DNA of 64,000 bases from Candidatus Buchananbacteria bacterium (GTDB taxonomy: Bacteria > Patescibacteriota > Patescibacteriia > 2-01-FULL-39-33). Both the position numbers and the translations under genes were made by a program. The notes beneath the pieces were generated by a model. The model made no database searches, had not been told where the DNA came from, and saw nothing but the letters and a program-made list of their open reading frames with translations. Positions within the stretch are counted from its first letter, which is position 1, and every line of letters begins with the position of its first letter. The stretch is taken from NCBI GenBank assembly GCA_041666945.1, contig JBAYFY010000004.1:6226-70225 (forward strand). The letters are read 5' to 3'. Positions 1-64,000 of this stretch are shown here, one piece after another.

Positions 1-26
1 AGTTATTAGTATGCAAATTCCGCTAT

Positions 27-60
27 CGCCCCGGGGCTTGCCCGGGGCTATATTTTATTT
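27..60 (+). terminator. GC hairpin (GCCCCGG-loop-CCGGGGC) followed by T-rich tract; likely rho-independent terminator of an upstream + strand gene outside the window
   Basis: Inverted repeat gccccgg/ccggggc at ~27-48 followed by tatattttattt. Confidence 0.4.
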
Positions 61-125
61 ACTTATTACTTATTACTTATTACTTATTTCTTGTTACTTG
101 TTTCTTGTTACCTGTTACCTCTTTC
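59..125. repeat. Degenerate tandem heptamer repeat (TTACTTA/TTACTTG/TTTCTTG/TTACCTG) x ~9, overlapping 3' end of rlmN
   Basis: Period-7 repetition read directly: ttactta ttactta ttactta ttactta tttcttg ttacttg tttcttg ttacctg ttacctc. Confidence 0.8.
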
Positions 126-1143
126 TTTTCCCCGCCAACTGACCGCAAGCGCCGGCAATATCTCCGCCCAAGGACTTGCGAATAGTCGTTTCAATGCCGG
201 AACGATTTAGAATCGCCTTAAAATGTTTAATTTGTTCCGGCAGCGAGGCCTTAAACCGACGGCTGATCGCGCCGGAACGGGTAATGATCGGGTTATACGG
301 GATCAAATTAACCATGACTAATTTCTTTGGCAACTTTTCCAATAATTCAACCAATTCCTTGGCTTGCTGGTCGCTGTCATTAACGCCGTCAATCATTACA
401 TATTCAAACATTAATTTCCGGCCCTTTTCTTTCAGATAAAGCTTGAGCTGATGGAATAATTCTTCCAATTTATAGCTTGAAGCGATCGGCATTAATTCCC
501 GCCGCAACTCGTCATTTGGCGCGTGCAAAGAAATCGCCAAATTAATCTGCAAAGGATAATGAATGATGTTTTTTAGGCCTTCAATCAAACCGCAAGTGGA
601 GACGGAGATAGATCGCGCCGCCAAACCGAAACCGTCTTTATCATTAAGCAAGCCAATCGCCGCCGCGACGTTCTGCCAATTCAAAAGCGGCTCACCCATG
701 CCCATAAACACCACATTATCTATCTTTTTGTTTTCAAGTTTAAGTTGGCGGGCAAAGTAAATCACCTGTTCAGTGATTTCTTCTGTCGTCAGATTGCGTT
801 CAAATCCTCCTTGGCCGGTAGCGCAAAACAGGCAGCCCAAAGGACAGCCGACCTGGGAAGAAACGCAAACCGTATAACGGCCGTCTGCGTTATAAAGCAA
901 TACTGTTTCAATCAAGGCGCCATCGGATAATTTAATCAGCGCCTTGCGGCTTAAACCGCTTGCCGTTTCCGTGGCGTTGATTCCCAAAGGGCAGTCATCC
1001 TTCAGTTTTTGTTTTAAAGCGGCAGGCAGATTAGTGGCTTCATCCCAATCGCCGATTAATTTCAAATACACCGCTTGCTTGATTTGCTTCAAGCGATAAG
1101 CGGGTTGATTGGCTAATATTTTGTTTAGGGCTGATAAATCCAT
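115..1143 (-). CDS. rlmN: 23S rRNA (adenine2503-C2)-methyltransferase RlmN, radical SAM (alternative start at 1167)
   Basis: CPLGCLFCATGQ radical-SAM CxxxCxxC motif, GxGEPL, C-terminal Cys; overall RlmN/Cfr architecture. Confidence 0.85.
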   Translation of the reverse strand: MDLSALNKILANQPAYRLKQIKQAVYLKLIGDWDEATNLPAALKQKLKDDCPLGINATETASGLSRKALIKLSDGALIETVLLYNADGRYTVCVSSQVGCPLGCLFCATGQGGFERNLTTEEITEQVIYFARQLKLENKKIDNVVFMGMGEPLLNWQNVAAAIGLLNDKDGFGLAARSISVSTCGLIEGLKNIIHYPLQINLAISLHAPNDELRRELMPIASSYKLEELFHQLKLYLKEKGRKLMFEYVMIDGVNDSDQQAKELVELLEKLPKKLVMVNLIPYNPIITRSGAISRRFKASLPEQIKHFKAILNRSGIETTIRKSLGGDIAGACGQLAGKRKR

Positions 1144-1180
1144 AGCGATGCAAAAAGTCCCGCGCAAGGCGGGAGCTTTT

Positions 1181-1444
1181 TTATTTCATCAAAGAATTTA
1201 ATTTCTTCATCAACTTTGATTTCTTGCGGGCGGCGGCATTCTTGGCAATGATTTTTTTGCCGGCGGCCTTGTCAATCGCCTTAATGGCGGCTTTGACCTT
1301 GTCTGCGGCTTGCTTTTCTTTGGCCGCGATCATTTTCTGCGAGTCCTTGACCAAATCCTTAATGGCGTGTTGGACTTTGTAATTTCTTAAGGCGCGTTTG
1401 GCGCTTTGGCGCAAGGCCTTGGCGGCGCTTTTTTTATTAGGCAT
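1181..1444 (-). CDS. rpsT: 30S ribosomal protein S20
   Basis: 87 aa, Lys/Ala-rich, N-terminal MPNKKSAAKALRQSAKRALRN typical of bS20. Confidence 0.85.
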   Translation of the reverse strand: MPNKKSAAKALRQSAKRALRNYKVQHAIKDLVKDSQKMIAAKEKQAADKVKAAIKAIDKAAGKKIIAKNAAARKKSKLMKKLNSLMK

Positions 1445-1583
1445 ATTGATTTAGTTTATAGCTTACGGCTGACGGCTTATAGTCGATAATTACAGGCCTC
1501 AACAACCCTAAGTGACTGAAAATTATTAATTAATTTTATTGGAGTTTGAGATAATAATAACATCCAAAAGCAGAAAAGTCAAA

Positions 1584-1666
1584 TGCCGAGGGGGAGAATC
1601 GAACTCCCATGGGACAAGCCCACATGCTCCTAAGGCATGCGTGTCTACCAATTTCACCACCTCGGC
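1584..1666 (-). tRNA. tRNA-Leu (anticodon TAG), type II long variable arm
   Basis: Reverse complement GCCGAGGTGGTGAAATTGGTAGACACGCATGCCTTAGGAGCATGT...GGGAGTTCGATTCTCCCCCTCGGCA folds as cloverleaf; anticodon loop CTTAGGA; T-loop GTTCGATTC. Confidence 0.85.
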
Positions 1667-1903
1667 GGAAATTGATTGAATTATAGCATTTAAAACGGAA
1701 AAAATCAACCCTCCGGCGCCGCCAGCCGGGACTTGACAAAATTAAAAAAGAGGCGTAAAATAATAAATCAAATCAACCGACGATTCGGCCCCTTAAACCG
1801 GACTTGCATTAATCCCAAAACCATTGACTCCGGCATCCCTTTCGGTTAAACTTTAATTGTTTGCGGCAAATCTTGCATTCTTCACTAAAAAACACTTAAA
1901 AAT

Positions 1904-3124
1904 ATGAAAAAACTCATTATTGCAATCATCTGCGGCGCCGGCCTGCTTGCTGTTTCTCAATCAGCTTGGGCCTATACCGCCACTGAAGGCAGTTTAATCA
2001 AAACCAGCAATAACCCGGCCGTTTATTACATTGACGACAGTGGTTATCGCCACCTTTTTCCCAACCAAGCGGTTTTTTTCAGTTGGTACAAAGGTTCCTG
2101 GAGCGACCAATACATCACTGTTGTGACCGCTAACGAATTGTTGCAAATTCCGGCGGGAAAAAACGTAACAGTCAAACCGGGCTACGCCCTGATCCATTTT
2201 GACAACAGCTTAAGAATGTACGCCGTTCTGCCCGGCGGCAGATTATGCCGCGCTCCGGCCCATTACAATAATTACCAATACAATCGCGCCCTGATTCTTC
2301 CGGCCGGCTTTGAAAGCGATTACGACAACGACGGCTCCTGCGATATTACCGAAAATCAAAAACTGCCCGACGGCACGCTGTTAAGATACGCCGGATCCAA
2401 TGAGGTTTATTACATTCAGAACAGCCAAAAAAGACACGTAACCGAGGCCGGATTTAACGCCAATAATTTCCGTTGGGATTCAGTGATTGAAAACGTCAGC
2501 GCCTCCATGTATTACCCCGACGGCGGAACCATTTCCTCTCGTGAAGACAATATTTACAGCATTAATTATAATTTAGGCAGCAATTACCGCAACAGTTACA
2601 ATTACAGTTGCAGTGAAAATTGGACTTGCTACGCCTGGAGCGCCTGTTCCAACGGTTCGCAACACCGCAACTGCTTGGACAGCAACAGCTGCGGCACGAC
2701 TTACAACAAGCCGGCTACTTCCCAGGCCTGCTACACTTGCAATGAAAATTGGACCTGCAGTTCCTGGTCCTCCTGCTCTTACGGCAAACAATATCGCACC
2801 TGCTGGGACAACAACAGTTGCGGCACCACGGTCAGCAAACCTGTCACTTCCCAAACCTGCCACACCTGCAATGAAAGCTGGACCTGCAATTCCTGGTCAA
2901 CTTGTTCATCCAATAATCAATATAGAAATTGCTGGGACAACAACAGTTGCGGCACGACTTACAACAAGCCGGCCACTTCCCAAACCTGCTACAGTTGCAA
3001 CGAAAGCTGGAGCTGCACTTCCTGGAGCGTCTGCTCCAACGGCGTGAAATACAGGGAATGCTTGGACACCAATCGTTGCGGCACGACAGCCGGCAAACCG
3101 CTTGAATCACAAACCTGCTATTAA
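1904..3124 (+). CDS. Secreted protein with N-terminal signal peptide, two ~90-aa YYI-type repeats and 4-5 tandem ~41-aa six-cysteine modules (C-NE(N/S)W-C-SWS-C-S-G-YR-C-D-NSCGTT-KP-TSQ-CY-C)
   Basis: Signal peptide MKKLIIAIICGAGLLAVSQSAWA; tandem Cys modules obvious in translation and as ~123-bp DNA periodicity 2570-3120. Confidence 0.75.
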   Translation: MKKLIIAIICGAGLLAVSQSAWAYTATEGSLIKTSNNPAVYYIDDSGYRHLFPNQAVFFSWYKGSWSDQYITVVTANELLQIPAGKNVTVKPGYALIHFDNSLRMYAVLPGGRLCRAPAHYNNYQYNRALILPAGFESDYDNDGSCDITENQKLPDGTLLRYAGSNEVYYIQNSQKRHVTEAGFNANNFRWDSVIENVSASMYYPDGGTISSREDNIYSINYNLGSNYRNSYNYSCSENWTCYAWSACSNGSQHRNCLDSNSCGTTYNKPATSQACYTCNENWTCSSWSSCSYGKQYRTCWDNNSCGTTVSKPVTSQTCHTCNESWTCNSWSTCSSNNQYRNCWDNNSCGTTYNKPATSQTCYSCNESWSCTSWSVCSNGVKYRECLDTNRCGTTAGKPLESQTCY

Positions 3125-3219
3125 TTCCGAATCTAACGGTAAACCAACCAAGAGAAAGCCCGGTGTTTAGCCGGAGCTTTTTCTTTTAGCGGTTTTAATG
3201 CTAAAATGAAATCACTTAT

Positions 3220-4308
3220 ATGAAATATATTTTTATTTTGGGCAATAATCCGGAACTGTCCGCGGCGGAAATCAAGGCCGTCCTGCCTCAAGCAAAAATC
3301 CTCAAGCAAAATCAATATTTTTTAGCGGCGGATCATCCCCGAATTGATTGTTCGGAATTAATGAAGCGCCTGGGCGGAACCATTAAGATCGGCTTGGTCT
3401 TGGGCGATCGGCCGGAAGCCGAGCCGATAATGGCTTCGGCCATGTCCAAAGTCAACGGCCGTTTTAATTTCGGCTTAAGTTTTTACGGCCGCAAACCTGA
3501 TAACTGGGGATTGAACGTCAAAAAACAACTGAAAGAGCAGGGTATTGCTTCTCGCTTAGTGACCAGCCGCGAACCGGCTTTGTCTGCCGTGATTGTCACC
3601 AAAGAAAAATGCCAAGATTACATCATTGCTCCGGGCTTTTTCGCCTCAACCTGCGCCGTGCAGGATTTTAAGGAATTCGGCAAACGCGACTTCGGCCGGC
3701 CGGCGGCTGACGCTTATTCGGGCATGTTGCCGCCTAAAGCCGCCAAGATGATGCTTAATCTTAGCGGGGCCAAGCCGGCTGATACTATCCTGGATCCGTT
3801 CTGCGGCTCCGGCACCATTCTCTCCGAAGCCCTGGCCATGGGCTACGCCAATTTAATCGGCACGGACCTGTCAGAGAAAGCGGTCAGCGACAGCAAAAAA
3901 AATCTGCAGTGGCTGGCTGAAGAATTGGCGATTAAAAATCATGGGATAAGGATTGAAAAACTTGACGTCAGGGAGCTGTCAAAAATTTTCAACAACATTG
4001 ATGCTATTGTCACCGAGCCGTATTTGGGCAAACCCATCAGGGGCAATGAGAATGCCGAGCAAATAAACTCAATCATCGCTGAATTATCCGATTTATACTT
4101 AAGCGCGTTCCAGCAATTCAAAAAAATCTTGGCCAAAAGCGGCAAAATCGTCATAATCTTTCCCGAATGGCATTTGCATGACAAAATCTACCGCTTGAAC
4201 ATCAGCGAGCGCGTCTCTCGTCTCGGCTTTAAGCGCTTAGACGGCGGGAATTTGTATTATAAACGCGAAGATCAAAAAGTTTGGCGCAACATAACCATCT
4301 GGCAATAA
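3220..4308 (+). CDS. Putative RNA (guanine-N2) methyltransferase, Trm11/RlmL-like class I SAM MTase
   Basis: DFGRP...GMLPPKAAKMMLNL and LDPFCGSGTILSEA motifs characteristic of Trm11/RlmL/UPF0020 N2-G methyltransferases. Confidence 0.6.
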   Translation: MKYIFILGNNPELSAAEIKAVLPQAKILKQNQYFLAADHPRIDCSELMKRLGGTIKIGLVLGDRPEAEPIMASAMSKVNGRFNFGLSFYGRKPDNWGLNVKKQLKEQGIASRLVTSREPALSAVIVTKEKCQDYIIAPGFFASTCAVQDFKEFGKRDFGRPAADAYSGMLPPKAAKMMLNLSGAKPADTILDPFCGSGTILSEALAMGYANLIGTDLSEKAVSDSKKNLQWLAEELAIKNHGIRIEKLDVRELSKIFNNIDAIVTEPYLGKPIRGNENAEQINSIIAELSDLYLSAFQQFKKILAKSGKIVIIFPEWHLHDKIYRLNISERVSRLGFKRLDGGNLYYKREDQKVWRNITIWQ

Positions 4309-4337
4309 CTTGAGCTGTCGTTCCTGGTTTTTATCCT

Positions 4338-4697
4338 CTTCATCATTCCCGCATACCCTGCCTACCGGCAGACAGGGGCGGGAATCCATTATTTATGGTT
4401 TTTAACTTCTTGGATCACCGCCTGCGCGGGGATGACGAAAACTGGATCCCCGCCTACGCGGGGATGACGAAGCGGTAAATGCTATCGCGGGAATGACGAA
4501 AACTGGATCCCCGCCTACGCGGGGATGACGAAGCGGTAAATGCTATCGCGGGAATGACGAAGCAGTAAGTGCTATAAATTTGAATCCCCGCCTGCGCGGG
4601 GATGACGAGTTGGATCCCCGCCTACGCGGGGATGACGAAGCGGTAAATGCTATCGCGGGAATGACGAGTTGGATCCACTCCTACGCGGGGATGACGG
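4338..4697. repeat. Palindromic repeat locus 1: long nested palindrome (attcccgc-ccctgcct.ccgg.agacaggg-gcgggaat) followed by a tandem/higher-order array of GGATCCCCGCCT(A/G)CGCGGGGATGACGA units with alternating short (5-6 nt) and long (~23-29 nt) linkers
   Basis: Read directly; same family as loci at 48236, 56181, 61671 (reverse-complement orientation); linkers are not unique, so not CRISPR. Confidence 0.85.
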
Positions 4698-4713
4698 TAA
4701 AAAAATTATTGAA

Positions 4714-5193
4714 ATGATAAAAATGTTTAATAAGTTAAACTATTTGCGTAGCAATAGAATCACGCAAGTAAAGTTGCCTATCTCCGCCGCGGCTCAAGAA
4801 TTGTCCGCGGCGCTTTTGGTCGCCACCGATTATGGGCAACGGCAACAACTGGGCGAATCATTGTTGGATGAACTTTGCGATGCGGCCAATATGGACATCG
4901 TCCATCTGACAATCAATGACACCAACCAAAAACATCGCCGCCGCAACGGCCGGATCGTCATGAAACGCTACGGCCTATACAAAGTCCGCGATCACGCCAT
5001 CTGTATAGAAAACCGCACGGCCGCGCGCGGACAAATAATTTCGGCCAAAAGCTTCTTAGACACTCTCTTGCATGAATGGTTGCACCACTACGACACTCTG
5101 AAATTAAAATTAAATTCCATCCATTCCAGCGGCTTTTATAGCCGGCTTAATGACTTAAAGGAAAAATTACGCATACCAAAAAAGAGTCAATAA
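4714..5193 (+). CDS. Hypothetical protein with HExxH motif (LLHEWLHHYD), possible SprT/zinc-metallopeptidase-like fold; start at 4714 or 4723 (upstream part of ORF 4669 is repeat-derived)
   Basis: ORF 4669-5193; first 15 codons lie inside the palindromic repeat array; HEWLH motif. Confidence 0.5.
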   Translation: MIKMFNKLNYLRSNRITQVKLPISAAAQELSAALLVATDYGQRQQLGESLLDELCDAANMDIVHLTINDTNQKHRRRNGRIVMKRYGLYKVRDHAICIENRTAARGQIISAKSFLDTLLHEWLHHYDTLKLKLNSIHSSGFYSRLNDLKEKLRIPKKSQ

Positions 5194-5243
5194 CGGCTCT
5201 TTTTTGTTTAATTTTAAACATTTTATGGTTGTCTGTAATCATC

Positions 5244-5272
5244 TTGACAAAAATTTGAGTATGTGATATAAT
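5244..5272 (+). promoter_or_regulatory. Sigma70-type promoter TTGACA-N17-TATAAT with extended -10 (TGTGATATAAT)
   Basis: cttgacaaaaatttgagtatgtgatataat ~80 nt upstream of CDS 5351. Confidence 0.55.
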
Positions 5273-5350
5273 TGATTATTGACTTAGATCAGTTATGAGT
5301 CATAACGGACATTACAAAATTATCACGTAACAATACCGGAGGGATTAGGG

Positions 5351-5914
5351 ATGGAAACCGTCAGGCATTTTTTAGGATTTATGGCAGGAGTACTATTCAT
5401 AATAGGACTCGTGCCTTACGGCAGGGCCATTATTAAGGGCGAGACAAAGCCATCAAAAACATCTTGGATTATTTGGTTTTCTATTGATCTGCTGGCCTTT
5501 GGCGGCATGATTGCTGCCGATACGCTTAACGGCCAAATGATCGGCGTAATCTTAGGCGCCGGATTAATCCTGTTATTAACTCTCATCTACGGGGAAAACA
5601 AATGGACTAAACTGGATAAATTCTGTTTATTCGGCGCAACCGTTGGATTGGCTCTGTGGCTATTGTTTGATAATCCTCTTTTGGCGATTATAATCAGCGC
5701 TATTATTGGTATAATAGGATCAATTCCCACCTTTGTTTTTGCCTGGCGGGATCCAAGTCGAGAGAACAAGCTGGCCTGGACAATTTTCTGGCTATCTTGC
5801 GTTTGTGCCGTATCGGCCATCCCGCATCTGACTGCCGCTGATATTATCCAGCCGGTTAGCTTTCTCTTGATTGAATCGATAATGATGTTTATCTTGTACT
5901 TCAAAAAGGCCTGA
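5351..5914 (+). CDS. Hypothetical polytopic membrane protein (~6 TM)
   Basis: 187 aa, hydrophobic helices throughout; consensus promoter upstream. Confidence 0.7.
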   Translation: METVRHFLGFMAGVLFIIGLVPYGRAIIKGETKPSKTSWIIWFSIDLLAFGGMIAADTLNGQMIGVILGAGLILLLTLIYGENKWTKLDKFCLFGATVGLALWLLFDNPLLAIIISAIIGIIGSIPTFVFAWRDPSRENKLAWTIFWLSCVCAVSAIPHLTAADIIQPVSFLLIESIMMFILYFKKA

Positions 5915-5933
5915 AACAGGAGGACAAATCGCC

Positions 5934-6434
5934 ATGAAATCTTATGAATCTGATAGGGTAAATAGTGTAGTTATTTTTGTCTTTGCCGTTTTAAGCGGCA
6001 TCATATTTTTTGCCTTTGGGACGGGGTTTCTTGCATCATTGTTACTCGCCATGCTATTTGCGGTGGTCGGATTTGCCATGCTTGTCTACCTTAATCAAAG
6101 CCAAGTACGGCCGAAAAATGACAGGCAAGATTCGGCATATCCTATCAGGCCATCCGATATTAATGCCACAAGACATCTATTTGATGCTTTCGGACATTAC
6201 GAAACGGAAATTTCAGCCGTATTACTGGTAGGACTGGCTCAAGAAAACGGTGATTGGCGCGATTTTACCAAAGCGGAAATCGATGAATTCAGCGGGCAGG
6301 ATTTCTATTTCAACCGGCTGACGTCCAGTGGAAAACCACCGATCAAAAAAAATGGTGACGGCACTTTTTCCTTTACTCATGAATTTATCGCCAGATGCTT
6401 TCAGGTGTCACCGGCCAATAACCAGGTAATTTAG
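5934..6434 (+). CDS. Hypothetical membrane-anchored protein (2 N-terminal TM helices + soluble domain)
   Basis: RBS-like aggaggacaaatcgccATG; hydrophobic N-terminus. Confidence 0.6.
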   Translation: MKSYESDRVNSVVIFVFAVLSGIIFFAFGTGFLASLLLAMLFAVVGFAMLVYLNQSQVRPKNDRQDSAYPIRPSDINATRHLFDAFGHYETEISAVLLVGLAQENGDWRDFTKAEIDEFSGQDFYFNRLTSSGKPPIKKNGDGTFSFTHEFIARCFQVSPANNQVI

Positions 6435-6530
6435 TAATGCACAAACACATCCCCGCGAGGTTTTCCTTGCGGGGATGATTTATTTTTAAAAATAATGAAT
6501 ATAAAAAAACCGGCTTAACGCCGGAATTTT

Positions 6531-7769
6531 TTATTTTCTTTTTACCTTTACAAATTGCCTCCGTCCTCGTTGCAACAATAATCCGTCAGCCGGTATGGCC
6601 GTTTCAAATTCATGATGCGCTACTATTTGATCGTCAATTTTCAACGCTTTCTCTTTGATCAGCCGTCGGGCCTCACTGGACGAGGCGACCAGCCCCGCCT
6701 GCAAAAACAAATCAGTCACGCCGGTCTTGCCTTTCGCCTCCACTATAATTTCCGGCATTTCCGCCGGTTTTTCTTTTTCCTGCACCACCCGCTTGAAGTA
6801 TTCCCGGCCCCGATCAGCCGCATGTTTTCCCAAATAAATCTCCACGATATTATAAGCCAAATCCATCTTGGCATCGCGAGGATTAACGGCTCCTGATTTC
6901 AATTTAGCCGCCACGTCTTGGACCAATTCCATCGGCACATCAGTCAGTATCTCCAAGGCCGGCGCGATCATCCCGTCGGTCCAACTCATCACCTTGCCGA
7001 ACATATCCTCGGGACTGTCAGTCAAGGCAATCATATTGCCTTCGGTCTTGCCCATCTTTTTTCCTGTCGGATCGGCCAAAAGCTTCAAGGTCAGCACGCA
7101 TTTGTCTTTATTTTTCATTTTTTTCATCAACGTCCGGCCGGCCAGCATGTTAAACATCTGATCATTGCCGCCGATTTCCAAATCCACGTCCAGGGCCACG
7201 CTGTCATACGCCTGCATCAGAGGATACATGAATTCATTGAGATACAAATCCTTGCCCTCGGCCATTCTTTTTTGGAACATATCGCGCGCCAGCATTTGTT
7301 GGGCGGTAAAATAAGAAGTCAGTTGAATGATCTGGGAGAATCTCAACCGTGACAGCCAAGAATAATTATTCTTGAAAGCGGTTTTTTTAACATCAATCAG
7401 ATTAACGATTTGTTTTTTCCAACCGCGCATATTGCCGTTGACCTGCGCGGCGGTCAGCGCCTTGCGCGCCTGGGCTTTATCCGTCGGATCGCCGATCATA
7501 GCGGTAAAACCGCCGAACAAAAAAATCACTTCGTGGCCCAAACGCTGGAACTGCGCCAATTTGCGGATGGCAATGGCGTTACCCAAATGCAAAGAGGCGG
7601 CGGTCGGATCAAAACCGCAATACAAACGGATTTTTTTACCGGATAAAAGCAACTTTCTCAAGGTCTCCTTGTCGGGGAAAACTTGCTCTACCCCGCGCGT
7701 CAAAACATCGTCAATTATTTTTTTATCGGCGATAACTTTAGCGCGCCGGTATTTGATTAAATGCCTCAT
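6531..7769 (-). CDS. tyrS: Tyrosine--tRNA ligase
   Basis: HIGH-type motif HLGN, KMSKS-type KMGKT, GFDPTA, C-terminal S4-like domain. Confidence 0.9.
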   Translation of the reverse strand: MRHLIKYRRAKVIADKKIIDDVLTRGVEQVFPDKETLRKLLLSGKKIRLYCGFDPTAASLHLGNAIAIRKLAQFQRLGHEVIFLFGGFTAMIGDPTDKAQARKALTAAQVNGNMRGWKKQIVNLIDVKKTAFKNNYSWLSRLRFSQIIQLTSYFTAQQMLARDMFQKRMAEGKDLYLNEFMYPLMQAYDSVALDVDLEIGGNDQMFNMLAGRTLMKKMKNKDKCVLTLKLLADPTGKKMGKTEGNMIALTDSPEDMFGKVMSWTDGMIAPALEILTDVPMELVQDVAAKLKSGAVNPRDAKMDLAYNIVEIYLGKHAADRGREYFKRVVQEKEKPAEMPEIIVEAKGKTGVTDLFLQAGLVASSSEARRLIKEKALKIDDQIVAHHEFETAIPADGLLLQRGRRQFVKVKRK

Positions 7770-7770
7770 A

Positions 7771-8721
7771 TTATTTTTTTACGCCCCAATCGGGAGTCGC
7801 CACTTTGCCTTTTTTGGCAGCTAAGTATTTATAAGCGGACAAAGCGGCTTTAGCGCCCTCGCCGGCGGCAATCGTCATTTGTTTGAATCCCACATCCGTG
7901 CAATCGCCGGCGGCAAATATTCCGGGCTGGCTGGTAGCTCCGACTTTATCGGTAATAATTTCCTTACGCTCGTTTAATTTGACCGTATCCTTGATCCAAT
8001 CGGTTCTGGGACTAAAACCGATTTCCACAAAAATACCGTCCACCGCCAATTCTTTCTCTTCATTAGTTTGCAAATCGTTATATTTAAGACCGGCAACCTT
8101 GTCAGAACCGACGACTGCCGTTACTTTCAAGCCGCAAATCACCTGTACATTCTTGAGCGCCTTAACCTCTTCCACCAAAGCCGCATCAGCCGCCGCATTG
8201 CAGGAATCGGACAACAAATAAACCTGCCTAACCAAGCGGGAAAGATACTCGGCGGCTTCTGACGCCGAATTGCCGCCGCCTATTACCGCCACGGTCTTGT
8301 TCTTAAACAACGGACCGTCGCAAGTGGCGCAATAGGACACGCCGCGGCCGGTCAATTCCTTTTCCTGCGGTACGCCCAAATCGCGCGGCGTTAAGCCGAA
8401 AGCCAAAATTACCGCTGCCGCCTGATATTCGGTTTGCGCGGTCTTTACGATAAAGACGCCGGAATTTTCCGTGACGCTTTGGACCTCGTCAGAGACAAAC
8501 TCAACACCCCATTTTTCCGCTTGAACTTTCATCCTCTGCGTCAATTCCAAACCGGTCGTGGACTCGGTGCCCGGCCAATTCTGCACTTCGTGCGCCAAAG
8601 CGGCTTGGCCGCCGACAGCTTTGGCAATCACCAACACTTTTAACTCGCGTCGGCGCGCGTAAATTGACGCGGTCAGGCCCGCCGGTCCGCCGCCGATTAT
8701 AATGACATCATAATTAGACAT
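7771..8721 (-). CDS. trxB: Thioredoxin-disulfide reductase
   Basis: GGGPAG FAD motif, redox-active CATC, second GGGNSA NADPH motif; 316 aa. Confidence 0.9.
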   Translation of the reverse strand: MSNYDVIIIGGGPAGLTASIYARRRELKVLVIAKAVGGQAALAHEVQNWPGTESTTGLELTQRMKVQAEKWGVEFVSDEVQSVTENSGVFIVKTAQTEYQAAAVILAFGLTPRDLGVPQEKELTGRGVSYCATCDGPLFKNKTVAVIGGGNSASEAAEYLSRLVRQVYLLSDSCNAAADAALVEEVKALKNVQVICGLKVTAVVGSDKVAGLKYNDLQTNEEKELAVDGIFVEIGFSPRTDWIKDTVKLNERKEIITDKVGATSQPGIFAAGDCTDVGFKQMTIAAGEGAKAALSAYKYLAAKKGKVATPDWGVKK

Positions 8722-9034
8722 ATTTTTCTATTTCCGCTTTAAGCTGTTCTTTGCCCTGCAAACCCATCATTGTGCTTTTGATTTCTCCGCCCTTAAAAAT
8801 AATCAGGGTCGGCACGGACATGATATTATATTTGCCGGCCGTTTCCGGATTGGCATCAACATCCATGGCGCCCACCTTGGCTTTAGCGCCTATTTCTTTG
8901 GCTAATTCTTCAATAATCGGGCCCTGCATCTTGCACGGACCGCACCAAGTGGCAAAAAAATCGACCAGTACGACCTGATCGCTTTTTAGCGCTTCGGCCT
9001 CAAAATTGGCATCGGTAAAAGTCATTTCTGACAT
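8714..9034 (-). CDS. trxA: Thioredoxin
   Basis: WCGPCK active site; start taken at internal MSEMTF (ORF extends to 9121). Confidence 0.85.
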   Translation of the reverse strand: MSEMTFTDANFEAEALKSDQVVLVDFFATWCGPCKMQGPIIEELAKEIGAKAKVGAMDVDANPETAGKYNIMSVPTLIIFKGGEIKSTMMGLQGKEQLKAEIEKYV

Positions 9035-9117
9035 AAAATTAAAATTATTAATGAATAACCGGCTTCGTCTAACGGCCTCGCCGTTTATCTTGGGCGGGTT
9101 GAACAGGGTGAATCTTA

Positions 9118-12100
9118 TCACTCTCCGCTTCCCGGGTCAACCGATGAAACATTCGCCACCACCACCGTTGATGCGGCATCCGTTACCGTTACCGGAGGTT
9201 CATCAGCGGCCGGCGCCGACTCGGAAATAGGCAGTTCCTCTGTTGCTGGCAAAGTTTCCGGATTGGGCGGCTCGTCAGCAAGCATATCGGCTGATTGGAT
9301 TGTTCCGCTTACATCGGAATCCGTTGTTTCTGTCACGCCCAAATTAGCCGTGTTTAAAACAGTTGACGCCCCGATGACATCGGTAACTAACGATGAGGTA
9401 GAACTGACAAAAAACGGATTGCTGCTGGATGATTCTGTCGTGGTAGAAAAATCATTCTGCAGAATAATCAGCGAACTGCTGCTCAAAACAATATTCAGCC
9501 CGTCATCAGTGATTTCATCGTTAGTCATAATCCCGCTTTCATCGCTCTTAACCGCTATGGCATGCCAATTAAATCTCATTTCTGCCGTAAACGGCAAATC
9601 AACCGCCAGAATGAAACCTGTGGAACTTTGCGCTTCCACCCAATAATTGTGTCCGGCGACATTAAGCAACGGAGTCAAGGTAATTATCGGATCAACTTCA
9701 TACGGTTTGGCAAAATATACGGCGGTAGAAGTCGCGCCCACAGGCAATTCTACCGTGCCGGCCGCATCTTTATCCAAATAAATATGATCCTTAAACACCA
9801 CTTTGGATTCAAACCCGGCTTCGCCGATAACTGTGATAGTGCCGTAAAAAGTAGCCGAAGAATCAACCGTCAGCGAATCCAATTCTTCGGTTTCTTCAAC
9901 GGAAGCGTCAGTAACAGCCAAATCGGAAGAGGTGCTCACGAGTTCCGACAACTGGGCGGATAAAACCCCAAGCTCCTGCTCCTGGCGTTGGGCGATTTGT
10001 AATAAATAAAACGATAGATGATCAAAACGATAGCCCCGGGTTAAACCGTCATCCATGTATAATTCCGGCAAGACATCCCTGATTTCTTCGGCGATCAAGC
10101 CGAAATCGGTTTGTCCGGTTTTTTTCCAGACAAAGGATTTGACCTGCAAACCCAATAAAGCGTCAATATCAAGATCGGTATCAATAATTTCCTCTTTGTA
10201 TTCTCTGGAAGACGGATTGACATTGGTCAGGGTGCCGTTATTGGAATAAACGATGCCGTTAGTGTTTAAATTAGTAACTGTTAAAGTGCTGGTAACCGTT
10301 ACCGCCTTGCCATCGGCGTCAAAAGTAACAAAAGGCAGAGAATCATTGTAATCAAGCCATTGATAGGTCTTGGCGCTCTGAAAATACAATAATTCAGTCG
10401 TGGTGTTAAAAGCGATGTCTGCCGTAGCGGCCATCTGCAAGTTGGTAAAAGTTAAAACAGAATCACGATTTGTTGAATAAAGAATCGCCTGATCCTTTAT
10501 TCCGATCAAATCATAATCAGAACCACCGGTAAAAGCGGAAGTGGAAGCATGCCCGGCAATTATCGGTACACCCATTAAGGTGTCATCCCAATAAAAATCA
10601 ATGCCGTAATCCCCGTCACTAGTGAGCTTTAGCCAATCGTCATTGGAAGTAACGGTTAATTTATGGGTCGGGGTGCTGGTGGTAAAACCGATAGTGGTAG
10701 TGGAATTCAAATTAGTTTCACCGGCAACCTTAAGGCCGCCACCGCCGACTATCACTCCGAAAAATTTGCCCAAACCGATGGTTATCAAATCCCTTAACAC
10801 TTGCAGACCGCCAGACACTATAGAACCGACCCGAGCAGTTGGCGTTTCCATTCCCGGAAGTTTTACAATTACTAATTCATTATTGGGGTTGGCGGAAAGC
10901 GGCAAATAAGCCCGATTGCCGGCTACTTCTACGCCCCAAGGAAATTTAACCAAGGAAAGCGAATCGACGAAAAACGGATTATAAGGATTAGAAATATTTA
11001 TAATTCTTAAAGCCCTGCCCTTGGCATCAACTACGTAAGCATAGTCCCCCTGGACAGCTAATCCGGAAGCTCCGGAATATCCAAGTTCGGTGCTAAAAGA
11101 CAAACCGCTGCCGCCGACTATAACCGGATTAGTGGAAGAAGAAATATCAATAATCCTAAAAACCTGGGTGGAGGTTATGCCGGCATCAGTGGTCGGACCG
11201 AAACAATCGCTGGTCGTATAAGCATAGTTGCCGCGCACCACCACGTCTCTGCCTAAGGGCGACATCGCTAAATTCTGTCCGCCGACTACAACCGGATGGT
11301 AAGGATCGGATATATCGGTAATCCTAAAGACATCAGTAGAAGTATCAAAATAACTGACGGTATAAGCGTATTTTCCCTGAATGTCAATACCGCGCGTCTC
11401 GCCCGGGAAACCGCTTACGGAAGCGCTTATTCTTGCTGGGTTTGAGGGATCGGAAACATCTATAATTTGCAGGCCGTCATAGCCCCTGGCAGCAGTAGTA
11501 TAATAAGCGGCGTAAAGCAAGCCGTCTATAACCCTTAATTTCCTTAGAGCGTAATCATTGGTATAATTGCTGCCAACCATTTCCACCGGGTTAGTCGGAT
11601 CGGTAATATCCAAAATAGAAAGGGTGGTGGTACTGCCGGTATCATAATCTTCAAAACCGATATAAGCGTATTTGCCGTCAACCTCAATGCATCTGGCGCC
11701 GCCGTCCGGCAAACCGGGCTGCAAAGAAAAATCGCTGTCCAATAAAATCGGATTGTCAGGGTTGGAGATGTCAAAAATCCTCAATCTATTGGTGGAAGTG
11801 GCGGATTGCATCACTACATAAAGATAATCGCCGTAAACCGCCGAATTGGACGCGCCGCCAGACACATCAGGCAAAGAGGTGGTAACATAGGTCAAGGCGG
11901 CGGTAAAAGCCGTTGTCGTACTGATGGAAAGCTTGGTAAAAAATGGCGAGGAGGTAACGCTAAGCAAGCCGTTAGTGGCTTGTAAAACTCCGGTCAGATT
12001 GCTGATTGTCAGATTGCCGGAAAGATTCAAGTTTGTCAGGTAGGGCGAGGAACTCACTGATACCAGTCCGTTAGCGGCCTGCAAGATACCGTTCAAACTG

Positions 12101-13884
12101 CCGACGGTTAAATTACTGGAAATGACGGCGGTGGTTGCGGTAGCATTGCCGCTGATATTCAATCCGCCACTGCTAACGGTAACTTTGTTGTCAAAAGTGT
12201 AACCGCCCGAAGCGTTATAAAACGCTAACACGTCAGTGGAAGAAGTCCAACCTATATTAGCATTACCGGCAGTGCCTACAGAACCAAAATAAATTTCCGG
12301 ATCAGCGCCGTTACTAAAAATCTTAAAATCCTCGGCCGTTACGGAGAATATATTCAAGCTGACTATATTACTCAAATTGTCATAGACAGCGAAAGTTAAA
12401 TTTTTTTGTAACGCATCAAAAGATTGGACTAATAAATTATCACTATCAACAACACCCATATACAAGCCCGGACTTTCATTTGGAACGGTCTGCATGATAA
12501 TCATTGAGTCCTTAACCGTGCCCAACTCGCTCATTACAACTGATGTGCCGGAAAAAGCGGTAGAGGGAAAAGTGTAACTGTAAATACTGGAAGTAGTATT
12601 GCCGCCGGAAAATGAAAAGGTGGTGGTGGCCAAAGTGGAAGTGCCGGTAACAGACAGGTTGCCGCTTAAGGTCAGGCCGGCGAAAGTTGGCGTATTAGTC
12701 GTGTCCAGCCATTGGTTAAAGGGATTTTTTGCCGTGGCTGCCGAGTAATAGGTGTTAAAATTGCTCTGGAATCCCGCCCAAGTCGTAGTGGTATTCCAAA
12801 AATACTGTTCGGAGGTGGTAGACCAGCGAATTTTTGTGCTTTCCCAATAGTCGCTGGAACTGGTAGCCCAACTGCCGGCTAAAGTGGAAATATCCGACCA
12901 ATTATTGATATACACGCCGTTCAAACCGGCGGTAGTTCCCAGATAAGAGTTAGTGGAGGTAGCGGCGGTGGTGGTTGATCTGGCAACGGTCAAATCAGTG
13001 ATATCGGCGATGGATGCGGTCAAATTGGTGAACCAGCCGGAGACGGCATTGAAGACGGAGGTATAAAAATTAGTTGTGGTGGCTTGGGTTATGGAAGCAT
13101 AAGTGGAAAACAAATTAGTGGAGGTGGAATTTATCGCCAAAGTTGATGAAACGTTTAAGGTCTTGATGTTGGCAGTTGAAGTAACCGATAAGTCGGTAAC
13201 AGCGAGAGTGCTGCCGGTCGCGTCGCCAAAAACCAAGGTAGTGATATTGGCTATAGTGGCCGTCAAATTACTAATAACCGAAGACAGCGCAGTAACAGCA
13301 TTGGCAAAAAAATTCGTGCTGGTGGCATTAGTGATTGAGGCCTTATCGGCAAAAAAGTTAGTGGAAGTCAAATTGGTAATAGTGGCGCGACTGTTGACGA
13401 TATCCGCTCTTAAAAATGAAGTGGTGGCTAAGCCGTCCAGTTCCAACGCGTTTAGCGCGTTAGGCACGGCGCCCAGGCGTTTCCTCGGAGTGAGGGTTTC
13501 TCCGCTTACGGCCACTTCCAAATACAAATCCTGATTGAAATCAACTGATGATAAAGCCGTAACCGAGCCCAGCATAACCGAAAAAAGACCGTTAGTGACT
13601 GCGACTTGATCGGCGCCGGTTCGGGTTTCCGTCCAAAGAACTGAGGAACAAGCCGAGTCGGCGCACAATCTAAAAACCATGTCATAATTGCCGTCGGCAA
13701 CTGCCACATCGGAATGATCAGTAAGCTTACCTTGATAATTTATTTGTTGGTTAAAGGAAGCATCGGCTTGAGAAACGGAAAAAAACAGGGTGGACACGGC
13801 AAAACAAGCCATGATAACCCTAATTATCAGGTACCTAAAACTTTTTTGGTGTGTGTTTGTCACCATGCCAAAAATTTTATGCAT
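9118..13884 (-). CDS. Giant (1588 aa) secreted surface protein: signal peptide, long Thr/Ser/Asn-rich beta-repeat region, LVIVD-repeat beta-propeller, internal peptidase S74-like intramolecular chaperone autoprocessing domain (~nt 9925-10212), acidic C-terminal tail
   Basis: N-terminal hydrophobic signal region; repeats YAY..D....L.I.DIS.P..P (LVIVD type) x6; SSREYKEEI...FVWKK....DFGLIAEEIRDVLPEL...coiled coil matches S74/CIMCD consensus. Confidence 0.8.
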   Translation of the reverse strand: MHKIFGMVTNTHQKSFRYLIIRVIMACFAVSTLFFSVSQADASFNQQINYQGKLTDHSDVAVADGNYDMVFRLCADSACSSVLWTETRTGADQVAVTNGLFSVMLGSVTALSSVDFNQDLYLEVAVSGETLTPRKRLGAVPNALNALELDGLATTSFLRADIVNSRATITNLTSTNFFADKASITNATSTNFFANAVTALSSVISNLTATIANITTLVFGDATGSTLAVTDLSVTSTANIKTLNVSSTLAINSTSTNLFSTYASITQATTTNFYTSVFNAVSGWFTNLTASIADITDLTVARSTTTAATSTNSYLGTTAGLNGVYINNWSDISTLAGSWATSSSDYWESTKIRWSTTSEQYFWNTTTTWAGFQSNFNTYYSAATAKNPFNQWLDTTNTPTFAGLTLSGNLSVTGTSTLATTTFSFSGGNTTSSIYSYTFPSTAFSGTSVVMSELGTVKDSMIIMQTVPNESPGLYMGVVDSDNLLVQSFDALQKNLTFAVYDNLSNIVSLNIFSVTAEDFKIFSNGADPEIYFGSVGTAGNANIGWTSSTDVLAFYNASGGYTFDNKVTVSSGGLNISGNATATTAVISSNLTVGSLNGILQAANGLVSVSSSPYLTNLNLSGNLTISNLTGVLQATNGLLSVTSSPFFTKLSISTTTAFTAALTYVTTSLPDVSGGASNSAVYGDYLYVVMQSATSTNRLRIFDISNPDNPILLDSDFSLQPGLPDGGARCIEVDGKYAYIGFEDYDTGSTTTLSILDITDPTNPVEMVGSNYTNDYALRKLRVIDGLLYAAYYTTAARGYDGLQIIDVSDPSNPARISASVSGFPGETRGIDIQGKYAYTVSYFDTSTDVFRITDISDPYHPVVVGGQNLAMSPLGRDVVVRGNYAYTTSDCFGPTTDAGITSTQVFRIIDISSSTNPVIVGGSGLSFSTELGYSGASGLAVQGDYAYVVDAKGRALRIINISNPYNPFFVDSLSLVKFPWGVEVAGNRAYLPLSANPNNELVIVKLPGMETPTARVGSIVSGGLQVLRDLITIGLGKFFGVIVGGGGLKVAGETNLNSTTTIGFTTSTPTHKLTVTSNDDWLKLTSDGDYGIDFYWDDTLMGVPIIAGHASTSAFTGGSDYDLIGIKDQAILYSTNRDSVLTFTNLQMAATADIAFNTTTELLYFQSAKTYQWLDYNDSLPFVTFDADGKAVTVTSTLTVTNLNTNGIVYSNNGTLTNVNPSSREYKEEIIDTDLDIDALLGLQVKSFVWKKTGQTDFGLIAEEIRDVLPELYMDDGLTRGYRFDHLSFYLLQIAQRQEQELGVLSAQLSELVSTSSDLAVTDASVEETEELDSLTVDSSATFYGTITVIGEAGFESKVVFKDHIYLDKDAAGTVELPVGATSTAVYFAKPYEVDPIITLTPLLNVAGHNYWVEAQSSTGFILAVDLPFTAEMRFNWHAIAVKSDESGIMTNDEITDDGLNIVLSSSSLIILQNDFSTTTESSSSNPFFVSSTSSLVTDVIGASTVLNTANLGVTETTDSDVSGTIQSADMLADEPPNPETLPATEELPISESAPAADEPPVTVTDAASTVVVANVSSVDPGSGE

Positions 13885-14045
13885 TAAACCTAATAAAAAA
13901 GCAATGAAAATTACTTTTTATTTAGGTAATGCCTTTATACATTATAACACAAAAGTAATTAAAAAACGAAATCTTTATCCACAGATGAAAAAAGATGTCT
14001 CGTAAATAACGAAACATCTTTTTTGTTTATTTTTTTATTTTAATT

Positions 14046-16511
14046 TTAACCGAATAATCCTTCTTTATTTTTGTTTTCTACTGCTTGCGGCGGCTCTTCC
14101 ACGGTTAGCGGAATATCCTGAGGTTGAGTATCTTCAACTGATTTTATTTCTTCTTTGTTTTCTTTGATTTCGACGGTCTCTTGAGGCGCGGCCGGTTGAG
14201 CGGCCGACTGATTGGCGCTATGGTCGCTGATTGGCTCGGGCAGTTGTCCCGCTCCCCGCTTCAAACCGATGTTCTGTTTAACCACGGCCTCGGCCGCGGA
14301 CTGGCCGGTCAAATCAATGAGCGGGGTCTTGGTTTGGGCATAACCCTCTTTGCTGGCAGTCAAATAATATTTGTTATTTTCGGCCAAAAAGCCGTATTCA
14401 CCGCGATTGTCGGTAACATAGAACTCCAGCATGCGGCCGTATTCGGGAGAAAAAATCCTAATAACCGCTTTGGCCAATGATTTCTTGTCAGTCAAATCAT
14501 AAACCTTGCCCCAACTGCGCCGACCCTTCGGTTTGTCAGTTAAACGCTTAAAAATAAGAAGCAAAATCAAATGCAGGGTCAAAATTAAAGCGGAAAAAAT
14601 TGACGGATAAATGAAAACATAGACCAAGGCCAGAAACGGACCGATTAAGCTAAAACTGGCCGCCCAATGCTCGCGACGGAACTTGGCCAAGGCCTGCTTA
14701 TCGGTAACAACCAAATTTTTGTCAGAGTCCACGGGGATATTCGGGGCAATCGTGCCCATTGAACCTTGAGGAATATTTATAACCTCGCCAAAATACAAAT
14801 CCAAATACTGGCCGTCGGACTTTTTGCCAACTAAAATCTCGGAAGGATAAACAAAACCGGTTTTCTCCACTTTAATGACATATTGGCCTTCTTGAGCGAA
14901 AAAAATAAAACGTCCGAATTTATCGGTTACCCGAGAAGTTACCAAGCGATCGGTGGCTTTATCATATAAGCGGACCAATGCTAAATCCACCGGCTTCTTG
15001 GTAATGGAATTGAAAACTACGCCCCAATCCTTGCGTCGCCGCCGGAATAAAAACAGCCAGGGTTGGGTAAATAAGAATTGCAGGATGGAAAAACTCCAAA
15101 AAGGCGCGGCCAAAACAACATTAACCAAGGCCAGGCCTACGGTTGCTTGAACGATTGCCTTCCCCGCTGGCGATTGGGCAATAGTTCTTGCCGGCGTTAA
15201 AAAATCCGCTACCGCTTTAAGCGAATCAACACCCGGCAATTGTTCCAAGATTTCCAAGGGCTTAATTATGGCAACGGACACCAGCCAACCGGAAACATCG
15301 GCCAAATTAGTCCCGACAGAATCCTGCAAAGTGAATTTCAAATCATAACGGCCGGCCGGTACGGGAGAAAATTGAGCGGCGTAAGTATTGCTTATGGCAT
15401 CGTAAACTAAAAAATAAACATAATTATTAACTGCCGATGATAAATCCATCCTGATTCGCTCTGTACCTGTCGGCACTTTGTCGGCGGCAATATAAACCGT
15501 AATCATTCCGCCGTCCGCGGAAACAACCGCTTCGCCAGCCGGCGAAAAAATGCTCGCGATACCGTCTTGACTGAAAATAAAATCACCTAAACTGACCGAT
15601 GGCGGAATAACAGGAGGAGTAGTCGTCGGAGTGGTGGTGGGCGGGATAACGGGAGGAGTAGTCGTCGGAGTGGTGGTGGGCGGGATAACGGGAGGAGTAG
15701 TCGTCGGAGTGGTGGTAACAACGAAAGGCACGCCGCTGATGCCGGCGCCTGAAGCGAAATTGTCTAAAGAATCATAAGCAAAAACCGTATAATAATATCT
15801 TGTATCGTTTGTTAATCCGGTATTTAAAAAACTGACTTCGGGACTGACCGCCGGTTCGCCCCAGCCATCATAAACCAATACGCCTGAAGCCAATGAGGGA
15901 TAATCAAAGGTAGAACGCCTGATAATGACGCCGGCAAAATTAGTACTGGTAGGATTTTGCCAAAATAAAGCCAATTGGCTGTCGCCGGCCACCAAGCGCA
16001 AACCGGCAACGTTAGTGATTAAATCAAAAGGCGGAGCGCTTTGGGTGGTAAAAGTATAATCACCCGTATTAGCTGAACCGCCGGTTGTATCTTGGCAGGC
16101 CAGATAAAAATGATACAGGGTCGCGGGACTTAAAGAAACAATAAGCGAGGAATGGGCCGTTACAGGAGAGATCTCGGCGGTTTGGCCGGTTAAGTAATCG
16201 GTGGTTGTACCCCAATGCAACTGGCATAGAGCGGGGTGGTTGGTTTGCCAAGTAATAGCGGCGCTGCTGACAGTCGTAGTGGCCACCCTAACATCGGAAA
16301 TTTCAAAACCGCCGCCGCAATTAGTGCAAGGAGGCGGACAATCAATGGGACAGGTTTCATGAGTTTCTCCGGTTTCGCAAACGCCATTGTTATTGCAGCC
16401 GCCGCCGACCGTCAAGCCGACAGTAAAACTATCGCTGGTAGTTACAGCCATGGCTGTCAACGGCAAAAGAACAAAAAATAAAATAATGGCTATTTTTCTG
16501 ACCGCTGACAT
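14046..16511 (-). CDS. Large (821 aa) secreted/membrane protein: signal peptide, Cys-rich N-term, fibronectin-III-like domain, (TTTPTTTPPVIPP)x3 linker, TM segments, CarboxypepD_reg-like beta-sandwich domains
   Basis: Signal peptide MSAVRKIAIILFFVLLPLTAMA; PT-rich 45-bp x3 DNA repeat at ~15601-15718; multiple hydrophobic helices mid-protein. Confidence 0.75.
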   Translation of the reverse strand: MSAVRKIAIILFFVLLPLTAMAVTTSDSFTVGLTVGGGCNNNGVCETGETHETCPIDCPPPCTNCGGGFEISDVRVATTTVSSAAITWQTNHPALCQLHWGTTTDYLTGQTAEISPVTAHSSLIVSLSPATLYHFYLACQDTTGGSANTGDYTFTTQSAPPFDLITNVAGLRLVAGDSQLALFWQNPTSTNFAGVIIRRSTFDYPSLASGVLVYDGWGEPAVSPEVSFLNTGLTNDTRYYYTVFAYDSLDNFASGAGISGVPFVVTTTPTTTPPVIPPTTTPTTTPPVIPPTTTPTTTPPVIPPSVSLGDFIFSQDGIASIFSPAGEAVVSADGGMITVYIAADKVPTGTERIRMDLSSAVNNYVYFLVYDAISNTYAAQFSPVPAGRYDLKFTLQDSVGTNLADVSGWLVSVAIIKPLEILEQLPGVDSLKAVADFLTPARTIAQSPAGKAIVQATVGLALVNVVLAAPFWSFSILQFLFTQPWLFLFRRRRKDWGVVFNSITKKPVDLALVRLYDKATDRLVTSRVTDKFGRFIFFAQEGQYVIKVEKTGFVYPSEILVGKKSDGQYLDLYFGEVINIPQGSMGTIAPNIPVDSDKNLVVTDKQALAKFRREHWAASFSLIGPFLALVYVFIYPSIFSALILTLHLILLLIFKRLTDKPKGRRSWGKVYDLTDKKSLAKAVIRIFSPEYGRMLEFYVTDNRGEYGFLAENNKYYLTASKEGYAQTKTPLIDLTGQSAAEAVVKQNIGLKRGAGQLPEPISDHSANQSAAQPAAPQETVEIKENKEEIKSVEDTQPQDIPLTVEEPPQAVENKNKEGLFG

Positions 16512-16513
16512 AA

Positions 16514-17266
16514 TTAATTGGTATAGGCGGTAAGGGTAACGGTAGCGCTGTAACTGCCGGATGATTGAGCGGCAGCAGCGCCGGCTTCGGCGCGCAATTT
16601 GATGGTTGTCGCTGTTCCGCCGGTACTGGCTACCGCTGACTGGGCGATGGTTTTATTACTGGTTGTGAATTCATCCCAACAAGCGTTGGGGGTATTCAGT
16701 AATCCGGTATTGCAAGCTAACCCGTCATCTTTATAAGTGGAAGTGATATCCGATCCTTCCGGAGTGAAACCGAAACCCGATGAGGCCGCGGCTACTGACC
16801 AAGTAAAATCAGGGTTGGCCCCGGCTTTAACGTAATCAATAAAACTATTCGCTCCGGAAACAAGCGCCGGGGCCGAGCCGGCTTTGATTTGTAGAGTATA
16901 ACCGAGAGAATTGTTGGTTCGGGCGGTGGCAACCGTAGAACCGTTAGCCGTACCGCCGGAAGCGGTGGTAATTGATGGCGTAAGCGAAACACTGGCATCG
17001 GCAATGGTTAAGGTAATATAAACGGCTTCGTCCATTTGCTGAAAACCGGCATTAGCTTGATAAGTGGTACTGGTGGAAAGACCGGTGCCGATTTCTCCCC
17101 CGGTCTGCTCTAAATCATAAGTAGTGGAGGTACTTAGCCCGCCAGTGAAGTTCAGGGAATCGCGTTGCAGTTCAAAATTGGTGGATGACATAACATAAGC
17201 CCAGGCCGGCGAGGCGAGAGCGGCCAAAAAAACAGCAACGATTAAAAAAGTTAGCTTGTTCTTCAT
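16514..17266 (-). CDS. Secreted beta-rich Ser/Thr/Gly-rich protein, possibly WxL-like surface protein (start at internal MKNKLTF signal peptide)
   Basis: Signal peptide MKNKLTFLIVAVFLAALASPAWA; C-terminal ...YSATVTLTAYTN resembles WxL-domain ending but lacks the Trp. Confidence 0.6.
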   Translation of the reverse strand: MKNKLTFLIVAVFLAALASPAWAYVMSSTNFELQRDSLNFTGGLSTSTTYDLEQTGGEIGTGLSTSTTYQANAGFQQMDEAVYITLTIADASVSLTPSITTASGGTANGSTVATARTNNSLGYTLQIKAGSAPALVSGANSFIDYVKAGANPDFTWSVAAASSGFGFTPEGSDITSTYKDDGLACNTGLLNTPNACWDEFTTSNKTIAQSAVASTGGTATTIKLRAEAGAAAAQSSGSYSATVTLTAYTN

Positions 17267-18201
17267 AATGTCTTGTTTGTATTCCGGCGCCGCAATTGAA
17301 TAATCGCAACAATCGCCGCAATCACAATAAGAGCGATCAGAACCGTAAAAACCCAAGGCGGCAAAACCCAAAAACTGACGCGACTTTCCATATAACTCTG
17401 GCCGTAGCCGGGATTTAACGATAATTTGACGCGGTACCAGCCGAGCTGCGGTCGGGTAAATTCCAAGGTTTGCGTCCGCGTCGTATCCGGCATGACAAAA
17501 TAAGCAGGAATCTTTATTATTTCCACGGTTTGTCCAAAAAGATTCAATAAGGACATTTCTCCTGACGGATTCAAATAAATATTGCCGGTATTTTTGAAAG
17601 AAAAATCAACTTTGACCGGAGCGGAATCGTTGATTTTTTTTTCCGCCCGCAAAACGGTTAATTCACCCGACTCTTCAACCGAGCCGCTGACTCGGACAAA
17701 ATATAAGGAAGCTAAACGCGAAACCGGTTTGACTTGGCCGGCGCTATCCGTTAAATCCGCCTGGGCGGGAGCGGCCGCGCTGATTAAAACCGCGCCGTAA
17801 AGTCCGCCAGGCGGAGCGTCAGCCGGCACTTTCACTTCTACCGGCAATTCCATTCGTTCGCCGTGCAACAGAGAAAAACTCATTACTTCGGGACGAAGAA
17901 AATCTTTCAGCGAATATTGGCCCTTCTGGGTACCTAAAAAATCCAGGTTAGCGCCGCTTTCAGCGATAAAATCCTCGACAGCCACGGAAAAATTCAAAGG
18001 TTGGCCGGAACGATTAATAATAACAACCGAGGTCTTGGCGCTGCCGCCCGGATCTAAAATTAACTCCTTCTTGCCGCCTTCCAACACAAAATCATTAAAA
18101 TTGCTAACGTTGGTCAGTTGGGTGATGGTGAAGGCGCCGGAACCAAGCGGCATTAAAAACAGCAGACAAAAAATTGCCGGCCAAATTGTTCGTTTGGACA
18201 T
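17263..18201 (-). CDS. Cell-surface protein with signal peptide and C-terminal TM anchor plus basic tail (DUF916/CscA-like architecture)
   Basis: N-terminal signal MSKRTIWPAIFCLLFLMPLGSGA; C-terminal VFTVLIALIVIAAIVAIIQLRRRNTNKTL. Confidence 0.65.
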   Translation of the reverse strand: MSKRTIWPAIFCLLFLMPLGSGAFTITQLTNVSNFNDFVLEGGKKELILDPGGSAKTSVVIINRSGQPLNFSVAVEDFIAESGANLDFLGTQKGQYSLKDFLRPEVMSFSLLHGERMELPVEVKVPADAPPGGLYGAVLISAAAPAQADLTDSAGQVKPVSRLASLYFVRVSGSVEESGELTVLRAEKKINDSAPVKVDFSFKNTGNIYLNPSGEMSLLNLFGQTVEIIKIPAYFVMPDTTRTQTLEFTRPQLGWYRVKLSLNPGYGQSYMESRVSFWVLPPWVFTVLIALIVIAAIVAIIQLRRRNTNKTL

Positions 18202-18256
18202 AAATATATTTAACTTCCAATTATATTATAACACAGAAGGCCGGGGATTAAAAAAT

Positions 18257-18709
18257 TCATTTAGCTTCCTGACGATATAAAGACCAGGCCAGAAAAACCA
18301 GACCGCACACAATGGCGCAATCGGCCAAATTAAAAACGGAAAAATAACGCAAATCAATGTAATCAATCACTTGCCCCCAATGCCAACGATCAAGAAAATT
18401 AGAAAAAGCCCCGACGCCGGCCAGCAGCACGGCCGTTAGCCGCCGATTATCTCGGCGACGATAAAAAATCAGTCCGTAATAAGTTAGGACAAACAGCGCT
18501 AAAACATGCGCGCCGATCATCAACAGGTAATAAATCGGCAAACCGAAAGCCGCGCCGGAATTATAAGCCAACCGCAAGCTAAGCCACCGGCCCCAAAGAG
18601 TAAAAACGGCCTCTGACCAGGGATGAGTAAAAAGCCATTTCAAGCAACGATCCAATATAAAAACCGCAATCGGCGCCAAAAGGGTAATTGCGGTTGATAA
18701 TTTTTTCAT
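18257..18709 (-). CDS. lspA: Lipoprotein signal peptidase II
   Basis: FNLADCAIVCG and AFGLPI motifs, 4 TM; start at MKKLSTAI. Confidence 0.85.
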   Translation of the reverse strand: MKKLSTAITLLAPIAVFILDRCLKWLFTHPWSEAVFTLWGRWLSLRLAYNSGAAFGLPIYYLLMIGAHVLALFVLTYYGLIFYRRRDNRRLTAVLLAGVGAFSNFLDRWHWGQVIDYIDLRYFSVFNLADCAIVCGLVFLAWSLYRQEAK

Positions 18710-18717
18710 AATTAATT

Positions 18718-19095
18718 TTAGCCCTGGCCTTTGAGCGATTTTTTGCAGGAAACGCAAGAGGTGGATTCGGGTCGTATAGCCAAGCGTCCGGCCTCAATTT
18801 CTTTGCCGCAATGCTTGCACTTGCCGTAAGTGCCTTCGGCGATCCTTTTTAAGGCCTTTTCCACATCATGAAGATTATCTTCCAGCTCATGTTCCAGTGA
18901 TAAATTAGTAGCGTAATCGGAAACTTCGGAAGCATTATCTTCAATTGATTGGCTGTTGCCATAATCGGGAAAATCAGCGTTGAAATTTACTTCCTCGCCT
19001 TCGGCGCGCGTGCCAATAGCATCCAAATGCTTGATGATTTCCGCTTTTTTTGCTTCTAATTGTGATTTGAATTGCTGGATCTGCTGATTATCCAT
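18718..19095 (-). CDS. DksA/TraR-family C4 zinc-finger protein
   Basis: C-terminal CKHCGKEIEAGRLAIRPESTSCVSCKK four-Cys finger, acidic coiled-coil N-term. Confidence 0.75.
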   Translation of the reverse strand: MDNQQIQQFKSQLEAKKAEIIKHLDAIGTRAEGEEVNFNADFPDYGNSQSIEDNASEVSDYATNLSLEHELEDNLHDVEKALKRIAEGTYGKCKHCGKEIEAGRLAIRPESTSCVSCKKSLKGQG

Positions 19096-19151
19096 AAAAT
19101 TATGACTAATACTTAAAGATAGCATAATTATATTATGCCAAGGCAATTATG

Positions 19152-19859
19152 TCAATCCTGAATTAAACGCACGAGGGCGGCGAGCGCCGCTGTTTCCGCG
19201 CGCAGAATTCGGCGACCCAAAGTAACAGTCAGGCAGCCGGCTTCTTGAGCTAAAATTATTTCTTCCGTTGACCAACCGCCTTCCGGACCGACAAATAAAT
19301 TAATCTTTTCCTCCAGATGGTTTTCCAACGGCCGATTTTCCTCGCCTTCGTAAGCGATCAGACGAATGCCGCCTTCCCGTCCCAATATCTGCAGGGCCTG
19401 GCTGAAAGACAAAGCCGGCAGAACTTCAGTCAATACCACGGCGCCGCACTGCTCCGAGGCCTCGCGCGCTATTTCCCTGAAGCGTTCCAGCTTGGGCGGA
19501 CGCACTTCGCGCACAACGGAGCGCTCGCTGACAATCGGCACGATCTTGGTCACGCCTATTTCCGTGGCTTTCTGCAATAGCCACTCAAATTTATCGGCTT
19601 TAAGCAGGGATTGGTACAGAGTAACGCGACGTTCGGGTTCGCGCAGACCCGGCTTCTGATCAATCAGCAAGAATCTGGCTTCGGTTTTCGTCAGTTTAAT
19701 CAATTGGCCCAAATATTCCCAGCCGGAATTATTAAACAGCAAAAACTTATCGCCTTCTTTGGCGCGCAAAACATTGGTTAATTGCTTAATTAAAATCTCG
19801 CTGTCGCTGACGGCGTAATCATCGCGGAAATTTTGAAGCGGAATATAAAAACGTTGCAT
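19152..19859 (-). CDS. rsmE: 16S rRNA (uracil1498-N3)-methyltransferase RsmE
   Basis: GPEGGWSTEE motif, SPOUT fold length 235 aa. Confidence 0.8.
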   Translation of the reverse strand: MQRFYIPLQNFRDDYAVSDSEILIKQLTNVLRAKEGDKFLLFNNSGWEYLGQLIKLTKTEARFLLIDQKPGLREPERRVTLYQSLLKADKFEWLLQKATEIGVTKIVPIVSERSVVREVRPPKLERFREIAREASEQCGAVVLTEVLPALSFSQALQILGREGGIRLIAYEGEENRPLENHLEEKINLFVGPEGGWSTEEIILAQEAGCLTVTLGRRILRAETAALAALVRLIQD

Positions 19860-19916
19860 AAGCCAATGACGATTGAATAAAAAATCTTAATTTGCTATGG
19901 TTAATTATAGCAAAAT

Positions 19917-21146
19917 ATGACAAAATCTAAAATCCCCCGACTCATCAAACAAGAAGTCCAACGCCAAAAGCAAGGATTGACGATGATCGCTTCCGAAAAT
20001 TACTGCCCGCAGAATATTCTAAGCGCCATGGGCACCGCTTTATCCAATAAATACGCTGAAGGGTACCCCGGCAAGCGTTATTATTCGGGCAACAAATACA
20101 TTGACGAAATAGAGAGCGCCGCGCAAAAATTATGCTTGGAAATATTCGGCCTCCAGCCGGAAAAATGGCACGCCAATGTTCAGCCGCACTCCGGCTCCTC
20201 CGCCAATTTGGCGTGTTATCTTGGCTTGCTCCGGCCGGGCGCTAAAATCTTAGCCATGGACTTGTCTGCCGGCGGACATTTGACGCACGGTTCGCCGGTA
20301 AACTTCTCCGGCCGACTGTTTAAATTCTCTCATTACGGCGTAGATAAGAAAACCGAGCGATTGGATTATCAGGCCATCGCGCGCCTGGCCAAGAAAGAAC
20401 GGCCCGAAATGATCGTCTGCGGCGCCACCGCCTATCCGCGTCTGATTGATTTTAAAAAATTCCGGCAAATTGCCGATTCCTGCGGCGCCCTGCTTCTGGC
20501 GGACATCGCTCATATCGCCGGACTGATTATCGCCAAGGAGCATCCCTCACCCTTCCCTTACGCTGACGTTGTCACTTCCACCACGCACAAAACTTTGGGC
20601 GGACCGCGCAGCGCTTTTATCATTTGCCGCCGCGGTTTGGCCCAAGCGATTGATAAAGCCGTATTCCCCGGCCTCCAAGGCGGGCCGCTGGAGAACATGA
20701 TCGCGGCCAAGGCCTTGTGTTTTGAGCGGGCGTTGTCAAAAAATTTCGTCAAAATACAAAAACAAACAGTGGCCAATGCCAAAGTATTAGCCGAAACCTT
20801 AAAAAAATCCGATTTACGGCTAGTCGCCGGCGGCACGGATAATCATTTGCTCTTAGTGGATTTGCGTTCTGCCGGCCTAACCGGTAAAATTGCCGCCGAC
20901 GCTTTGGAAGACGCGGAAATTTATACCAATGCCAATATGATTCCCAATGATACGGCCAAACCGCTTAATCCTTCGGGCTTGCGTCTGGGTACGGCGGCTT
21001 TGACTACTCGCGGGATGAAAGAGAAAGAAATGAAATTGATCGGCCTGTGGATTGCCGAAATCGTCAAACGGCCGAATGACGCCAAATTAATAGCGCGGAT
21101 CAAAACAGAAGTCCATGACCTGACTAAAAAATTCCCGATTTATTGA
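19917..21146 (+). CDS. glyA: Serine hydroxymethyltransferase
   Basis: TSTTHKTLGGPR PLP-lysine motif, 409 aa. Confidence 0.92.
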   Translation: MTKSKIPRLIKQEVQRQKQGLTMIASENYCPQNILSAMGTALSNKYAEGYPGKRYYSGNKYIDEIESAAQKLCLEIFGLQPEKWHANVQPHSGSSANLACYLGLLRPGAKILAMDLSAGGHLTHGSPVNFSGRLFKFSHYGVDKKTERLDYQAIARLAKKERPEMIVCGATAYPRLIDFKKFRQIADSCGALLLADIAHIAGLIIAKEHPSPFPYADVVTSTTHKTLGGPRSAFIICRRGLAQAIDKAVFPGLQGGPLENMIAAKALCFERALSKNFVKIQKQTVANAKVLAETLKKSDLRLVAGGTDNHLLLVDLRSAGLTGKIAADALEDAEIYTNANMIPNDTAKPLNPSGLRLGTAALTTRGMKEKEMKLIGLWIAEIVKRPNDAKLIARIKTEVHDLTKKFPIY

Positions 21147-21218
21147 AAGTCCTTCGAACCTGCCTGCCGATAGGCAGGTACTCCGTCCGCTTGCGGCGGG
21201 TTCAACTTTATTAAAAAC

Positions 21219-21250
21219 GAGCCGTAACTCACGCGAGTTACGGCTCTTTC
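21219..21250. terminator. Bidirectional hairpin terminator between convergent glyA and 21288-22220
   Basis: gagccgtaactc-acgc-gagttacggctc with flanking T/A runs on both strands. Confidence 0.55.
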
Positions 21251-21287
21251 AAAATGTGCTAATTTTTCTTTTTTCGATGGCGCATAT

Positions 21288-22220
21288 TTATCCTTCCGCT
21301 TTTAACCCCTCAACCGACGCAACGGTTACGGTTTCAGTTTCGGCTTGTCGCGCCTCGGCTTTCGCCAATAACCCTTCAATATAAGCCATCTCTTGATCTA
21401 CTATGGCGTAAACCTCGGGCAGATAACCAAGATATTTATCGCGGGACTTTTCAGCCGCCGACAGTAGGCCGGCAAAAAGCTGACGCCAATTTTCCCATTG
21501 TGATTTTTCCACGAAGAACATGGCGCCGTTGTCATTTTCAAAATTAGGAGGGCTTTTAACCACCCTGACTAAATAATATTCGCCTTCCTCAATAATGATT
21601 TCTAATAGCGTTCCCGCTTTAATGGTCCTGGATGACTTAAACATGGCTCGGGTCGGATTTTTCAGGGTCACGCTGTCATCTTTGGGAAAAATCGCCTGGC
21701 GTTCATTCACTTCTCCGGTAATATTACCTAAAAAATTCAGAATGAGATTAAGATCGGCCACCCGGCTTTCATATTGGTGCGCTTCCAAGCCGGTTCGTTC
21801 CATGTCGGGACGATTGAAATAAAAAACTTCACCGCTGCCGATTCCTAATTGTTCTCCCATGGCATCGGGGTTTTTGGGATCCAATTGATACCGGCCATAA
21901 CAAAAACCGCAAGGGAAAACCTGGTTAGCCAAATCATTGCGTTCCGCCAGTTTTAAATAATAGACATACTCACGCGGCGGTTCGGGCAACGGCTGATCCG
22001 GCGCTGAAATTTCCGCTAAGACCGACTGGGCTGTTTCAGCCAGGGCCGCCGAGCGAATCGCTTCCTGTCGCCGGAAATAAACATTCTTGATTGTCCTGAC
22101 GCAATACCTGAATAAAAAATAGGCAACGGTAAGAATTAAAACCAATACGGTTAAGGGCGCCAAAGAATTCAAAACCAGTTCAAATAACTGTCTGAACAAG
22201 TCAAAGATTTTTTCCATCAT
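21288..22220 (-). CDS. Hypothetical protein with N-terminal TM anchor
   Basis: 310 aa ORF, hydrophobic N-terminus LAPLTVLVLILTVAYFLF. Confidence 0.6.
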   Translation of the reverse strand: MMEKIFDLFRQLFELVLNSLAPLTVLVLILTVAYFLFRYCVRTIKNVYFRRQEAIRSAALAETAQSVLAEISAPDQPLPEPPREYVYYLKLAERNDLANQVFPCGFCYGRYQLDPKNPDAMGEQLGIGSGEVFYFNRPDMERTGLEAHQYESRVADLNLILNFLGNITGEVNERQAIFPKDDSVTLKNPTRAMFKSSRTIKAGTLLEIIIEEGEYYLVRVVKSPPNFENDNGAMFFVEKSQWENWRQLFAGLLSAAEKSRDKYLGYLPEVYAIVDQEMAYIEGLLAKAEARQAETETVTVASVEGLKAEG

Positions 22221-22242
22221 TGATCCTCTTGGTTTAACTCAA

Positions 22243-23175
22243 TTAGAATTCTTCTCTTAAGATTATTTCTACTACCGGATTGCATAACGATTTGATAAAA
22301 ACGAAATCCAGCCCGGCCAGCAGTTTAACGGCCGCGGGACAGGAGTCCGTGGTGTAAAGACGGTTAATCAACCCTTGCTCGTGGGCTTCAACCAGCTTGC
22401 TAACGGCTCGGGCATTAACAGCGGCGTGAGGCACGACCAGGTTGATCGTTGCCGCTCCCTGGGATTTCAAAACCTTGGCGCATTCAATCAAAGTGCCTCC
22501 GGTCCGAGTCAAATCATCAACAATCAAGATATCCCGCCCTTGCACTTTGCCCTCTTTTACGGTGACGATGCGCTCGTCGCCTTGCCTGATCTTCTGGCAA
22601 GTGATTTGCGAAAAATTACTCAACGTCTTGCCGAAACGCTTTTGCGCTCCCTCGTCGGGAAAAGCCACTGACCAATCGTAGAACGATTTTGATAAGTAAG
22701 GAATGGCCGATTGTAAAAAAACCAGGACGTTATCGGAAAAATAAAATTCCTCGCGCAGATCATGAATGTCAAAAATAAAAATCCGGGGCGTGCCGGCATT
22801 GCCCGGTATGGCGTCAAACATTCGAGCCAAACTCTTGGCCGTAACAATATCACCGGGTTTCATTTTCCGTTCCATGGTGCCGGTGGGGTAAAAAGGCAAA
22901 ACTACATTGAGCGACCTGGCGCCATAACGCGGCAAAGCCCATAAAACGGAAAACTGGCGGAAAATTTCCAACGGATTTTCCAAAGAGGCAAAAAACCAGA
23001 CGTGTCTGTTTCTCACCGCTTCGGCGTCTATGGACGTATCGGGAAAACCGTCGGAAAACTCCCCCCACCTGACGGGAGAATACTCAACCGGATAATGCTC
23101 AAGGGCTTTTGCTACGGCGTGAGCGAATCCTTCCATGATCGGGCAACCCAAAATAACAACATTTTTGTCAGGCAT
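22243..23175 (-). CDS. Divergent ribose-phosphate pyrophosphokinase (Prs)-family protein
   Basis: Canonical PRPP/ribose-P loop DILIVDDLTRTGGTL and N-terminal FSDG present, but the usual PY(F/Y)GYARQDR(R/K) flexible loop is replaced by PFYPTGTMERKMKPGD. Confidence 0.7.
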   Translation of the reverse strand: MPDKNVVILGCPIMEGFAHAVAKALEHYPVEYSPVRWGEFSDGFPDTSIDAEAVRNRHVWFFASLENPLEIFRQFSVLWALPRYGARSLNVVLPFYPTGTMERKMKPGDIVTAKSLARMFDAIPGNAGTPRIFIFDIHDLREEFYFSDNVLVFLQSAIPYLSKSFYDWSVAFPDEGAQKRFGKTLSNFSQITCQKIRQGDERIVTVKEGKVQGRDILIVDDLTRTGGTLIECAKVLKSQGAATINLVVPHAAVNARAVSKLVEAHEQGLINRLYTTDSCPAAVKLLAGLDFVFIKSLCNPVVEIILREEF

Positions 23176-23336
23176 GGTTTCTATTCCTTTCTGGTTGCGT
23201 TGTTATTGCTCATATTAAATTGTAACGTTCTCAAACTTTCTAAGAACAATCAACCTTTTAATTGCTCTATTGAAAGGCAGAGGCGAAGCGCCTCTGCATG
23301 AAATTAACTTAATCCAACTAATAGCGCCTATTGCCT

Positions 23337-24137
23337 TTAGAGTATTAACCTGGGGAAAATAGTATCTTCGTCTTCTGGCAGATAATACAAATCCGAACAA
23401 GTACCATCGGATCGTCCCGCAACTAACTCCGCGCTCTTGATCCGATCTTCCTCTGGCACATACACTTGCGGACGAATCAGCCAAATCGGCTTCAGCCAAA
23501 TCGGCTGATGTTTGGCAAAAAGATTGTTATAAAGCACACGACAACCGCGCAACTCTTTACCCGCCTCTTTTCGCGACTGATACCAATGCTGAAAAGCTTT
23601 GGTCCGCCAAATATGCAACGGCACCTGGCATTCGCCGCCGATTCTTAAAGCGCCTCGGCCCAACATGTCCAAAGCCAACTCAATGGTCTTTTTCAAGGTA
23701 TTCGCCGTAGGAATTTGATATTTTCCCGCTTTCTCAAACAAGTACTTCATGCGAGCAGCATTTTCAGGCGCGCCCAAAACAACTTTGCCCGATTTCATCC
23801 ATTCGCCGAATTCCACGTTAGTGGTCAAAGCCGGCATATGTTTAAGCTCCCGCGGTATCCAGAATAGGATTACATCGGCGCGATTGAGCCCTTCGTCTTC
23901 CCAGTCGGTTTGGGCTTGGCGATTATTGTCTTTGCGGAAACCGCCGCCTTTCTTTTCCGGATCATAAACCGTACCGGAGAAACTCAGCGACTTTAAAATG
24001 GCGAAAGCGCCGAATTTCCAGGATAACCCTTTTTCATCCCGCGGAATCGGTCCGGCTAAAAAAATGCTTTTAGTCACTTGAGCGGGAAAGGGCTCTTGAC
24101 CATGCACAATGGTAAAACCGTATTTTTCAGGCATCAA
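23337..24137 (-). CDS. Nucleoside 2-deoxyribosyltransferase / DNPH1(Rcl)-like N-glycosidase-fold protein with extra C-terminal domain
   Basis: SIFLAGPIP ... ADVILFWIP ... TTNVEFGEWMKSGK pattern matches NDT/DNPH1 Rossmann-like fold with catalytic Glu. Confidence 0.5.
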   Translation of the reverse strand: MMPEKYGFTIVHGQEPFPAQVTKSIFLAGPIPRDEKGLSWKFGAFAILKSLSFSGTVYDPEKKGGGFRKDNNRQAQTDWEDEGLNRADVILFWIPRELKHMPALTTNVEFGEWMKSGKVVLGAPENAARMKYLFEKAGKYQIPTANTLKKTIELALDMLGRGALRIGGECQVPLHIWRTKAFQHWYQSRKEAGKELRGCRVLYNNLFAKHQPIWLKPIWLIRPQVYVPEEDRIKSAELVAGRSDGTCSDLYYLPEDEDTIFPRLIL

Positions 24138-24952
24138 TCATCCTCCTTTGGGGTTTGCGGCAAAAACTGCTGATGTTTACCGGCTAAAGCCAGTAAATCG
24201 CTGTCGGAATAGGTTACTCTGACTATTTTTTCCCACTCGTTACGCGAATTGGATGGGCACCAAGGGCAAACGGAACGCCGCCAAACATAATAAGGCGTAA
24301 TCTGCCCCGTAAACGGATCTTGTCGAGTATAATGGACAACTTGACAGTTATGAATACGATCAAGCGGATCCTTGGAGCTATCCATTTCCACATATTGAAA
24401 GGGAGTGAGGCGTTCCAAACGAACTATAAAACACCACAGCATCTCGCCGTGATTAACTACGACGACATTATTCTCTGAACATTCACGATGGAACGTCCCC
24501 AAAACCCGATCGGCTCGCATACAGGCGTTAGCCATGGATTCCCCTCCGAGTGGCGACCAATAAAAACCGTTACCGTCGCGATTAAGCAAAATCGGGCCAT
24601 ACTTCTCGCGCCGTTCATCGTCAGGCAAAACGCTTAATTTCCCCCATTCACGCTCACGCAGATTATAATCTATTTTCCAGCGACCGTTCAAACCCAATAA
24701 TGCAGCGGTTTCACAGGCCCTGACATAATCAGAAACAAAAAATTTATGAAAAGGCATTCCCAATTGCCTAAGCCAAGCACCGGTAACTTGAGCTTGCTGT
24801 CTGCCGCGGGGAGTCAAACGAAATTGCCTGTCTTGAGTTCTGCGAAATTCAGCAGTAAACATAGCATTATCGCCACGACGCGATAATGCATTAGCTTGAT
24901 TCAATTCCGATTCGCCATGGCGGACCAAAAACAAATTCATCGGCATAGGCAT
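24134..24952 (-). CDS. Histidine phosphatase superfamily (branch 1) protein
   Basis: LVRHGES RHG motif near N-term, second His in VVVNHGEMLW; 4-bp overlap with downstream gene. Confidence 0.7.
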   Translation of the reverse strand: MPMPMNLFLVRHGESELNQANALSRRGDNAMFTAEFRRTQDRQFRLTPRGRQQAQVTGAWLRQLGMPFHKFFVSDYVRACETAALLGLNGRWKIDYNLREREWGKLSVLPDDERREKYGPILLNRDGNGFYWSPLGGESMANACMRADRVLGTFHRECSENNVVVVNHGEMLWCFIVRLERLTPFQYVEMDSSKDPLDRIHNCQVVHYTRQDPFTGQITPYYVWRRSVCPWCPSNSRNEWEKIVRVTYSDSDLLALAGKHQQFLPQTPKEDD

Positions 24953-25114
24953 AATCTATTCCTCCTGATTGTTGGATTAATTTTAAAGTGCTTGATTTCT
25001 TCAAACCAAGACGCCTACCGAGGTAAGCGGCTTAGGTAAAGGGCGGAGCTGTCGGAAATTTTCGACAGTTCCGCCGGTTTAAACTAAAAGGTGCTTTTAC
25101 GAGGATTTACGATA

Positions 25115-26746
25115 TTACGATAATACGGGAATCGGCGCCTCCGAAGCCATAAGCGCATGCATTTGCTGGTAGACCAACTCGGTTACCGCCACTTTAAACG
25201 GCGTTGGATTTTCCGGCCGCAAATGGTCTTCGCGCGTTTCTTCCTTAAACTGCCGTTTAACATGCGCCTGAACGCCCAAAACGCCTTGGGCAAGAGAATC
25301 AAAACGTTGGCCATTAAAAAACACGAGTTGATGCAATTCCTTACCAGTGGCCGGCTTAACTTTGCAACGAACCGTCTCATTGACCGGATCGCGGCAAAGA
25401 ATCTCATTAGACGCGCGGATTGACTGAACCACTTCATCATATTCTTCATCAGCCACCAAAAGATCCAAAATGGCTTTCCCGTCCGCGCCATACAAACGAA
25501 TCGCTCGTTTAGCGCCGGGGATCGTCATCTTTTCACTATTCATTGACAGTTTGATGACGGGGCGATCGTCGATTTGCACCAACTTATACACACCACCCAA
25601 TGCGGGACAATTCGCCAAACGGGTACCGATGCCAAAGTGAGTGATATGATGTTTTTGTCTGCTAAAACTCCACAAAATCGCCTCATCAATATCGTTAGAC
25701 GCCACAATTGCTTGTTTGGTAAAATCGCAATGCCGGCAGGGATAATATTTCTGAATACGTTCATAGCCATTATAGACGACGTTGGACAAATACGCCAAGT
25801 CGCCAGAATCCAGACGAACGCCTAACGGAGTATAACCATATTCAGCCAGAGCCAAGGCGACTGCCAGATAATTGGGCAAGCCCGAAGTTTCAACGTTGTA
25901 AGTGTCAATTAAGGCCAAAAACCTCTCGGGATTAGCCCAGGCGTAATCAATAAACGCCGCCAACTCGCCTTGATTGGTTTCACTGGGAAAATAACCCTTA
26001 AGACACTTCTGATAATGCAGGGTGTCGGTGGTAAGGTTATGCGTGCTCTTTCCATCCTTGGCGGTTAACAGTCTATGGCATGACAAATCCTCCGCCGTAT
26101 AGCTGGTAACAAAGGAATGGGCATGCGTTCCGCCGACTGGCAAATCATAAATCAGGCCGGCCAAAACATCGGAGGTGGAATTGAACCCGCCCATAAGCGC
26201 ATAGTGCGAAGCGGAAATGGCGCCGTCCGGACCGGGGGCCCGGCGCAAAGCGAATTCCATCAATACCGCTTCCCAGCCGGCCGCATAACGCATGCGCGCC
26301 GCGTTGGTGGCAATTTGCGTCGCATAATTCGTCAAATTCAAAAGAGTCGTCTCAATCAATTGAGCCACGCAGATCGGCCCCGCCACGCGCACTAACGGCA
26401 CTCGCGGAAACATCAAAGTCCCTTCTTCCGGCGCCCACACTTTGATTTTCATCTTCAATGAATTGAACCAGTCAAAAAATTCCGGTTCATAGTGGCTGCA
26501 AACGGGCAAGCTCTTCAAATAACGAATCTCTTCCGGCGTCAAACAGAAGTCGGACAAATAATCAAGGATGCGGCTCAAACCGGCAAATACGGCGTATTGG
26601 CCGCCAAACGGAGCGGTGCGGTAAAACAAATCAAACACCGCATACCGTTCTTCCCGGCTGGTTTTCCAATACGTGTAGAGCATGGAAATCTGATAAAAAT
26701 CGGTCAAAAGCGGGGAAATTCGCGACGGCTTTTCCTGTCCAGTCAT
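25115..26746 (-). CDS. pncB: Nicotinate/nicotinamide phosphoribosyltransferase, long eukaryotic-type (NAPRT family)
   Basis: LLTDFYQISMLYTYWK ... APFGGQYAVFAGL N-terminal signature of NAPRT; 543 aa. Confidence 0.8.
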   Translation of the reverse strand: MTGQEKPSRISPLLTDFYQISMLYTYWKTSREERYAVFDLFYRTAPFGGQYAVFAGLSRILDYLSDFCLTPEEIRYLKSLPVCSHYEPEFFDWFNSLKMKIKVWAPEEGTLMFPRVPLVRVAGPICVAQLIETTLLNLTNYATQIATNAARMRYAAGWEAVLMEFALRRAPGPDGAISASHYALMGGFNSTSDVLAGLIYDLPVGGTHAHSFVTSYTAEDLSCHRLLTAKDGKSTHNLTTDTLHYQKCLKGYFPSETNQGELAAFIDYAWANPERFLALIDTYNVETSGLPNYLAVALALAEYGYTPLGVRLDSGDLAYLSNVVYNGYERIQKYYPCRHCDFTKQAIVASNDIDEAILWSFSRQKHHITHFGIGTRLANCPALGGVYKLVQIDDRPVIKLSMNSEKMTIPGAKRAIRLYGADGKAILDLLVADEEYDEVVQSIRASNEILCRDPVNETVRCKVKPATGKELHQLVFFNGQRFDSLAQGVLGVQAHVKRQFKEETREDHLRPENPTPFKVAVTELVYQQMHALMASEAPIPVLS

Positions 26747-26749
26747 TAC

Positions 26750-27376
26750 CTATTCTCCTTCTCTGTCGTTATCTGCCGCTAATTGCGGATAAATTTCCCG
26801 CAGAAACCACTGCGCCAAAGCAAATGTTTTCAAATCGACATAGGGCATATTTTCCAATCTTTCAATCGCGATCCAACGGCGTTCCACTTCTTCACCCTCT
26901 TCGGCTAAACCGAAATGTTTTCGGCTGTGGTCAAATTCATCATCATTGAACTCGGCATAACCCAAGAAAATACGCTCGGTAACGATTCCCGGCGAAGTGA
27001 AAAGAGAAGCGCCAAAATTAACCAGCGTAAAATGTTCTATGGCTGTCGGCAAATCAACCAACAAGCCCAGCTCTTCCCGAGCTTCGCGAGCCATCGCCTC
27101 GATTGTAAGTTCTCCGTTATCAATGTGGCCGGCGGGGACTTCCTGCACGCGACCCGCGTCGCGGGAAAACGAAGCGGCCGGCCTTTCTTGGTAAACCATG
27201 GCTACGGCGCGCTTATCGCGATTGTAAACCAAAAACGCCACGGCGTTTTTCTTTTCTACAATCTCCTGCTTTCCATGAAAACCGCGCCAAACTGTGACCC
27301 AACCTTTATAAACCAGCTCATAGGCCTCGCCCAAAAAAATCCCCACTCCGCTTTGATCGCTGTTATTGTTGTCCAT
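26750..27376 (-). CDS. Nudix hydrolase (ADP-ribose/NAD pyrophosphatase-like)
   Basis: Nudix box GHIDNGELTIEAMAREAREELGL. Confidence 0.8.
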   Translation of the reverse strand: MDNNNSDQSGVGIFLGEAYELVYKGWVTVWRGFHGKQEIVEKKNAVAFLVYNRDKRAVAMVYQERPAASFSRDAGRVQEVPAGHIDNGELTIEAMAREAREELGLLVDLPTAIEHFTLVNFGASLFTSPGIVTERIFLGYAEFNDDEFDHSRKHFGLAEEGEEVERRWIAIERLENMPYVDLKTFALAQWFLREIYPQLAADNDREGE

Positions 27377-27419
27377 GATTTGTTCTCCTTTTTTGTTCGG
27401 TTAATGTTTCTGTTGCTAA

Positions 27420-28118
27420 TCAAATTTGATAACCGTAAAGCCCATTAATCCTGATATACTTAGCGATATTGGGAGGAACTAAATTCTCCCAATCACAACG
27501 ACTCCCGGCAATTGAAGCGCGAATTTGCGACGAAGAAATGTCTATTCTCGTATTCAATGAAGCGATTTGAAATTGCCAAGGCAACTGTAAGCCGCCTAAT
27601 TCATAACCGGGCCGGGGATAAACCAGCCAATGCCATCTCTGACAGGCAAACAGCCATTCGCCCCGTTTCCAACGCGCCTGAATCTCATTCAGGCCGCCGA
27701 ATTCCGGACGCGGTATTACCGAATCCGAACCGGTCAGCCACGTTAGTTTGGCTTGCGGATATTTTTTGACTAAATATTCCAGCCAATTTATGGTTGCCGT
27801 GTTCCGGCCGAAAATGTCATCATACCAAACCTGAAAATTAATGGGATTGCCGGACAAGCGGCGAAAATCATTAACCATCATTTCGGTCATGGCGATTCTA
27901 TGATTTACGCAATCATGGCAAAATCCCGCTGAATTGTCAGCGCATTTCGGGCAAACCGCCAAATACTTATCAGGCCGCTCGCCGCAAGGAATCCAAATCA
28001 TCAAATCATAATCGTCCTTTCTTTCGCCTTGCAAAACGTCAGCTAAAATGGCGTAATGACCGCAATGAGGAGGATTGGCGGAACTGCCGCCGATGATAAT
28101 GCTTTTAGGATCAGTCAT
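27420..28118 (-). CDS. nadD: Nicotinate/nicotinamide mononucleotide adenylyltransferase-like (NadD/NMNAT family)
   Basis: IIIGGSSANPPHCGH (H/T)xGH nucleotidyltransferase motif and C-terminal ISSSQIR motif. Confidence 0.7.
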   Translation of the reverse strand: MTDPKSIIIGGSSANPPHCGHYAILADVLQGERKDDYDLMIWIPCGERPDKYLAVCPKCADNSAGFCHDCVNHRIAMTEMMVNDFRRLSGNPINFQVWYDDIFGRNTATINWLEYLVKKYPQAKLTWLTGSDSVIPRPEFGGLNEIQARWKRGEWLFACQRWHWLVYPRPGYELGGLQLPWQFQIASLNTRIDISSSQIRASIAGSRCDWENLVPPNIAKYIRINGLYGYQI

Positions 28119-28450
28119 TTTCTCTCCTTCTTAAACCTGCCAAAACTTTTACTTAAACAGGTTATTTTAAAAAATTTAAGGTGCTTGCCTCCGACTCTGT
28201 GAGTCAGAAACAGAAAACAACGCTCATTTTAATCAGCGCTGATTTCCAATTTTATCTAATTTTAGACAAAAATTTAGTCATAATTAATCATTTTAACCTG
28301 CGCGATTCATTCTTAATTTATCTTTGTTTTATCTTTCCGAGTTACATTAATAAAGAGAATCACCTAATTTATCACAAATTAAGCTAAAAGTCAAGTTTTT
28401 AACTAAAAATACTAAGACCCGCCCCAAAGGTTGGAGTATTAAAATAATTC

Positions 28451-28476
28451 ACAACAAAAAGACCCCGGATCGGGGC
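28451..28476 (-). terminator. Rho-independent terminator for 28531-29670
   Basis: ccccgatccgggg hairpin followed on minus strand by tctttttgttgt. Confidence 0.55.
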
Positions 28477-28530
28477 TTTAAAAAAATAAAAAACGTGTTT
28501 TATCAACCGCAATAATCCCGTGTTGATTAT

Positions 28531-29670
28531 TTAAGCCAACTGTTTTTTAACCTCTTCTATTACAGTTCTTTCCGCCTCGGCCAAGGTTGTTCCGGTCAAA
28601 ACGAATTTGGCCACATCCTTGTTGCCGGACGGGTTGAATTTACGCGCCATGAAAATGGCATCATGGTTTTTAATCGCATACACCAATACTTGCACCACCG
28701 GCACTTCACCGCGCTTGTCTTCATACATCAAGACCACGGCCTCGGTGCGCGGCATGGAAACAATCAACTCATCAATCACATCGGACAATTCTTCGGGGTT
28801 GGTGGCGGTTTCCAAAAAATCCTGCGTGGACAGCACCGACCAGACAATCCGATCATTCAGATCATTATTAAGCCGGGACAAAACACGCCCCCATAATTTC
28901 AAAGTGGACAAGAAGCGGCTTTGGTACAAATTCTGCACGATTTGATCGCGGCGCGCGCCTTTAGAGATAAGCTCGCTGGCCAGAGTCAAGGTTTTGGGCG
29001 TTACTTCCCCCGTCTTGAAATTTTTGGTCGCCATAATAATGCCGGAAAGGATGTAAGTCGCCAGATTATCATCAATCAGCGCGGCGTCATAGCCGTTAAT
29101 CAAATCATAAACCACTTCCGAACTGGAAGCGGCGGCGATATTGACTAAATTGATATTGCCGTAATACTCATTGCTGGCGGCGTGATCAATGTTGACCTTG
29201 GGCACCGAATAAAAGAAATCGGTGTTTCTCAAATACAGTTCGCCCAGCGATTCCAAATCGGGCGTGTTGATTAAAAAAACCAAATCATATTTATAACCGG
29301 AAACCGAGGTGGCGATATTGTCCGGCGTCAATTGGCCTTCCTGCGGCGTAATATAAAAATTCAATCGGCCCTCTTTGTGGTCATACTGGAACTCCGCCAA
29401 GCCGGTGGCGGTCAGATCCACCGAAACGATGAACTTCTGCAGGTTGTTCAGGGATTTTTTAATTTCACTGGCCGGCAAGTGCGCCAGGTTGGACGATTGC
29501 TTGAAATCATGGCAGACGATGTCAACTTTCTGACCTAACTTGCGCAAGAATTCGGCCAAAGCCAAAGAGCCGGAAAGCGCGTCTCCGGTCCAATCCTTCC
29601 TGAAGGCGATTAGAGTTTGCCGAGATTTTTTGACAAGCTCAAAAACCTGCTGTTGTTCGTTTAAGGCCAT
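28531..29670 (-). CDS. DHH/DHHA1-family phosphoesterase (NrnA-like) with substituted catalytic motifs
   Basis: DWTGDALSGS (DxD motif I) present; NIDHAASNEYYG has DHA instead of DHH; GGGH position reads PSGN. Confidence 0.6.
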   Translation of the reverse strand: MALNEQQQVFELVKKSRQTLIAFRKDWTGDALSGSLALAEFLRKLGQKVDIVCHDFKQSSNLAHLPASEIKKSLNNLQKFIVSVDLTATGLAEFQYDHKEGRLNFYITPQEGQLTPDNIATSVSGYKYDLVFLINTPDLESLGELYLRNTDFFYSVPKVNIDHAASNEYYGNINLVNIAAASSSEVVYDLINGYDAALIDDNLATYILSGIIMATKNFKTGEVTPKTLTLASELISKGARRDQIVQNLYQSRFLSTLKLWGRVLSRLNNDLNDRIVWSVLSTQDFLETATNPEELSDVIDELIVSMPRTEAVVLMYEDKRGEVPVVQVLVYAIKNHDAIFMARKFNPSGNKDVAKFVLTGTTLAEAERTVIEEVKKQLA

Positions 29671-29814
29671 TTTCTAAGTGTCTAACGTTTAATTCGCATT
29701 AATCTCGCGCCAACCGCGCAATACTCAATCATAGACAAATTGCCATGGACTGTCAAGGGATGAATATTAAAAAACAAAACCCTTGATTCGGTCAAGGGCG
29801 GTTTTAGCCATCGC

Positions 29815-30873
29815 TTATTCAATCATCATGCCATCGCCGAAAGAAAAAAACTTATATTTCTTTTTGATTGCCTCGCGATAAGCGGAAAAAATTTTATCCC
29901 GTCCGGCAAAAGCCGACACTAACACCAATAAAGTTGATCGGGGCAAATGGAAATTAGTGATTATGGCGTCTGTAAACTTAAACTTGTAGCCGGGATAAAT
30001 AAAAATGCCGGTTAAGCGGTTGCCGCTGCCCAAGCGGCCGGAAGAATCAGCCATGGTTTCCAGAGTCCGGACCGCCGTCGTGCCGACCGCTATGATCCGC
30101 CGGCCTTCGGCTTTGGCGCGATTCAATTTGCCGGCAGTGATCCGGTCGATCTCAATCCATTCCGCGTGCATCTTATGTTCCAATAAATTTTCCGTTTTAA
30201 CCGGCGCAAAAGTCCCCAGTCCCACATGCAAGGTTACGTATTCAATCTGCACGCCGCGGCTTTCCAATTGCCTTAAAAGTTTTTTGGTGAAATGCAAACC
30301 GGCGGTCGGCGCGGCCACCGAACCGGCTTCCTTCGCATAAACTGTTTGGTAATCTTCTAACTTCGCCTTGGCCTTAATGTAAGGCGGCAGGGGCGTCTCG
30401 CCCAAAGCGAATAATTGCTTGTCGCCGGCATTGAATTCCACCAGCCAAGTGTCGGCGCTGTCCCTGCCTGTTATTTTGGCAAAAACATCCTGGCTTAAAG
30501 CTATCTCTTGCCCCGGCTTGACCTTTCCGCCGATCAAGCATTGCCATAAATTATTTTTTTGTTTTCCGGCTTTGGGCCTGCCCGGCTTTAACGGCTTGAG
30601 CAAAAATATTTCCACTCGGCCGCCGGTATCCTTCACGCCGGACAAACGCGCCGGTATCACTTTGGAATCGTTAAAAACCAAAACATCGCCCGGCTGAAGC
30701 AAATCGGGCAAATCAAAAAAATGACGATGCCTGATCCGGCCGGTGATTTTATCCAAAATCAAAAGCCGCGCGGCGTCACGCGGTTTTATGGGTTGTTGGC
30801 CGATCAGTCGCGCCGGCAAAGAAAAATCAAATTTGGCCAGGGGGAGCGTGGCGGTTATTTTTAACGGTTTCAT
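29815..30873 (-). CDS. queA: S-adenosylmethionine:tRNA ribosyltransferase-isomerase
   Basis: FDFSLPARLIGQQP ... VFNDSKVIPARL ... AAPTAGLHFT ... VGTTAVRTLE. Confidence 0.9.
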   Translation of the reverse strand: MKPLKITATLPLAKFDFSLPARLIGQQPIKPRDAARLLILDKITGRIRHRHFFDLPDLLQPGDVLVFNDSKVIPARLSGVKDTGGRVEIFLLKPLKPGRPKAGKQKNNLWQCLIGGKVKPGQEIALSQDVFAKITGRDSADTWLVEFNAGDKQLFALGETPLPPYIKAKAKLEDYQTVYAKEAGSVAAPTAGLHFTKKLLRQLESRGVQIEYVTLHVGLGTFAPVKTENLLEHKMHAEWIEIDRITAGKLNRAKAEGRRIIAVGTTAVRTLETMADSSGRLGSGNRLTGIFIYPGYKFKFTDAIITNFHLPRSTLLVLVSAFAGRDKIFSAYREAIKKKYKFFSFGDGMMIE

Positions 30874-31381
30874 CTAAGCGTTGGATTAGGCGGGAAATCC
30901 TGACCGGGTTGCTGATGCTGGCCAAAGTAAAACTCGGATCCTTGCCGGCGGTTTCCACTTGAACGTCGCCGTAGTTAAAGATGGTCTTCAATAATCCCTT
31001 TTGATTAACGGAAACATTCTGGATGCGATAAAGCTCAATATCCGAAACAGTGCGGTTAAACAAGCCCTTTTGCGTCCGCAAAATCAATCGTTCGTTGGTC
31101 AAAGTGTCCACATCCAGATAATTGTCCATCCAAACGGTCAGCATAAACACCATAATCAAAAGGTAATAAGCGAACATTAAGGCCAGCAATACGGGCATAA
31201 TAACCAGATTGTCAAAAGCTCCCGGCGTAACAAAATTTATAAAGGCGTAAATTATCGGCGGAATGACAAACAGCGCCAGATAAGACAGGAATATGCCGAT
31301 AAAAACAAGCGGGTGCGGCCAAAGGTGAACCAGCACTAATTCCTGCGGCCGCTTATTGGGAATGGCGTTTAAATTTATCAT
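30827..31381 (-). CDS. Membrane protein with bacterial PH (YdbS/YdbT-like) domain; 47-nt overlap with queA start
   Basis: Two TM helices then LILRTQKGLFNRTVSDIELYRIQNVSVNQKGLLKTIFNYGDVQV bPH-type pattern. Confidence 0.6.
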   Translation of the reverse strand: MINLNAIPNKRPQELVLVHLWPHPLVFIGIFLSYLALFVIPPIIYAFINFVTPGAFDNLVIMPVLLALMFAYYLLIMVFMLTVWMDNYLDVDTLTNERLILRTQKGLFNRTVSDIELYRIQNVSVNQKGLLKTIFNYGDVQVETAGKDPSFTLASISNPVRISRLIQRLDETVKNNRHAPPGQI

Positions 31382-31388
31382 AATCTTT

Positions 31389-31673
31389 TTACTTAAGGGA
31401 ACTGAAAATATCGGTCAACCCGGCAATCCAGCTGGCATCAAACAGGGAGCGGCTCCAATCCAGAGTGGCCAAGGTGGTCAAGGAAAACCAAACCAGCCAA
31501 ACGGCGGCCACGGCATAAACAATCATTACGACGATATTGAGAACGGAAAAAAAACCGAATTTAAGCAAATGGTAATAATTGATCAGGGTGTACAAAATAA
31601 AAATCGCCACCACGATCAGGTAGAGCCAATAGAAAACTCCGATAGTCAGGGAAAAATCCAATTGTGAAAACAT
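31389..31673 (-). CDS. Small membrane protein (3 TM)
   Basis: 94 aa hydrophobic ORF upstream of and co-directional with the PH-domain protein. Confidence 0.5.
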   Translation of the reverse strand: MFSQLDFSLTIGVFYWLYLIVVAIFILYTLINYYHLLKFGFFSVLNIVVMIVYAVAAVWLVWFSLTTLATLDWSRSLFDASWIAGLTDIFSSLK

Positions 31674-31757
31674 ATGATTTAGATTCGGTTTTCTTATTGT
31701 TATTATTGTTATTCCGAACGCAACGCAAGGATAGGGGAAGCGGAAGCAAGGAATTTC

Positions 31758-32789
31758 TTAAATAAGTTTCTCCCGCAGATTGGCCGGCGGCGTAACGCCC
31801 AAATGCTTATACGCTCCTTCAGCCAGAACGCGGCCGCGGGAAGTGCGGTTAATGAAACCCAACTGCAATAAAAACGGTTCAATCACGTCTTCAATCGTAT
31901 CCATATCCTCGGACAAGGCCGCGGAAATAGTGTTTAAGCCGACCGGGCCGCCGTTGAATTTCTCCAGCAATAATTTCAAATACAAATGATCGACATGATC
32001 CAAACCCAGCTCGTCAACCTCCAATAATTGCAAGGCCTCGTTGGCCGTCTCTTCATTAATCTTACCATCTTTTTTGACTTGGGCAAAGTCGCGGACGCGC
32101 TTTAGCAGACGATTGGCGATGCGCGGCGTTTGGCGGGCGCGGCCGGCGATAATCTCTTGAGCCGATTCATTCATCTCAATTGACAATATTTTGGCGGCGC
32201 GGGAAATAATCTCGCCGATTTCCTGCTTATTATAAAAATTCAAACGGAAAACATTGCCGAAGCGATCGCGCAAAGGCGAAGACAAGCCGCTGATTTTGGT
32301 GGTTGCTCCCACCAAAGTGAATTTGGGCAGATTAAGCCGCAGCGTCCGGGCTGACGGTCCTTTGCCGATGACAATATCCAAAGCGTAATCTTCCATGGCC
32401 GGATACAGCACCTCTTCAATGGATTTGTTCAGGCGATGGATTTCATCCACGAATAAAATATCGCCTTCATTGAGATTAGTCAGAATCGCCGCCAAATCGC
32501 CGGTGCGTTCAATCGCCGGACCGGAAGTTATTTTAATGTTGGCGCCCATTTCGTTGGCGATGATATGCGCCAAAGTGGTTTTGCCCAGTCCCGGAGGGCC
32601 GAAAATCAAAACATGTTCCAGGGGTTCGCTCCTGGTCTTGGCCGCCGCCATAAATATCTGCAAGTTGTCTTTAACCGCCTGCTGGCCAACGTATTCGCCC
32701 AACGATTTGGGGCGCAAAGTCAGATCCAAAACAGTATCATTGCCGTCGTCCTGGGCGGCAATTACGCGGTCTTCCGCCATTTCTGCCAT
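31758..32789 (-). CDS. ruvB: Holliday junction branch migration helicase RuvB
   Basis: Walker [12 protein letters not shown], sensor motifs, winged-helix C-term; 343 aa. Confidence 0.9.
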
Positions 32790-32972
32790 ATGGCGTTATC
32801 TTAACATAAATAACCTGAAAAACCAAAACTCTTGTTCCGGCGCTTGACAAAAAACTAAGATATGATAAAATGATGAATCATCAATTTTGATGAGCCGTAC
32901 ATTAAGCTGTCAGCAGTTGTCAGCAGTTGGCCAAAAACCAAACCGCCCCAAAGGGCAAGAAAGGGAACGCTC

Positions 32973-33509
32973 ATGAAGTTTACGAGATTTTTGGAATTGG
33001 TGCTGGAAAATCCGGAAAGGACAGGAGAAATTTTGGCTGAATTTATCCGATCAAACCAAGAGCGGATAAACACGTTAAGCCAAGCGGCAATTATAGCCGA
33101 AAATATCGCCGATGGATTGTCCAAAGAAACCGTCACTCCGTTAATGGGAACATTGAACGATTTGCTGTCGGCAATCGGCGGCGTCGGCGGCACAGCCATA
33201 AAAGATCTGAACCCCAGCATCATCGCCCTGATTGAGTTCGCCTTAAACGAATTCGTCGAGGTCAGCGATAGCATCGAAGATGCGCGAGGACGATTCTTCA
33301 ATGCGCGGGCGAGCATGAGGAAAGCTCAACTTTTCTCATATATAAATACCGGCTGCTTCACGCGTTCCGAAGCCATGGCGCTGGTTCTGGCCGACATGGG
33401 TTCGGGCGGCATTCTTTCCACCGCCGGCAAGGCCGCGCAGAGCGCCAATGGAGCGCTTAAAAACGTGGGCGGCGTGGTTGAAACCGCAAGTCGTGTCCGC
33501 AAAAAATAA
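32973..33509 (+). CDS. Hypothetical protein
   Basis: Chosen over overlapping minus ORF 32855-33316 because of upstream TTGACA-N16-TAAAAT, RBS aaagggaa and downstream terminator 33524-33555. Confidence 0.5.
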   Translation: MKFTRFLELVLENPERTGEILAEFIRSNQERINTLSQAAIIAENIADGLSKETVTPLMGTLNDLLSAIGGVGGTAIKDLNPSIIALIEFALNEFVEVSDSIEDARGRFFNARASMRKAQLFSYINTGCFTRSEAMALVLADMGSGGILSTAGKAAQSANGALKNVGGVVETASRVRKK

Positions 33510-33523
33510 TTCAAACGTACCAT

Positions 33524-33555
33524 ACGGAAGCTGTCGCGGCTTCCGTTTTCATTTT
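33524..33555 (+). terminator. Rho-independent terminator
   Basis: acggaagc-tgtcgcg-gcttccgt followed by tttcattttg. Confidence 0.6.
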
Positions 33556-33602
33556 GCAAGCATTTTATTTTACAGGTACCGATGTGTTCTGATTTGGCAA
33601 AT

Positions 33603-33631
33603 TTGACAAAAAGCCAAAAATAACATATAAT
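33603..33631 (+). promoter_or_regulatory. Consensus sigma70 promoter TTGACA-N17-TATAAT
   Basis: tttgacaaaaagccaaaaataacatataat ~75 nt upstream of small ORF 33707. Confidence 0.55.
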
Positions 33632-33706
33632 GAACTGATTTGGGACTTTAAAAACTTAAGGAAAGATAAAAAACGCGGGAATCCAAACAATAAGGAGCGT
33701 GGGATA

Positions 33707-33829
33707 ATGAGTAAACAACAAAGAAAAGGAAAACGCGCTTCGGTCAAACGGAAAGGCAAAAACGCCGGTCCAAAACAACCGACACCGGCCATGAAAAAAG
33801 CCAAACGCTATCGCCAACAAAAAGATTAA
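33707..33829 (+). CDS. Small (40 aa) lysine/arginine-rich protein MSKQQRKGKRASVKRKGKNAGPKQPTPAMKKAKRYRQQKD, not in ORF track
   Basis: AAGGAG Shine-Dalgarno 8 nt upstream of ATG, consensus promoter upstream, in-frame TAA; pI very high. Confidence 0.5.
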   Translation: MSKQQRKGKRASVKRKGKNAGPKQPTPAMKKAKRYRQQKD

Positions 33830-33856
33830 TGAAAATGAAAAGGAAGGAAACAAAAA

Positions 33857-34390
33857 ATGATAAGAACCAGGAAAGCGCCAGTATTGGGAACCAGGAAAGC
33901 GCCAGTATTTGTTTTTTTGAAAGATCCAAAAAAAACCCGCAAAGAAATAAAGCGCAAGGGTTATTATGAATTAATCGCCTGCTTCTTTAAGCAAGGCGTC
34001 CACATTACTTTTTTAATGCATAGTTATGACGAGAATGTTTACCTTAGCAATATAGGTGAAGCGGCTTTATGCGGCTCATGCGATCTTTGCCCTGGCAATA
34101 AAAGCACGCATGGATCAATGCGTTGTTTATTGGATAAAGATGATGATGATAGCTGCCTGGACATAATTGACGCTGGCAGACAAATCGTAAAGGTAGCAAA
34201 AAGTAATTCTTTAAACGGGGAAAAACAAATTCCGACGATGAAAAAAACAAGGTGTTCCCGGCCGGCTAAATTAGGGATAACCCAAATACGCCTCAAACCG
34301 ATGAGAACGGAAAATTGGTGGGATATTATCCAGGAAATAAAAGCGCAATCTAAAAAAATCAAACGCCGCCAGCCAAAACGAGGAGAATAA
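33857..34390 (+). CDS. Hypothetical basic protein with Cys cluster; N-terminal RKAPVLGT duplication from a 22-bp tandem DNA repeat
   Basis: 177 aa; gaaccaggaaagcgccagtatt x2 at 33866-33909; CGSCDLC motif. Confidence 0.5.
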   Translation: MIRTRKAPVLGTRKAPVFVFLKDPKKTRKEIKRKGYYELIACFFKQGVHITFLMHSYDENVYLSNIGEAALCGSCDLCPGNKSTHGSMRCLLDKDDDDSCLDIIDAGRQIVKVAKSNSLNGEKQIPTMKKTRCSRPAKLGITQIRLKPMRTENWWDIIQEIKAQSKKIKRRQPKRGE

Positions 34391-34392
34391 AC

Positions 34393-34635
34393 ATGCCGGA
34401 AAACCAACCAGTACAAAAACCGCTTGACCCGCTAAGAAAAATCATGGCCGATTTGAATAAGGAAAAATGCCCGGCCTGCGGCGGCACCGGCCGAACGCGT
34501 AATCTGGAAGATCCCTATAACCGCAGTAGCACCGGTAACACATGTCCAACGTGCGGCGGCAGCGGCAGTAAAGCCACTATTAGAGCCAAACTGATCAAGC
34601 CGGTGGAAAGAGGGCCGCATAAAAAACCAAACTGA
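34393..34635 (+). CDS. Small zinc-ribbon protein (CPACGG...CPTCGG)
   Basis: 80 aa, two CxxCGG pairs, AGGAGA RBS. Confidence 0.55.
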   Translation: MPENQPVQKPLDPLRKIMADLNKEKCPACGGTGRTRNLEDPYNRSSTGNTCPTCGGSGSKATIRAKLIKPVERGPHKKPN

Positions 34636-34707
34636 AATCACACCAGCACTTTATACCCCCACTCCAGCCAGCGAGTTGGGGTTTTATTTTTCTTACAAAA
34701 AGCCGTC

Positions 34708-34736
34708 TTGACACCAATTTATCTTTGCGTTATATT
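34708..34736 (+). promoter_or_regulatory. Sigma70 promoter TTGACA-N17-TATATT for hrcA operon
   Basis: cttgacaccaatttatctttgcgttatatt. Confidence 0.6.
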
Positions 34737-34740
34737 TAAA

Positions 34741-34767
34741 TTAGCACTCTCTCTATTAGAGTGCTAA
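34741..34767 (+). promoter_or_regulatory. CIRCE operator (HrcA binding site) TTAGCACTC-N9-GAGTGCTAA
   Basis: Perfect match to CIRCE consensus ttagcactctctctattagagtgctaa directly after the -10. Confidence 0.9.
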
Positions 34768-34795
34768 TAGAGAGAACATCTAATTTTAGCCATTT

Positions 34796-35488
34796 ATGGA
34801 AGCCAGGCAAGAACAATTGCTTAAAGCCATAGTTGAAGAATACGTCAAAACCGCCCAGCCGGTCGGTTCTTCGCATTTGGCGGAAAAATACTTTTCCGAC
34901 TTAAGCCCGGCCACCATCAGAAATGAACTGGCGGAACTGGAAGAGCAGGGCCTGATTTATCAGCCCCACACCTCCGCCGGCCGCATTCCCGCTATTTTAG
35001 GTTATCAATATTACGTCAGCCATTTTGTTATTGACAGCCGCATCTCCGATAAAGATCAAGATGAATTGGCCAACCTTGATTTGGCCAAGGATCACGACAG
35101 CATCAAAACCTTGGCCAAACAGCTTTCCGGCTTAGCCGAACAAACCGTTATCATCGCTTTTTCGGCTAATGATTTGTATTATACCGGCTTGTCGCACTTG
35201 TTCCGCCAGCCGGAATTCACCAACCTGTCACTCGTTTGCACCATGTCCGACATTATTGATGATTTGGATCGGGTGATTAATTGGTATTTTCCGCAGGCCG
35301 ACGAAATGCCGCAAATACTGATAGGCGACAGCTGTCCTTTCGGCCGCGACGCTTCGGCTATAATTGCCAAAGCTGGATTGTCAGGGCGTCCTTTAGTCAT
35401 CAGTATTCTCGGCCCCCTGCGCATGGACTACAAAAAGAATCTGGGACTGATCAAATACGCTCAAGAATTAATCAATAAAATTAATTAG
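34796..35488 (+). CDS. hrcA: Heat-inducible transcription repressor HrcA (short, 230 aa)
   Basis: N-terminal wHTH LLKAIVEEYVKTAQPVGSSHLAEKY, C-terminal GPLRMDYKK; preceded by CIRCE. Confidence 0.8.
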   Translation: MEARQEQLLKAIVEEYVKTAQPVGSSHLAEKYFSDLSPATIRNELAELEEQGLIYQPHTSAGRIPAILGYQYYVSHFVIDSRISDKDQDELANLDLAKDHDSIKTLAKQLSGLAEQTVIIAFSANDLYYTGLSHLFRQPEFTNLSLVCTMSDIIDDLDRVINWYFPQADEMPQILIGDSCPFGRDASAIIAKAGLSGRPLVISILGPLRMDYKKNLGLIKYAQELINKIN

Positions 35489-35502
35489 CCATAATATAAT
35501 TT

Positions 35503-35982
35503 ATGTCCGAAGAACAATCCCTTGAGCAATTGCAAGAGGAACTGATAAAAGAAAAAGAGAAAGCCGCCGAACTTTTGGCCGGTTGGCAAAGAGCCAAAGC
35601 CGATTACCTGAATCTGAAAAAAGACGAAGAAAAAAAAGCCAAGGAAACTTTTGAGTGGGCTAATGCCGCTTTCATGTCCGAAATCCTGCCTGTTTATTCC
35701 CATTTCAAATTGGCCTTGCAACACATCCCTGAAGACCAGAAAAAGTTGCCCTGGGTGGAAGGCGTGATTTTTATCCAAAAAACCTTTCAGGATTTTTTAA
35801 AAAAATACCAAATAAAGGAAATCAAAACTGTCGGTGAAAAATTCGATCCAAATCTGCACGAAGCTTTGACGCATGAAGAAAAAGATGGCTATGAAGCGGA
35901 TGTGATTTTTGAAGAAGTGGCGCCGGGCTATTTGTTAGACGGCAAAGTGCTCCTGCCGGCCAAAGTCAAGGTAGCCAAATAA
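35503..35982 (+). CDS. grpE: Nucleotide exchange factor GrpE
   Basis: Coiled-coil N-term, C-terminal FDPNLHEAL...beta domain. Confidence 0.85.
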   Translation: MSEEQSLEQLQEELIKEKEKAAELLAGWQRAKADYLNLKKDEEKKAKETFEWANAAFMSEILPVYSHFKLALQHIPEDQKKLPWVEGVIFIQKTFQDFLKKYQIKEIKTVGEKFDPNLHEALTHEEKDGYEADVIFEEVAPGYLLDGKVLLPAKVKVAK

Positions 35983-35985
35983 AAT

Positions 35986-36438
35986 TTGAATTATCAAATA
36001 TTAACCGTCAAACATATGCCAATTATCAAATGGACTCCTTTTCCCTTCGTCGATTCCTTTGACGAAGCGGAAAAAATAATGGGCGACTGGCCCATCACTG
36101 CCGGCTCATTCACTCCGGCCATAGATGTTTACGAAGACAAAGACAATGTCGTAGTGGAAGCGCCCTTGGCCGGGATTGATCCGGACAAAGTGGAAATCGC
36201 CATTGAAAACAACATTTTAACCATCAAAGGCGAAAATGAAAAGAAAACCGAGGTGGAAGATAAAAATTATTATCGCAAAGAAGTGCGCACCGGGTCTTTC
36301 TACCGTTCGGTGGCTCTGCCCTCCAAAGTGGAAAGCGACAAAGCCCAAGCGGCTTATGACAAAGGCATCTTAAAAATCACTTTGCCCAAATCGCCGGAAG
36401 CCAAACCGAAAACAATTAAAGTGAACATTACCAAATAA
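35986..36438 (+). CDS. Hsp20/alpha-crystallin family small heat-shock protein
   Basis: AIDVYEDKDNVVVEAPLAG ... GILKITLPK alpha-crystallin domain. Confidence 0.85.
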   Translation: MNYQILTVKHMPIIKWTPFPFVDSFDEAEKIMGDWPITAGSFTPAIDVYEDKDNVVVEAPLAGIDPDKVEIAIENNILTIKGENEKKTEVEDKNYYRKEVRTGSFYRSVALPSKVESDKAQAAYDKGILKITLPKSPEAKPKTIKVNITK

Positions 36439-36578
36439 TTTTCTTATAAAATAATTTGCTTATAAAATCGGCGGAGTTATTCTCGGCCGATGAGATAAGA
36501 AAATTAATGAAAAATAATTACGTCGGAACGAGCGTTCCGACGTAATAAAGTGCGTTGATAACTTACCATATTCTTTTT

Positions 36579-36779
36579 TTATAACTCATAGCTCTCCGTG
36601 GCCATGTCACAAATGAAGGCAAGAATTATTACAAAAATGAATATGAATGTTACAACAAAAGCGTTAAACCCCATCACACTTACCAGAAGCACCCCCAGCA
36701 AAGCGACTGCGATGGTGCGGGGAAGATAAAACAAAGCAACTATTACGGCCAAAATCCCGATAATCGTAAAAAAAGTCAT
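36579..36779 (-). CDS. Possible small 2-TM membrane protein encoded antisense within the heat-shock locus
   Basis: ORF 36579-36830, start assumed at MTFFTIIGIL; hairpin acgtcggaac-gagc-gttccgacgt downstream. Confidence 0.35.
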   Translation of the reverse strand: MTFFTIIGILAVIVALFYLPRTIAVALLGVLLVSVMGFNAFVVTFIFIFVIILAFICDMATESYEL

Positions 36780-36933
36780 GCCATCCTCCTTCTTGCGGGT
36801 ATTTACCCTTATGTTGTTACAGACCGTCAATCATTAACCATAAAAACTTAAACTGCATGATTGAATACCTAATTATAGCAAATATCATTAAATAAGTCAA
36901 TAGTTAAAAATAATCCAAAATTAAACAAAAAAT

Positions 36934-38844
36934 ATGTCAAAAATCTTAGGAATTGATTTGGGCACGACCAATTCGTGCATGGCGGTCATTGAAGGCGGCC
37001 AGCCGAAAGTTTTAGAAAATAAAGAGGGAGCGCGCACCACGCCGTCAATTGTGGCGCAAAATAAGGCCGGCGAACGCCTGGTGGGCATTGCCGCCAAACG
37101 CCAGGCCGTTACCAATCCAGCCAACACCTTGTTTTCCATCAAGCGTCTAATGGGCCGCGCCTTTACCGATAGTGAAGTGCAAAGGGATATCACTCTCATG
37201 CCTTACAAAATCGTTAAGGCCGGCAATGGCGTCAAGATAGAAATGGCCGGCAAAGAATACAGCCCGCAGGAAATCTCGGCCATGGTTTTAACCAAACTCA
37301 AAGAAGACGCCGAGGCCAAACTGGGTGAAAAAATAACCGAAGCAGTCATCACCGTACCGGCTTATTTTGACGATTCCCAACGCCAGGCCACCAAGGACGC
37401 CGGTGAAATCGCCGGATTAAAAGTCCTGCGCATTATCAATGAACCGACCGCGGCCGCTTTGGCTTACGGCTTTGAAAAGAAAAAGGGCCAGCAAATCGCT
37501 GTTTATGATTTGGGCGGCGGCACTTTTGACATTTCCATTCTGGATGTTTCCGCCGACACCGTGGAAGTCAAATCCACTAACGGCGACACTCATTTGGGCG
37601 GCGATGATTTTGACTTGAAAATAATGAATTGGATTATTGATGAATTCAAAAAACAGGAGGGCATTGATTTGTCCAAAGATGTTACGGCCCTGCAACGTGT
37701 CAAAGAAGCGGCGGAAAAAGCCAAAATTGAACTTTCCACGCAGATGGAAACGGAAATCAATCAGCCCTTCATCACTATGGGCGCCGATAATTCTCCCAAG
37801 CACCTGAATATCCGCGTCAGCCGCTCGCAACTGGAATCGTTAGTCGGCGACTTAGTGGAACAAACCTTTGGGCCGGTCAAGAAAGCCCTGGCCGATGCCA
37901 ATATGTCAGCCAAAGACGTGGAAGAAATTGTGATGGTCGGCGGCATGACCCGTATGCCTTTGGTGCAAAAAAAAGTTGAGGAATTTTTCGGCAAGAAACC
38001 GAATATCTCCGTCAATCCTGACGAGGTTGTGGCTTTGGGCGCGGCCGTGCAGGCCGGCGTGCTGCAAGGCGATGTCAAAGACGTTTTGTTGCTTGATGTT
38101 ACCCCTTTGACTTTGGGCTTGGAGACCTTGGGCGGCGTCATGACGCCGTTAATTGACAGAAACACCACTATTCCGACTTCCAAAAGCCAGGTTTTCTCCA
38201 CCGCGGCCGATAACCAGCCGGGCGTGGAAATCCATGTGCTTCAGGGCGAACGTCCCATGGCCGCGGATAACAAAACTCTGGGCCGGTTTATGTTAGACGG
38301 CATCCCGCCGGCGCCGCGCGGCGTTCCGCAGATTGAAGTGACTTTTGACATTGACGCCAATGGCATCTTAAACGTCAAAGCGCAAGACAAAGCCACCAAC
38401 CGCGAACAAAAAATCACTATCACTGCTTCTTCCGCTTTATCCAAAGAAGACATTGAGAAAATGAAAAAAGACGCGGAACTGAACGCCGAGGCCGACAAAC
38501 AAAAGCGCGAATTGATTGACTTGAAAAATCAAGCCGAGTCGCTGATTTTCACCTGCGAAAAAACCTTAAAAGACGCGGGAGACAAAGTATCAGCTGAAGA
38601 TCGCAAGAATGTGATGGACAAAGTTGAAGATTTGAAAAAAGCCAAGGATGGCGCGGATAAGGATTTGATCAAGAAAAACTATGACGCCCTGTCCGAAACC
38701 ATCCAAAAAATCGGCGCCGCCATGTATCAGTCCGCCCCCGGTGGCAATCCTGCTCAAGCCGGAGGAGAAGCGCCCCCAGGCGCCGCCGGAACGGGAACTG
38801 CCGGCGAACCGGTTGAAGCGCAATATGAAGAGGTCAAAAAGTAA
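36934..38844 (+). CDS. dnaK: Molecular chaperone DnaK (Hsp70)
   Basis: [16 protein letters not shown], full Hsp70 architecture, 636 aa. Confidence 0.95.
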
Positions 38845-38884
38845 TAAGTAATGAGTAAAAATAACTAATAATTTTCTGACGTTA

Positions 38885-38957
38885 AGCTGTCGAAAATCTT
38901 CGACAGCTTTCGTGATGAAACTATTGAAAAATAAAACCCCGAACTTGTCGGGGTTTA
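38885..38957. terminator. Two consecutive hairpins between convergent dnaK and 38969-39226 (bidirectional terminator region)
   Basis: agctgtcgaaaatcttcgacagct and aaaccccgaacttgtcggggttt with flanking T/A runs. Confidence 0.55.
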
Positions 38958-38968
38958 AAGTGCTGATT

Positions 38969-39226
38969 TTAACCGGCGTCTTCCGGCTTATCTCCCTTCA
39001 CGGATTTCATCTGGCTGATTTGCTTCTTCAGCCAATTCATAAATTCTTCCAAGCTCTTTTCACTGTCATCAATGAAATAGGCCGGGATCACCAAAATATA
39101 GAGCAAGATTGCCAAAGGCCAACTTGACGTTAGCGCGCCGACTACAATACAACCGACCACCCGAGGAAAAAATATTCCGGTCAAAATAACCACCAGAACT
39201 CCAATGAACGTCAATACGGCTGCCAT
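38969..39226 (-). CDS. Small membrane protein (85 aa, 2 TM)
   Basis: AGGAGG RBS before internal MAAVLTFIGVLVV start; ORF 38969-39340. Confidence 0.55.
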   Translation of the reverse strand: MAAVLTFIGVLVVILTGIFFPRVVGCIVVGALTSSWPLAILLYILVIPAYFIDDSEKSLEEFMNWLKKQISQMKSVKGDKPEDAG

Positions 39227-39331
39227 GTTTCCTCCTTTTCGGCTTTCAGCCGATTTTGCAAAGAACCAAAGATTACGTAAGATACGATAGCGGTTTATAA
39301 ATAAATTGTCAATACAAATAAGTTTTAATCT

Positions 39332-40645
39332 ATGGGCCATGTTACCGCCAAAGAATACTTGGACTTGCAGAAGCGTTTGGACGAAAGCGTTCAGGGCGCT
39401 CCGCCGTCTGACGCCTTGTATCGCATTTTGGAATTAATCTTTACTAAAGAGGAAGCCGGATTGGCTTCGGTTTTGCCGCTTAAACTGTTCACTGCCAAGG
39501 AAGCGGCCAAGCGTTGGCGGATGACTGCCGAACAAGCCGAAAAAATATTAGGGGAACTGGCCGATAAAGGCGTGATTTTTGATTCTAAAAAAGGCGACGA
39601 GACGCTTTACTGCTTAGCGCCGACTATGGCCGGATTTTTTGAATTCTCCCTTATGCGCGAAGACGGGAAATTTGATCGCCAGGCCCTGTCTAAGGCCTTC
39701 TACGAGTATATCAACATTGAGGATGACTTTGTCAAACAGGTTTTAGGCATTAGTCCGGCCATTGCCCGGGTCTTTGTCCATGAAACAGCTCTGCCTCCGG
39801 AGAGTCACAAAGAGATTTTGAATTACGAACGGGCGTCAGCCGTCATTAAAACCGCCACTTGCATCACGGTCGGCGCTTGCTACTGCCGGCACAAAATGGA
39901 ACACCTGGGCAAGGCCTGCGATAATCCCCAAGATGTCTGTTTGACTTTCAATTCCTGCGCCGAGAACCTGTCCAAGCGCGGCATCGCCAAAAAAATCTCC
40001 ACCGAAGAAGGCCTGGCCATCTTAGACAAATGCATCAATCTGGGTCTGGTGCAAATCGGCGATAATATCCAAGCCGGTGTCAGTTTCATCTGCAATTGCT
40101 GCGGCTGTTGCTGCGAGGCCATTCTGGCCGCCAAACGCTTGGGCAATTATGAGGATTTCCGCAGCAACTACTTGGCCGTCAATGATGAATCGCGTTGCGG
40201 CGGCATTTGCGGCGCTTGCGCCAAACATTGTCCGTTTGAGGCCATAACCTTAGTCAAAAACGGCGATAAAAAAGTGGCTAAAATTGATCCGGCCAAGTGC
40301 GTGGGTTGCGGCGTCTGTACCAGATTCTGCCCCAGCAAGAGTATCTCGCTCAAACGGCGCGATAATCTGAAGTATGTGCCGTTTAACACAGTGGAGCGAG
40401 TCGTGGTTTCGGCCATTGAGGAAGGCAAGCTGCAGAATTATATTTTTGATAACGCCACTTTATGGACTCACAGGTCTTTGCGCAAGTTTTTATCGGTATT
40501 GTTTTCTTTGCCGCCGGCCAAGCGCGCCCTGGCCAGCCGCCAGTTGCAATCAAGATTCTTTAAAGCGGTAAATAAGAAAGCGATGAAGGAAGCTTATAAA
40601 AAACTCTACCGAGAGGGTGGGCGGTTTGCTGTTATAGAAAAATAA
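39332..40645 (+). CDS. 4Fe-4S dicluster domain protein with Cys-rich CNCCGCCCE segment
   Basis: Two CxxCxxCxxxCP motifs (CGGICGACAKHCP, CVGCGVCTRFCP) plus extra Cys cluster; 437 aa. Confidence 0.65.
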   Translation: MGHVTAKEYLDLQKRLDESVQGAPPSDALYRILELIFTKEEAGLASVLPLKLFTAKEAAKRWRMTAEQAEKILGELADKGVIFDSKKGDETLYCLAPTMAGFFEFSLMREDGKFDRQALSKAFYEYINIEDDFVKQVLGISPAIARVFVHETALPPESHKEILNYERASAVIKTATCITVGACYCRHKMEHLGKACDNPQDVCLTFNSCAENLSKRGIAKKISTEEGLAILDKCINLGLVQIGDNIQAGVSFICNCCGCCCEAILAAKRLGNYEDFRSNYLAVNDESRCGGICGACAKHCPFEAITLVKNGDKKVAKIDPAKCVGCGVCTRFCPSKSISLKRRDNLKYVPFNTVERVVVSAIEEGKLQNYIFDNATLWTHRSLRKFLSVLFSLPPAKRALASRQLQSRFFKAVNKKAMKEAYKKLYREGGRFAVIEK

Positions 40646-40689
40646 TAAATACCTCGCCTTGGTTAATCTCAAGACGAGGTAAAAAATGA

Positions 40690-40980
40690 CTATTTCTGTA
40701 GTAGTTGTAAACAGTCAAGGGGCAAAAATATGGATGATTTTTCCCAATCCCACTGTGTTTTTGGATCCGTAGGATCCACTGTAGATACACGAATTCCACT
40801 TGTCAAGCAGTGCCCAAAACCCGAGATTATTATCGGCCTTACAACACCGAAATCAATATTATCATTATGAACACAAGCATAAAAAATCGTACCTGACGGA
40901 ATCAACCTATCTTCAATATGGATATCTCTAATGGTTTGAAGTTTTCTTCCCTCACAAATTATGGATATTTTACTTGGCAT
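40690..40980 (-). CDS. Hypothetical protein
   Basis: AAGGAGGA RBS 7 nt upstream of ATG on minus strand. Confidence 0.5.
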   Translation of the reverse strand: MPSKISIICEGRKLQTIRDIHIEDRLIPSGTIFYACVHNDNIDFGVVRPIIISGFGHCLTSGIRVSTVDPTDPKTQWDWEKSSIFLPLDCLQLLQK

Positions 40981-41080
40981 GATTCTATCCTCCTTCGGTT
41001 TCGATTAGTAAACTTTATCTAAAGTGCTGAAATTACTTTAATAAATTATTTTAGCAAAACTAAACAATTTTGTCAAATAT

Positions 41081-41365
41081 ATGGAAAAACAAAACCAACC
41101 GTTGGAAATCAAGATCGCCGACAACTCCGCCGGCGGAGAATACGCCAATGCCATGCAAGTCGTGCACAGCAAAGACGAATTCATCCTGACTTTCCTAAAT
41201 ATCATTCCGCCCAGCGGCCGCGTCTGCGCCAAAATTATCAGCAGCCCCGGCCATTGCAAACGCATGATTGCCGCTTTAAACGATAACTTAAAAAAATACG
41301 AAGAAAAATTCGGCGCTATCGCCGAAGCGGAAAGCCCCAAAGAAGAAATCGGCTTTAAGGCCTAA
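41081..41365 (+). CDS. DUF3467-like small protein
   Basis: GGEYANAMQVVHSKDEFILTF pattern; directly upstream of dnaJ. Confidence 0.5.
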   Translation: MEKQNQPLEIKIADNSAGGEYANAMQVVHSKDEFILTFLNIIPPSGRVCAKIISSPGHCKRMIAALNDNLKKYEEKFGAIAEAESPKEEIGFKA

Positions 41366-41380
41366 CACTAAACAAACACC

Positions 41381-42472
41381 ATGGCACAAGATTATTATAA
41401 AACTTTAGGAGTTAACAAGTCCGCTTCAGCAGACGAGATTAAGCGCGCCTTCCGCAAGCTGGCGCACGAATACCATCCGGACAAAAAAACCGGCAACGCG
41501 GAAAAATTCAAAGAAATAAACGAGGCCTATCAAACGCTGGGCAATGAAGACAAACGCCGGCAATACGACCAATTCGGCCAAACTTTTCCCGGCGGCGGCA
41601 GGCCGGGCGGCGGTTATTACGGCGGCAATCCTTTCGGCCAGGGCTTTGGCGGTTTTAACCAAGGCAATGTTAATTTTGATTTCGGCGATGCGGGTGATTT
41701 AGGCGATATCTTCGGCAGTTTTTTCGGCGGCGCGGCTGGCGGCCGCCAAACTCCCCGACGCGGCGCCGATCTGCAAACCGAATTGACGATTGATTTTAAG
41801 GAGGCCGTCTTTGGCGCGGAGAAAACCATTGAACTCAACAAACAGATCATCTGCGACATCTGCGGCGGCAGCGGCGCCGAACCCGGCAGTAAAATCAACA
41901 CTTGCAAAACCTGCAACGGCCGCGGCCGCGTCGTCAGGGCGCAACAAACTTTCTTGGGCACCATCCAAACTGAAGCGGTTTGCCCCCAGTGCCAAGGAGC
42001 CGGCCAAATGCCGGAAAACAAATGCCATAAGTGCCACGGCAACGGCCATGTCAGGGGCAGTGAAAAAATAAAAATAACTATTCCTGCCGGCATTGACAAC
42101 GGCCAGTCCCTGCGTTTGTCCGGCAAAGGCGAAGCCGGAGAAAAAGGCCGGTCCGGCGACTTGCTCGTCCGCATTCGCGTCCGCTCCCATGCCAAATTCC
42201 GCCGCGACGGCTTTAATATTTACTCCGCCTATCATCTCTCCGTCAAGCAAGCCATCTTGGGCGACAAAGTGGAAATAGAAACCGTTGACGGCTCGGTTAA
42301 TTTAAAAATCCCCGAGGGCACGCAAAGCCAGACCAAATTCAAATTGCCGGGCAAAGGCGTAACCCATCTCAATGCCCGCGGCCGCGGCGATCAGATCGTT
42401 GAAGTGATAGTGGATATACCCAAAAATCTTTCCCGCGCCGACAAAAAATTATTGGAGCAAATAAAAATATAA
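41381..42472 (+). CDS. dnaJ: Molecular chaperone DnaJ
   Basis: J-domain with HPD, Gly/Phe-rich region, four CxxCxGxG repeats, C-terminal domains. Confidence 0.92.
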   Translation: MAQDYYKTLGVNKSASADEIKRAFRKLAHEYHPDKKTGNAEKFKEINEAYQTLGNEDKRRQYDQFGQTFPGGGRPGGGYYGGNPFGQGFGGFNQGNVNFDFGDAGDLGDIFGSFFGGAAGGRQTPRRGADLQTELTIDFKEAVFGAEKTIELNKQIICDICGGSGAEPGSKINTCKTCNGRGRVVRAQQTFLGTIQTEAVCPQCQGAGQMPENKCHKCHGNGHVRGSEKIKITIPAGIDNGQSLRLSGKGEAGEKGRSGDLLVRIRVRSHAKFRRDGFNIYSAYHLSVKQAILGDKVEIETVDGSVNLKIPEGTQSQTKFKLPGKGVTHLNARGRGDQIVEVIVDIPKNLSRADKKLLEQIKI

Positions 42473-42500
42473 AACGCTTCCGTCATCCTAAAATTCCGGG

Positions 42501-43115
42501 ATGGCAATCATAAGCCATAAGCTAAAAATAATTTTAATTGACCATATGCTCATTTACTTTCTTCTCGCCGTCTACATTATCTTCCTGTTGCTTTGCGTCA
42601 TTTTCAGCGTTTCCATTCTGATTGGCCTGATTATGACCGGTGGCGTGCCGTTTGTTTCCACCCCGCGCTATGATTTGGAAAAGATTTGCGAAGCGGCGGA
42701 ACTGAAACCGGGAGAAAAAATCTTTGATTTGGGCTGCGGCAAAGCCAATCTGCTGACGGTCGCCGCCAAAAAATTCGGCGCCGCAGGCACGGGTTACGAG
42801 CTGTCGCTCTGGCCCTACTTCTGGGGCAAATTGCGCGTCAAACTTTTACGCGCCGATGTTAAACTGAAGATGCAGGATTTCCTGAAAGCCGACTTGTCCC
42901 AAGCCGACGTGATTTTCTGCTACCTCTTTCCTGAAGTGATGGACAAATTGGAAAATAAATTCCAAAAAGAATTGCGTCCTGGCGCTCGCGTCGTTTCTTA
43001 CACTTTCAAGTTGCCCAACATCCAGCCGGCCAAGACGGTTTTAGGCCGAGAAAAGAAAAACTGGTTTGACCGCTGTTTAAGAACCAAGGGAATAATTTAT
43101 GTCTACCAATTCTAA
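42501..43115 (+). CDS. Class I SAM-dependent methyltransferase with N-terminal TM anchor, in the position PrmA occupies in Firmicute hrcA-grpE-dnaK-dnaJ-prmA operons
   Basis: IFDLGCGKANLL motif I; short (204 aa). Confidence 0.55.
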   Translation: MAIISHKLKIILIDHMLIYFLLAVYIIFLLLCVIFSVSILIGLIMTGGVPFVSTPRYDLEKICEAAELKPGEKIFDLGCGKANLLTVAAKKFGAAGTGYELSLWPYFWGKLRVKLLRADVKLKMQDFLKADLSQADVIFCYLFPEVMDKLENKFQKELRPGARVVSYTFKLPNIQPAKTVLGREKKNWFDRCLRTKGIIYVYQF

Positions 43116-43118
43116 TCA

Positions 43119-43147
43119 TTGACATTTAACCGCCAAACGGTTAGAAT
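43119..43147 (+). promoter_or_regulatory. Sigma70 promoter TTGACA-N17-TAGAAT upstream of tig
   Basis: cattgacatttaaccgccaaacggttagaat. Confidence 0.5.
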
Positions 43148-43175
43148 AATTTAACCAAAAATTAATCAAAAACAC

Positions 43176-44468
43176 ATGATAGTTAATATCGCCAAACAAC
43201 CGAAATCGCAGGTGGAAATAGCCGTAGAATTGTCGCCGGCCGAACTTTTACCTTATCTGACCAAGGCGGCGGAAAAAATCGCCACGGACAAGCCGCTTGA
43301 GGGCTTTCGTCCCGGCAAGGCGCCTTATGATGTCGTCCTTAAAAAATACGGCGAGATGGCCATTCTGTCTGAAGCCGTTGATGATATAATTTCCAAAACT
43401 TACTATCAGGCGATCAAAGATAATAATCTGACTACTATCGGCCAGCCGCAAATCAACTTAGAAAAAATGGCGCCGGAAAATCCTTTCAGCTACAAAGCCA
43501 CGGTAGCGGTTTTGCCGCAGGTAAAAATCGGCGAGCTGGCAAAAATCAAACTCCAACGCAAGCCGATAGCGATCACCGACGAACAAATTCAAAAAGTTAT
43601 TGAAGAAATTCGCAAAATGCGCAGCCGGGAAGAAAAGACCGACAAGGCGGCGGAGAAAGGCGACCTGGCCAAAATTGATTTTGACGTTTTCCGCGATGGC
43701 GTGCCCATTGACCAGGGCAGCGCCAAAAATTACCCCTTGCTCCTGGGCGAGGATAAATTCATTCCCGGTTTTGAAGACCGGATCGTAGGGCTTAAAGCCG
43801 GTGAAGAAAAAGAATTCACTTTGGATTTTCCGGAAAAATATTTTGAGAAATCGCTGGCCGGAAAACCGGCGGAGTTCAAGATTAAAGTCAATGAAGTGGC
43901 CAAAATCATTCTGCCCGAAGCTAATGACGAGCTGGCCAAAACCGTTTCCGGCGGCAAATTCACCGCTTTGGAAGAACTGAAAATCAATATTAAGGAAAAT
44001 CTGCTGTTGGAAGAGCAAGCCAAGCAAGACCGCCGATTGGAAATTGAGTTGCTTGAGGAAGCGGTCAAATTGAGCGAATTCGGAGAATTGCCGGAAATCC
44101 TGGTTCACGAAGAAATCCATCGCATGTTGCATGAATTGGAAGACAGTTTGAGCCGCCAAGGCATGGATCTTGGCAATTACCTGCAGTCCCTCAAAAAAAC
44201 CGAGGAAGAGATGGAAAAAGAGATGGAACCGCAAGCGATTGTCAGGGTCAAAACCGCCATCTTATCGCGCGAAATCTACCAGCAGAACAAATTTGAAGTA
44301 ACGCCGGATGAAGTGGACAAGGAGATTGAGGAGCTGCTCAAAAATTATCCGCCCAACCCCGACGTGAAAAAACAATTGGAGAGCGAAACCTATCGCGATT
44401 ACCTTAAGAATTCCCTGGGCAACCGCAAGGTGATGGACTACTTAAAAAAATTAGTCATTAAGGATTAA
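43176..44468 (+). CDS. tig: Trigger factor
   Basis: N-terminal ribosome-binding domain with GFRPGKAPYDVV signature, PPIase-like middle, 430 aa. Confidence 0.85.
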   Translation: MIVNIAKQPKSQVEIAVELSPAELLPYLTKAAEKIATDKPLEGFRPGKAPYDVVLKKYGEMAILSEAVDDIISKTYYQAIKDNNLTTIGQPQINLEKMAPENPFSYKATVAVLPQVKIGELAKIKLQRKPIAITDEQIQKVIEEIRKMRSREEKTDKAAEKGDLAKIDFDVFRDGVPIDQGSAKNYPLLLGEDKFIPGFEDRIVGLKAGEEKEFTLDFPEKYFEKSLAGKPAEFKIKVNEVAKIILPEANDELAKTVSGGKFTALEELKINIKENLLLEEQAKQDRRLEIELLEEAVKLSEFGELPEILVHEEIHRMLHELEDSLSRQGMDLGNYLQSLKKTEEEMEKEMEPQAIVRVKTAILSREIYQQNKFEVTPDEVDKEIEELLKNYPPNPDVKKQLESETYRDYLKNSLGNRKVMDYLKKLVIKD

Positions 44469-44473
44469 ATTTT

Positions 44474-44977
44474 ATGATTAACGCCATTAAAAAACGCCGG
44501 GCCGTACGCGAATATCTTAATGAACCGGTAAGCGACGACAAAATCCAAGAATTGTTAAACACCGTCGCTTGCGCGCCCTCGGCCAACGCCCTCTACCCCT
44601 GGGAACTGGTGATCGTCAAAGATCATGGCACCAAAGAGTTATTGTCTAAGGTCACACCCTGGGCCACTTTTGCCAAAGAGGCGGCGGTGATTATTGCGGT
44701 TGTCGGGCACAAAAACGAAAGTCCTGAATGGATTGAGGATTGTTCCATTGTCGCCGAACATTTATGGCTGGAAGCGACGGAGCAGGGTCTGGGCGCCTGT
44801 TGGATCCAAATACGCAATCAAGGCAATGCTGATGACAATGTCAAATCAATTTTGAATATTCCCAGTCAACACGGCATCTTATGCCTGATGGCTATCGGCG
44901 TGCCGGCTAAACCCTTGCCTGAACACGACTTGTCAATCATAAGCAAAAATAAATTCAAATACGAGAAATATAAGTAA
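44474..44977 (+). CDS. Nitroreductase-family protein
   Basis: RRAVREY...VACAPSANALYPWELVIVKD pattern. Confidence 0.8.
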   Translation: MINAIKKRRAVREYLNEPVSDDKIQELLNTVACAPSANALYPWELVIVKDHGTKELLSKVTPWATFAKEAAVIIAVVGHKNESPEWIEDCSIVAEHLWLEATEQGLGACWIQIRNQGNADDNVKSILNIPSQHGILCLMAIGVPAKPLPEHDLSIISKNKFKYEKYK

Positions 44978-44993
44978 AAAAACACCCCCGATT

Positions 44994-45016
44994 AATAAGC
45001 CGGGGGTATTTTTATG
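44994..45016 (+). terminator. Rho-independent terminator
   Basis: acccccg-loop-cgggggt followed by atttttatg. Confidence 0.6.
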
Positions 45017-45089
45017 TAAAATTAGATTAATTTTATTCGGCGTAAGAAAGTTAATTAATGGCAGAGTCCAGCGGATGTGGATAAGCATA

Positions 45090-45118
45090 TTGACAAAACA
45101 ATGATCATGTGATATAAT
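45090..45118 (+). promoter_or_regulatory. Sigma70 promoter TTGACA-N17-TATAAT with extended -10 (TGTGATATAAT), near-duplicate of promoter at 5244
   Basis: attgacaaaacaatgatcatgtgatataat. Confidence 0.55.
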
Positions 45119-45186
45119 GAATTATTGGATTAGAATCTATTCTAAACCGTAAAAGTACCTGACAAACAAACGCGGAGGATAAAAAG

Positions 45187-45771
45187 ATGGCTTTTTTACT
45201 GTTATTGCTCGTACTGTTGATGGCGCTTGCAATGGTCGCGCTATTCTTGGGAACAATTTTCAGTGTCGCTTTATTTTTGATAGGAGTGACAATATTATTC
45301 ACTTGCGGAAGAGGGCGAATGTGCGGAGGAGGTCGAATAGACGGATTCTTATGGTACATGAAAAATTCAGTGATATCATTGGCCATTGCCTTAGTGGGAT
45401 TAATGGTAACTCAGGCGGGTGGCTGGATAATAAATAAACATCAGGAACACCTGCAAAAAACGCCTGAATACCAGGAGGCGATAAAGAAAAACGCGGAAGC
45501 GCTGGATCGGTTTTTTTCCCAAGAACCAATGGCGAGGGAGGAGATGTGGTGGATTGACCTGTCTGTCGCCTATCCCGACCGGTATTTGGTCTTTAGCCGC
45601 CTTAGGTTAAAGCCCTACCAAGAAACGATTAAAAAGTACCTCGGCCCCTGTCCCGATACTGACCGGGATTGGGAAAAATATTTCGACGAGAAGGTCTGGC
45701 CGGCGCTGCATAACAATATCAAAGTCGTGTACTGTCCGCAACCGCCCCCGGCCGCCGAAGCAGTTCCGTAA
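45187..45771 (+). CDS. Hypothetical membrane protein (3 TM + cytoplasmic domain)
   Basis: GGAGGA RBS; hydrophobic N-terminal half. Confidence 0.65.
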   Translation: MAFLLLLLVLLMALAMVALFLGTIFSVALFLIGVTILFTCGRGRMCGGGRIDGFLWYMKNSVISLAIALVGLMVTQAGGWIINKHQEHLQKTPEYQEAIKKNAEALDRFFSQEPMAREEMWWIDLSVAYPDRYLVFSRLRLKPYQETIKKYLGPCPDTDRDWEKYFDEKVWPALHNNIKVVYCPQPPPAAEAVP

Positions 45772-45792
45772 TTCCCGTCTCATCGTACAAAC

Positions 45793-45836
45793 ACGCCCCG
45801 CCAGGTTCATCCTTGCGGGGCGTTTTATTTTTTACA
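45793..45836 (+). terminator. Rho-independent terminator between convergent genes
   Basis: acgccccgc-loop-gcggggcgt followed by tttattttttac. Confidence 0.65.
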
Positions 45837-48225
45837 TTTTCTTCCGTCTTTTTTTATTTTTCTCCTCTTTCAATATCGCCACAGTCGTCTTCACTACCGT
45901 ATCGGGGTTTAAAGAAATACTGTCAATGCCCAGTCGTACCAGGAATCTGGCAAAGTCGGGATAATCCGACGGCGCTTGGCCGCAAATGCCGATTTTCCGT
46001 CCCGAGGCCTTAGCCACTTTGATCACAATGGATAACAATCGTTTAACCGCTTCGTTATTCTCATCGTATACATCAGCCACTAACTGCGAATCGCGATCCA
46101 CGCCCAGCGTCAATTGCGTTAAATCGTTGGAACCGATGGAAAAACCGTCAAAAATCTCGGCGAACTCTTCAGCCAGAATCACATTGGACGGGATTTCGCA
46201 CATCACATAAACTTCCAATCCATCATGTCCTTGTTTGAGGCCGTTTTTCTCCATGATCTTTATCACCTTCTTGCCCTCTTCCACTGTGCGGCAGAATGGC
46301 ACCATGACCTTGATATTTTTCAGCCCGAATTCCTCGCGGGCTTTTTTCAATGCCAAACATTCCAAAGCAAACGCTTTTTCATATTGCGGAGCGTAATAGC
46401 GGGAAGCGCCGCGCCAACCGATCATGGGGTTGCTCTCTTCCGGTTCAAACTGCTTGCCGCCGATCAGCGTGGCGTATTCGTTTGATTTGAAATCGGACAA
46501 GCGGATGATCACGTCTTTGGGATAAAAGGCGGCGGCGATCATGCCGATGCCTTCGGCTAACTTGTCAACGAAAAATCGGGGCTTCTTCGGATAATTTACG
46601 GTTAGCTCGGCAATCTCGGCTTTGGCTTTTTGATCTTTGATTTTAGAATAGTTCAGAAGGGCCAAGGGATGAATCTTAATGTAATTGGCGATGATGAATT
46701 CTTCGCGCGCCAAGCCCACGCCGTCGTTGGGCAAAAAAGAAAATGACAAGGCGGCATAGGGATTTCCGACGTTCATCATGATTTTTGTTCTGGGCCGAGG
46801 CAAGCGTTTCAAATTCGTCCGCCTGATCTTAAACGGCGCCAAACCGCCATACACCTTGCCGATTTCTCCCTCGGCGCAAGATACGGTTACGGTCTGGCCG
46901 GTCTTTATTTTTTTGGTCGCTACGCTGGTACCCACGACGCACGGTACGCCCAATTCCCGCGAAACAATCGCGGCGTGGCAGGTCCGGCCGCCCTCGTTGG
47001 TAACAATCGCGGCGGCGCGTTTCATAAACGGTTCCCAGTCCGGGTCGGTCATGGCCGCTACCAGCACCTCGCCGTCCTTAAAATCATTCAGCTCGGAAAT
47101 ATTCTTGATTACGCGCGCCTTGCCGCCGCCGATTTTCACTCCCACGCTGGAACCGGTAAATAATAATTCGCCTTGGCCCGACATTACGTATTCTTCCAAG
47201 AGGTTAGGATTTTTATTGCTGGCGATCGTTTCCGGCCGGGCTTGGACAATGTATAACTTATCGGTCCGGCCGTCTCGGGCCCATTCAATATCCATCGGCC
47301 GCTTATAATGCTTTTCAATTATCACCGCCCATTTAGCCAACTGTAAAATTTCTTCATCGGTTAGAACGTATTTCTTCTGTTGCAGAAGCGGCACGGCCAC
47401 TGAACGCGTCGGCCGAATCGGGCTATCGGCATAAATCAGTTTTTTGTTCTTGTCACCGACCTGTTTGGAGACAATCGGCCTAAACCCCTTGGCCAAAGTG
47501 TTCTTGAAAACGTAATATTCATCGGGATTGACCGTGCCCTTGACCACGAATTCACCCAAGCCGTAAGCGGCGTTAATCAAAATCACATTGGGATTGCCGC
47601 TCTCGGTGTCAATGGTAAACATTACGCCGGCCGCGCCCAAATCCGAACGCACCATTTTCTGCACGCCGACTGAAATCAAAACTTTTTCATGCTTGAACTT
47701 CTGATCAATCCGGTAAGAAATCGCCCGTTCCGAAAAGAGCGAGGCAAAGCAGCGTTTAATCGCCCAAAATAATTCCTGTTCGCCGCGAATATTCAAATAC
47801 GATTCCTGTTGGCCGGCAAAAGAGGCGTTGGGCATGTCCTCGGCCGTAGCCGAAGACCTGACGGCAACATCGGTCCTGTCCGCGCCGTATTGCTTGGATA
47901 GCTTTTTGTATGCTTGCGATATTTCCGCTTTTAATTCTTCAGGCAAGTCCGCGGTTAAAATCATTTTCTTAATCACCGCTGATTTTTTGGCCAAATTCCT
48001 GTCGGTTACGCCTTTAAGCCCGGCGTAAATCGCCCGTTTGATTTTAGCGCCAGACAAAAACTTATTATACGCCTGGGCGGTAATGGCAAAACCATTCGGT
48101 ATGGGCACGCCCCGACCGGTTAATTTTTGATACATTTCGCCCAAGCTGGCGTTTTTCCCGCCAACCCGGCCTGAATCTTTCATCGTCAATTCCTTAAACC
48201 ACAGAATGTTTTTTTGTTTTGTCAT
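45832..48225 (-). CDS. ppsA: Phosphoenolpyruvate synthase (pyruvate, water dikinase)
   Basis: 797 aa; ATP-grasp N-term, mobile His domain GGRTCHAAIVSRELGVPCVVG, PEP-utilising C-term. Confidence 0.9.
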   Translation of the reverse strand: MTKQKNILWFKELTMKDSGRVGGKNASLGEMYQKLTGRGVPIPNGFAITAQAYNKFLSGAKIKRAIYAGLKGVTDRNLAKKSAVIKKMILTADLPEELKAEISQAYKKLSKQYGADRTDVAVRSSATAEDMPNASFAGQQESYLNIRGEQELFWAIKRCFASLFSERAISYRIDQKFKHEKVLISVGVQKMVRSDLGAAGVMFTIDTESGNPNVILINAAYGLGEFVVKGTVNPDEYYVFKNTLAKGFRPIVSKQVGDKNKKLIYADSPIRPTRSVAVPLLQQKKYVLTDEEILQLAKWAVIIEKHYKRPMDIEWARDGRTDKLYIVQARPETIASNKNPNLLEEYVMSGQGELLFTGSSVGVKIGGGKARVIKNISELNDFKDGEVLVAAMTDPDWEPFMKRAAAIVTNEGGRTCHAAIVSRELGVPCVVGTSVATKKIKTGQTVTVSCAEGEIGKVYGGLAPFKIRRTNLKRLPRPRTKIMMNVGNPYAALSFSFLPNDGVGLAREEFIIANYIKIHPLALLNYSKIKDQKAKAEIAELTVNYPKKPRFFVDKLAEGIGMIAAAFYPKDVIIRLSDFKSNEYATLIGGKQFEPEESNPMIGWRGASRYYAPQYEKAFALECLALKKAREEFGLKNIKVMVPFCRTVEEGKKVIKIMEKNGLKQGHDGLEVYVMCEIPSNVILAEEFAEIFDGFSIGSNDLTQLTLGVDRDSQLVADVYDENNEAVKRLLSIVIKVAKASGRKIGICGQAPSDYPDFARFLVRLGIDSISLNPDTVVKTTVAILKEEKNKKRRKKM

Positions 48226-48235
48226 AACCTCCTTT

Positions 48236-48303
48236 ACTTTGTCATGCCCGTGTACCTTGTCATGCCCGTGTACCTTGTCATCCCCGTGCAGACGGGGATC
48301 CAG
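48236..48303. repeat. Palindromic repeat locus 2 (variant units cttgtcatgcccgtgtac x2 + gtcatccccgtgcagacggggatccag)
   Basis: Same GTCATCCCCG..CGGGGATCC core as other loci; directly upstream of ppsA start. Confidence 0.75.
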
Positions 48304-48380
48304 AATTTATCTTAATATCTTAATTATACTCCCAAAAAGATAATCGCGCATTACCTGCAATAATCTTCAGAACAAACGGC

Positions 48381-48409
48381 TTGACTACCGAAAATCTTTA
48401 TGATACAAT
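48381..48409 (+). promoter_or_regulatory. Sigma70 promoter TTGACT-N17-TACAAT
   Basis: cttgactaccgaaaatctttatgatacaat. Confidence 0.45.
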
Positions 48410-48467
48410 CAACCATTAAAGTTCTTTAACAAAAAACAACGAAATAACCAACAAAAAGGAACGTACT

Positions 48468-49421
48468 ATGCTTATGGAATACTGCTTGGCCTACGTAAGT
48501 TCGCTGATTGCTTTGTCCTGCTACCTGCTTATCGGTTATGCCAGCCGTCTGACCGCTTTTATGCCGGCGGGAACGGCGCTTAACGGCGATTCCTGTCCCT
48601 TAACCCGTCAAAATAGAATCTTCTATGCTGCGGCTTGGCCGATTTATTTCTCCGCTGGCCGCGTTGGTCAAAGGATATCATTTATGGCGCGAGCCGTGTT
48701 CATTATCATTGTTATCGCTGTTGCCCTTGATCTGATCCAACCGAAAATAATATCTTTAAACCCGGAGCAAATCAAGCAGGCGCTTTTAACGGCCGATCCG
48801 CGGTTGAATGAAACGCAAAAAAACATTGACGGCCTGTCAACTGTTTATACCGATTGGGAAAAAATTGCCGGCGCTTCTTTAAGGGGGGACCAAGAAGCCG
48901 CCGCAATTACGCCGGAAAGCATACTGGCTCCGTCGGCAGAAGAAATAGCCGCCAGCGTTCATCACCCGCTGCAAGCGCGCATAACTGTTTTCCGTTACCA
49001 GATACAGAACGGTTTGATAGCCGACGGTTCTCCGCCCAGTTTCAGCCAAATCCATTATCATAGAAGACCGTTGGACGATTACGGCGCCGCAATTATCGCC
49101 GCTTATGTTTTGGAACACTGCGGCTATAAGCCCTACGTCCTCTGTCTTAAAACCTCTTGGGAAACTTTTCTGCTCCGGCCGCTGGAAAACTCTATCACTA
49201 AGGTTTACCTGTACAAACAAGATGAAAAATTCGGTTATATTTCTCTGTTGGGCATTAGTGAACCGAAATTCTCCACCCTTAAGGATTTAGCCGATGAGTT
49301 ATCGGGAAAAATGCATGTGAACTATACGCAGTACTTCCTGTTTGACCTCAATGTCGCTTGTCCGGGATGGCAAGAGCGCAACCCGGGAATTTATGGTTAT
49401 GAAATTTGGCGCAATTTATAA
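48468..49421 (+). CDS. Hypothetical protein with N-terminal hydrophobic segments
   Basis: 317 aa ORF with upstream promoter and AAAGGA RBS. Confidence 0.6.
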   Translation: MLMEYCLAYVSSLIALSCYLLIGYASRLTAFMPAGTALNGDSCPLTRQNRIFYAAAWPIYFSAGRVGQRISFMARAVFIIIVIAVALDLIQPKIISLNPEQIKQALLTADPRLNETQKNIDGLSTVYTDWEKIAGASLRGDQEAAAITPESILAPSAEEIAASVHHPLQARITVFRYQIQNGLIADGSPPSFSQIHYHRRPLDDYGAAIIAAYVLEHCGYKPYVLCLKTSWETFLLRPLENSITKVYLYKQDEKFGYISLLGISEPKFSTLKDLADELSGKMHVNYTQYFLFDLNVACPGWQERNPGIYGYEIWRNL

Positions 49422-49445
49422 ACCTCAACCGAAAGGAGACAAGTC

Positions 49446-49835
49446 ATGTCTGAAGATGCACACAAAAGTCCCGAACCGGAATACCCTTATGAATCGCTAC
49501 CCGATCCAGCCGAAAAACGCATCGCTGTTTTCGAGCTAACCGAAGAAACTGGGGTGTTTGCCGGCATTCTGACGTATTGTGAGATTACCCAAGAAGATCT
49601 TCTAGTTTTATACAAGAAACCGGAGATGATACTTTCTCGTGCTGGTATTACCAAAGAAGAAGCAATCTGTATGTGCTTCAAATCACTTACCGGACGCGTG
49701 TCCGAAAGGTTGATAAAACGTTTCGTTGATAATCAATTCGAATGGAATGATGTCAAAGACCTGATGTCCGGCCAATGGATCGAGAAAAATTTCTTGAGGC
49801 CCATGCGTGACAAGATCTATAGCGAAACCGAATAA
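49446..49835 (+). CDS. Hypothetical protein
   Basis: AAAGGAGA RBS; 129 aa. Confidence 0.55.
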   Translation: MSEDAHKSPEPEYPYESLPDPAEKRIAVFELTEETGVFAGILTYCEITQEDLLVLYKKPEMILSRAGITKEEAICMCFKSLTGRVSERLIKRFVDNQFEWNDVKDLMSGQWIEKNFLRPMRDKIYSETE

Positions 49836-49904
49836 TAATTGTACACAAAAACCGCGAGCACCCGCCCGCGGCTTTTAAATTTGTTAATTTTAATTGTATT
49901 TGTA

Positions 49905-50090
49905 TTTGAATGAAAAAAGGCGACCATTAAAATATTGTGCCAATTTTCAGTGTCCGTCGCAGACGGACTGGGCGCTCACGTAAAAATTTTGCTAGCGTAG
50001 CGTCAAAATTTAGTGAGCGCAACTGAAAATTTGGCCATGATTTTTAGCGGTCGCGACTCTTTGGAGGTACCTTTCTCATAGAGAAAGGTA
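49905..50090. ncRNA. Candidate structured RNA / complex terminator region: nested long-range helix enclosing two hairpins plus a perfect 12-bp hairpin
   Basis: ccaattttcagt(49934)...actgaaaatttgg(50010) encloses gtccgtc-gca-gacggac and gcgctcac...gtgagcgc; then ggtacctttctc-ata-gagaaaggtacc. Confidence 0.35.
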
Positions 50091-50150
50091 CCAGAAATGA
50101 ATTTGAATTTAACTTGAGATCCTTCACTTCGTTCAGGATGACGAAAATAC

Positions 50151-51653
50151 TTATATCACCTCCACTTTAATCAAATTGCTTTGCCCTTTGTAACCAAAGG
50201 GGTGGCCCGCCACCACTACCACCGTGTCTCCGCGTTTAGCCAAACGTTTAGCGAGCAACAATTTTTTGATATCAGCCAAGAGCTTATTGAATGAATCGGT
50301 AAAACGCGCCATTTGCGCATCCACGCCCCAGCTAAGCGCCAATTGCCGCCGCGTCAGTTCCGACGGCGTTACCGCTATAATTTGAACGGCCGGCCGAAAA
50401 CGGGCGATATTGCGCGCCGTAAAGCCAGAGGTGGTGGCGCAAACAATCAGTCGCGCCGCCGCGCTGTCTTCAGCCAAATCCTGGGCCATGAAAGAAATCA
50501 CTTGGGTAATGGATTGATTGCTCTTGAAATCATTTTCCCGCGCTTCTTCCCGCACGATTTCCTCTTGCTCCATGTGATTGGCGATGCGCGCCATATATTG
50601 CACGGCTTTAAGCGGATACTTGCCGGTGGCGCTTTCGCCCGAAAGCATAATGGCGTCGGTGCCGTCCAACACGGCGTTGGCCACATCCGACACTTCGGCG
50701 CGCGTGGGAATGGGATTTTTAATCATGGATTCCAGCATTTGGGTGGCCACAATCACCGGCTTGCCGGCTTGCCGGCATTTCTCAATCATGGACTTCTGCA
50801 ACATGGGCAGATCCTCAATAGGCGTCTCTATCCCCAAGTCGCCGCGCGCCACCATAATGCCGTCAGCCGCTTCCAGAATCCGGTCAAAATTATTAACGGC
50901 TTCGCGCCGTTCAATTTTGGCGATAATCCGGATATGTTCGCCGGAAATCTTGCCTTTCATTTCCGGTTTGCCCATTTTTTTAGCATCGCTGATATTTAGC
51001 TTCAAATATTTTTTTTCCAGCGCGAAAACTTTTTTTCGCAAGTCCAAGATGTCTTTCCCATCCTTGACAAAAGACAGGGCAATCCAATCCGCGCCGTTTT
51101 TAACGCCGAACTCCACATCAGTCAGATCCTTTTCAGTCAGCGCCGGGCAATTAATGGACGAGCGGGGAAAATTCATGCCTTTATGCGTCTTGATAACGCC
51201 GCCGTTTAAGGCCAAACAGCGGATGGCTCGTTGGCCGGTTTCCTTGACCTTCAATTCAATGGTTGCGTCATCAATCAGAACCGGATCGCCTTTTTTCAGA
51301 TCGCGATACAATGCGGGGTATTGAATCGGCACAAACGCGCTGGCGGACTTTTTGCCGGTTGAATAATATTTTTCCGGCACCAGGATTACCTCCTGACCCG
51401 CTTTGATTGCCACGCCGTCGCCCACTTCGCCGATTCTGATGCGCGGGCCTTGCAGATCCTGCAGGATGGCGATATTGGTGTTAATCGCTTTGGCTGCGGA
51501 ACGCAGATTGTGGATTAACCGGGCATGATGGCTGTGGGTGTTATGCGAAAAATTAAGCCGAGCCACGTTCAGGCCTGACTTAATCATTTTCTGCATCAGG
51601 ATTTTGGTTTCCGAAGCCGGACCGATGGTCGCGATGATCTTAGTTCTTTTCAT
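50151..51653 (-). CDS. pyk: Pyruvate kinase
   Basis: KIIATIGPAS N-term, 500 aa, C-terminal PEP-utiliser-like extension. Confidence 0.92.
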   Translation of the reverse strand: MKRTKIIATIGPASETKILMQKMIKSGLNVARLNFSHNTHSHHARLIHNLRSAAKAINTNIAILQDLQGPRIRIGEVGDGVAIKAGQEVILVPEKYYSTGKKSASAFVPIQYPALYRDLKKGDPVLIDDATIELKVKETGQRAIRCLALNGGVIKTHKGMNFPRSSINCPALTEKDLTDVEFGVKNGADWIALSFVKDGKDILDLRKKVFALEKKYLKLNISDAKKMGKPEMKGKISGEHIRIIAKIERREAVNNFDRILEAADGIMVARGDLGIETPIEDLPMLQKSMIEKCRQAGKPVIVATQMLESMIKNPIPTRAEVSDVANAVLDGTDAIMLSGESATGKYPLKAVQYMARIANHMEQEEIVREEARENDFKSNQSITQVISFMAQDLAEDSAAARLIVCATTSGFTARNIARFRPAVQIIAVTPSELTRRQLALSWGVDAQMARFTDSFNKLLADIKKLLLAKRLAKRGDTVVVVAGHPFGYKGQSNLIKVEVI

Positions 51654-51801
51654 AAATACTTTGAGATTGTAACCCTGAAAATTTATCCCGCCGGTTGGCG
51701 GAAAAATTATCCGGGATCTTTGGATTCTGATAATTCCCAGCCGGAGATCCCTGATATCCCAATGATTGCATTGTGATTTCGGAATAACGACTGTTTATTG
51801 A

Positions 51802-52119
51802 TTACAGTTTCAACGTCTTTTCCAACCAAGCGCCGAATTCTTTGGCCGGGCCGGCTAATAGCGGCAGCTGCCATTTCTCTCCATTGTAGGCCTTGACCAT
51901 AGCGATAATCGCCGTTACGGCCACGATTAAACTGACCAACCAACCCAAAACGGGAATGAGGCCGACAAAAGAAATCACAAACAACAGCACGCCCTGATTG
52001 GCGTGAAAACGCACGTAACTGTCGTTTTTCTTGGCCGCCAAAGCCACCAAGCTTAAAATCCAAAGATAAGAAATCACTCCCCAGGCCTTTTGATCTTGCG
52101 TTAATGTTTGATTAGCCAT
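51802..52119 (-). CDS. DUF4870/Tic20-like small membrane protein
   Basis: KAWGVISYLWILSLVALAAKKND...RFHANQGVLLFV pattern. Confidence 0.6.
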   Translation of the reverse strand: MANQTLTQDQKAWGVISYLWILSLVALAAKKNDSYVRFHANQGVLLFVISFVGLIPVLGWLVSLIVAVTAIIAMVKAYNGEKWQLPLLAGPAKEFGAWLEKTLKL

Positions 52120-52124
52120 AAAAT

Positions 52125-52232
52125 TATTTTAATTATGTAATAAGTAAAAAGTAATATGTAATAAGTAGATATTAAATTATTAAATTTATATCACCTGTTA
52201 CTTGTTACTTATTACCTGTTACTTTTTTTGGT
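52125..52232. repeat. Heptamer repeat tract in inverted arrangement (TAAGTAA-type units then TTACTTG/TTACTTA/TTACCTG units)
   Basis: atgtaataagtaaaaagtaatatgtaataagtag ... tcacctgttacttgttacttattacctgttacttt; same heptamer family as 59-125 and 38846-38870. Confidence 0.75.
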
Positions 52233-52648
52233 AAATTGTCCCATAACAGCACCAACATGTAAACCAACAGGCAACCGGCCAAAGCGGTTAGGATGCTTTC
52301 TGTCGCCAGATTAAAGACCTTCCAAATCCTGAAGCCGGCGGAGAACCGAGAGGCGGCGACAATCAGCCCGATGGCAAAGCCGGCAATTCCTCCGGCCAAG
52401 GCGCCAATGGCGTTGATCTGGCCGTAGGATTTCACCACTTGCCGGCCGATCCAGACAAAGGCCGCCAACCGTATCAGCCACATCAGCAAATCAATCAGGC
52501 CGAACGACAAATCCGGCCAAAGCCAAACCAAGAGCCAACGCAAAAAAATTTCCGCCGCCCCGGCAATCAACACCGGAATCAATACGAACTGAAAATAAAA
52601 AACAAAGTTGATCGGTTCCCATCTTTTTTTTGTCCCTGCCATACGCAA
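52205..52648 (-). CDS. Hypothetical membrane protein (4 TM)
   Basis: 147 aa hydrophobic ORF; 3' end overlaps heptamer tract. Confidence 0.6.
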   Translation of the reverse strand: MRMAGTKKRWEPINFVFYFQFVLIPVLIAGAAEIFLRWLLVWLWPDLSFGLIDLLMWLIRLAAFVWIGRQVVKSYGQINAIGALAGGIAGFAIGLIVAASRFSAGFRIWKVFNLATESILTALAGCLLVYMLVLLWDNLPKKVTGNK

Positions 52649-52809
52649 TTAATTATAGCAAAGTTCGTTTAAAAGAAAAAATTATCCTTAGTTATGCCAA
52701 TTTGACAATTCTCCCGCCTTATGCTATCATGCCTTATTAATCGGTATGCGGTAGTGGCACTTTAAATCAATTAATATGTTTAAAATCAACTGCTAAAAGG
52801 AGGTACCCC

Positions 52810-53565
52810 ATGAAACTGGCGCCCTGGGATTTGGATAACCTGATTGGTCTTTTGCAAGGGTTGAACCATAATCTGCAATATTTCCTGTTTTCCTATTTTT
52901 TTACCATGACGGGCGCGGCCCTGGTCGCCATATTGATTGTTCTGGGTATCTGGCAGATGTACAAACACCAGAAACGCTGGCGGCGCGGTTTGGGCCTGGC
53001 CATAATTTTTTCGGGAATAACCATCGCCGTTTCCAGCTACGTCGCCGCCAAAAATATCACCCAAGAACGGTTGCAAGCCCTTGATTCAGTCAACTATGAA
53101 GCCAAGAAAACGGCTGTCAAAACATTCATTATAGACGGCCTGCCCGTGCCGATTGATCAGGCCTGGTGGCTGTTCCATAATGCCGAATTTGAATTCGCCC
53201 TGCAATGCAAGCAAACCTCCAAGTCATTATGGGTGGCGGGCGATGATATCTTCAATATTCTGATTCGGGAACGCCTGGAAGAATCCTGCGCTCGCATCGC
53301 CGCCGATTTGGGTCTTGACCCCAAACAATTAATTGAACAGTTGACCGACACCAAGCATCAAATGCTCTTGCCGCCCGGCAGCCAAATCAAAATGGTTGAA
53401 GTCAGATATATCAATCAGGGCGACAGAATATTGCCGCTGGAACAATCTCCGCTGGAACAATTTCCATCACTGGTTAATTTCGGCGACCTCAACTTGCTGA
53501 CGCCCCAGCTTTCGGAACAAAATTACCTTCCGGTACCGCTGATTATCCCAGATACCGACGAATAG
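52810..53565 (+). CDS. Hypothetical membrane-anchored protein
   Basis: AAAGGAGG RBS; 2 TM N-term; terminator downstream. Confidence 0.65.
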   Translation: MKLAPWDLDNLIGLLQGLNHNLQYFLFSYFFTMTGAALVAILIVLGIWQMYKHQKRWRRGLGLAIIFSGITIAVSSYVAAKNITQERLQALDSVNYEAKKTAVKTFIIDGLPVPIDQAWWLFHNAEFEFALQCKQTSKSLWVAGDDIFNILIRERLEESCARIAADLGLDPKQLIEQLTDTKHQMLLPPGSQIKMVEVRYINQGDRILPLEQSPLEQFPSLVNFGDLNLLTPQLSEQNYLPVPLIIPDTDE

Positions 53566-53588
53566 CCGCAAATAACAGAACTTTACCA

Positions 53589-53624
53589 CCCGCTTGAAAC
53601 GCTCAAGCGGGTTTTATTTTTAAT
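53589..53624 (+). terminator. Rho-independent terminator
   Basis: cccgcttga-aacgc-tcaagcggg followed by ttttatttttaattt. Confidence 0.75.
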
Positions 53625-53642
53625 TTGGCTTGATTTAATTTT

Positions 53643-53672
53643 TTGTCAAAAAACCGAGAAATATTGTATAAT
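53643..53672 (+). promoter_or_regulatory. Promoter TTGTCA-N18-TATAAT with extended -10 TG
   Basis: ttgtcaaaaaaccgagaaatattgtataat. Confidence 0.45.
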
Positions 53673-53714
53673 TATAATAACCTTAATTAATGAAGGTGAT
53701 ATTCCAACAATAAT

Positions 53715-54263
53715 ATGGCCAACCTACAAAATGGCAATGAATTGATAAAAGTCGACGTATTCAAAAAAATCGGTTTGGAGGAAGATATGCACGTCGGCGA
53801 TTTGGGCTGCGGCAATTTGGCCTTCTACGCTCTAAGCTCGGCTAAGCTGGTCGGCAAGAACGGACAGGTCTATGCGGTTGATATTCTCAAGTCCGCCCTA
53901 AACGCTGTTGACACCCGGATAAAACAGGAGGGATTAAAGAATATTAAAACCGTTTGGTCTAATTTGGAATTAGTCGGGGCAACCAATATTCCGGCCGGCA
54001 GTTTGGATGCCGCCTTCATTCACAATGTCCTTTTTCAATCGGAAGAACATAATAACTTTCTCAAAGAAACCGCTCGCTTGCTCAAGTCCGGAGGCAAACT
54101 GATGGTTATTGATTGGAAAAAAATCGCCTCGCCTTTTGGTCCGCCGGTCAAAGATCGGCCCGAACCGGAACTGATTAAAAAGATGGCGGATAAAGCCGGA
54201 CTGAAATTGGTTGAAGAATTTGAAGCCGGCCCTTATCATTTCGGTTTAATCTTCACCCGTTAG
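53715..54263 (+). CDS. Class I SAM-dependent methyltransferase
   Basis: VGDLGCGNLAF motif I, GKLMVIDW. Confidence 0.7.
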   Translation: MANLQNGNELIKVDVFKKIGLEEDMHVGDLGCGNLAFYALSSAKLVGKNGQVYAVDILKSALNAVDTRIKQEGLKNIKTVWSNLELVGATNIPAGSLDAAFIHNVLFQSEEHNNFLKETARLLKSGGKLMVIDWKKIASPFGPPVKDRPEPELIKKMADKAGLKLVEEFEAGPYHFGLIFTR

Positions 54264-54387
54264 CCGGTCTTTACATTTTCGCCGATTGTCGCTAAGATGC
54301 TACCACTGCGATAAAAAATCTTTCGTTCCGCCAACATTAACGCTCGCGTTGTGCCCGGAATAATAAAAGAATCAAATCTAAAATTAT

Positions 54388-54798
54388 ATGTTCAACATCG
54401 TTAAATTCTTTACTCCCGGCTATTTTTTGGAATTACGCCCGTATGTCTACCCCTCCACCGTCAAAATTATGATTGTCGCCGGCGCCATCCTGCTGGTGAT
54501 CGCCCTGGGATTCAAAATTTATGCCCTCAAAGCCAAGCTGCCCGGCTATCAAGCAAGATTATTTGACCGGATCGCTGTCTGGTTTGCCACTTTCGGCGCC
54601 CTGGAACTGCTCTGGACCTGGCTTAGATATGAACGAGTGTCTTACCTTTCCGCTCGTTTTTGGAGCGTGATTCTGCTTCTTATAGCCCTATGGTGGGCTT
54701 ATCGGATATTCCTTTACTGGCGCAAGGTGGTGCCGCAAGCGCAAAAACAAGCCCAAACGCATCAGCAATACTTGAAATATTTGCCCAAAAAGAAATAA
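54388..54798 (+). CDS. Hypothetical membrane protein (4 TM)
   Basis: 136 aa; stop TAA immediately before YraN start. Confidence 0.55.
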   Translation: MFNIVKFFTPGYFLELRPYVYPSTVKIMIVAGAILLVIALGFKIYALKAKLPGYQARLFDRIAVWFATFGALELLWTWLRYERVSYLSARFWSVILLLIALWWAYRIFLYWRKVVPQAQKQAQTHQQYLKYLPKKK

Positions 54799-54800
54799 TT

Positions 54801-55166
54801 ATGTCTGATTACCGAGTGCGCCTGGGCAAATACGGCGAGAATCTGGCGGCGCAATTTCTAACTCGGCGCGGTTACCAAGTGATTGAAAAAAATTACTACA
54901 CGCAATTCGGAGAAATTGACCTCATCGCCCGATCCGGCGATGAGATTTTATTTGTGGAGGTTAAAACCCGCACTGCCGACAAAACCGGCTTGCCCGAAAC
55001 AGCGGTTGATCTCCATAAACTGCGCCATTTGCAAAAAGCCGCCAGAATTTACCTCAACTGTCGCGGCTGGAGCTGTTTTTGGCGCTTGGACATTATCAGC
55101 GTAGAACTCAACCGGGCGACCGGCACGGCTAAAATAAAATGGTTCAATAACATCTCAATCTCTTGA
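54801..55166 (+). CDS. YraN-family (UPF0102) endonuclease-like protein
   Basis: GE.DLIA....ILFVEVKTR pattern; start at internal MSDYRV of ORF 54660. Confidence 0.7.
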   Translation: MSDYRVRLGKYGENLAAQFLTRRGYQVIEKNYYTQFGEIDLIARSGDEILFVEVKTRTADKTGLPETAVDLHKLRHLQKAARIYLNCRGWSCFWRLDIISVELNRATGTAKIKWFNNISIS

Positions 55167-55191
55167 CAATTATCTGCTTTTCCTTTATACT
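55163..55191 (+). promoter_or_regulatory. Sigma70 promoter TTGACA-N17-TATACT
   Basis: cttgacaattatctgcttttcctttatact. Confidence 0.45.
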
Positions 55192-55257
55192 GACAAAAAC
55201 ACGGCACTTTAAATAAAAACTGTAACTTCCCGCGCTACGGGAAAAAAGGAGAAAAAT

Positions 55258-56046
55258 ATGCTTTGGTGGAAAAGGGATGAGAAAGACAAAAATCGCAAAG
55301 CTAATCCTGCTATTTCCCCTCATCCGGCGGATCGGCAGAAAAACCGGCCGCCCAAACCGGCGGAAGAAGAAAAAGAAAAAAAACCGGCTAAACCGGCCAA
55401 ACCGGCCAAACCGAAAACAATAGAGGAAATAGTCAAGGAAAAACTGACGGCTCAAGATTTGGAAAAATATTCCCGACTGGGCGTGCCGTTTTACGAGCTG
55501 ATACTTTTTTATAGAACATTGAATCAAGTGCCGAAGCCGGAAAATCTGGAAACTGACGCCAGGGTACTGACTGAATCCTGCCGTGATCAAGGTTATGAAT
55601 TGGAAGACATTTCTCCGCGGGAAATGTTGGGGATACTGGTTGATTGGTACAGGCATAACAGAAGTCAAGCTCAAAGCGGCAGACCGCTGACAGCCGCGCC
55701 GCTAATTGTAGTCATGCGTAATGCCGATAAGGCCGTCCGGCGAGAACTGGGTTTGCCGCCGGACAAATTTCCCAAAAACCAATCGGATTTTAACCGCCGG
55801 CTGCAAGAAAAAATCGACAGGATGGTGGTCATAGCCAAACAAAACAGAGCTAAAAAATTGGGATTGACTTTACAGCAGCTGCTATCCCGGGAAGCCGCGC
55901 AACCTGGCGCCAATAAAGAAGGCCTCAAAAAAATTTACGCTTTAGCCCAAGTGATGGCCGAAGAAGAAGCTGGCCGCAGGAAAAAATCTGAAGAACAAGC
56001 CGGCGGCGGTAAAGCCGAGGAAGTTGCCCGCAATCCGCAGGAATAG
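55258..56046 (+). CDS. Hypothetical Lys/Glu/Pro-rich protein
   Basis: AAAAGGAGA RBS; (KPA)n repeats; terminator 56055-56088 downstream. Confidence 0.6.
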   Translation: MLWWKRDEKDKNRKANPAISPHPADRQKNRPPKPAEEEKEKKPAKPAKPAKPKTIEEIVKEKLTAQDLEKYSRLGVPFYELILFYRTLNQVPKPENLETDARVLTESCRDQGYELEDISPREMLGILVDWYRHNRSQAQSGRPLTAAPLIVVMRNADKAVRRELGLPPDKFPKNQSDFNRRLQEKIDRMVVIAKQNRAKKLGLTLQQLLSREAAQPGANKEGLKKIYALAQVMAEEEAGRRKKSEEQAGGGKAEEVARNPQE

Positions 56047-56054
56047 AACACCAA

Positions 56055-56088
56055 ATCGCCGCAAAAACACTGCGGCGATTTATTTTTG
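56055..56088 (+). terminator. Rho-independent terminator
   Basis: atcgccgca-aaaacac-tgcggcgat + ttatttttg. Confidence 0.7.
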
Positions 56089-56095
56089 TCGGCGC

Positions 56096-56124
56096 TTGAC
56101 AAATAAAACCGCCCGTGCTATACT
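56096..56124 (+). promoter_or_regulatory. Sigma70 promoter TTGACA-N17-TATACT (nusA)
   Basis: cttgacaaataaaaccgcccgtgctatact. Confidence 0.45.
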
Positions 56125-56180
56125 GGTTACAGATGATTAATGACAGCCCTAGCCGGCTGTCATTTTTTACAAAAACAATA

Positions 56181-56365
56181 CGTCATTCCCGCGCACCCTG
56201 CCTGCCGGCAGGCAGGGGCGGGGATCCAATTTTCGTCTTTCGTCATCCCCGCGTAAGCGGGGATCCAAAAAATTAAAAACCATAAATAATAGACCCACAG
56301 ACAAATCCTCCCGCTCGCTTTGCTCGCTTACGGATTTTCTGCCCCTGCCGGCAGGCAGGGATGAC
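56181..56365. repeat. Palindromic repeat locus 3: long nested palindrome cgtcattcccgcg-caccctgcctgccggcaggcaggg-gcggggatcc, short unit cgtcatccccgcgtaagcggggatcc, cgctcgct motifs, partial copy cccctgccggcaggcagggatgac
   Basis: Read directly; spurious minus ORF 56167-56367 derives from it. Confidence 0.8.
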
Positions 56366-56391
56366 AATAAAGAAAATAATCTAATACTAAT

Positions 56392-58023
56392 ATGTCACAA
56401 TCACCAATCCAGGCAGCCATCCAACAAATCTGCCAGGAAAAAAACTTGGACGAAGCGGTCGTGCTTCGCGCCATTGAGGCGGCCTTAGCCGCCGCTTACC
56501 GCAAAGATTTCGGCAATAAACTGCAAAACATCATTACCGAATTTGATCCCAAAACAGGCGGGGTCAAGGCCTTTGACGTTAAAACCGTAGTGGAAAATGA
56601 ACCGGAAGAAGGCGCCGAGGGAGAAGTGCAAGAAACGGATGATGCCGAAGTTAAAGAAGCCAAAACGGAAAAGAAAAAGAAAACCAAAGAAGAGGCCGGA
56701 GCGTCATTCGCCGCCGCTTTTGCCGCGGCCTTAAAAGAGAAGCAAGAACGCGAAGAGCAGGAAACCGCCGCTCCGGAAAAAGAACAGAAAGAAAAAGCGG
56801 CCATGAAATCGTTCCTGGCCGAGGAAGTGGAGTTGACCGATGAGGAAAAAGAAAAAAAATTCAATCCCAAAACGGAAATCCAGATCAAAGACGCCTTGCT
56901 GGAGAAGCCGGATGCCAAGATCGGCGATGAAATTGTCACGCCGCTGGAAGTACCTGGAGAATTCGGCCGTATGGCCGCCCAAACCGCCAAGCAAGTCATT
57001 ATCCAAAAATTGCGCGAAGAAGAACGCCTGAAAATCTTTGAGGAATTCAAAAGTTTGGAACACACCATTATTACCGGCACCATCCAGCGTCGCGAAGGCC
57101 AGAATGTTTTTGTTGATTTCGGCCATACTGCCGCCATCATGCCGCCCGAAGAACAGGTGGAGCGCGAACGCTACAATATTGGCAATCGCATGAAGTTCTA
57201 TCTCAAAACAGTTGATCAGGGCCTTAGGGGATCAATGATGATTGTCTCGCGCGCCGATATCGCCGTGGTTAAGGGAATTTTTGAAGAAGAAATTCCGGAA
57301 ATCGCCACCGGCGCCGTGGAAATAAAATCCCTGGCGCGCGAAGCCGGCAGCCGCACCAAAGTCGCTATCGCTTCCACCGAGGAAAACATTGACCCCATAG
57401 GCGCTTGCGTCGGTCAACGCGGATCAAGAATCCAAACCATTATCAGCGAATTGTCCGGGGAAAAAGTTGACATTATTCTTTATGACGCCGATCCGGCCAA
57501 ATTTATCACCAATTCCTTATCGCCGGCCAAAGTCAATGACGTTATCATTGATGAAGCCAGCCATATAGCCAAGGTTAAGGTAAGGGAAGACCAGCTGTCC
57601 CTGGCCATCGGCCGCGGCGGTCAGAATGTCCGTTTGGCTTCCAAACTGACCGGCTGGAAAATTGACATCATTTCCGACGGCGGAGAAAAATACAATCCGG
57701 AAAAAGCGGCGGAAACTGCTGAAGGCGAAATTCCGGCTGAAACCGCAAAACCCGCTGAACCGGAAGACGTAAACACCGAAAAAGGCGTTGGAGAGCCGGC
57801 CAAAACCGAACCGAGCCAAGAAGAAACTCCGAAGGAAAAGAAAAAAAGGACTAAAAAAAAGAAAACGATTGAGGACGACAAAAAAGAAGGGGCGGAAGAA
57901 ATAAAATCGGAAGAAACTCCATTGCTTGAGGAAGTCCCCATAGCCGAAGAGTTGGCTGAAACCCGGCCAAGCGAGGAAGCCGCGGAAGAAACAAGCGCGA
58001 CTGAAAAAAATCCAGCGGAATAA
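56392..58023 (+). CDS. nusA: Transcription termination/antitermination factor NusA with acidic/Lys-rich insertion and C-terminal extension
   Basis: N-terminal domain, S1 domain (GTIQRREGQNVFVDFGHTAAIMP), KH domains (IGACVGQRGSRIQ; LAIGRGGQNVRLASKLTGWKIDI). Confidence 0.85.
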   Translation: MSQSPIQAAIQQICQEKNLDEAVVLRAIEAALAAAYRKDFGNKLQNIITEFDPKTGGVKAFDVKTVVENEPEEGAEGEVQETDDAEVKEAKTEKKKKTKEEAGASFAAAFAAALKEKQEREEQETAAPEKEQKEKAAMKSFLAEEVELTDEEKEKKFNPKTEIQIKDALLEKPDAKIGDEIVTPLEVPGEFGRMAAQTAKQVIIQKLREEERLKIFEEFKSLEHTIITGTIQRREGQNVFVDFGHTAAIMPPEEQVERERYNIGNRMKFYLKTVDQGLRGSMMIVSRADIAVVKGIFEEEIPEIATGAVEIKSLAREAGSRTKVAIASTEENIDPIGACVGQRGSRIQTIISELSGEKVDIILYDADPAKFITNSLSPAKVNDVIIDEASHIAKVKVREDQLSLAIGRGGQNVRLASKLTGWKIDIISDGGEKYNPEKAAETAEGEIPAETAKPAEPEDVNTEKGVGEPAKTEPSQEETPKEKKKRTKKKKTIEDDKKEGAEEIKSEETPLLEEVPIAEELAETRPSEEAAEETSATEKNPAE

Positions 58024-58029
58024 GATAAT

Positions 58030-58175
58030 GTAGTTCCCCGGGGCAAACCCGGGGGTGATAGGGGAACTTACGTACTAACGCAGCTCGGCAAGCCGAGCAG
58101 TATTCGACTACATTGGCGTCGCTCGCTCGGAATCCAGCGCTTTGAAGCGCTGGTTCGCTCGCTCACTAGCCAATA
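58030..58175 (+). ncRNA. Hairpin-dense region downstream of nusA (candidate structured RNA or repeat-derived element)
   Basis: agttcccc-ggggcaaacccgggg-...ggggaact; gctcggc-aa-gccgagc; ccagcgctt-tg-aagcgctgg flanked by direct repeats tcgctcgctc. Confidence 0.3.
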
Positions 58176-58210
58176 AAACCGACCCGGTCAGCCGAGTCGG
58201 TTTTATATTT
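58176..58210 (+). terminator. Rho-independent terminator of nusA
   Basis: aaaccgac-loop-gtcggttt followed by ttatattt. Confidence 0.65.
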
Positions 58211-58301
58211 GATAATCTATTGACAAGACAACCCGTATTTGTTAAGCTTAATTATCTATTGATTTATGATAGAACTTTAGCAACCTTGGAAAGGAGGTAA
58301 A

Positions 58302-59072
58302 ATGCCCGTTCCTTATATCAGCATCACTGGTTTTACTAACCGTCAACAAGCCGAGGCAATGTCTATAGTAATTGAGCGCGCCGGCGCGGAAACGCCTTTG
58401 CCGCATCATTTGGGCGTAGGAGTCATGACGAGCCATAAGTTATTACGCGGCTTGCCGACCCGTTACGCCGAAGTTTTTCCGAAAAAATCAGACATCAGCA
58501 AAATCTTCATTCCTCATCCTTTGGCTTTCAACACCTTGCACTTTGCCGATTATGAAGCTTACTCCTGGGATGAGACGACCAGGGATTTTGAGGAAGCTTT
58601 ATTTTGGGGCGAACCGTATATGCAAGCCCTGCAGCTTGACATGATTTGGCCCGATTATGAGGTAGTCAGTAATTTTAAAAGGATCTACCCCCGGATAAGC
58701 ATCATCTTGCAAATTGGCGCTTACGCCTTCAAAGAAGTGGAAGAACAACCCGATAAGCTGCTGGAGAGATTGAAGTTATACGGCTCGGCCCTTGATTATG
58801 TCTTATTGGACAAAAGCATGGGCCAAGGCAAATTGATGTCCGTTCAATTTTTAGAACCGTTCTTGGATAAATTATCTGAGCAACGTCCCGATCTGGGATT
58901 GGTGGTGGCCGGCGGTCTGGGACCGGAAACAATAGGAGTAATTGAATCGCTGATTAAAAAATATCCCAAACTAAGCATTGATGCTCAAGGACGGCTACTT
59001 GATTGGCAAATGGCCAAAAGCTATCTGGAACAAGCCATACACCTGTTTCAATCAGTGAATAACAGTGAATAA
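58302..59072 (+). CDS. TIM-barrel protein resembling phosphoribosylanthranilate isomerase (TrpF-like)
   Basis: N-term ISITGFT, LLDKSMGQGK, LVVAGGLGPETIGVI, LSIDAQGRL align to TrpF landmarks; no other trp genes in window. Confidence 0.5.
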   Translation: MPVPYISITGFTNRQQAEAMSIVIERAGAETPLPHHLGVGVMTSHKLLRGLPTRYAEVFPKKSDISKIFIPHPLAFNTLHFADYEAYSWDETTRDFEEALFWGEPYMQALQLDMIWPDYEVVSNFKRIYPRISIILQIGAYAFKEVEEQPDKLLERLKLYGSALDYVLLDKSMGQGKLMSVQFLEPFLDKLSEQRPDLGLVVAGGLGPETIGVIESLIKKYPKLSIDAQGRLLDWQMAKSYLEQAIHLFQSVNNSE

Positions 59073-59084
59073 TTGGCACAAACA

Positions 59085-59120
59085 GACCTGTCGAAAAATT
59101 TCGACAGGTCTTTAAATTTC
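59085..59120. terminator. Bidirectional hairpin terminator (gacctgtcgaaa..tttcgacaggtc) between convergent genes
   Basis: 12-bp inverted repeat followed by tttaaatttc. Confidence 0.6.
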
Positions 59121-61623
59121 ACTGGCTGTTTTTTGCTCTTAATTTATACCCCAGCCAACCGCTAAACGCAATGAAAAATATTATGACGGCTACGGCATAA
59201 CTCAAAGGCGAACCGAGAAACGGCGCCTTATCTCCGACTTCATAAGCGCCTTTGACCTGGCCGCTAATTGCTGTGATATCCTTGGCGCTGCGCGGCAGAA
59301 GCCGGGCGCCTGAAGCGGTCAGCGAAGCAATGCCAACGACCGTAACTTTATCGCCCGCATGCCAATTGATTTCCTTGGTGTCAATCCGATTTTTAAGATA
59401 TACCTTAACTTCGCCGCTGCCGTCGTCAACAAACGCATTGCGGCCTTTAATCTCTAACAGTTCACCGGAAATCTTTACGAGTGATCCGATATTATCTTCC
59501 AACTCAATCGCGCTGATTTCCTGCGGTTGCGGTTCGGCTTCGCTGGACAAATATTTGATGTCGTCGCGGGTTTTTATCTTTATTCTTCTCTCGCCGGCGG
59601 TCTCCGATATCTCTCCGACAACCTCTATCCGATCGCCGACTTTAAGTTCGGGAAAATCTTTTTTATTGCAATATACCTGAATGCCGGAGCCGGCCAAATA
59701 GAAGATCTGCGTGCCCAACACTCCCGGTTCTACCGACACTACGCCACTGACTCTGACTTTGTCACCCACGGCCAAATTCTTCAGCTCTTCCATGCTGACC
59801 GCATGGATTGCTCCGGAACTGCCGGCGGCTTTTTTGATCGCCGCCGCTTTAATGGTGTTTAAAACCTCAACCGTCTGTTCCCGGTCCAGGCCATCGCCGG
59901 GAAAAATATTTTCCGCTCCCGGCGTCGGTTGTTCCGTCCACAGCCATTCGCCTTTAGCGGTTCTGGCATAAGCCAAACCCTCGCTCTGCTTGGCCGTATA
60001 ACTCACACGATCCAATAATTCTCCCAGCGGCGAAAACAAGTTGGCCGTTTCAAAACCAGTATCATTTAAAGCGATGGACGTGGATGCCCGCTTGATGGCG
60101 ATTAATTCCTGGGGCAATAACGGCAGAGTTGAGGAAGCGGCGCGCAAATAATGCTTCTTGTTGGTATTGTCCGTCAAATAAAAACCGTTTAAATCAATCG
60201 TGGTGGTGGAGATGTTTTTTAATTCTATAAACTCGTCATTGGCGCCCGTGGCCGGATGAGGGAATAACTCGTTAATAATTAATTTGCCGTAATAATCTCC
60301 GGCGGCGATAACGGCGGTGGAGGTGGTTGAACTGGCGGTTTCAATGCTAACCGGTTGATAATCGGAGGGAGATGAACCGCCGCCGGTTGAACCGCCGGAA
60401 ACCGGCTTGGGCGTAATGACATTTATCGCGCCTTTGGTCGGCGTGATGGTTTCTTCAAAAATACCGCTGCTGTTGCGCGCCCAGGCCTCGCCTTTCTTAT
60501 TGGAATAATCGCCGTAAACGGTTTGATCAAAAATTTTATCGGCCAAACTCAAGACGATGGTGTCGCCGTCATTATTCAAATTGCCGGCAATATTTTCCAC
60601 CGCCAAATATTGGCCGGGAGAAATTTCACCACTTAAAGTGGTGGTAACGAATTTATCGCCGTCAATATTAAGCAACAACAATTCGGATAAATCCCGGGTG
60701 GAAGTGGCGGTATTAAACAATTCTATCCATTCCTCTTCGCCGGCATCGGGAGCGGGGTAAATTTCATTGATGACCACATCGCCGATTTGCGGCTTTAGCG
60801 CCAAAGTGGTGGTGGGCGTAGAGGTGGGCGTCGTGGTGCCGACGGGGTCGGTGATGAATAAATTCAAAATCGCGGGGGAAGAGGTGGCTCCTTCGCTGTC
60901 CACCACGTAATAGTTGACCGCATAAGTCCCGGATGCCGGAAAACTTTGGCTGACATTAACGCCGTGCCTGGTTAATTGCTGGCCGAAATCCCAAAGCCAG
61001 TCAATTAAGGCATTTCCGTCCGGGTCGGTGGAACCGCCGTCGGAAAATTCTATTTCCTCTCCCGTTTCGGCTGCGGTTTTGGTCGAGGTGGCCACAGCCA
61101 CGGGCGGTTGATTGGGCAGGGTTAAATCCAACCTGACATTATTTACGCCAACGCCATGCCGAGAATCAACATCAACGCTGCCACGGAAACGCAATTGCAG
61201 ATTGCTGCCGCAAAACAGGGTTACGGGAGTGGAAGAAATAAAAGCCGTGGTTAACGCTTGAAATGATTGCAAAGTCCGCCACTCGCTGCCAGCGACCGAA
61301 CTTTCCAAATATAACATATCACTGGTGCCGGTGGCGCTTGAATAATATCTTTTGTAATCAAAGCTGATAGCAGCAGTCGTACAACGGCTCAAGTCGATCA
61401 TGCCAGTTGCTAAAACCGACTCGGGATTGTTAAAAATCCAATAATCGCCATTGTCATTTACGGTCTGTTGCCAATCGCCGGCCGAGCAGCTGCCGTTAAC
61501 GCAATTGGTGAAAGCCAGCTGATTGCCGGCCGCGCGAGACACTTCGCCTGAAAGCAAAATAAAAAATCCGGCGGTTGCAACGGCCGCCAGAAATATCAAA
61601 TAAAAAAAGATCGCCCTCCTCAT
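59119..61623 (-). CDS. Membrane-anchored extracellular protein (834 aa) with signal/TM N-term, PKD-like domain, two lamin-tail (LTD) domains, OB-fold-like C-terminal repeats and C-terminal TM
   Basis: WLWDFGQQ PKD motif; VVINEIYPAPDAGEEEWIELFN and LIINELFPHPATGANDEFIELKN LTD signatures; C-terminal VAVIIFFIAFSGWLGYKLRAK. Confidence 0.75.
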   Translation of the reverse strand: MRRAIFFYLIFLAAVATAGFFILLSGEVSRAAGNQLAFTNCVNGSCSAGDWQQTVNDNGDYWIFNNPESVLATGMIDLSRCTTAAISFDYKRYYSSATGTSDMLYLESSVAGSEWRTLQSFQALTTAFISSTPVTLFCGSNLQLRFRGSVDVDSRHGVGVNNVRLDLTLPNQPPVAVATSTKTAAETGEEIEFSDGGSTDPDGNALIDWLWDFGQQLTRHGVNVSQSFPASGTYAVNYYVVDSEGATSSPAILNLFITDPVGTTTPTSTPTTTLALKPQIGDVVINEIYPAPDAGEEEWIELFNTATSTRDLSELLLLNIDGDKFVTTTLSGEISPGQYLAVENIAGNLNNDGDTIVLSLADKIFDQTVYGDYSNKKGEAWARNSSGIFEETITPTKGAINVITPKPVSGGSTGGGSSPSDYQPVSIETASSTTSTAVIAAGDYYGKLIINELFPHPATGANDEFIELKNISTTTIDLNGFYLTDNTNKKHYLRAASSTLPLLPQELIAIKRASTSIALNDTGFETANLFSPLGELLDRVSYTAKQSEGLAYARTAKGEWLWTEQPTPGAENIFPGDGLDREQTVEVLNTIKAAAIKKAAGSSGAIHAVSMEELKNLAVGDKVRVSGVVSVEPGVLGTQIFYLAGSGIQVYCNKKDFPELKVGDRIEVVGEISETAGERRIKIKTRDDIKYLSSEAEPQPQEISAIELEDNIGSLVKISGELLEIKGRNAFVDDGSGEVKVYLKNRIDTKEINWHAGDKVTVVGIASLTASGARLLPRSAKDITAISGQVKGAYEVGDKAPFLGSPLSYAVAVIIFFIAFSGWLGYKLRAKNSQ

Positions 61624-61670
61624 AACTATTATAAATTAATTATAAATTTTTTAAATCTTTCTTTTGACTT

Positions 61671-62099
61671 TCGTCATCCCCTTACTGCTTTGTCATCCCC
61701 GCGCAGGCGGGGATCCATAATTTATAGCGATTTACTGCTCCGTCATCCCCGCGAAGGCGGGGATCCAGTTTCCGTCATCCCCGCGCAGGCGGGGATCCAG
61801 TTTCCGTCATCCCCGCGCAGGCGGGGATCCAGAACCTATAGCAACTTACTGCTTCGTCATCCCCGCGCAGGCGGGGATCCAGTTTTCGTCATCCCCGCGC
61901 AGGCGGGGATCCAGTTTTCGTCATCCCCGCGCAGGCGGGGATCCAGAACCTATAGCAACTTACTGCTTCGTCATCCCCGCGTAGGCGGGGATCCAGTTTC
62001 CGTCATCCCCGCGCAGGCGGGGATCCAGAGTTTATAGCAATTTACTGCAATGGATTCCCGCCCTTTCCTGCCGGTAGGCAAGGCGCGCGGGAATGACGG
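61671..62099. repeat. Palindromic repeat locus 4: about 10 copies of GTCATCCCCGCGCAGGCGGGGATCCAG separated alternately by 5-nt (tttcc/ttttc) and 23-nt (aacctatagcaacttactgcttc) linkers forming a ~112-bp higher-order repeat, ending in a long nested palindrome
   Basis: Read directly; identical long linker occurs twice so not CRISPR spacers; ORF 61690-62037 is a translation artefact (PRRRGS/HPRAGGDPV repeats). Confidence 0.9.
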
Positions 62100-62177
62100 A
62101 TAAAAACATAATGTTTAAATTATATCACGGACGTTGACTGGCAGGCAATAATCCACTATACTTAAAAGGTATAAAAT

Positions 62178-62942
62178 ATGCCTAAAATTTCCATTATCAT
62201 TCCGACTTTGAATGAAGAAAAAACTTTGCCCGACTTGCTGGAGTCAATTAAAGATCAGGAATTCACCGACTATGAAATCATTATCTCCGACGCCGGCTCT
62301 ACTGACAAAACCATAGAAATCTCCCAGGACTACGGCTGTCGCATTGTCAAGGGCGGCATGCCGGCCGTCGGACGCAATCATGGCGCGGCGATTGCCGCCG
62401 GCGAGTGGCTGTTGTTTTTGGATGCCGATGTATTCTTGTCCGGCAAATTCTTAAAATTTCTGATTGAAGAAGCCGAGGAAAAAAAAGCTGACGTCGCTTC
62501 CTGCGCCGTCATCCCTTTAAGCGATAAAATTATTGACGCTATTTTGCACGATATGGCTAACGCCTACATCCAGCTGACCCAATATTTTTATCCGCACGCT
62601 CCGGGCTTTTGCATTTTCATTAAAAAATCATTGTATGACCGCAGCGGCGGTTTTGACGAGTCGCTCAAGCTGGCCGAGGATCACGAATACATCAAACGCG
62701 TTAAAAAACACGGCGTCTATAAAATACTCAAACGTCCTAAAATATATGTCTCTGTCCGCCGCTTGGAAACAGACGGGAGATTTAACGTTGCGGCCAAGTA
62801 TGTGGCTTGCGAAGTATACCGGGCGCTGTTAGGCGAAATCAGGACTGATATTTTTAAATATAAATTCGGCCACCATTACGCCCAATTGCCCAAGGGCAAA
62901 AAAATGCGGGAAAAAATCCTGGAATTCATCAGTAAATTGTAA
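62178..62942 (+). CDS. Family 2 glycosyltransferase
   Basis: ISIIIPTLNEE, DYEIIISDAGSTD, LFLDADV GT-A motifs. Confidence 0.8.
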   Translation: MPKISIIIPTLNEEKTLPDLLESIKDQEFTDYEIIISDAGSTDKTIEISQDYGCRIVKGGMPAVGRNHGAAIAAGEWLLFLDADVFLSGKFLKFLIEEAEEKKADVASCAVIPLSDKIIDAILHDMANAYIQLTQYFYPHAPGFCIFIKKSLYDRSGGFDESLKLAEDHEYIKRVKKHGVYKILKRPKIYVSVRRLETDGRFNVAAKYVACEVYRALLGEIRTDIFKYKFGHHYAQLPKGKKMREKILEFISKL

Positions 62943-62972
62943 TTAAAATCCTCGCTCTGTGGCGAGGATTTT

Positions 62973-63518
62973 TTAATTCTTGCGGCTATAAACAGCCGTT
63001 AATTCTCCCGAATCAATTAAGGCGCCGCTAATGGCCTCGTCAACCTGCCGGCGATCGGGAGTGTTAGAAAAATCTAACATTTTGTCCAGAGCGTAAACAT
63101 GAAAGACATAACGATGGCTGCCGGAGGGCGGGCAGGGCGGAAAGTAGGACTGCTTCCGCCCGCTATTATTGCCAACTTTGGCTTCTGCCGGCAAGCTGTT
63201 TTCCTTAATTATCGCCGTATCGGGACTTAAATTATACACTAACCAATGAGTAAAAGTGCCGGCCGGCGCATCCGGATCATCCAGAATAACAGCCAAACTC
63301 TTAGACCCCTCGGGAACGTTTGAAATATGAAGTTCCGGACTGACGCCTTCGCCGTCGCAAGTGAATATTGACGGCAAAACATCGCCCGCTTCAAATTGCG
63401 GTGAAGTGACTTTAATCATATGTTTTAAATTAGTTGTTGAAACATCTGCCAGCTTAATGCCAATAGCACAGCCGGTCAAAAACAAAATAAATACCGATAA
63501 TATTACGGCTTTTCTCAT
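62973..63518 (-). CDS. YbhB/YbcL-family (PEBP/RKIP-like) lipoprotein
   Basis: Lipobox LFLTGC; DDPDAPAGTFTHW and HRYVFHVYALD PEBP motifs. Confidence 0.8.
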   Translation of the reverse strand: MRKAVILSVFILFLTGCAIGIKLADVSTTNLKHMIKVTSPQFEAGDVLPSIFTCDGEGVSPELHISNVPEGSKSLAVILDDPDAPAGTFTHWLVYNLSPDTAIIKENSLPAEAKVGNNSGRKQSYFPPCPPSGSHRYVFHVYALDKMLDFSNTPDRRQVDEAISGALIDSGELTAVYSRKN

Positions 63519-63547
63519 ATAGAATAATTATAGCACCAAAATTTTTC

Positions 63548-63586
63548 CATATAAACAATAAAAGACGATCGGAAGACCGTCTTTTA
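63548..63586 (-). terminator. Hairpin terminator downstream of 63602-63799
   Basis: aagacg-loop-cgtctt with T-rich tail on minus strand. Confidence 0.45.
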
Positions 63587-63601
63587 TTGTTTAACTAATA
63601 C

Positions 63602-63799
63602 TTAGGCTGATTCTATTTCCTCTGCCAATTTTCTCAATACATCTAAAATCTTTGGTTTGAGCTCTGTTTTTATATCCTCAGGTAAACTCTTAACATAACT
63701 GGCTAAGGTTTCTGGTTGTATATACCCATTTTCTGACCCCACCACAACTCGCATAGCCTCATCGGCCTTACTTTCTTGTCGTGATTCAAATTTTTCCAT
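63602..63799 (-). CDS. Small acidic hypothetical protein (65 aa)
   Basis: ORF only; no clear SD; immediately downstream of tRNA-Ala. Confidence 0.35.
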   Translation of the reverse strand: MEKFESRQESKADEAMRVVVGSENGYIQPETLASYVKSLPEDIKTELKPKILDVLRKLAEEIESA

Positions 63800-63823
63800 A
63801 TTATTTTTATTAAATTAAATTTA

Positions 63824-63897
63824 TGGACCCGAGCAGAGTCGAACTGCTGACCTCCGCATTGCAAATGCGGCGTTCTAACCAACTGAACTACGGGCCC
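63824..63897 (-). tRNA. tRNA-Ala (anticodon TGC)
   Basis: GGGCCCGTAGTTCAGTTGGTTAGAACGCCGCATTTGCAATGCGGAGGTCAGCAGTTCGACTCTGCTCGGGTCCA; G3:U70 Ala identity pair; anticodon loop TTTGCAA. Confidence 0.9.
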
Positions 63898-63912
63898 TTG
63901 TATTGTTTTGCT

Positions 63913-64000
63913 ATTTTAGACCTTTAACCACCGGCGAAAAAAACCAAGCGAGTAAATTATAAATCAAATCCGTGGCGATTAAGGCGCCGACAAACATCAC
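63913..64000 (-). CDS. Possible 3' end of a membrane-protein gene continuing beyond the window
   Basis: Reverse translation ...VMFVGALIATDLIYNLLAWFFSPVVKGLK-stop; partial, frame unverifiable. Confidence 0.25.

What the first reader, a model, noticed from the sequence alone, without database searches (positions are those of the whole stretch)
9118..13884. Giant surface protein with LVIVD beta-propeller and an internal S74-type intramolecular-chaperone autoproteolysis domain
The 1588-aa protein has a signal peptide, a long Thr/Ser/Asn-rich repetitive beta region, and six LVIVD-type repeats (YAY..D...L.I.DIS.P..P). At roughly nt 9925-10212 it carries a segment matching the peptidase S74 / endosialidase C-terminal chaperone consensus (SSREYKEEI ... 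FVWKK ... DFGLIAEEIRDVLPEL ... coiled coil). This domain normally self-cleaves after trimerisation in phage tailspikes and fibers. Here it is internal: about 268 aa of acidic tail follow it, which would be released if cleavage occurs.
Basis: partly seen in the sequence, partly recalled or inferred. Interest (0 to 1): 0.6.

Follow-up and report, generated by a model that had tools for sequence, protein, structure and literature searches.

The report
Self-processing phage-like surface fibre protein
A chromosomal gene of a Candidatus Buchananbacteria (Patescibacteria/CPR) bacterium encodes a giant secreted fibre protein built like a phage tailspike, whose predicted self-cleaving assembly domain is followed, unlike in phage fibres, by a conserved lectin-like knob and an acidic tail; this end-piece recurs in thousands of unstudied CPR proteins.

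Summary
ORF 9118-13884 (-) encodes 1588 aa with a signal peptide, an S/T/N-rich shaft and six LVIVD repeats (Pfam 98.6 bits). A Peptidase_S74/ICA domain lies at aa 1225-1275 (28.8 bits, cut-off 22). A family profile matches solved ICA domains (6f45, 8jov, MYRF 7dc3). Ser1225 is invariant and Lys1230 nearly so, and S-x4-K is kept in 52/53 representatives and 18/18 genomic loci with an S74.

One correction. What follows is not just an acidic tail. It is a coiled-coil helix, a conserved ~103-aa beta-sandwich with an H-type-lectin / tailspike-knob-like fold (aa 1346-1448), then a 140-aa acidic S/T/P-rich tail. Cleavage would release 364 aa (39 kDa), including the S74 domain.

This C-terminal cassette recurs in thousands of protein clusters; every named source is a Patescibacteria MAG. 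The N-terminal Ig-like domain and the knob are the best-conserved parts, and the middle is swappable.

The gene is cellular, not prophage: housekeeping synteny, no PHROG hit. NCBI already names it "tail fiber domain-containing protein".

Best reading: a trimeric surface fibre whose C-terminal cassette nucleates assembly and is then self-cleaved. Cleavage, trimerisation and glycan binding are untested. New variant of a known kind; moderate interest.

The parts
9118..13884 (-). Whole ORF, 1588 aa (stop codon at 9118-9120). NCBI's model starts at Met25 (nt 13812) and gives 1564 aa.
13759..13884 (-). Sec-type signal peptide, aa 1-42: n-region K14/R17/R22, h-region aa 19-37, predicted cleavage ADA|S.
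   Evidence: Read from the sequence; the only hydrophobic 19-aa window with Kyte-Doolittle score >1.8. In relatives the next domain starts at a median position of 35.
13474..13743 (-). Family-defining N-terminal Ig-like beta-sandwich, aa 48-137 (INYQGKL...GLFSVMLG...PRK motif).
   Evidence: Shared by ~118 of 120 relatives. AF2 pLDDT 89-97. Only generic Ig-like/E-set fold matches. No Pfam hit.
13243..13314 (-). Short predicted helix, aa 191-214, a possible coiled-coil neck after the N-terminal domain.
   Evidence: AF2 helix at model residues 155-177, pLDDT ~60-75. Weak match to the helical part of the S74 HMM.
11845..13404 (-). S/T/N-rich repetitive shaft, aa 161-680.
   Evidence: 36-47% S+T+N. 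The orthologue P0002 has ~550 extra residues here. No Pfam hit.
10837..11844 (-). LVIVD repeat region, aa 681-1016: six clean repeats plus one degenerate. Presumed beta-propeller.
   Evidence: Pfam PF08309, 98.6 bits, E=1.2e-28. Repeat cores listed.
10213..10836 (-). Beta-rich 'stalk/tip' between the propeller and the cleavage site, aa 1017-1224. It would become the C-terminus of the mature fibre.
   Evidence: No Pfam hit. Strands immediately before Ser1225 in the AF2 model. Only 30-35% identity in the more distant relatives P0004/P0005 (71% in P0002).
10195..10212 (-). Predicted catalytic dyad motif S1225-S-R-E-Y-K1230. Predicted scissile bond Pro1224|Ser1225.
   Evidence: Ser invariant in 14/14 and Lys in 13/14 sequences of A1. 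Aligns to residue 1 of the released GA-1 chaperone chain 3gud and to the dyad columns of 6f45, 8jov and 7dc3.
9925..10212 (-). S74 / intramolecular chaperone auto-processing domain, aa 1225-1320: Pfam core 1225-1275 (nt 10060-10212) plus the C-terminal long helix aa ~1287-1317.
   Evidence: Pfam 28.8 bits against a cut-off of 22. Family profile vs PDB: 6f45 1.5e-11, 8jov 8.9e-11, 7dc3 1.5e-7. AF2 helix at model residues 93-123.
9541..9849 (-). Conserved beta-sandwich knob with H-type-lectin-like / tailspike C-terminal-domain-like fold, aa 1346-1448. It is preceded by a 25-aa linker (nt 9850-9924).
   Evidence: AF2 pLDDT 88-94. Foldseek PDB: 4q56, 3wmp, 2ccv, 2vme, Sf6/LKA1/Pam1 tailspikes, R-pyocin fibres. 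Pfam H_lectin hit by 12/26 and K1-lyase_C by 6/26 family members at E<=1. 89% identical in P0002.
9121..9540 (-). Low-complexity acidic S/T/P-rich tail, aa 1449-1588, pI ~4. No TM helix and no sortase motif.

Best explanation
The gene encodes a Sec-exported, homotrimeric cell-surface fibre of a Patescibacteria (Candidatus Buchananbacteria) bacterium. It is assembled by the same logic as a phage tailspike or endosialidase. From N to C the parts are: a signal peptide; a conserved Ig-like domain, inferred to be the cell-proximal attachment end; a long S/T/N-rich shaft; an LVIVD beta-propeller 'payload' with a beta-rich stalk, inferred to be the variable part that faces the environment or host; and a constant C-terminal assembly cassette. 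The cassette consists of the S74/ICA domain with its coiled-coil helix, an H-type-lectin-like trimeric knob and an acidic disordered tail. After export, the cassette brings three chains into register. Once the trimer is correctly folded, the Ser1225/Lys1230 dyad cuts the Pro1224|Ser1225 bond. This releases a ~39-kDa fragment (aa 1225-1588) and leaves a ~125-kDa mature fibre (aa 43-1224). Shown here: domain identities, dyad conservation, the conserved cassette, and the chromosomal, non-phage context. Inferred: trimerisation, cleavage, which end is anchored, and that the knob and tail serve assembly rather than target binding.
For: S74 identity: Pfam above cut-off, and the family profile hits solved ICA domains, including through the coiled-coil helix.

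Dyad: Ser invariant and Lys 13/14 in A1. S-x4-K is present in 52/53 S74-bearing representatives and in 18/18 S74-bearing genome loci. Pro at P1 also occurs in the aligned MyRF chain. Selection on the dyad implies catalysis. According to PMC3742443 and PMC8326128, the dyad works only in the folded trimer, and the C-terminal coiled coil drives trimerisation.

Cassette: the S74 domain lies a median of 26 aa before the knob. Tails are uniformly S/T/P-rich and acidic, with ~1% K/R and no TM helix or LPXTG motif.

Constant ends, variable middle: the N-terminal domain is 92/65/69% identical and the knob 89/57/62% identical, against 30-40% for the propeller and stalk in P0004/P0005. Only 3 of 58 long knob-bearing proteins have LVIVD repeats. 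A constant C-terminus fits a generic assembly role better than target recognition.

Phage precedent: trimeric C-terminal beta-sandwich domains act as auto-chaperones in tailspikes (PMC3357383 abstract). The S74 domain plus coiled coil is absent from mature virions (bioRxiv 10.1101/2024.10.28.620165).

Cellular origin: housekeeping neighbours, synteny with the orthologue, no PHROG hit, a signal peptide, and up to three paralogues per genome.
Against: There is no experimental evidence of cleavage, trimerisation or surface location for any member.

About half of the knob-bearing proteins lack a recognisable S74. In those the knob must remain part of the mature protein, so it may have a function beyond assembly, such as glycan binding.

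The knob is better conserved than the S74 core, which is unexpected for a purely disposable pro-piece.

The H-lectin assignment rests on marginal statistics: Foldseek E=4e-3 to 3e-2, no Pfam hit for the query itself, and no PDB hit by sequence.

The structure models are monomers of a presumably trimeric protein. The upstream 'stalk' could not be modelled. Which end is anchored is argued only from conservation logic.
Confidence: 0.5

Rival explanations
1. There is no cleavage. The S74 domain serves only as a permanent trimerisation module, and the H-type-lectin-like knob is the distal glycan-binding tip of the mature fibre.
For: The knob also occurs in about half of family members without an S74, where it must be part of the mature protein. 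It has the fold of lectins and of receptor-binding knobs of R-pyocin fibres and tailspikes. It is highly conserved. In phage fibres, lectin-like heads are terminal binding modules (bioRxiv 10.1101/2024.10.28.620165).
Against: The Ser/Lys dyad is kept almost universally, which is hard to explain without catalysis. In every characterised ICA protein, trimer folding triggers cleavage (PMC8326128, PMC3742443). A target-binding tip would be expected to vary, yet here it is the constant part.
Confidence: 0.2
2. Cleavage occurs, but the C-terminal fragment is the functional product or the anchor. In one version, the knob binds the cell's own wall glycans and S74 cleavage sheds the fibre, giving MYRF-like release from an anchor. 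In the other, a soluble trimeric lectin (S74 + knob + tail) is released.
For: MYRF is a precedent for an internal ICA domain that separates two functional halves (PMC3742443). The knob is strongly conserved, as expected if it binds a constant 'self' ligand. The lectin-like fold supports glycan binding.
Against: There is no TM helix or sortase signal downstream (1 borderline case in 161). Constitutive folding-triggered cleavage would make a C-terminal anchor self-defeating (inference). The N-terminal domain is the more universal constant part, as expected of the attachment end. Glycan-binding residues were not examined.
Confidence: 0.2
3. The gene is a tail fibre of a prophage, tailocin or contractile injection system rather than a cellular surface protein.
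For: NCBI names it 'tail fiber domain-containing protein'. The S74 core resembles Streptomyces and Synechococcus phage tail proteins. S74 folds occur in eCIS fibres (PMC12923769).
Against: The neighbours are TyrRS, TrxB, thioredoxin, signal peptidase II, RsmE and SHMT, and the block is syntenic in another genome. There is no PHROG hit. The protein has an N-terminal signal peptide, and its N-terminal domain is shared with more than 100 CPR proteins. No phage-type genes were seen among the ORFs scanned.
Confidence: 0.03
4. The protein is a polymorphic-toxin-like system in which an autoprotease releases a C-terminal effector.
For: It is a large secreted repeat protein with an internal autoprotease upstream of a C-terminal module. 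Tail-fibre repeats occur in polymorphic toxins (PMC3482391).
Against: The C-terminal module is constant rather than polymorphic. It has a lectin/knob fold and no toxin family hit. The downstream gene is thioredoxin, not an immunity gene.
Confidence: 0.02

Closest known systems
Phage K1F endosialidase (endoNF) and other tailspikes/fibres with a C-terminal intramolecular chaperone domain (T5 L-shaped tail fibre, S16 gp37, GA-1 gp12)
   Same: It has an S74/ICA domain with a Ser-x4-Lys dyad and a C-terminal helix, preceded by a beta-rich stalk. As in endoNF, a beta-propeller lies N-terminal to the stalk (my knowledge of endoNF; the propeller families differ). The expected logic is trimerise, fold, self-cleave (PMC8326128).
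   Different: It is a chromosomal cellular gene with a signal peptide, not a virion protein. The ICA domain is not terminal: a conserved knob and an acidic tail follow it. The propeller is LVIVD-type, with no sialidase hit.
MYRF (myelin regulatory factor), a eukaryotic protein with an internal ICA domain
   Same: The ICA domain is internal, and the family profile matches 7dc3 at E=1.5e-7, with Pro at P1. Cleavage would separate two multi-domain halves.
   Different: MYRF's C-terminal half is membrane-anchored by a TM helix, whereas this protein has no TM helix downstream. The contexts differ: an extracellular bacterial fibre versus an ER-membrane transcription factor.
H-type lectins (Helix pomatia agglutinin, SLL-2, discoidin II) and trimeric C-terminal knobs of tailspikes / R-pyocin fibres / K1-lyase_C
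   Same: All share a six-stranded beta-sandwich of ~100 aa. Foldseek gives TM 0.52-0.59 over whole lectin chains. Pfam H_lectin and K1-lyase_C are the most frequent weak hits among family members. These folds are trimeric in the known examples (my knowledge).
   Different: The query itself has no Pfam hit, and the profile finds no PDB lectin by sequence. Sugar-binding residues were not examined. In phage fibres, lectin-like heads and S74 domains are described as alternative C-termini (bioRxiv 10.1101/2024.10.28.620165), whereas here they are in series.
LVIVD-repeat cell-surface proteins (first described in Methanosarcina and some bacteria; PMC2447325)
   Same: It has tandem ~45-50-aa LVIVD repeats in a secreted protein.
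   Different: Here the repeats are one interchangeable module inside a phage-fibre-like scaffold. Only 3 of 58 long proteins with the same C-terminal cassette carry them.

Membership tests
Peptidase S74 / intramolecular chaperone auto-processing (ICA, CIMCD) domain | Significant match to the family profile (PF13884) above its gathering score | tested here: met
   28.8 bits against a cut-off of 22, E=1.6e-6, profile positions 1-56 of 58. Family profile vs solved ICA domains: 6f45 1.5e-11, 8jov 8.9e-11, 7dc3 1.5e-7.
Peptidase S74 / intramolecular chaperone auto-processing (ICA, CIMCD) domain | Catalytic Ser and Lys five residues apart at the N-terminal edge of the domain (endoNF S911/K916; MyRF S587/K592) | tested here: met
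   S1225 and K1230. They align to the dyad columns, and the Ser aligns to residue 1 of the released 3gud chain. Defining residues are taken from PMC8326128 and PMC3742443.
Peptidase S74 / intramolecular chaperone auto-processing (ICA, CIMCD) domain | Dyad conserved in orthologues and relatives | tested here: met
   Ser 14/14 and Lys 13/14. S-x4-K is present in 52/53 representatives and in 18/18 S74-bearing genome loci.
Peptidase S74 / intramolecular chaperone auto-processing (ICA, CIMCD) domain | C-terminal helix able to form the trimeric coiled coil that drives trimerisation | tested here: met
   AF2 predicts a helix at aa ~1287-1317. The profile aligns through the helix of 6f45, 8jov and 7dc3. 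This is prediction level only, and the oligomeric state was not tested.
Peptidase S74 / intramolecular chaperone auto-processing (ICA, CIMCD) domain | Upstream trimeric beta-helix / beta-stalk that the domain helps to fold | tested here: inconclusive
   Beta-strands immediately precede Ser1225 in the monomer model, but at low pLDDT. There is no Pfam hit for aa 1017-1224. The trimer could not be modelled.
Peptidase S74 / intramolecular chaperone auto-processing (ICA, CIMCD) domain | Autoproteolysis after trimer folding | not testable with these tools
   This needs expression plus S1225A/K1230A mutants, or proteomics.
Phage-type ICA proteins (endosialidase, K5 lyase, T5 LTF, GA-1 gp12) | ICA domain at the extreme C-terminus of a virion protein | tested here: not met
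   268 aa follow the domain. The context is chromosomal housekeeping, and there is no PHROG hit.
MYRF-like membrane-tethered ICA proteins | Transmembrane anchor downstream of the ICA domain | tested here: not met
   No hydrophobic window with Kyte-Doolittle score >=1.8 in the query tail. Only 1 borderline case among 161 family tails.
LVIVD repeat (PF08309) | Multiple tandem matches above the gathering score | tested here: met
   98.6 bits against 20.2, five stretches. Six clean repeats plus one degenerate by motif.
LVIVD repeat (PF08309) | Beta-propeller fold | not tested
H-type lectin (PF09458) | Significant match of the query to the family profile | tested here: not met
   No Pfam hit for aa 1341-1588 even at E<=10. 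No PDB lectin is found by the domain profile.
H-type lectin (PF09458) | Family-level sequence link and fold similarity | tested here: inconclusive
   12 of 26 family members hit H_lectin at E<=1, with a best E of 2.4e-5. Foldseek finds 4q56, 3wmp and 2ccv with probability 1.00 and TM 0.56-0.59 but E=0.01-0.03. Full-length P0068 and P0105 give no H_lectin hit at 1e-3.
H-type lectin (PF09458) | Conserved GalNAc/GlcNAc-binding residues at protomer interfaces; sugar binding | not tested
   Identity to the lectins is too low (13-18%) to map the residues reliably without a trimer model.

The most novel reading that the evidence does not exclude
Patescibacteria have domesticated the phage tailspike assembly system into a huge family of polymorphic cell-surface fibres. 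The family has at least ~2,700 clusters at 50% identity. Its members have constant ends: an N-terminal Ig-like attachment domain and a C-terminal cassette of S74, lectin-like knob and acidic tail. Their middles are freely swapped binding or enzymatic payloads such as the LVIVD propeller. On this reading, the fibres are the organelles these episymbionts use to recognise and hold host cells. The cassette is a new kind of self-removing, multi-domain pro-piece, or alternatively a self-released trimeric lectin.
Probability: 0.25. Interest if true: 0.7.

Novelty: new variant of a known kind. Interest (0 to 1): 0.45.

Why it matters
How ultra-small CPR/Patescibacteria episymbionts attach to and choose their hosts is largely unknown, and their giant surface proteins are almost entirely unannotated. 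This locus gives a concrete, testable architecture. It is a phage-tailspike-like, probably trimeric, self-processing fibre with constant ends and a swappable middle. It also defines a conserved C-terminal cassette (S74, lectin-like knob, acidic tail) that can be used to find such fibres in metagenomes. In addition, it extends the known range of the ICA autoprotease. So far that range covers phage fibres and eukaryotic MYRF. This would add bacterial cellular proteins in which the domain is internal and followed by a folded domain. I found no paper describing this arrangement, in the searchable library only.

Tried and rejected
- Searching the PDB with the S74 segment as a single sequence gave only noise. 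A family profile was needed.
- NCBIfam and PHROGs gave no hits.
- Pfam on the isolated N-terminal 677 aa, the stalk and the C-terminal 248 aa gave nothing.
- A focused word-index homologue search with the S74+knob module returned only 2 proteins. The exhaustive HMM search was far more informative.
- The search for related loci rejected the diverse alignments A1 and A2. A 7-sequence alignment worked.
- The knob profile against the PDB by sequence gave no lectin.
- Multi-copy hits P0123 and P0153 in the exhaustive search looked like tandem arrays of the knob. P0153, the one I scanned, turned out to be a Calx-beta / GLUG protein, so it is a cross-match. The 5,801 count is therefore an upper bound.
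- MYRF-like membrane tethering was rejected because there is no TM helix.
- A prophage origin was rejected on gene context.
- A toxin-cassette reading was rejected because the C-terminus is constant and there is no immunity gene.
- Conserved gene neighbourhood as a clue to an anchoring partner was uninformative. P0002 is syntenic over the whole region, and P0005 lies in a different context, next to type IV pilus genes.
- Literature searches combining S74/ICA with Patescibacteria or H-type lectin found no paper.
Full report
**1. The observation**

The ORF is at 9118..13884 on the minus strand and encodes 1588 aa. Its N-terminus looks like a Sec signal peptide. It has basic residues K14/R17/R22, the only strongly hydrophobic 19-aa window of the protein at aa 19-37, and an ADA|S site at aa 40-43 (sequence). 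Residues ~160-680 are 36-47% Ser+Thr+Asn.

Pfam finds LVIVD at 98.6 bits against a gathering score of 20.2 (E=1.2e-28). It finds Peptidase_S74 at 28.8 bits against 22 (E=1.6e-6), covering aa 1225-1275 and profile positions 1-56 of 58. That segment is nt 10060-10212. A motif count gives six clean LVIVD repeats, with cores at aa 701, 755, 805, 853, 909 and 959, and a degenerate seventh.

**2. The S74 domain and its catalytic dyad**

A single-sequence search of the PDB gave only noise. I therefore collected relatives and built a 14-sequence alignment, A1, of the S74-to-knob module. The resulting profile matches solved intramolecular-chaperone domains:
- phage S16 long tail fibre 6f45, E=1.5e-11
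- the putative tail fibre protein 8jov, E=8.9e-11
- the MyRF ICA domain 7dc3, E=1.5e-7
- weakly, the released GA-1 chaperone 3gud

The alignments run through the long C-terminal helix. The family Ser column aligns with residue 1 of the released 3gud chain, and the Lys lies five residues on. This is the geometry of the endoNF S911/K916 and MyRF S587/K592 dyads, described as indispensable for cleavage (PMC8326128; PMC3742443).

In the query these residues are Ser1225 and Lys1230 (SSREYK). Ser is invariant and Lys is present in 13 of 14 sequences in A1. The S-x4-K motif is present in 52 of 53 S74-bearing representatives from the exhaustive search. It is also present in all 18 S74-bearing loci from species-representative genomes. 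The Pro at P1 is also seen in the aligned MyRF chain.

**3. What follows the S74 domain**

That is only partly right. An iterative search among the relatives showed that aa ~1336-1448 form a conserved ~110-aa domain present in 26 of 120 relatives.

An AlphaFold2 model of aa 1195-1455, built with alignment A1, gives three features:
- the S74 part at pLDDT ~77-85
- a long helix at aa ~1287-1317
- a six-stranded beta domain at aa ~1374-1444 with pLDDT 88-94

Foldseek against the PDB matches that beta domain to H-type lectins. These are Helix aspersa and H. pomatia agglutinins 4q56/2ccv, SLL-2 3wmp and discoidin II 2vme, with TM 0.52-0.59 over the whole target. It also matches the trimeric C-terminal knobs of tailspikes (Sf6, LKA1 gp49, Pam1) and of R-pyocin fibres.

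The E-values are marginal (4e-3 to 3e-2), and the query itself has no Pfam hit. However, 12 of the 26 family members individually hit Pfam H_lectin (best E=2.4e-5) and 6 hit K1-lyase_C. The domain profile finds no PDB lectin by sequence. I therefore call it 'H-type-lectin-like / tailspike-knob-like' and do not file it as a member of PF09458.

After it comes a 140-aa tail (aa 1449-1588). The tail is low-complexity, S/T/P-rich and acidic, with pI ~4.

**4. How general the arrangement is**

Among the 120 relatives listed (of 137 found) by the whole-protein search, I found 40 S74 domains. All but one are followed by 112-383 further residues.

A profile of the knob (A2) searched against 1.84 billion cluster representatives gave 5,801 proteins at E<=1e-3 and 2,712 at E<=1e-10. 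One of the two multi-copy hits (P0153) turned out to be a Calx-beta array, so the larger number is an upper bound.

In the best 150 hits the domain nearly always lies close to the C-terminus of a long protein. Of the 105 with room upstream, 53 have a recognisable S74 a median of 26 aa before it. Most of the rest have none, and a few show weak S74-like matches with no S-x4-K motif.

Tails after the knob have a median length of ~100 aa. They are 37% S/T/P, 16% D/E and ~1% K/R. Essentially none has a TM helix or a sortase motif.

In GTDB species representatives, the close subfamily lies in Candidatus Buchananbacteria, Portnoybacteria, Parcubacteria and other Patescibacteria MAGs. There are up to three copies per genome. 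Six loci carry 'uncultured Gammaproteobacteria' labels from third-party bins, which I did not verify.

**5. Constant ends, variable middle**

The stretch shared by ~118 of 120 relatives is the N-terminal ~160 aa directly after the signal peptide. It models confidently (pLDDT 89-97) as a generic Ig-like beta-sandwich followed by a helix.

I compared the query region by region with P0002, P0004 and P0005:

| Region | Identity (P0002 / P0004 / P0005) |
|---|---|
| N-terminal domain | 92 / 65 / 69% |
| Knob | 89 / 57 / 62% |
| Propeller and stalk | 71-72% / 35-36% / 30-38% |

In P0005 the S74 core is only 25% identical while the knob is still 62% identical. Among the 58 long knob-bearing representatives, 31 have the N-terminal domain, 31 have an S74 and only 3 have LVIVD repeats. 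The family is therefore mosaic, and the LVIVD propeller is one interchangeable payload. The orthologue P0002 is 2277 aa, with ~550 extra residues in the shaft.

**6. Cellular, not phage**

The identical protein is in NCBI as 'MAG: tail fiber domain-containing protein [Candidatus Buchananbacteria bacterium]', with precomputed PF13884 and PF08309. The two Pfam domains are thus already machine-annotated.

The neighbours are TyrRS, thioredoxin reductase, thioredoxin, signal peptidase II, RsmE and SHMT. Farther away lie DnaK, trigger factor, NusA, PPDK and pyruvate kinase. The same block is syntenic around P0002 on a 958-kb contig. PHROGs gives no hit.

INPHARED phages match only the S74 core (query residues 56-129 of the module) and never the knob. 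In the viral structure library the matches are tail fibres, tailspikes and 'ICA domain' proteins. They align over ~70-160 columns, meaning one domain or the other. The few longer alignments have rmsd >15 Å. No paralogue lies elsewhere in the window.

**7. Mechanism**

Established knowledge of the ICA family (PMC8326128, PMC3742443) is as follows. The C-terminal coiled coil drives trimerisation. The dyad becomes competent only in the folded trimer. Cleavage occurs before the Ser, and in phages the chaperone then leaves. It is absent from mature virions (bioRxiv 10.1101/2024.10.28.620165).

Applied here, cleavage at Pro1224|Ser1225 would give a mature fibre of aa 43-1224 (125 kDa) and a C-terminal fragment of aa 1225-1588 (39 kDa).

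The C-terminal cassette is constant while the middle varies, and there is no anchor signal downstream. I therefore favour the reading that the N-terminal Ig-like domain is the cell-proximal end. On this reading the cassette of S74, coiled coil, trimeric knob and acidic tail is a disposable assembly module. The knob would act as an extra trimerisation nucleus, as C-terminal domains of tailspikes do (PMC3357383 abstract). A C-terminal anchor separated from the fibre by a constitutively self-cleaving domain would be self-defeating (inference).

The main counter-argument is that half of the knob-bearing proteins have no S74. In those the knob stays on the mature protein, so it may bind something.

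The rivals are:
- no cleavage, with the knob as a glycan-binding tip
- cleavage that produces a functional lectin or anchor fragment
- a prophage or tailocin fibre
- a toxin cassette

The last two are effectively excluded by context and by the constancy of the C-terminus.

**8. Comparison and novelty**

In what it works like, the protein is closest to endosialidase-type tailspikes: propeller, stalk, then ICA. In the internal placement of the ICA domain it is closest to MYRF. It differs from both. It is a bacterial chromosomal secreted protein, and its ICA domain is followed by a folded lectin-like knob and an acidic tail rather than by nothing (phage) or by a TM anchor (MYRF).

In the phage tail-fibre atlas, S74 domains and lectin-like heads are alternative C-terminal endings (bioRxiv 10.1101/2024.10.28.620165). 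Here they occur in series. I found no paper describing this arrangement or S74 proteins of Patescibacteria. The searchable library is incomplete, however, and the domain hits themselves are already in automated annotation.

Verdict: a real feature and a new variant of a known kind, of moderate interest (0.45). It would be of higher interest if these fibres prove to be the host-attachment organelles of CPR episymbionts.

Noticed in passing
window 14046-18201 (-): Three genes directly upstream of the fibre gene encode predicted envelope proteins. The first is 821 aa, with a signal peptide, an FN3-like Pur_ac_phosph_N domain, three TTPTTTPPVIPP repeats, hydrophobic segments and two CarboxypepD_reg domains. 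The second is 285 aa with no Pfam hit. The third is 312 aa with a weak, below-threshold hit to the WxL-interacting-protein peptidoglycan-binding domain. The block is conserved next to the orthologue in GCA_041650895.1 (L022). It could be an envelope complex related to the fibre, or it could simply reflect synteny.
   Followed up: partly
window 11845-13404 (-) versus P0002: The closest orthologue (2277 aa) has ~550 additional residues inserted in the S/T/N-rich shaft. The ends are 89-92% identical. Shaft length therefore appears to vary between related genomes.
   Followed up: partly
window 13941-14020 (-): Read by eye: an 11-bp hairpin followed by a T-run (~14020-13986) lies just after the upstream gene. 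An extended -10-like TGTTATAAT lies at 13941-13949, which suggests the fibre gene has its own promoter. The start codon is ambiguous between ATG at 13884 and ATG at 13812 (NCBI's choice); both have weak AGG/AGGG motifs upstream.
   Followed up: partly
window 59119-61623 (-): This 834-aa protein combines PKD, two lamin-tail (LTD) domains and an OB-fold nucleic-acid-binding domain. It is possibly an extracellular DNA-binding or DNA-uptake-related protein.
   Followed up: no
L023 14681-21190: The family member P0005 (LVIVD + S74 + knob) lies ~1.5 kb from a type IV pilus cluster (PilM, PilO, N_methyl pilin, T2SSF, T2SSE). This is not seen in the window or next to P0002, so it may be coincidence.
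   Followed up: no
window 13243-13314 (-), aa 191-214: The predicted helix just after the N-terminal Ig-like domain weakly matches the coiled-coil part of the S74 HMM. It may be a trimeric neck at the proximal end.
   Followed up: no
loci L006-L008, L012, L014, L020: These contigs carry close relatives of the C-terminal cassette but are labelled 'uncultured Gammaproteobacteria bacterium' (third-party bins). The other named sources are all Patescibacteria. The labels are probably unreliable, but I did not check them.
   Followed up: no
window 8714-9121 (-): As listed mechanically, the thioredoxin ORF starts at a GTG that overlaps the fibre gene's stop codon. The Pfam match begins at residue 34, and the orthologous gene in L022 is 106 aa. 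The real start is therefore probably the internal ATG (MSEMTF...), which leaves a short intergenic gap.
   Followed up: partly

Follow-up and report, generated by a model that had tools for sequence, protein, structure and literature searches.

In this study, a cluster of six NAD-related genes was analysed in a 64-kb window of DNA (the whole stretch of 64,000 nucleotides) from a Candidatus Buchananbacteria bacterium. A sequence-only reading had left two explanations for the cluster: a NAD salvage route in a reduced genome, or a module like the phage NARP1 and NARP2 pathways, which restore NAD+ after its depletion by immune systems. The question was which of these the gene identities and the chromosomal context support. 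With a probability of roughly 0.8, the cluster is an operon for NAD salvage and recycling on the chromosome of this bacterium, a tiny-genome member of the Patescibacteria (CPR).

Organization of the Operon

The six minus-strand ORFs were present at 22243-28118. The features of the locus, in the order of transcription, were as follows:

28366-28394 (-), candidate promoter upstream of nadD (TTGACT, 17 nt, TAAATT, extended TG; consensus match only)
27420-28118 (-), 232 aa, nadD-like, predicted nicotinate/nicotinamide mononucleotide adenylyltransferase (TIGR00482 below cut-off, motifs)
26750-27376 (-), 208 aa, stand-alone Nudix hydrolase, ADP-ribose pyrophosphatase type (NUDIX PF00293, E 5.9e-14)
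25115-26746 (-), 543 aa, predicted NAPRT, long "eukaryotic-type" form (TIGR01513, NAPRTase_N and NAPRTase_C)
24953-25114 (-), structured spacer that separates the NAPRT and phosphatase genes and forms two hairpins, conserved in relatives L004 and L007
24134-24952 (-), 272 aa, histidine phosphatase, branch 1 (His_Phos_1/PF00300, E 2.7e-27)
23337-24137 (-), 266 aa, NDT-like protein (PF15891, E 1.8e-13), Nudix-less derivative of the NDT-Nudix fusion family
23176-23336 (-), conserved spacer (L004, L007) that separates prs from the NDT-like gene and forms a GC-rich hairpin of 9 bp
22243-23175 (-), 310 aa, Prs-like, predicted class II PRPP synthase (ribose-phosphate diphosphokinase; Pribosyltran_N and Pribosyltran)
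21288-22220 (-), 310 aa, orphan membrane-anchored ORF in the nadE slot of relatives
21219-21246 (-), terminator hairpin at the operon end (12-bp stem, then a T run)

The gene names given by the sequence-only reading were all borne out except that of the transferase, which is a NAPRT and not NAMPT-like. Its description of 4-bp overlaps or short gaps held for co-direction but not for uniform tightness: one 4-nt overlap was found, together with gaps of 3, 43, 161, and 162 nt. Conserved hairpins sit in both long gaps. The start codon of the NDT-like ORF as called is TTG; the real start is likely the ATG at 24134. ORF 21288-22220 is a seventh co-directional gene and was assigned to the transcription unit because 22 nt separate it from the upstream prs and it precedes the terminator hairpin. 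On the minus strand, the operon spans roughly 28390 to 21219.

The region at 24953-25114 folded at -48.3 kcal/mol (z = -4.35), contained a terminator-like site at 25029-25012, and had no match in Rfam. The fold of 23176-23336 was weaker (z = -2.2); in its alignment with L004 and L007, the stem was invariant and the loop variable. In each of these two regions, the hairpin was present once per locus and was restricted to the clade. The terminator hairpin also faces the convergent glyA gene and is part of a 54-nt element; L004 has this element at 93% identity, with matches in both orientations. Promoter-like sites in the region of the candidate promoter were no more numerous than in shuffled sequences.

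Classification of the Prs Homolog

The Prs homolog has a canonical PRPP loop, LIVDDLTRTGGT, and the flexible-loop lysine, and carries PFYPTGTMER where the RQDR loop would stand. Both loops were as the sequence-only reading had described them, but its proposal of an Adps-like enzyme was contradicted by the phylogeny. The best database relatives were plant PRS4 and bacterial class II proteins, with 41–48% identity. Identity to the biochemically characterised spinach PRS4 was 41% (221 bits), compared with 24–26% to phage Adps and E. coli Prs. In a neighbour-joining tree, the class II clade, which includes the Prs homolog, and the Adps clade each had 100% bootstrap. The ARxDR loop was kept in both Adps examined (n = 2) and was absent from the Prs homolog.

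Class II/IV PRPP synthases have a TTMER/STMER motif in the RF-loop, and their PRPP synthase activity has been measured (PMC13252144). By its sequence, the substituted loop (TGTMER) of the Prs homolog is a hallmark of class II, and the protein is assigned as a class II PRPP synthase rather than an Adps. Known class II enzymes (spinach PRS3/PRS4; bacterial class II, PMC13252144) share with it the TGTMER-type RF-loop, the canonical PRPP loop, and the flexible-loop lysine. The window protein, whose activity is predicted, differs in being encoded within a NAD operon, and no description of a class II PRPP synthase in a NAD operon was found in the literature. No second prs was found within the 64-kb window.

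NAPRT, Nudix Hydrolase, and NadD-like Enzyme

The transferase scored 425.6 bits against TIGR01513 (cut-off 297.4), aligned over its full length with human NAPRT (4yub, E 6e-104), and contained the motif GTHAHS. Its matches to the Namat proteins of ICP1 and Bas60 were not significant (E 0.18 and 0.69). The transferase is thus classed, from its sequence, as the nicotinate enzyme NAPRT and not as NAMPT-like.

The Nudix protein scored 57 bits against TIGR00052 (YffH/AdpP), under the cut-off of 79.6. It keeps an intact Nudix box and has an SPGIVTE loop, which we take to correspond to the SPGGTSE loop of NudF. The best PDB matches were the ADP-ribose pyrophosphatases 1v8i, 1viu, and 1g0s, plus NudK. 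An origin of this protein as a piece split from an NDT-Nudix fusion was rejected, as its match to the Nudix domain of the fusions reached only E 0.006. Its gene was the fastest evolving in the cluster (dN/dS up to 0.38).

The NadD-like protein scored 72 bits against TIGR00482, under the cut-off of 112, and matched PF01467 weakly. The HxGH motif was present as HCGH and the ISSxxxR motif as ISSSQIR; the protein also carries a CPKC...CHDC insert. Only weak PDB matches were obtained, to NadD 1kam and 2h29. The dN/dS of the gene was 0.07-0.18.

Chromosomal Context and the nadE Slot

The neighbours of the cluster are rsmE, glyA, lspA, queA, ruvB, hrcA-grpE-dnaK-dnaJ, and tig, along with a PEP-utilising phosphotransferase, a pyruvate kinase homologue, nusA, and an aminoacyl-tRNA synthetase gene. 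A search for prophage and defence genes nearby had been suggested; no phage, mobile-element, or defence genes were found around the cluster. The block occupies the same chromosomal site in related Patescibacteria, with nadE as its last gene. In L004 (a 957-kb contig), L007, and L008, nadD-nudix-NAPRT-hisphos-NDT-prs-nadE lies between a DHH gene and glyA. A more distant relative has pncA and ARH in addition and a full-length NDT-Nudix gene. In Falkowbacteria (L011), an 11-gene cluster reads NadD-PncA-x-NadK-PncB-NDT/Nudix-HisPhos-rSAM-ARH-Prs-NadE.

No nadE was found in the operon or elsewhere in the 64-kb window, nor were pncA, nadK, or nrtR found there. Since nadE is lacking, the pathway as seen in the window stops at NaAD. 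At the nadE position, the window has about 980 nt where L004 has 2.18 kb, and the flanks are conserved between both. Only the window genome has the membrane-anchored orphan ORF as a clean replacement of nadE. This ORF had no match in Pfam, NCBIfam, PHROG, or PADLOC and one real homologue (46% identity) among 1.84 billion representatives. Its AF2 model was poor (pLDDT 53).

NDT-like Protein and Histidine Phosphatase

NDT-Nudix fusions form a large unnamed family of more than 2000 proteins, and the NDT-like protein of the window is a Nudix-less derivative of it. In Patescibacteria, NDT-Nudix genes adjoin pncA, pncB, nadD, nadE, nadK, and nrtR, and nadA is also a recurrent neighbour. A core NAD gene lay within 6 kb of the NDT-Nudix gene in 21 of 79 non-redundant loci; as a control, any of 12 housekeeping genes did so in 0/79. 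The N-glycosidase-like protein and the Prs homolog, which had been considered atypical for a salvage operon, are both recurrent parts of Patescibacteria NAD clusters.

The NDT-like superfamily includes 4mcj/PF15891, MilB CMP hydrolase, Rcl/DNPH1, and nucleoside 2-deoxyribosyltransferases; PF15891 has no characterised member. Most relatives of the window protein keep the C-terminal Nudix domain that it has lost, and within the superfamily the NAD-operon context is specific to its subfamily.

A dedicated histidine phosphatase gene always adjoins the NDT-like gene. The window enzyme has RHG at residue 11 and its second catalytic histidine at VNHG166; its PDB and NCBIfam matches were generic only. 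With the orthologue next to the Falkowbacteria NDT-Nudix gene it shares 44% identity over its full length, and the dN/dS of its gene was 0.09.

Alternative Explanations

A NARP1-like module would use the Prs homolog as an Adps that pyrophosphorylates ADP-ribose, with the transferase coupling nicotinamide to ADPR-PP; a NARP2-like module would use Nampt and Nmnat/Nudix to rebuild NAD after immune depletion. The window set, a Prs-family gene with a type II PRTase, a Nudix protein, and a HIGH-motif adenylyltransferase, is superficially similar to the superfamilies of NARP1 (Adps and Namat) and NARP2 (Nampt and Nmnat) (bioRxiv 10.1101/2024.02.11.579819), and, like them, it would serve to maintain the NAD supply. 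PHROG matches to phage "ribose-phosphate pyrophosphokinase" (1.4e-26) and "nicotinamide phosphoribosyl transferase" (2.6e-13) also point this way. However, all 402 phage matches were below 31% identity, and there was no close relative in IMG/VR. PADLOC gave 0 defence-system families, with weak sub-domain matches only (the PRTase-loop stretch in Prs and the Nudix box). Adps genes adjoin Namat in 97% (bioRxiv 10.1101/2024.02.11.579819), which also counts against this explanation. The window instead combines a class II Prs with a NAPRT without significant similarity to Namat or Nampt, at a syntenic chromosomal locus amid housekeeping genes, and the nadE of relatives fits a nicotinate rather than a nicotinamide route. 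The NARP-like module, proposed from sequence alone, was rejected on these grounds as extremely improbable.

General pentose and nucleotide salvage is scarcely more probable. Here, the ribose-5-phosphate of assorted nucleotides would be turned back into PRPP by the Nudix, NDT-like, phosphatase, and Prs proteins and would serve every phosphoribosyltransferase, with NAPRT and NadD merely co-located. The class II Prs may be the sole visible PRPP synthase, the structural neighbours of the NDT-like protein act on CMP or dNMPs and not on pyridine nucleotides, and outside Patescibacteria (Myxococcota, Actinomycetes) NDT-Nudix genes were found without adjoining NAD genes. Against this, the recurrent neighbours in Patescibacteria are the NAD genes listed above, whereas other PRTases and nucleotide-salvage genes are not recurrent. 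It is also unlikely, though less so, that the operon is a decaying remnant, in part without function, of an episymbiont whose NAD or late precursors come from the host. The loss of nadE, pncA, ARH, and the fused Nudix domain, stepwise across the clade, the replacement of nadE in the window, and the L004 phosphatase without its catalytic N-terminus are consistent with decay, as is a cluster dN/dS (0.07-0.38) somewhat above that of flanking housekeeping genes (0.03-0.11). But these values are well under 1 and indicate purifying selection on all six window genes, which are intact and keep their catalytic motifs; nadE may also lie elsewhere in the genome.

Proposed Pathway and Related Systems

NAD salvage and recycling was thus the better supported of the two original readings, and the block of relatives ends with nadE. 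Judging by family membership, the class II PRPP synthase would convert ribose-5-phosphate to PRPP, NAPRT would form NaMN from nicotinate and PRPP, and the NadD-like enzyme would adenylylate NaMN to NaAD. In relatives only, a glutamine-dependent NadE encoded at the 3' end of the operon would complete NAD. The block with nadE is thus predicted to encode a Preiss-Handler route (NAPRT, NadD, NadE), to supply that route with PRPP, and to include an ADP-ribose pyrophosphatase. The NudF-type Nudix enzyme would cleave ADP-ribose, a product of NAD consumption, to AMP and ribose-5-phosphate, which would feed the PRPP synthase of the operon. Rodionov et al. 2008 (PMC2330246) described the route from ADPR through Rib-P to PRPP, the occurrence of dedicated prs paralogues within NAD operons, and the logic of prs-nadV/Nudix operons.

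By analogy with the structural neighbours MilB and Rcl/DNPH1, our best guess for the NDT-like domain is N-ribohydrolase activity on a nucleoside 5'-monophosphate (NMN, NaMN, or AMP), which would free the base and ribose-5-phosphate. The histidine phosphatase, translationally coupled to the NDT-like gene, would trim a phosphorylated nucleotide (pyridine or ADP-ribose) for entry to the route. These two roles are suggested by fold, conserved residues, and neighbourhood.

Preiss-Handler operons of the type pncA-pncB-nadD-nadE (PMC2330246) likewise hold NAPRT and a NadD-type adenylyltransferase in one operon. The relatives of the window locus complete this set with the glutamine-dependent NadE, and distant ones carry PncA too. 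In contrast, the window has neither nadE nor pncA, and has an extra PRPP synthase, ADPRase-type Nudix, NDT-like protein, and histidine phosphatase. In NrtR-regulated prs-nadV and NadM-Nudix units (PMC2330246), a dedicated prs paralogue also supplies PRPP to a pyridine PRTase, and ribose-5-phosphate is recovered from spent NAD by an ADP-ribose pyrophosphatase of the Nudix type. The window differs from them in having NAPRT instead of NadV/NAMPT, a class II Prs, no NrtR, and a Nudix protein that has its own gene and is not part of a fusion with the adenylyltransferase.

The window operon is a cut-down form of a larger Patescibacteria NAD supercluster. Compared with it, the operon has lost pncA, the gene for ADP-ribosylglycohydrolase, and the Nudix part of the NDT-Nudix fusion. 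The pathway is ordinary; the novel points of the locus are the exchange of nadE for the orphan ORF and its accessories, the uncharacterised pair of NDT-like protein and histidine phosphatase.

Layout and chromosomal setting of the cluster

Six minus-strand ORFs were confirmed at 22243-28118. Profile searches with Pfam and NCBIfam bore out the gene labels of the sequence-only reading, except that the phosphoribosyltransferase (PRTase) called NAMPT-like passed the NAPRT equivalog TIGR01513 and is a NAPRT. Catalytic motifs were intact in all six proteins. The tight spacing claimed for the cluster held at three junctions (4-nt overlap, 3 nt, and 43 nt) and failed at two (161 and 162 nt). A seventh co-directional ORF was found 22 nt past prs, followed by a strong terminator hairpin.

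Features of the cluster, in minus-strand order
27420-28118 (-), NadD-like protein: best model NadD (TIGR00482), 72 bits, under the cut-off of 112; motifs HCGH and ISSSQIR
(-), Nudix protein: NUDIX, E 5.9e-14; full Nudix box and SPGIVTE loop
(-), NAPRT: TIGR01513, 425.6 bits, cut-off 297.4; motif GTHAHS
(-), histidine phosphatase: branch-1 His_Phos_1, E 2.7e-27; motifs RHG and VNHG
22243-24137 (-), two genes: NDT-like protein (PF15891, E 1.8e-13; motif TTNVEFG), then the Prs homolog (Pribosyltran_N and Pribosyltran domains; motifs LIVDDLTRTGGT and KIR)
21288-22220 (-), orphan ORF, MFA6594197.1: 310 aa, N-terminal hydrophobic helix
21246-21219 (-), terminator hairpin

Two intergenic stretches of about 160 nt each, 24953-25114 and 23176-23336 (minus-strand RNAs), were more conserved than some coding sequence of the operon. 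Each contained a GC-rich hairpin (z = -4.35 and z = -2.2, respectively), present in a single copy per locus and restricted to the clade. These hairpins may act as terminators or attenuators inside the operon, or may serve RNA stability. A search of the operon against Rfam at permissive thresholds gave no NAD riboswitch or other family, and the hairpins had no match.

Outside the cluster, the window consists of ordinary chromosomal DNA. Its genes belong to information processing (rsmE, queA, ruvB, nusA, and a class I aminoacyl-tRNA synthetase), chaperones and secretion (lspA, hrcA-grpE-dnaK-dnaJ, and trigger factor), and metabolism (glyA, a PEP-utilising phosphotransferase, a pyruvate kinase homologue, and a thioredoxin-reductase-like flavoprotein). 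The window showed no genes for integrases, transposases, or structural proteins of phages. Searches of the cluster against PADLOC and PHROGs returned generic PRTase-loop and Nudix-box matches only, with no defence-system family in PADLOC. With housekeeping neighbours and a locus that is syntenic in relatives, the suggested phage, mobile-element, or defence setting was not upheld.

The minus strand at 9118-13884, amid surface-protein genes, encodes a 1588-aa protein that combines LVIVD repeats with a Peptidase_S74 (endosialidase chaperone) domain. This domain is one typically seen in the tail fibres of phages. The window also has a radical SAM gene at 115-1167, which does not belong to the radical SAM family associated with related clusters.

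Classification of the Prs homolog

As one of two options, beside NAD salvage in a reduced genome, the sequence-only reading had considered that the cluster rebuilds NAD+ like the phage pathways NARP1 (Adps and Namat) or NARP2 (Nampt and Nmnat), with the Prs homolog as an Adps. Beyond its own clade, the nearest database relatives of the Prs homolog were plant "ribose-phosphate pyrophosphokinase 4" and bacterial proteins of Desulfobacterota, Chloroflexi, and other Patescibacteria, at 41-48% identity. The phage proteins of ICP1 and Bas60 were taken as Adps because a NAMPT-family gene lies directly downstream of each.

Comparison of the Prs homolog with reference proteins
Spinach PRS4: 41% identity, 221 bits
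Adps of Vibrio phage ICP1: 24% identity, 64 bits
Adps of Escherichia phage PaulScherrer (Bas60): 26% identity, 53 bits
E. coli class I Prs: 26% identity, 66 bits

In a bootstrapped neighbour-joining tree with one class I and two Adps sequences, the Prs homolog was placed within the class II group at 100%, and the two Adps were placed apart, also at 100%. This placement, together with an identity of 24-26% to Adps against 41% to PRS4, removed the Adps assignment.

The RF-loop is PFYPTGTMER in the Prs homolog, FPTGSFER in spinach PRS4, and FPTGTMER in Desulfonatronospira. A PRPS survey (2026) described the RF-loop change as "TTMER" in class II and "STMER" in class IV, and PRPP synthase activity was reported for representatives of both classes (PMC13252144). 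The Prs homolog has a TGTMER-type RF-loop in place of RQDR and clusters with biochemically characterised class II enzymes. The two Adps examined retain ARADR and ARQDR loops; therefore, the substituted loop speaks against an Adps, not for one. All 402 matches to the Prs homolog in the phage collection were below 31% identity, and a scan of IMG/VR viral contigs with class II Prs gave no close relative.

A class II Prs with 59% identity was found at L172:3672-4595, on a contig where it is not in any NAD cluster. Its neighbours are Bro-N, HTH, and large serine recombinase genes; therefore, class II Prs can adjoin mobile-element-like genes in other genomes.

NAPRT, NadD-like, and Nudix proteins

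The top solved-structure match of the NAPRT was human NAPRT (4yub, 6e-104, full length), and the second was Enterococcus NAPRT. BLASTP against two Namat proteins was not significant (E 0.18 and 0.69), and the match to phrog_448 was partial only (2.6e-13, residues 13-319). NARP2 was rejected, as the PRTase is a NAPRT and lies outside the KVP40 clade of nicotinamide phosphoribosyltransferases (Nampt). NARP1 was rejected with the Prs outside the Adps clade, no adjacent Namat, and a locus not on a phage or mobile element. The cluster is not a member of either pathway because the defining features of subfamily and context were tested and are absent. The idea of a NARP-like NAD+ reconstitution module was therefore abandoned: the subfamilies of Prs and PRTase and the setting of the locus all differ. 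The phosphatase associated with NARP1 in phages was also considered as a relative, but that protein has a Macro domain and shares no ancestry with the cluster's histidine phosphatase.

The NadD-like protein is a HIGH-motif adenylyltransferase whose best models, under cut-off, were those of NaMN-preferring NadD. Its gene is the syntenic orthologue of the first cluster gene in relatives. Residues 56-70 contain a CPKC...CHDC insert, which could be a zinc ribbon. Canonical NadD is not known to have an insert of this type. The Nudix protein, with its intact Nudix box, scored 57.3 bits against TIGR00052, under the cut-off of 79.55. Its best PDB matches were ADPRases and NudK (E ~6e-7). NAPRT and the NadD-like protein were under strong purifying selection (dN/dS 0.07-0.18), which suggests that the route is still used and that its last step would be supplied from elsewhere.

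Synteny and erosion of the cluster in relatives

Three related Patescibacteria contigs, L004 (957 kb), L007 (249 kb), and L008, have an identical gene order at the matching chromosomal place. The order is a DHH gene, nadD-like, Nudix, NAPRT, histidine phosphatase, NDT-like, and prs, followed by a glutamine-dependent NAD synthetase of 696-713 aa and then convergent glyA, rsmE, and lspA. A more distant relative (P0009 contig; Prs 50% identical) has the same block with PncA-like isochorismatase and ADP-ribosylglycohydrolase genes upstream; its NDT-Nudix fusion is full-length (412 aa), and its NadE is split. The Falkowbacteria contig L011 carries an 11-gene co-directional NAD supercluster at 5222-17367. 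Its first six genes encode NadD, a PncA-like protein, an unknown protein, NAD kinase, PncB, and NDT-Nudix; the last five encode histidine phosphatase, a radical SAM protein, ADP-ribosylglycohydrolase, class II Prs, and NadE. The synteny of these contigs thus indicates that the window cluster is a trimmed variant of an NAD supercluster that recurs in Patescibacteria and centres on the nicotinate (Preiss-Handler) route. The salvage reading for a reduced genome was supported, with NAPRT above its cut-off and a recurrent nicotinate-route cluster ending in NadE in relatives.

The radical SAM protein of L011 is MoaA-like, and a conserved 340-aa protein there has no family match. In the corresponding position of L016, a 315-aa ORF likewise has no family match.

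Erosion of the cluster is lineage-specific: pncA and the ADP-ribosylglycohydrolase gene (ARH), the fused Nudix domain, and the catalytic N-terminus of the L004 phosphatase have been lost. The histidine phosphatase gene at L004:9140-9445 retains its first 9 codons, and residues ~10-69, including the catalytic RHG, are swapped for unrelated sequence. The L004 phosphatase appears to be inactivated, and those of the window and L007 are intact. The window's contig (L254) and the nadE-bearing sister-lineage contig L008 belong to one assembly (ENA sample ERZ27249449); therefore, both variants co-occur in one sample.

Replacement of nadE by an orphan ORF

Preiss-Handler salvage proceeds through NAPRT, NadD, and NadE. 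The window has NAPRT but no NadE, as tblastn with the L004 NadE found none within the 64 kb; the corresponding slot is occupied by NadE in L004, L007, L008, L011, and the P0009 contig. DNA identity between the window and L004 was 91% for prs, 80% for glyA, and 93% for a 54-nt palindromic terminator element. Between prs and the terminator, ~980 nt encoding the 310-aa orphan ORF stand in place of the 2.18 kb nadE of L004. A protein search for nadE past the window was blurred, the query's own cluster being represented by a 271-aa fragment, and a metagenome scan matched two known relatives and nothing more.

Among 1.84 billion representative proteins, the orphan ORF had a single real homologue (46% identity), located on 1.3-1.4-kb contigs without useful context. 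The idea that the orphan ORF is an unrecognised NadE was rejected: the ORF lacks the SGGxDS motif, matched no family, and gave an AF2 model too poor for use (pLDDT 53). The swap of nadE for this membrane-anchored orphan would mean either host dependence for the last step or non-homologous replacement.

Synonymous divergence between the window and L004 was 0.29-0.39 for prs and the NDT-like gene (22243-24137), and 1.2-1.4 for glyA (19917-21146) and queA (29815-30873). This contrast suggests a recent recombination tract beside the nadE/orphan swap.

NDT-like protein and the NDT-Nudix family

The NDT-like domain of the window protein was above the Pfam threshold, with a matching fold. A search with the protein gave 2072 homologues (E <= 0.001); of the 120 top-scoring ones listed, nearly all were ~380-400 aa and joined an NDT-like N-terminus to a C-terminal Nudix domain. 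In the window protein and its two nearest relatives, P0121 and P0122, the alignment stopped just before the Nudix box and fold, and the C-terminal Nudix domain is missing. Gene fission was rejected, as the stand-alone Nudix protein does not derive from the Nudix domain of the fusion (E 0.006) and the DNA downstream of the window NDT-like gene contained no Nudix remnant. The truncated gene is still constrained (dN/dS 0.18).

Comparison scores of the NDT-like protein
4mcj, uncharacterised PF15891 protein: 17.0
YtoQ: 12.2
MilB, CMP/hydroxymethyl-CMP N-glycosidase: 11.3
Nucleoside 2-deoxyribosyltransferases: 9-10.7
Rcl/DNPH1: 9.6
TIR domains: about 8-10

Glu109 (T-T-N-x-E-x-G) was invariant in 55 family members, as were Asp88, Trp79-Glu80, Arg33, and Arg96. 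Glu109 would correspond in position to the nucleophile of NDT and DNPH1, which is a lead and not a test.

A one-genome-per-species scan gave 546 NDT-like relatives in Patescibacteria, Myxococcota, Planctomycetota, several actinomycete genera, and some MAGs labelled Gammaproteobacteria. Genes within 5 kb were clustered, and cluster representatives were checked with Pfam. The recurrent partners were PncA-like isochorismatase (14 loci), PncB (12), NadE (11), radical SAM protein (11), NAD kinase (10), NadD (8), histidine phosphatase (7), NrtR (7), ADP-ribosylglycohydrolase (6), and NadA (5). With L010 excluded, a core NAD gene was found within 6 kb at 21 of 79 loci, and any of 12 housekeeping control genes at 0 of 79. 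The link to NAD genes is mainly found in Patescibacteria; the gene stands alone in Myxococcota and actinomycetes. Wherever present, the histidine phosphatase gene directly adjoins the NDT gene. The Buchananbacteria and Falkowbacteria phosphatases are orthologous, with 44% identity over the full length including the C-terminal extension. NCBIfam has no model for the NDT-Nudix fusion or for this phosphatase subfamily, and a literature search on PF15891, NMN nucleosidase, and YtoQ found no assigned function.

In IMG/VR (L090-L169), NDT-like relatives were found on 165 "viral" contigs. Many of these contigs are 400-600 kb, and some carry NrtR and a NAMPT-family gene. The 400-600-kb contigs are probably misfiled Patescibacteria/CPR genomes or very large phages; under this suspicion, the 165 matches were not counted as evidence of phage origin. 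Others of these contigs match in the NDT domain only.

Proposed route and significance

Gene identities and synteny were read directly from the contigs, and the enzymatic route follows from knowledge of the families. Class II Prs would convert ribose-5-phosphate to PRPP, NAPRT would form NaMN from nicotinate and PRPP, and the NadD-like enzyme would convert NaMN to NaAD, which NadE would convert to NAD in relatives. The Nudix protein, a putative NudF-type enzyme, would split ADP-ribose into AMP and ribose-5-phosphate, returning the latter to Prs. Rodionov et al. drew the same recycling loop for NrtR-controlled prs-nadV and Nudix genes and noted dedicated prs paralogues in NAD operons (PMC2330246). 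The core of the cluster is of a known kind, a Preiss-Handler salvage operon with PRPP and ADP-ribose recycling. Within the literature searched, a class II Prs inside an NAD operon, the NDT(-Nudix) and phosphatase module, and the lineage-specific erosion with nadE swapped for an orphan gene were undescribed.

A catabolic feeder role for the NDT-like protein and phosphatase is a tentative proposal, held at somewhat less than even odds. The NDT-like domain would cleave the N-glycosidic bond of a nucleoside 5'-monophosphate (NMN, NaMN, or AMP) to give the base and ribose-5-phosphate. The phosphatase would take off a phosphate that keeps its substrate out of the route, with the 2'-phosphate of NADP or 2'-phospho-ADP-ribose and the 5'-phosphate of a mononucleotide as candidates. 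One possibility is that the NDT-like gene is the missing NMN (or AMP) N-ribohydrolase gene, supplying ribose-5-phosphate to the in-operon Prs and nicotinamide to PncA/PncB. Alternatively, the domain could be non-catalytic and ligand-binding. It is a doubtful proposition that the NDT-like or NDT-Nudix protein and the histidine phosphatase form an undescribed branch of NAD breakdown and recycling, common across Patescibacteria and found in several further phyla.

The attractive NARP hypothesis is closed for the window locus. For scans, a Prs homolog with a TGTMER-type loop should be read as a PRPP synthase of class II and not as an Adps; RxDR is retained in both Adps examined. The NDT-Nudix fusions, together with their partner phosphatase, were flagged as a large enzyme family that has no name. 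Genomic context ties it to NAD turnover, and it is therefore a concrete target for enzymology. In the ultra-small Patescibacteria, salvage, PRPP synthesis, and ADP-ribose recycling are held in one block, which is trimmed differently among sister lineages.

Follow-up and report, generated by a model that had tools for sequence, protein, structure and literature searches.

Genes and repeat clusters of the locus

The window, which is the whole stretch of 64,000 nucleotides that was analysed (positions 6,226 to 70,225 of contig JBAYFY010000004.1, assembly GCA_041666945.1, Candidatus Buchananbacteria bacterium), carries four clusters of a short palindromic repeat. Three of these are neighboured by ppsA, nusA and an LTD surface-protein gene, identities that had been proposed in an initial annotation of the sequence and that were confirmed by Pfam (the last as an LTD/PKD protein), and the fourth is flanked by a methyltransferase gene and an ORF. 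The features are listed below by their coordinates in the window.

3220-4308, methyltransferase gene
4341-4696, minus strand, second mosaic array, in opposite orientation to the large array
4341-4388, plus strand, terminal long-palindrome unit of the second array
4411-4437, 4443-4469, 4504-4530, 4581-4607, 4611-4637 and 4670-4696, minus strand, six full units of the second array
within 4341-4696, interleaved, three 29-nt half units (CGTCATTCCCGCG + ATAGCATTTACCGCTT)
4714-5193, ORF flanking the second array
48225, minus strand, start codon of ppsA
48236-48303, plus strand, small cluster in which two 18-nt partial units (TGTCATGCCCGTGTACCT) accompany a full TGTC-tagged unit (48276-48303)
56181-56366, plus strand, nusA-leader cluster with a long-palindrome unit (56181-56228) and a full unit (56241-56268)
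56342-56366, minus strand, inverted GTCAT-tagged CCCTGCC...GGCAGGG variant, part of the nusA-leader cluster
56392, ATG of nusA
61655-61628, second promoter-like site, between the large array and the LTD/PKD gene (non-conserved; a consensus match only)
61672-62098, plus strand, largest mosaic array: a truncated unit, nine full units and an inverted long-palindrome unit at the end
61672-61690, truncated unit CGTCATCCCC-TTACTGCTT at the left end of the large array
61691, 61741, 61773, 61805, 61855, 61887, 61919, 61969 and 62001, starts of the nine full 28-nt units of the large array
61690-62037, plus strand, spurious 115-aa ORF made by the array
62051-62098, minus strand, inverted long-palindrome unit P, with CGTCATTCCCGC arms around a degenerate CCTTGCCTACCGGCAGGAAAGG core, closing the large array
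62119-62148, minus strand, promoter-like site TTGCCT-18-TG-TATAAT upstream of the LTD/PKD gene (conserved in relatives; consensus matches only)

The initial annotation of the repeat is borne out at all four loci: the reverse-orientation array that it placed at 4338-4697 is present, with six full and three half units, the variants at 48236-48303 and 56181-56365 were recovered, and so was the nested long palindrome at three loci (4341-4388, 56181-56228 and 62051-62098). Approximately 10 nt separate the small cluster from the ribosome-binding site of ppsA, which lies downstream of it. The nusA-leader cluster, which includes a linker common to other loci, has a conserved promoter with leader hairpin on one side and the ATG of nusA on the other. 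Outside the window, a further cluster was found within the groES-groEL operon (L122, 3990-4340); members of the family occupy five separate loci of the contig and occur in both of its assemblies (see below).

Structure of the repeat unit

The 28-nt unit, CGTC-ATCCCCGC-GNAG-GCGGGGAT-CCAG, is comprised of an unpaired 5' CGTC (or TGTC) tag, an 8-bp stem (ATCCCCGC/GCGGGGAT), a 4-nt loop (GNAG) and a 3' CCAG tail. Seventeen copies are found in the window, compared with approximately 0.1 expected by chance, and three more in the next 10 kb, all of them intergenic. A search with the 27-mer, allowing up to five substitutions, likewise gave 17 occurrences, and the 16-nt core CCCCGCGCAGGCGGGG (at most two mismatches) was found 16 times, versus 0.08 in shuffled sequences. 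The 5' tag is CGTC or TGTC in 17 of 17 units, the 3' tail is CCA in all but one (TCA), and a C directly follows the stem on its 3' side in every full unit except 4581-4607, which has a T at this position. The stem-loop initially described is reproduced by DNA folding of a single unit, which as single-stranded DNA (ssDNA) forms a hairpin of eight pairs with a 4-nt loop (-9.7 kcal/mol, z = -4.2); the hairpins are stable on both strands. Written as ssDNA, the unit reads CGTCATCCCCGCGCAGGCGGGGATCCAG, and the units open with CGTCATCCCCGCG.

The units are accompanied by short companion modules, these being a 16-23-nt ATAGCA..TTACTGCTT linker, truncated units and the inverted long-palindrome unit. 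Most units are arranged head-to-tail, with an inverted unit at the end of each array. No convincing consistent target-site sequence was found at the array borders, which display only T-rich left flanks.

The large array and its length in two assemblies

Units in the large array are spaced 50-32-32 nt, the 32-nt and 50-nt modules composing three 114-bp higher-order copies, in agreement with Tandem Repeats Finder (TRF), which reported 3.0 copies of a 114-bp period with 95% match. The tandem array of about ten copies that was first noted is real, its strict alternation of linkers is not, and the period of roughly 112 bp becomes 114 bp. The three higher-order copies differ mutually by 5-10%, and six of the nine full units show no mismatch. 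Unit P can pair with the last direct unit, and positions 62001-62100 fold into a long composite hairpin (-29.3 kcal/mol, z = -5.3). The 115-aa ORF, already recognized as spurious, exists as a three-frame read-out of the repeat, its translation cycling through SSPRRRGS, RHPRAGGDP and VIPAQAGIQ, and no gene was called over the (shorter) array in the annotation of the ENA assembly.

This ENA assembly of the same contig (ERZ27249449, k141_268277) agrees with the window at 100% identity in all other parts compared, and contains three full units instead of nine in the large array, i.e. one 114-bp unit instead of three, a difference of exactly 228 bp (2 x 114). Such a difference by two exact units could indicate that the array, or its length, is an artefact of assembly. 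This is very improbable for the array as such, given that the family is found at five loci of the contig in both assemblies, that copies 5-10% apart are not what a simple duplication error produces, and that an array of the same design is present on a related contig from another study (L153). The question touches copy number only; the copy number of the large array is not secure, and the length gap may be due to a collapse in assembly and not to biology.

Palindromic repeats of 27-28 nt at regular spacing also resemble a CRISPR or CRISPR-like array. The candidate spacers, however, are either 4-5 nt long or a recurring 22-23-nt linker that is repeated within and between loci, no cas Pfam family is present in the approximately 80 kb of annotated contig, and the repeat, dispersed across the genome and across phyla, is carried singly or as a dimer by hundreds of unrelated genomes. 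In line with the initial annotation, which had set CRISPR aside, the probability of this explanation is practically nil.

Position of the clusters in gene leaders

The clusters are located between conserved promoter-like boxes and start codons, and are therefore probably transcribed. If the promoter-like site at 62119-62148 is used, the whole large array would be part of the approximately 0.5-kb 5' UTR of the LTD/PKD gene, in antisense orientation. An Rfam scan of the whole window at gathering thresholds returned two tRNAs only, and permissive scans of two arrays gave only weak sub-threshold matches to FtrB, Bp1_684, sR23 and SpF66 (16-22 bits versus thresholds of 42-66).

In E. coli, REPs affect mRNA stability, processing or translation. 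The clusters could similarly be inert or decaying insertions that act only in cis on RNA, the tandem GC-rich hairpins in the ppsA, nusA and LTD leaders and in the groES-groEL spacer altering mRNA stability, processing or translation with no protein partner. Their probable transcription, the cluster within the groES-groEL operon, the stability of the hairpins on both strands, and the fact that no partner gene was found nearby are consistent with such a role. Against it, the identity of many units, six of nine in the large array, points to recent amplification or homogenisation instead of decay, and the stems are devoid of a T-run, with no terminator-like site in or beside the arrays.

Comparison with close relatives

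The intergenic region between the LTD gene and the GT2 gene measures 554 nt in the window, versus 88 and 86 nt in two relatives, from which the large array is absent. In alignments, relative L127 lacks the block of approximately 70 nt at 48236-48303, and both L127 and L129 lack the nusA-leader cluster (56181-56366). In two close relatives, three orthologous intergenic sites are repeat-free, and these filled and empty sites indicate that the clusters were gained recently.

The same mosaic architecture was found at another locus, on metagenome contig L153. A metagenome scan with the linker-plus-tag pattern (TTACYRCTYCGTCATYCCC) yielded 85 stretches, nearly all without a full unit, which fits chance for 15 specified bases; L153 was the sole informative stretch among them.

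A described repeat family in a new host

Judged by its sequence, the repeat belongs to a family that has been described under several names: dRS3 or NTS in Neisseria, CGTC-1 (CGTC-tagged) REP, and Ssn-related motif (SRM). The initial annotation had not recognised a described element, which proved wrong; its comparison with REP/BIME sequences is supported by the dispersed extragenic palindromes in mosaic clusters. What is new here is the Patescibacteria host, which the best hits of NusA place near Buchananbacteria, and the unusual tandem arrays.

CGTC-1 REPs are defined by a CGTC tag (TGTC and CCTC being tolerated), an 8-bp stem with A-T and T-A at stem positions 1-2, a 4-nt loop, a CCA tail, and a multi-copy, mostly extragenic occurrence, and they include Neisseria dRS3 as a member (Di Nocera 2013, PMC3733652). 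All of this is found in the window unit: the CGTC or TGTC tag, the 8-bp stem opening with AT, the 4-nt loop, the CCA tail and multiple extragenic copies. Compared with the 28-nt Neisseria Transformation Sequence (NTS), CGTCATTCCCGCGMAVGCGGGAATCYRG, 26 of 28 positions are alike, and the unit is the same in tag, stem length, loop, tail and orientation, with CGTC upstream and, save for 4581-4607, a C after the palindrome; the sole difference is a compensatory T7C/A22G change, which places a C-G pair in the stem for T-A. The published SRM search pattern, HGTCWYN(0-2)YYVSBRHN(0-5)WNVSBRGN(0-2)RNCYNB (Chenal 2025, PMC11893778), gave 12 matches in the window versus 0.19 in 100 shuffles, three further matches in L122, and none in 54 kb from the relatives. 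The long-palindrome units fall outside this pattern, which allows loops of up to 5 nt.

The arrangement of the units sets the locus apart. CGTC repeats have been described from five phyla, mostly as head-to-head dimers, with clusters rare and head-to-tail arrays negligible or rare outside Neisseria and Wolbachia (Di Nocera 2013, PMC3733652), whereas the units of the window, from a sixth lineage, mainly form head-to-tail arrays. Unlike described NTS/SRM loci, the window also displays a 114-bp higher-order period in its long arrays and an extra, long-palindrome type of unit, and no ssnA is present in the approximately 80 kb of source contig examined. The SRM survey was conducted on RefSeq reference genomes, and Patescibacteria are not discussed in its main text (Chenal 2025, PMC11893778).

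The unit contains the core ATYCCC-N8-GGGRAT palindrome of dRS3. In work credited to Parkhill (2000) and Bentley (2007), Neisseria dRS3 repeats and Neisseria intergenic mosaic elements (NIMEs) reportedly combine the palindrome with companion modules in mosaic arrays whose length varies between strains. The window is similar in that its palindrome alternates with short companion repeat modules in mosaic arrays of possibly variable length, and differs in that these modules are unrelated in sequence to those of NIMEs and much shorter (16-23 nt versus 50-150 bp). No filamentous-phage or IS110-type integrase was seen, another difference from dRS3 and NIMEs, and the host, whose genome is probably about 1 Mb, is phylogenetically remote from Neisseria.

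Distribution of the motif and candidate protein partners

SRMs are ssDNA sites that are bound and cut by SsnA, a single-domain GIY-YIG nuclease of approximately 94 aa (cd10448) whose gene is usually flanked by the motif; this has been reported on the basis of SsnA/NTS biochemistry and of a genome-wide ssnA-SRM association, and ssnA is undetectable in 19% of the genomes with more than 200 SRMs (Chenal 2025, PMC11893778). The link to ssnA is taken here from the literature and not from ORF clustering: when the ORFs lying up to 1.5 kb from the 120 sampled copies were clustered all against all, high-GC spurious ORFs dominated and no clear partner family emerged.

More than 120 genome stretches, representing at least ten phyla, contain an exact 25-mer of the unit; approximately 0.004 matches would be expected by chance, as estimated from database size. 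The taxa include Alpha-, Beta-, Gamma- and Deltaproteobacteria, Planctomycetota, Patescibacteria, Cloacimonadota, Omnitrophota, Chloroflexota, Gemmatimonadota, Bacteroidota/Rhodothermota and Elusimicrobia. Conservation of 28 nt over such a range, unpaired tag and tail included, is hard to explain by an RNA hairpin alone and fits a protein recognition site, which weighs further against a purely cis-acting role on RNA; we regard that role as rather unlikely to be the whole explanation, although it and the one favoured below are not mutually exclusive.

Genes encoding single-domain GIY-YIG proteins of 92-95 aa, assigned as ssnA-like by Pfam PF01541, are directly flanked by three of the 120 sampled copies (L016, L053 on both sides, and L073). 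In addition, a metagenome-assembled genome labelled Parcubacteria (GCA_026395595.1, L216) encodes a 96-aa SsnA homologue (P0178) in an NTS-ssnA-NTS layout, with a CGTCATTCCC-N8-GGGAATGACG palindrome upstream of the gene and a direct and an inverted NTS downstream. No ssnA-like or GIY-YIG gene was found in the approximately 80 kb of source contig, using a four-sequence HMM on six-frame ORFs and precomputed Pfam tables. Two other candidates were discarded: in the Moraniibacteriota locus L022, a GIY-YIG ORF proved to be a gene of another kind, with the duplicated 5' half of a tRNA on one side, the complete tRNA on the other and no flanking repeat, and P0182, on a 943-kb contig, was rejected as a Patescibacteria homologue on account of its cytochrome oxidase neighbours.

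The REPs, BIMEs and REPINs of E. coli and Pseudomonas are likewise short extragenic palindromes with an unpaired tag, arranged in mosaic clusters, and a small nuclease or transposase is believed to act on them as ssDNA hairpins. The repeats of the window could accordingly be classical REP/REPIN sequences copied by a REP-associated tyrosine transposase (RAYT), an HUH enzyme of IS200-like type. In that case the inverted long-palindrome unit and the direct unit before it would represent a REPIN doublet, and SsnA would be irrelevant here. The Neisseria 21-mer ATTCCCGCGCAGGCGGGAATC has been presented as a REPIN master sequence, with the Group 2 RAYT NMAA_0235 as the partner of these REPINs (Bertels & Rainey, bioRxiv 10.1101/2021.07.10.451892); moreover, the arrays end in an inverted unit, a long hairpin results from folding of the terminal pair, and filled and empty sites suit any mobile element. 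Yet tblastn with E. coli RayT, itself of Group 2, returned nothing at E < 0.8 in the window, in the extensions of the contig, in the relatives or in 120 stretches of 8 kb each that surround the sampled copies. Y1_Tnp Pfam matches are absent among the called genes of approximately 80 kb, as are transposase genes in general. The tag is CGTC, whereas RAYT has been shown to cut GTAG, and no CGTC-flanked RAYT was found in any species (Di Nocera 2013, PMC3733652). The documented partner of the motif is of the GIY-YIG and not the HUH superfamily. A RAYT origin is thus improbable, and the RAYT or IS200-like partner suggested in the initial annotation is probably wrong, as SsnA is the experimentally documented partner and no RAYT lies beside any sampled copy.

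Proposed origin of the arrays

With a probability of roughly 0.7, we consider the arrays to be clusters of SRM/NTS/CGTC-1 REP hairpins, i.e. sites of the kind recognized by SsnA, that were gained after the lineages split and grew by tandem duplication. Following the Neisseria experiments, the unit as ssDNA would fold into a directional hairpin that SsnA would bind on one strand only, with the C right after the palindrome being most important for binding; SsnA would cut just upstream, cleavage needing the three nucleotides that precede the stem, and such cutting, as in Neisseria, would restrict recombination of incoming transforming ssDNA that bears the motif. In this Patescibacteria genome the units appear to travel with their companion modules (the ATAGCA..TTACTGCTT linker, truncated units and the inverted long-palindrome unit), and each cluster may therefore be considered a NIME-like mosaic with inverted CGTCAT...ATGACG ends as its boundaries. 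The clusters would have entered intergenic or 5'-leader DNA after the split from the nearest sampled relatives, and the arrays would then have grown through in-register tandem duplication of the 114-bp block.

Other similarities point in the same direction. Like NTS/SRM sites, the clusters are intergenic, with one of them beside a surface-protein gene, the host is likely to be a symbiont, and ssnA-like genes of other phyla have the identical 25-mer next to them; Neisseria NTS clusters also adjoin membrane and surface protein genes, and symbionts are enriched among SRM-rich genomes (Chenal 2025, PMC11893778). We infer both that this genome encodes an SsnA of its own that acts on these sites, and the way in which the units are copied to new sites. 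The effect is a matter for guesswork: it might lie in the damping of recombination or repair close to the surface-protein gene of an organism dependent on DNA uptake, or merely a structural effect on the leaders.

A more speculative extension is that direct units, linkers and the terminal inverted unit together form a mobile cassette of Ssn-driven ssDNA copying, landing preferentially in promoter-proximal leaders; in a variant, the sites would lack an ssnA of their own and be read by a partner's nuclease or by an unrelated enzyme. We consider this unlikely, and Ssn-driven repeat mobility is a hypothesis even in Neisseria. If true, the filled and empty orthologous sites and the near-identical units would provide the first comparative evidence of active NTS/SRM mobility, in the reduced genome of an episymbiont living by DNA uptake.

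Implications

The reading as SsnA-type hairpin clusters bears on a family that was tied to a function, that of the SsnA ssDNA nuclease, only in 2025. On the practical side, the array yields a false 115-aa ORF, and repeat finders could mistake such arrays for CRISPRs. The locus represents a case either of array growth by in-register 114-bp change or of assembly collapse, and the placement of its clusters in gene leaders, one of them that of a surface protein, echoes the Neisseria pattern. The motif is placed in the Patescibacteria (CPR), small-genome episymbionts that are thought to depend on the uptake of foreign DNA, and for which the cutting of ssDNA at marked sites would be relevant.

Organization of the repeat clusters

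The repeats at 61671-62099 are real, as the initial annotation had claimed, and its count of about 10 copies was right: read on the + strand, a truncated unit, nine full units and an inverted unit follow one another. The three further loci (4338-4697, 48236-48303 and 56181-56365) are as it described them, and a fifth cluster is located in the source-contig sequence beyond the window's right end (L122). The 28-nt unit consists of a tag (CGTC or TGTC), a stem of 8 bp, a GNAG loop and a CCAG tail.

Repeat clusters of the source contig (window positions unless stated)
61672-61690, +: truncated unit CGTCATCCCC-TTACTGCTT, first element of array 61671-62099
between the truncated and the inverted unit, +: nine full units CGTCATCCCCGCG[C/A/T]AGGCGGGGATCCA
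62051-62098: inverted longer palindromic unit, last element of array 61671-62099
4341-4696: second array; six full units (- strand) and three half units of 29 nt, with a long palindrome at the end
48236-48303: small cluster; two partial units and one full TGTC-tagged unit
56181-56366: nusA-leader cluster; long-palindrome unit, full unit and inverted variant
L122 3990-4340: fifth cluster, in the groES-groEL operon spacer (between groEL and groES), about 5.5-6 kb past the window's right end; runs of a 19-nt truncated unit, two full units, one canonical ATTCCCGCGAAGGCGGGAAT unit and two long-palindrome units

Six of the nine full units in the big array match the consensus exactly and three have one mismatch. 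Their start-to-start distances (50, 32, 32, 50, 32, 32, 50, 32 nt) reflect two short linkers followed by one long, not the alternation of 5 and 23 nt originally proposed; the higher-order period, put at about 112 bp, was close to the 114 bp measured by Tandem Repeats Finder (3.0 copies, 95% match), with which a separate repeat search agrees. Sixteen copies of the 16-nt core were counted in the window versus 0.08 expected. Each unit, as ssDNA, is predicted to fold into the suggested hairpin with an 8-bp stem and 4-nt loop (-9.7 kcal/mol, z = -4.2), and the 115-aa ORF at 61690-62037, whose translation is the repeat read in all three frames, is indeed spurious.

Cutting every cluster at its [C/T]GTCAT tags resolved them into a few kinds of module.

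Modules of the clusters
R32: unit + GTTTY
R50: unit + GAAYYTATAGCRAYTTACTGCTT
T19: CGTCATCCCC directly joined to TTACTGCTT, equivalent to R50 with an internal deletion
H29: CGTCATTCCCGCG joined to ATAGCATTTACCGCTT
P: CGTCATTCCCGC arms flanking the CCCTGCCTGCCGGCAGGCAGGG palindrome

The arrays at 61672, 4341 and L122 3990-4340 share a common design, a head-to-tail run closed by one inverted P unit, so that CGTCAT...ATGACG ends, inverted relative to each other, delimit each cluster. Pairing of the P unit with the last direct unit is predicted to give a long hairpin (-29.3 kcal/mol). Additional short modules, such as AAAAACCATAAATAAT and GACAAATCCTC...CGGATTT, are repeated between loci. The organization is thus a mosaic of recurring modules and not a CRISPR, as had been recognized.

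The window is also part of a second assembly of the source contig (ENA ERZ27249449, k141_268277, 142,989 bp), which is 100% identical over every compared stretch except the big array, where it has one 114-bp block versus three in the window. This exact, in-register 228-bp difference represents either population length variation or assembler collapse; since the three blocks of the window differ by 5-10% among themselves, the longer array is not a trivial duplication artefact.

Position relative to genes

The LTD gene has a promoter-like site (62148-62119, - strand), conserved in relatives, on the far side of the array, and a second, non-conserved one between array and gene. At nusA, the cluster is located downstream of a strong, conserved, near-consensus promoter (TTGACA-17-TG-TATACT, 56096-56124) and of a leader hairpin (56141-56168; 8-bp stem, T6 run, TGACAGCC...GGCTGTCATTTTTT), which was seen by eye and is absent from the terminator-scan list. 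Two relatives whose NusA is 85-86% identical have almost the same promoter and hairpin, which could be a NusA autoregulatory attenuator. The ppsA cluster has the ribosome-binding site on one side and, on the other, a conserved TATAAT box (48323-48328, - strand; identified by eye and in alignment A3, not called as a full promoter). Given these locations between promoter-like sites and genes, the clusters are probably transcribed as parts of leaders, judging from consensus-level matches; the terminator scan placed no terminator-like sites at the clusters. The ORF immediately downstream of the second array (4714-5193, 159 aa) has no Pfam match; its HEWLH (HExxH-type) motif points to a small metallopeptidase or an SprT-like protein.

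Other repeats in the window

A second dispersed repeat family (approximately 110-150 nt, 88-91% identity) is common to the window (58036-58178, - strand, and 1-47, continuing upstream at L124 6130-6272) and the related metagenome contig L153 (4757-4866). It begins directly after a terminator-like hairpin and is made up of outer inverted repeats (TTGGC...GCCAA), direct repeats of GAGCGAGCGA and, at the centre, a CCAGCGCTTCAAAGCGCTGG hairpin. It corresponds to no Rfam family at gathering threshold. A 75-nt stretch right after the SHMT gene (21139-21212), 89% identical to L153 3616-3690, could be either a conserved terminator or another small repeat, the third one shared by the two sequences. Within ORF 1904-3124 (406 aa, no Pfam match), a 129-nt tandem repeat (2604-3118, 73-79% identity, about 3 copies) resembles a repeated protein module rich in Cys, Asn and Thr, and three tandem copies of a 39-nt unit (15601-15717, 92-97% identity) are a candidate for in-frame length variation in ORF 14046-16511, for which the database gene call is shorter (788 versus 821 aa). 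A 62-nt direct repeat (5227-5288 and 45073-45134, 76% identity), containing TTGACAAAA...TGTGATATAAT, looks like a strong promoter cassette common to, and upstream of, two unrelated small membrane-protein genes.

Family identity and partner genes

A literature search using the unit sequence led to Neisseria, from whose REP master 21-mer ATTCCCGCGCAGGCGGGAATC (bioRxiv 10.1101/2021.07.10.451892) the window unit differs solely by a compensatory T-A to C-G pair. Within the CGTC-tagged REP superfamily defined by Di Nocera et al. 2013 (PMC3733652), family CGTC-1, to which Neisseria dRS3 belongs, is characterized by its CGTC (or TGTC) tag, a stem of 8 bp that begins with AT, a loop of 4 nt and a CCA tail; the window units show every one of these characters. 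Chenal et al. 2025 (PMC11893778) extended dRS3 to the 28-nt Neisseria Transformation Sequence (NTS) CGTCATTCCCGCGMAVGCGGGAATCYRG, which is bound and cut, only as ssDNA and on only one strand, by SsnA, a 94-aa single-domain GIY-YIG protein; ssnA homologues across bacteria have Ssn-related motifs (SRMs) on their flanks, and ssnA is present in 81% of genomes with >200 SRMs. The window unit equals the NTS at 26 of 28 positions, and the published SRM pattern gives 12 matches in the window versus 0.19 in shuffles. The repeats, initially taken for an undescribed element, are by their sequence a member of the CGTC-1 REP / dRS3 / NTS-SRM family.

When one genome per species was scanned, the exact 25-mer was found in at least 120 stretches from at least 10 phyla with G+C contents of 30% to 74%, versus approximately 0.004 matches expected by chance (our estimate from database size). 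Among the matches listed, 3 of 120 stretches have a 92-95-aa GIY-YIG gene (Pfam PF01541) immediately flanked by the motif; for comparison, a random 8-kb stretch of a 4-Mb genome would contain a given single-copy gene with a chance of about 0.2%.

Stretches with an ssnA-like gene and the motif
L016: Gammaproteobacteria
L053: Rubrivirga, motif on both sides
L073: Phycisphaerae

A homologue of 96 aa was identified by a profile search with these three proteins; its MAG (GCA_026395595.1) bears the label Candidatus Parcubacteria, and the gene has a CGTCATTCCC-N8-GGGAATGACG palindrome upstream and one direct and one inverted NTS downstream. A further GIY-YIG ORF (81 aa), in a Candidatus Moraniibacteriota MAG (L022 1700-2400), has a duplicated tRNA 5' half on one side and the full tRNA on the other. 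It resembles a homing endonuclease carried by an intron or insertion in a tRNA gene, lacks the repeat at its flanks and is not an ssnA. The approximately 80 kb of source contig examined contain no ssnA-like, RAYT, other transposase or cas genes, and the E. coli RayT query (a Group 2 RAYT) had no match in the window or in the DNA around sampled 25-mer copies.

Comparison with related genomes

The two closest NusA matches (86% and 85% identity) are both labelled 'Patescibacteria group bacterium', with Candidatus Buchananbacteria among the more distant ones; the gene content of the source contig (an LTD/PKD surface protein, salvage enzymes and many small proteins with no Pfam match) fits the Patescibacteria assignment. 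The 21-kb neighbourhoods of these matches, on contigs of 957,791 bp and 249,088 bp, are both syntenic with the window and contain no units, half units or SRM matches. In one of them (L127 17987-20428, JGI Ga0265297_10000004), a Mg-chelatase/ComM-like gene, intact in the window, is truncated (293 versus 504 aa) and abuts a gene coding for a large serine recombinase (556 aa), pointing to insertion of an integrative element in the comM homologue. Three orthologous sites were directly comparable.

Filled and empty sites
LTD-GT2 spacer: 554 nt in the window versus 88 and 86 nt in the relatives; the GT2 promoter can be aligned, as can the flanks on either side (A1)
nusA leader: in the window, about 190 nt of repeat cluster follow the conserved promoter and the conserved hairpin; in the relatives, the ATG comes almost directly after these two (A2)
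ppsA upstream region: the window has an additional block of about 70 nt, which L127 lacks (A3)

Since all three sites are empty in the relatives, we infer that the clusters were gained in this lineage; the alternative, precise loss three times in each relative, is less likely. A same-design array is present at a different locus in L153 (Ga0172379_10001081, 47% GC). On a doubtful reading, an Ssn-type enzyme would make the gained cassettes actively mobile; alternatively, with no such enzyme in the genome, they would be orphan sites. Relative to the published descriptions of the CGTC-1 / NTS-SRM family, three things are new: the host lineage; the long arrays of head-to-tail units, which have a higher-order period and a long-palindrome unit type; and the direct comparative evidence for recent cluster gain.
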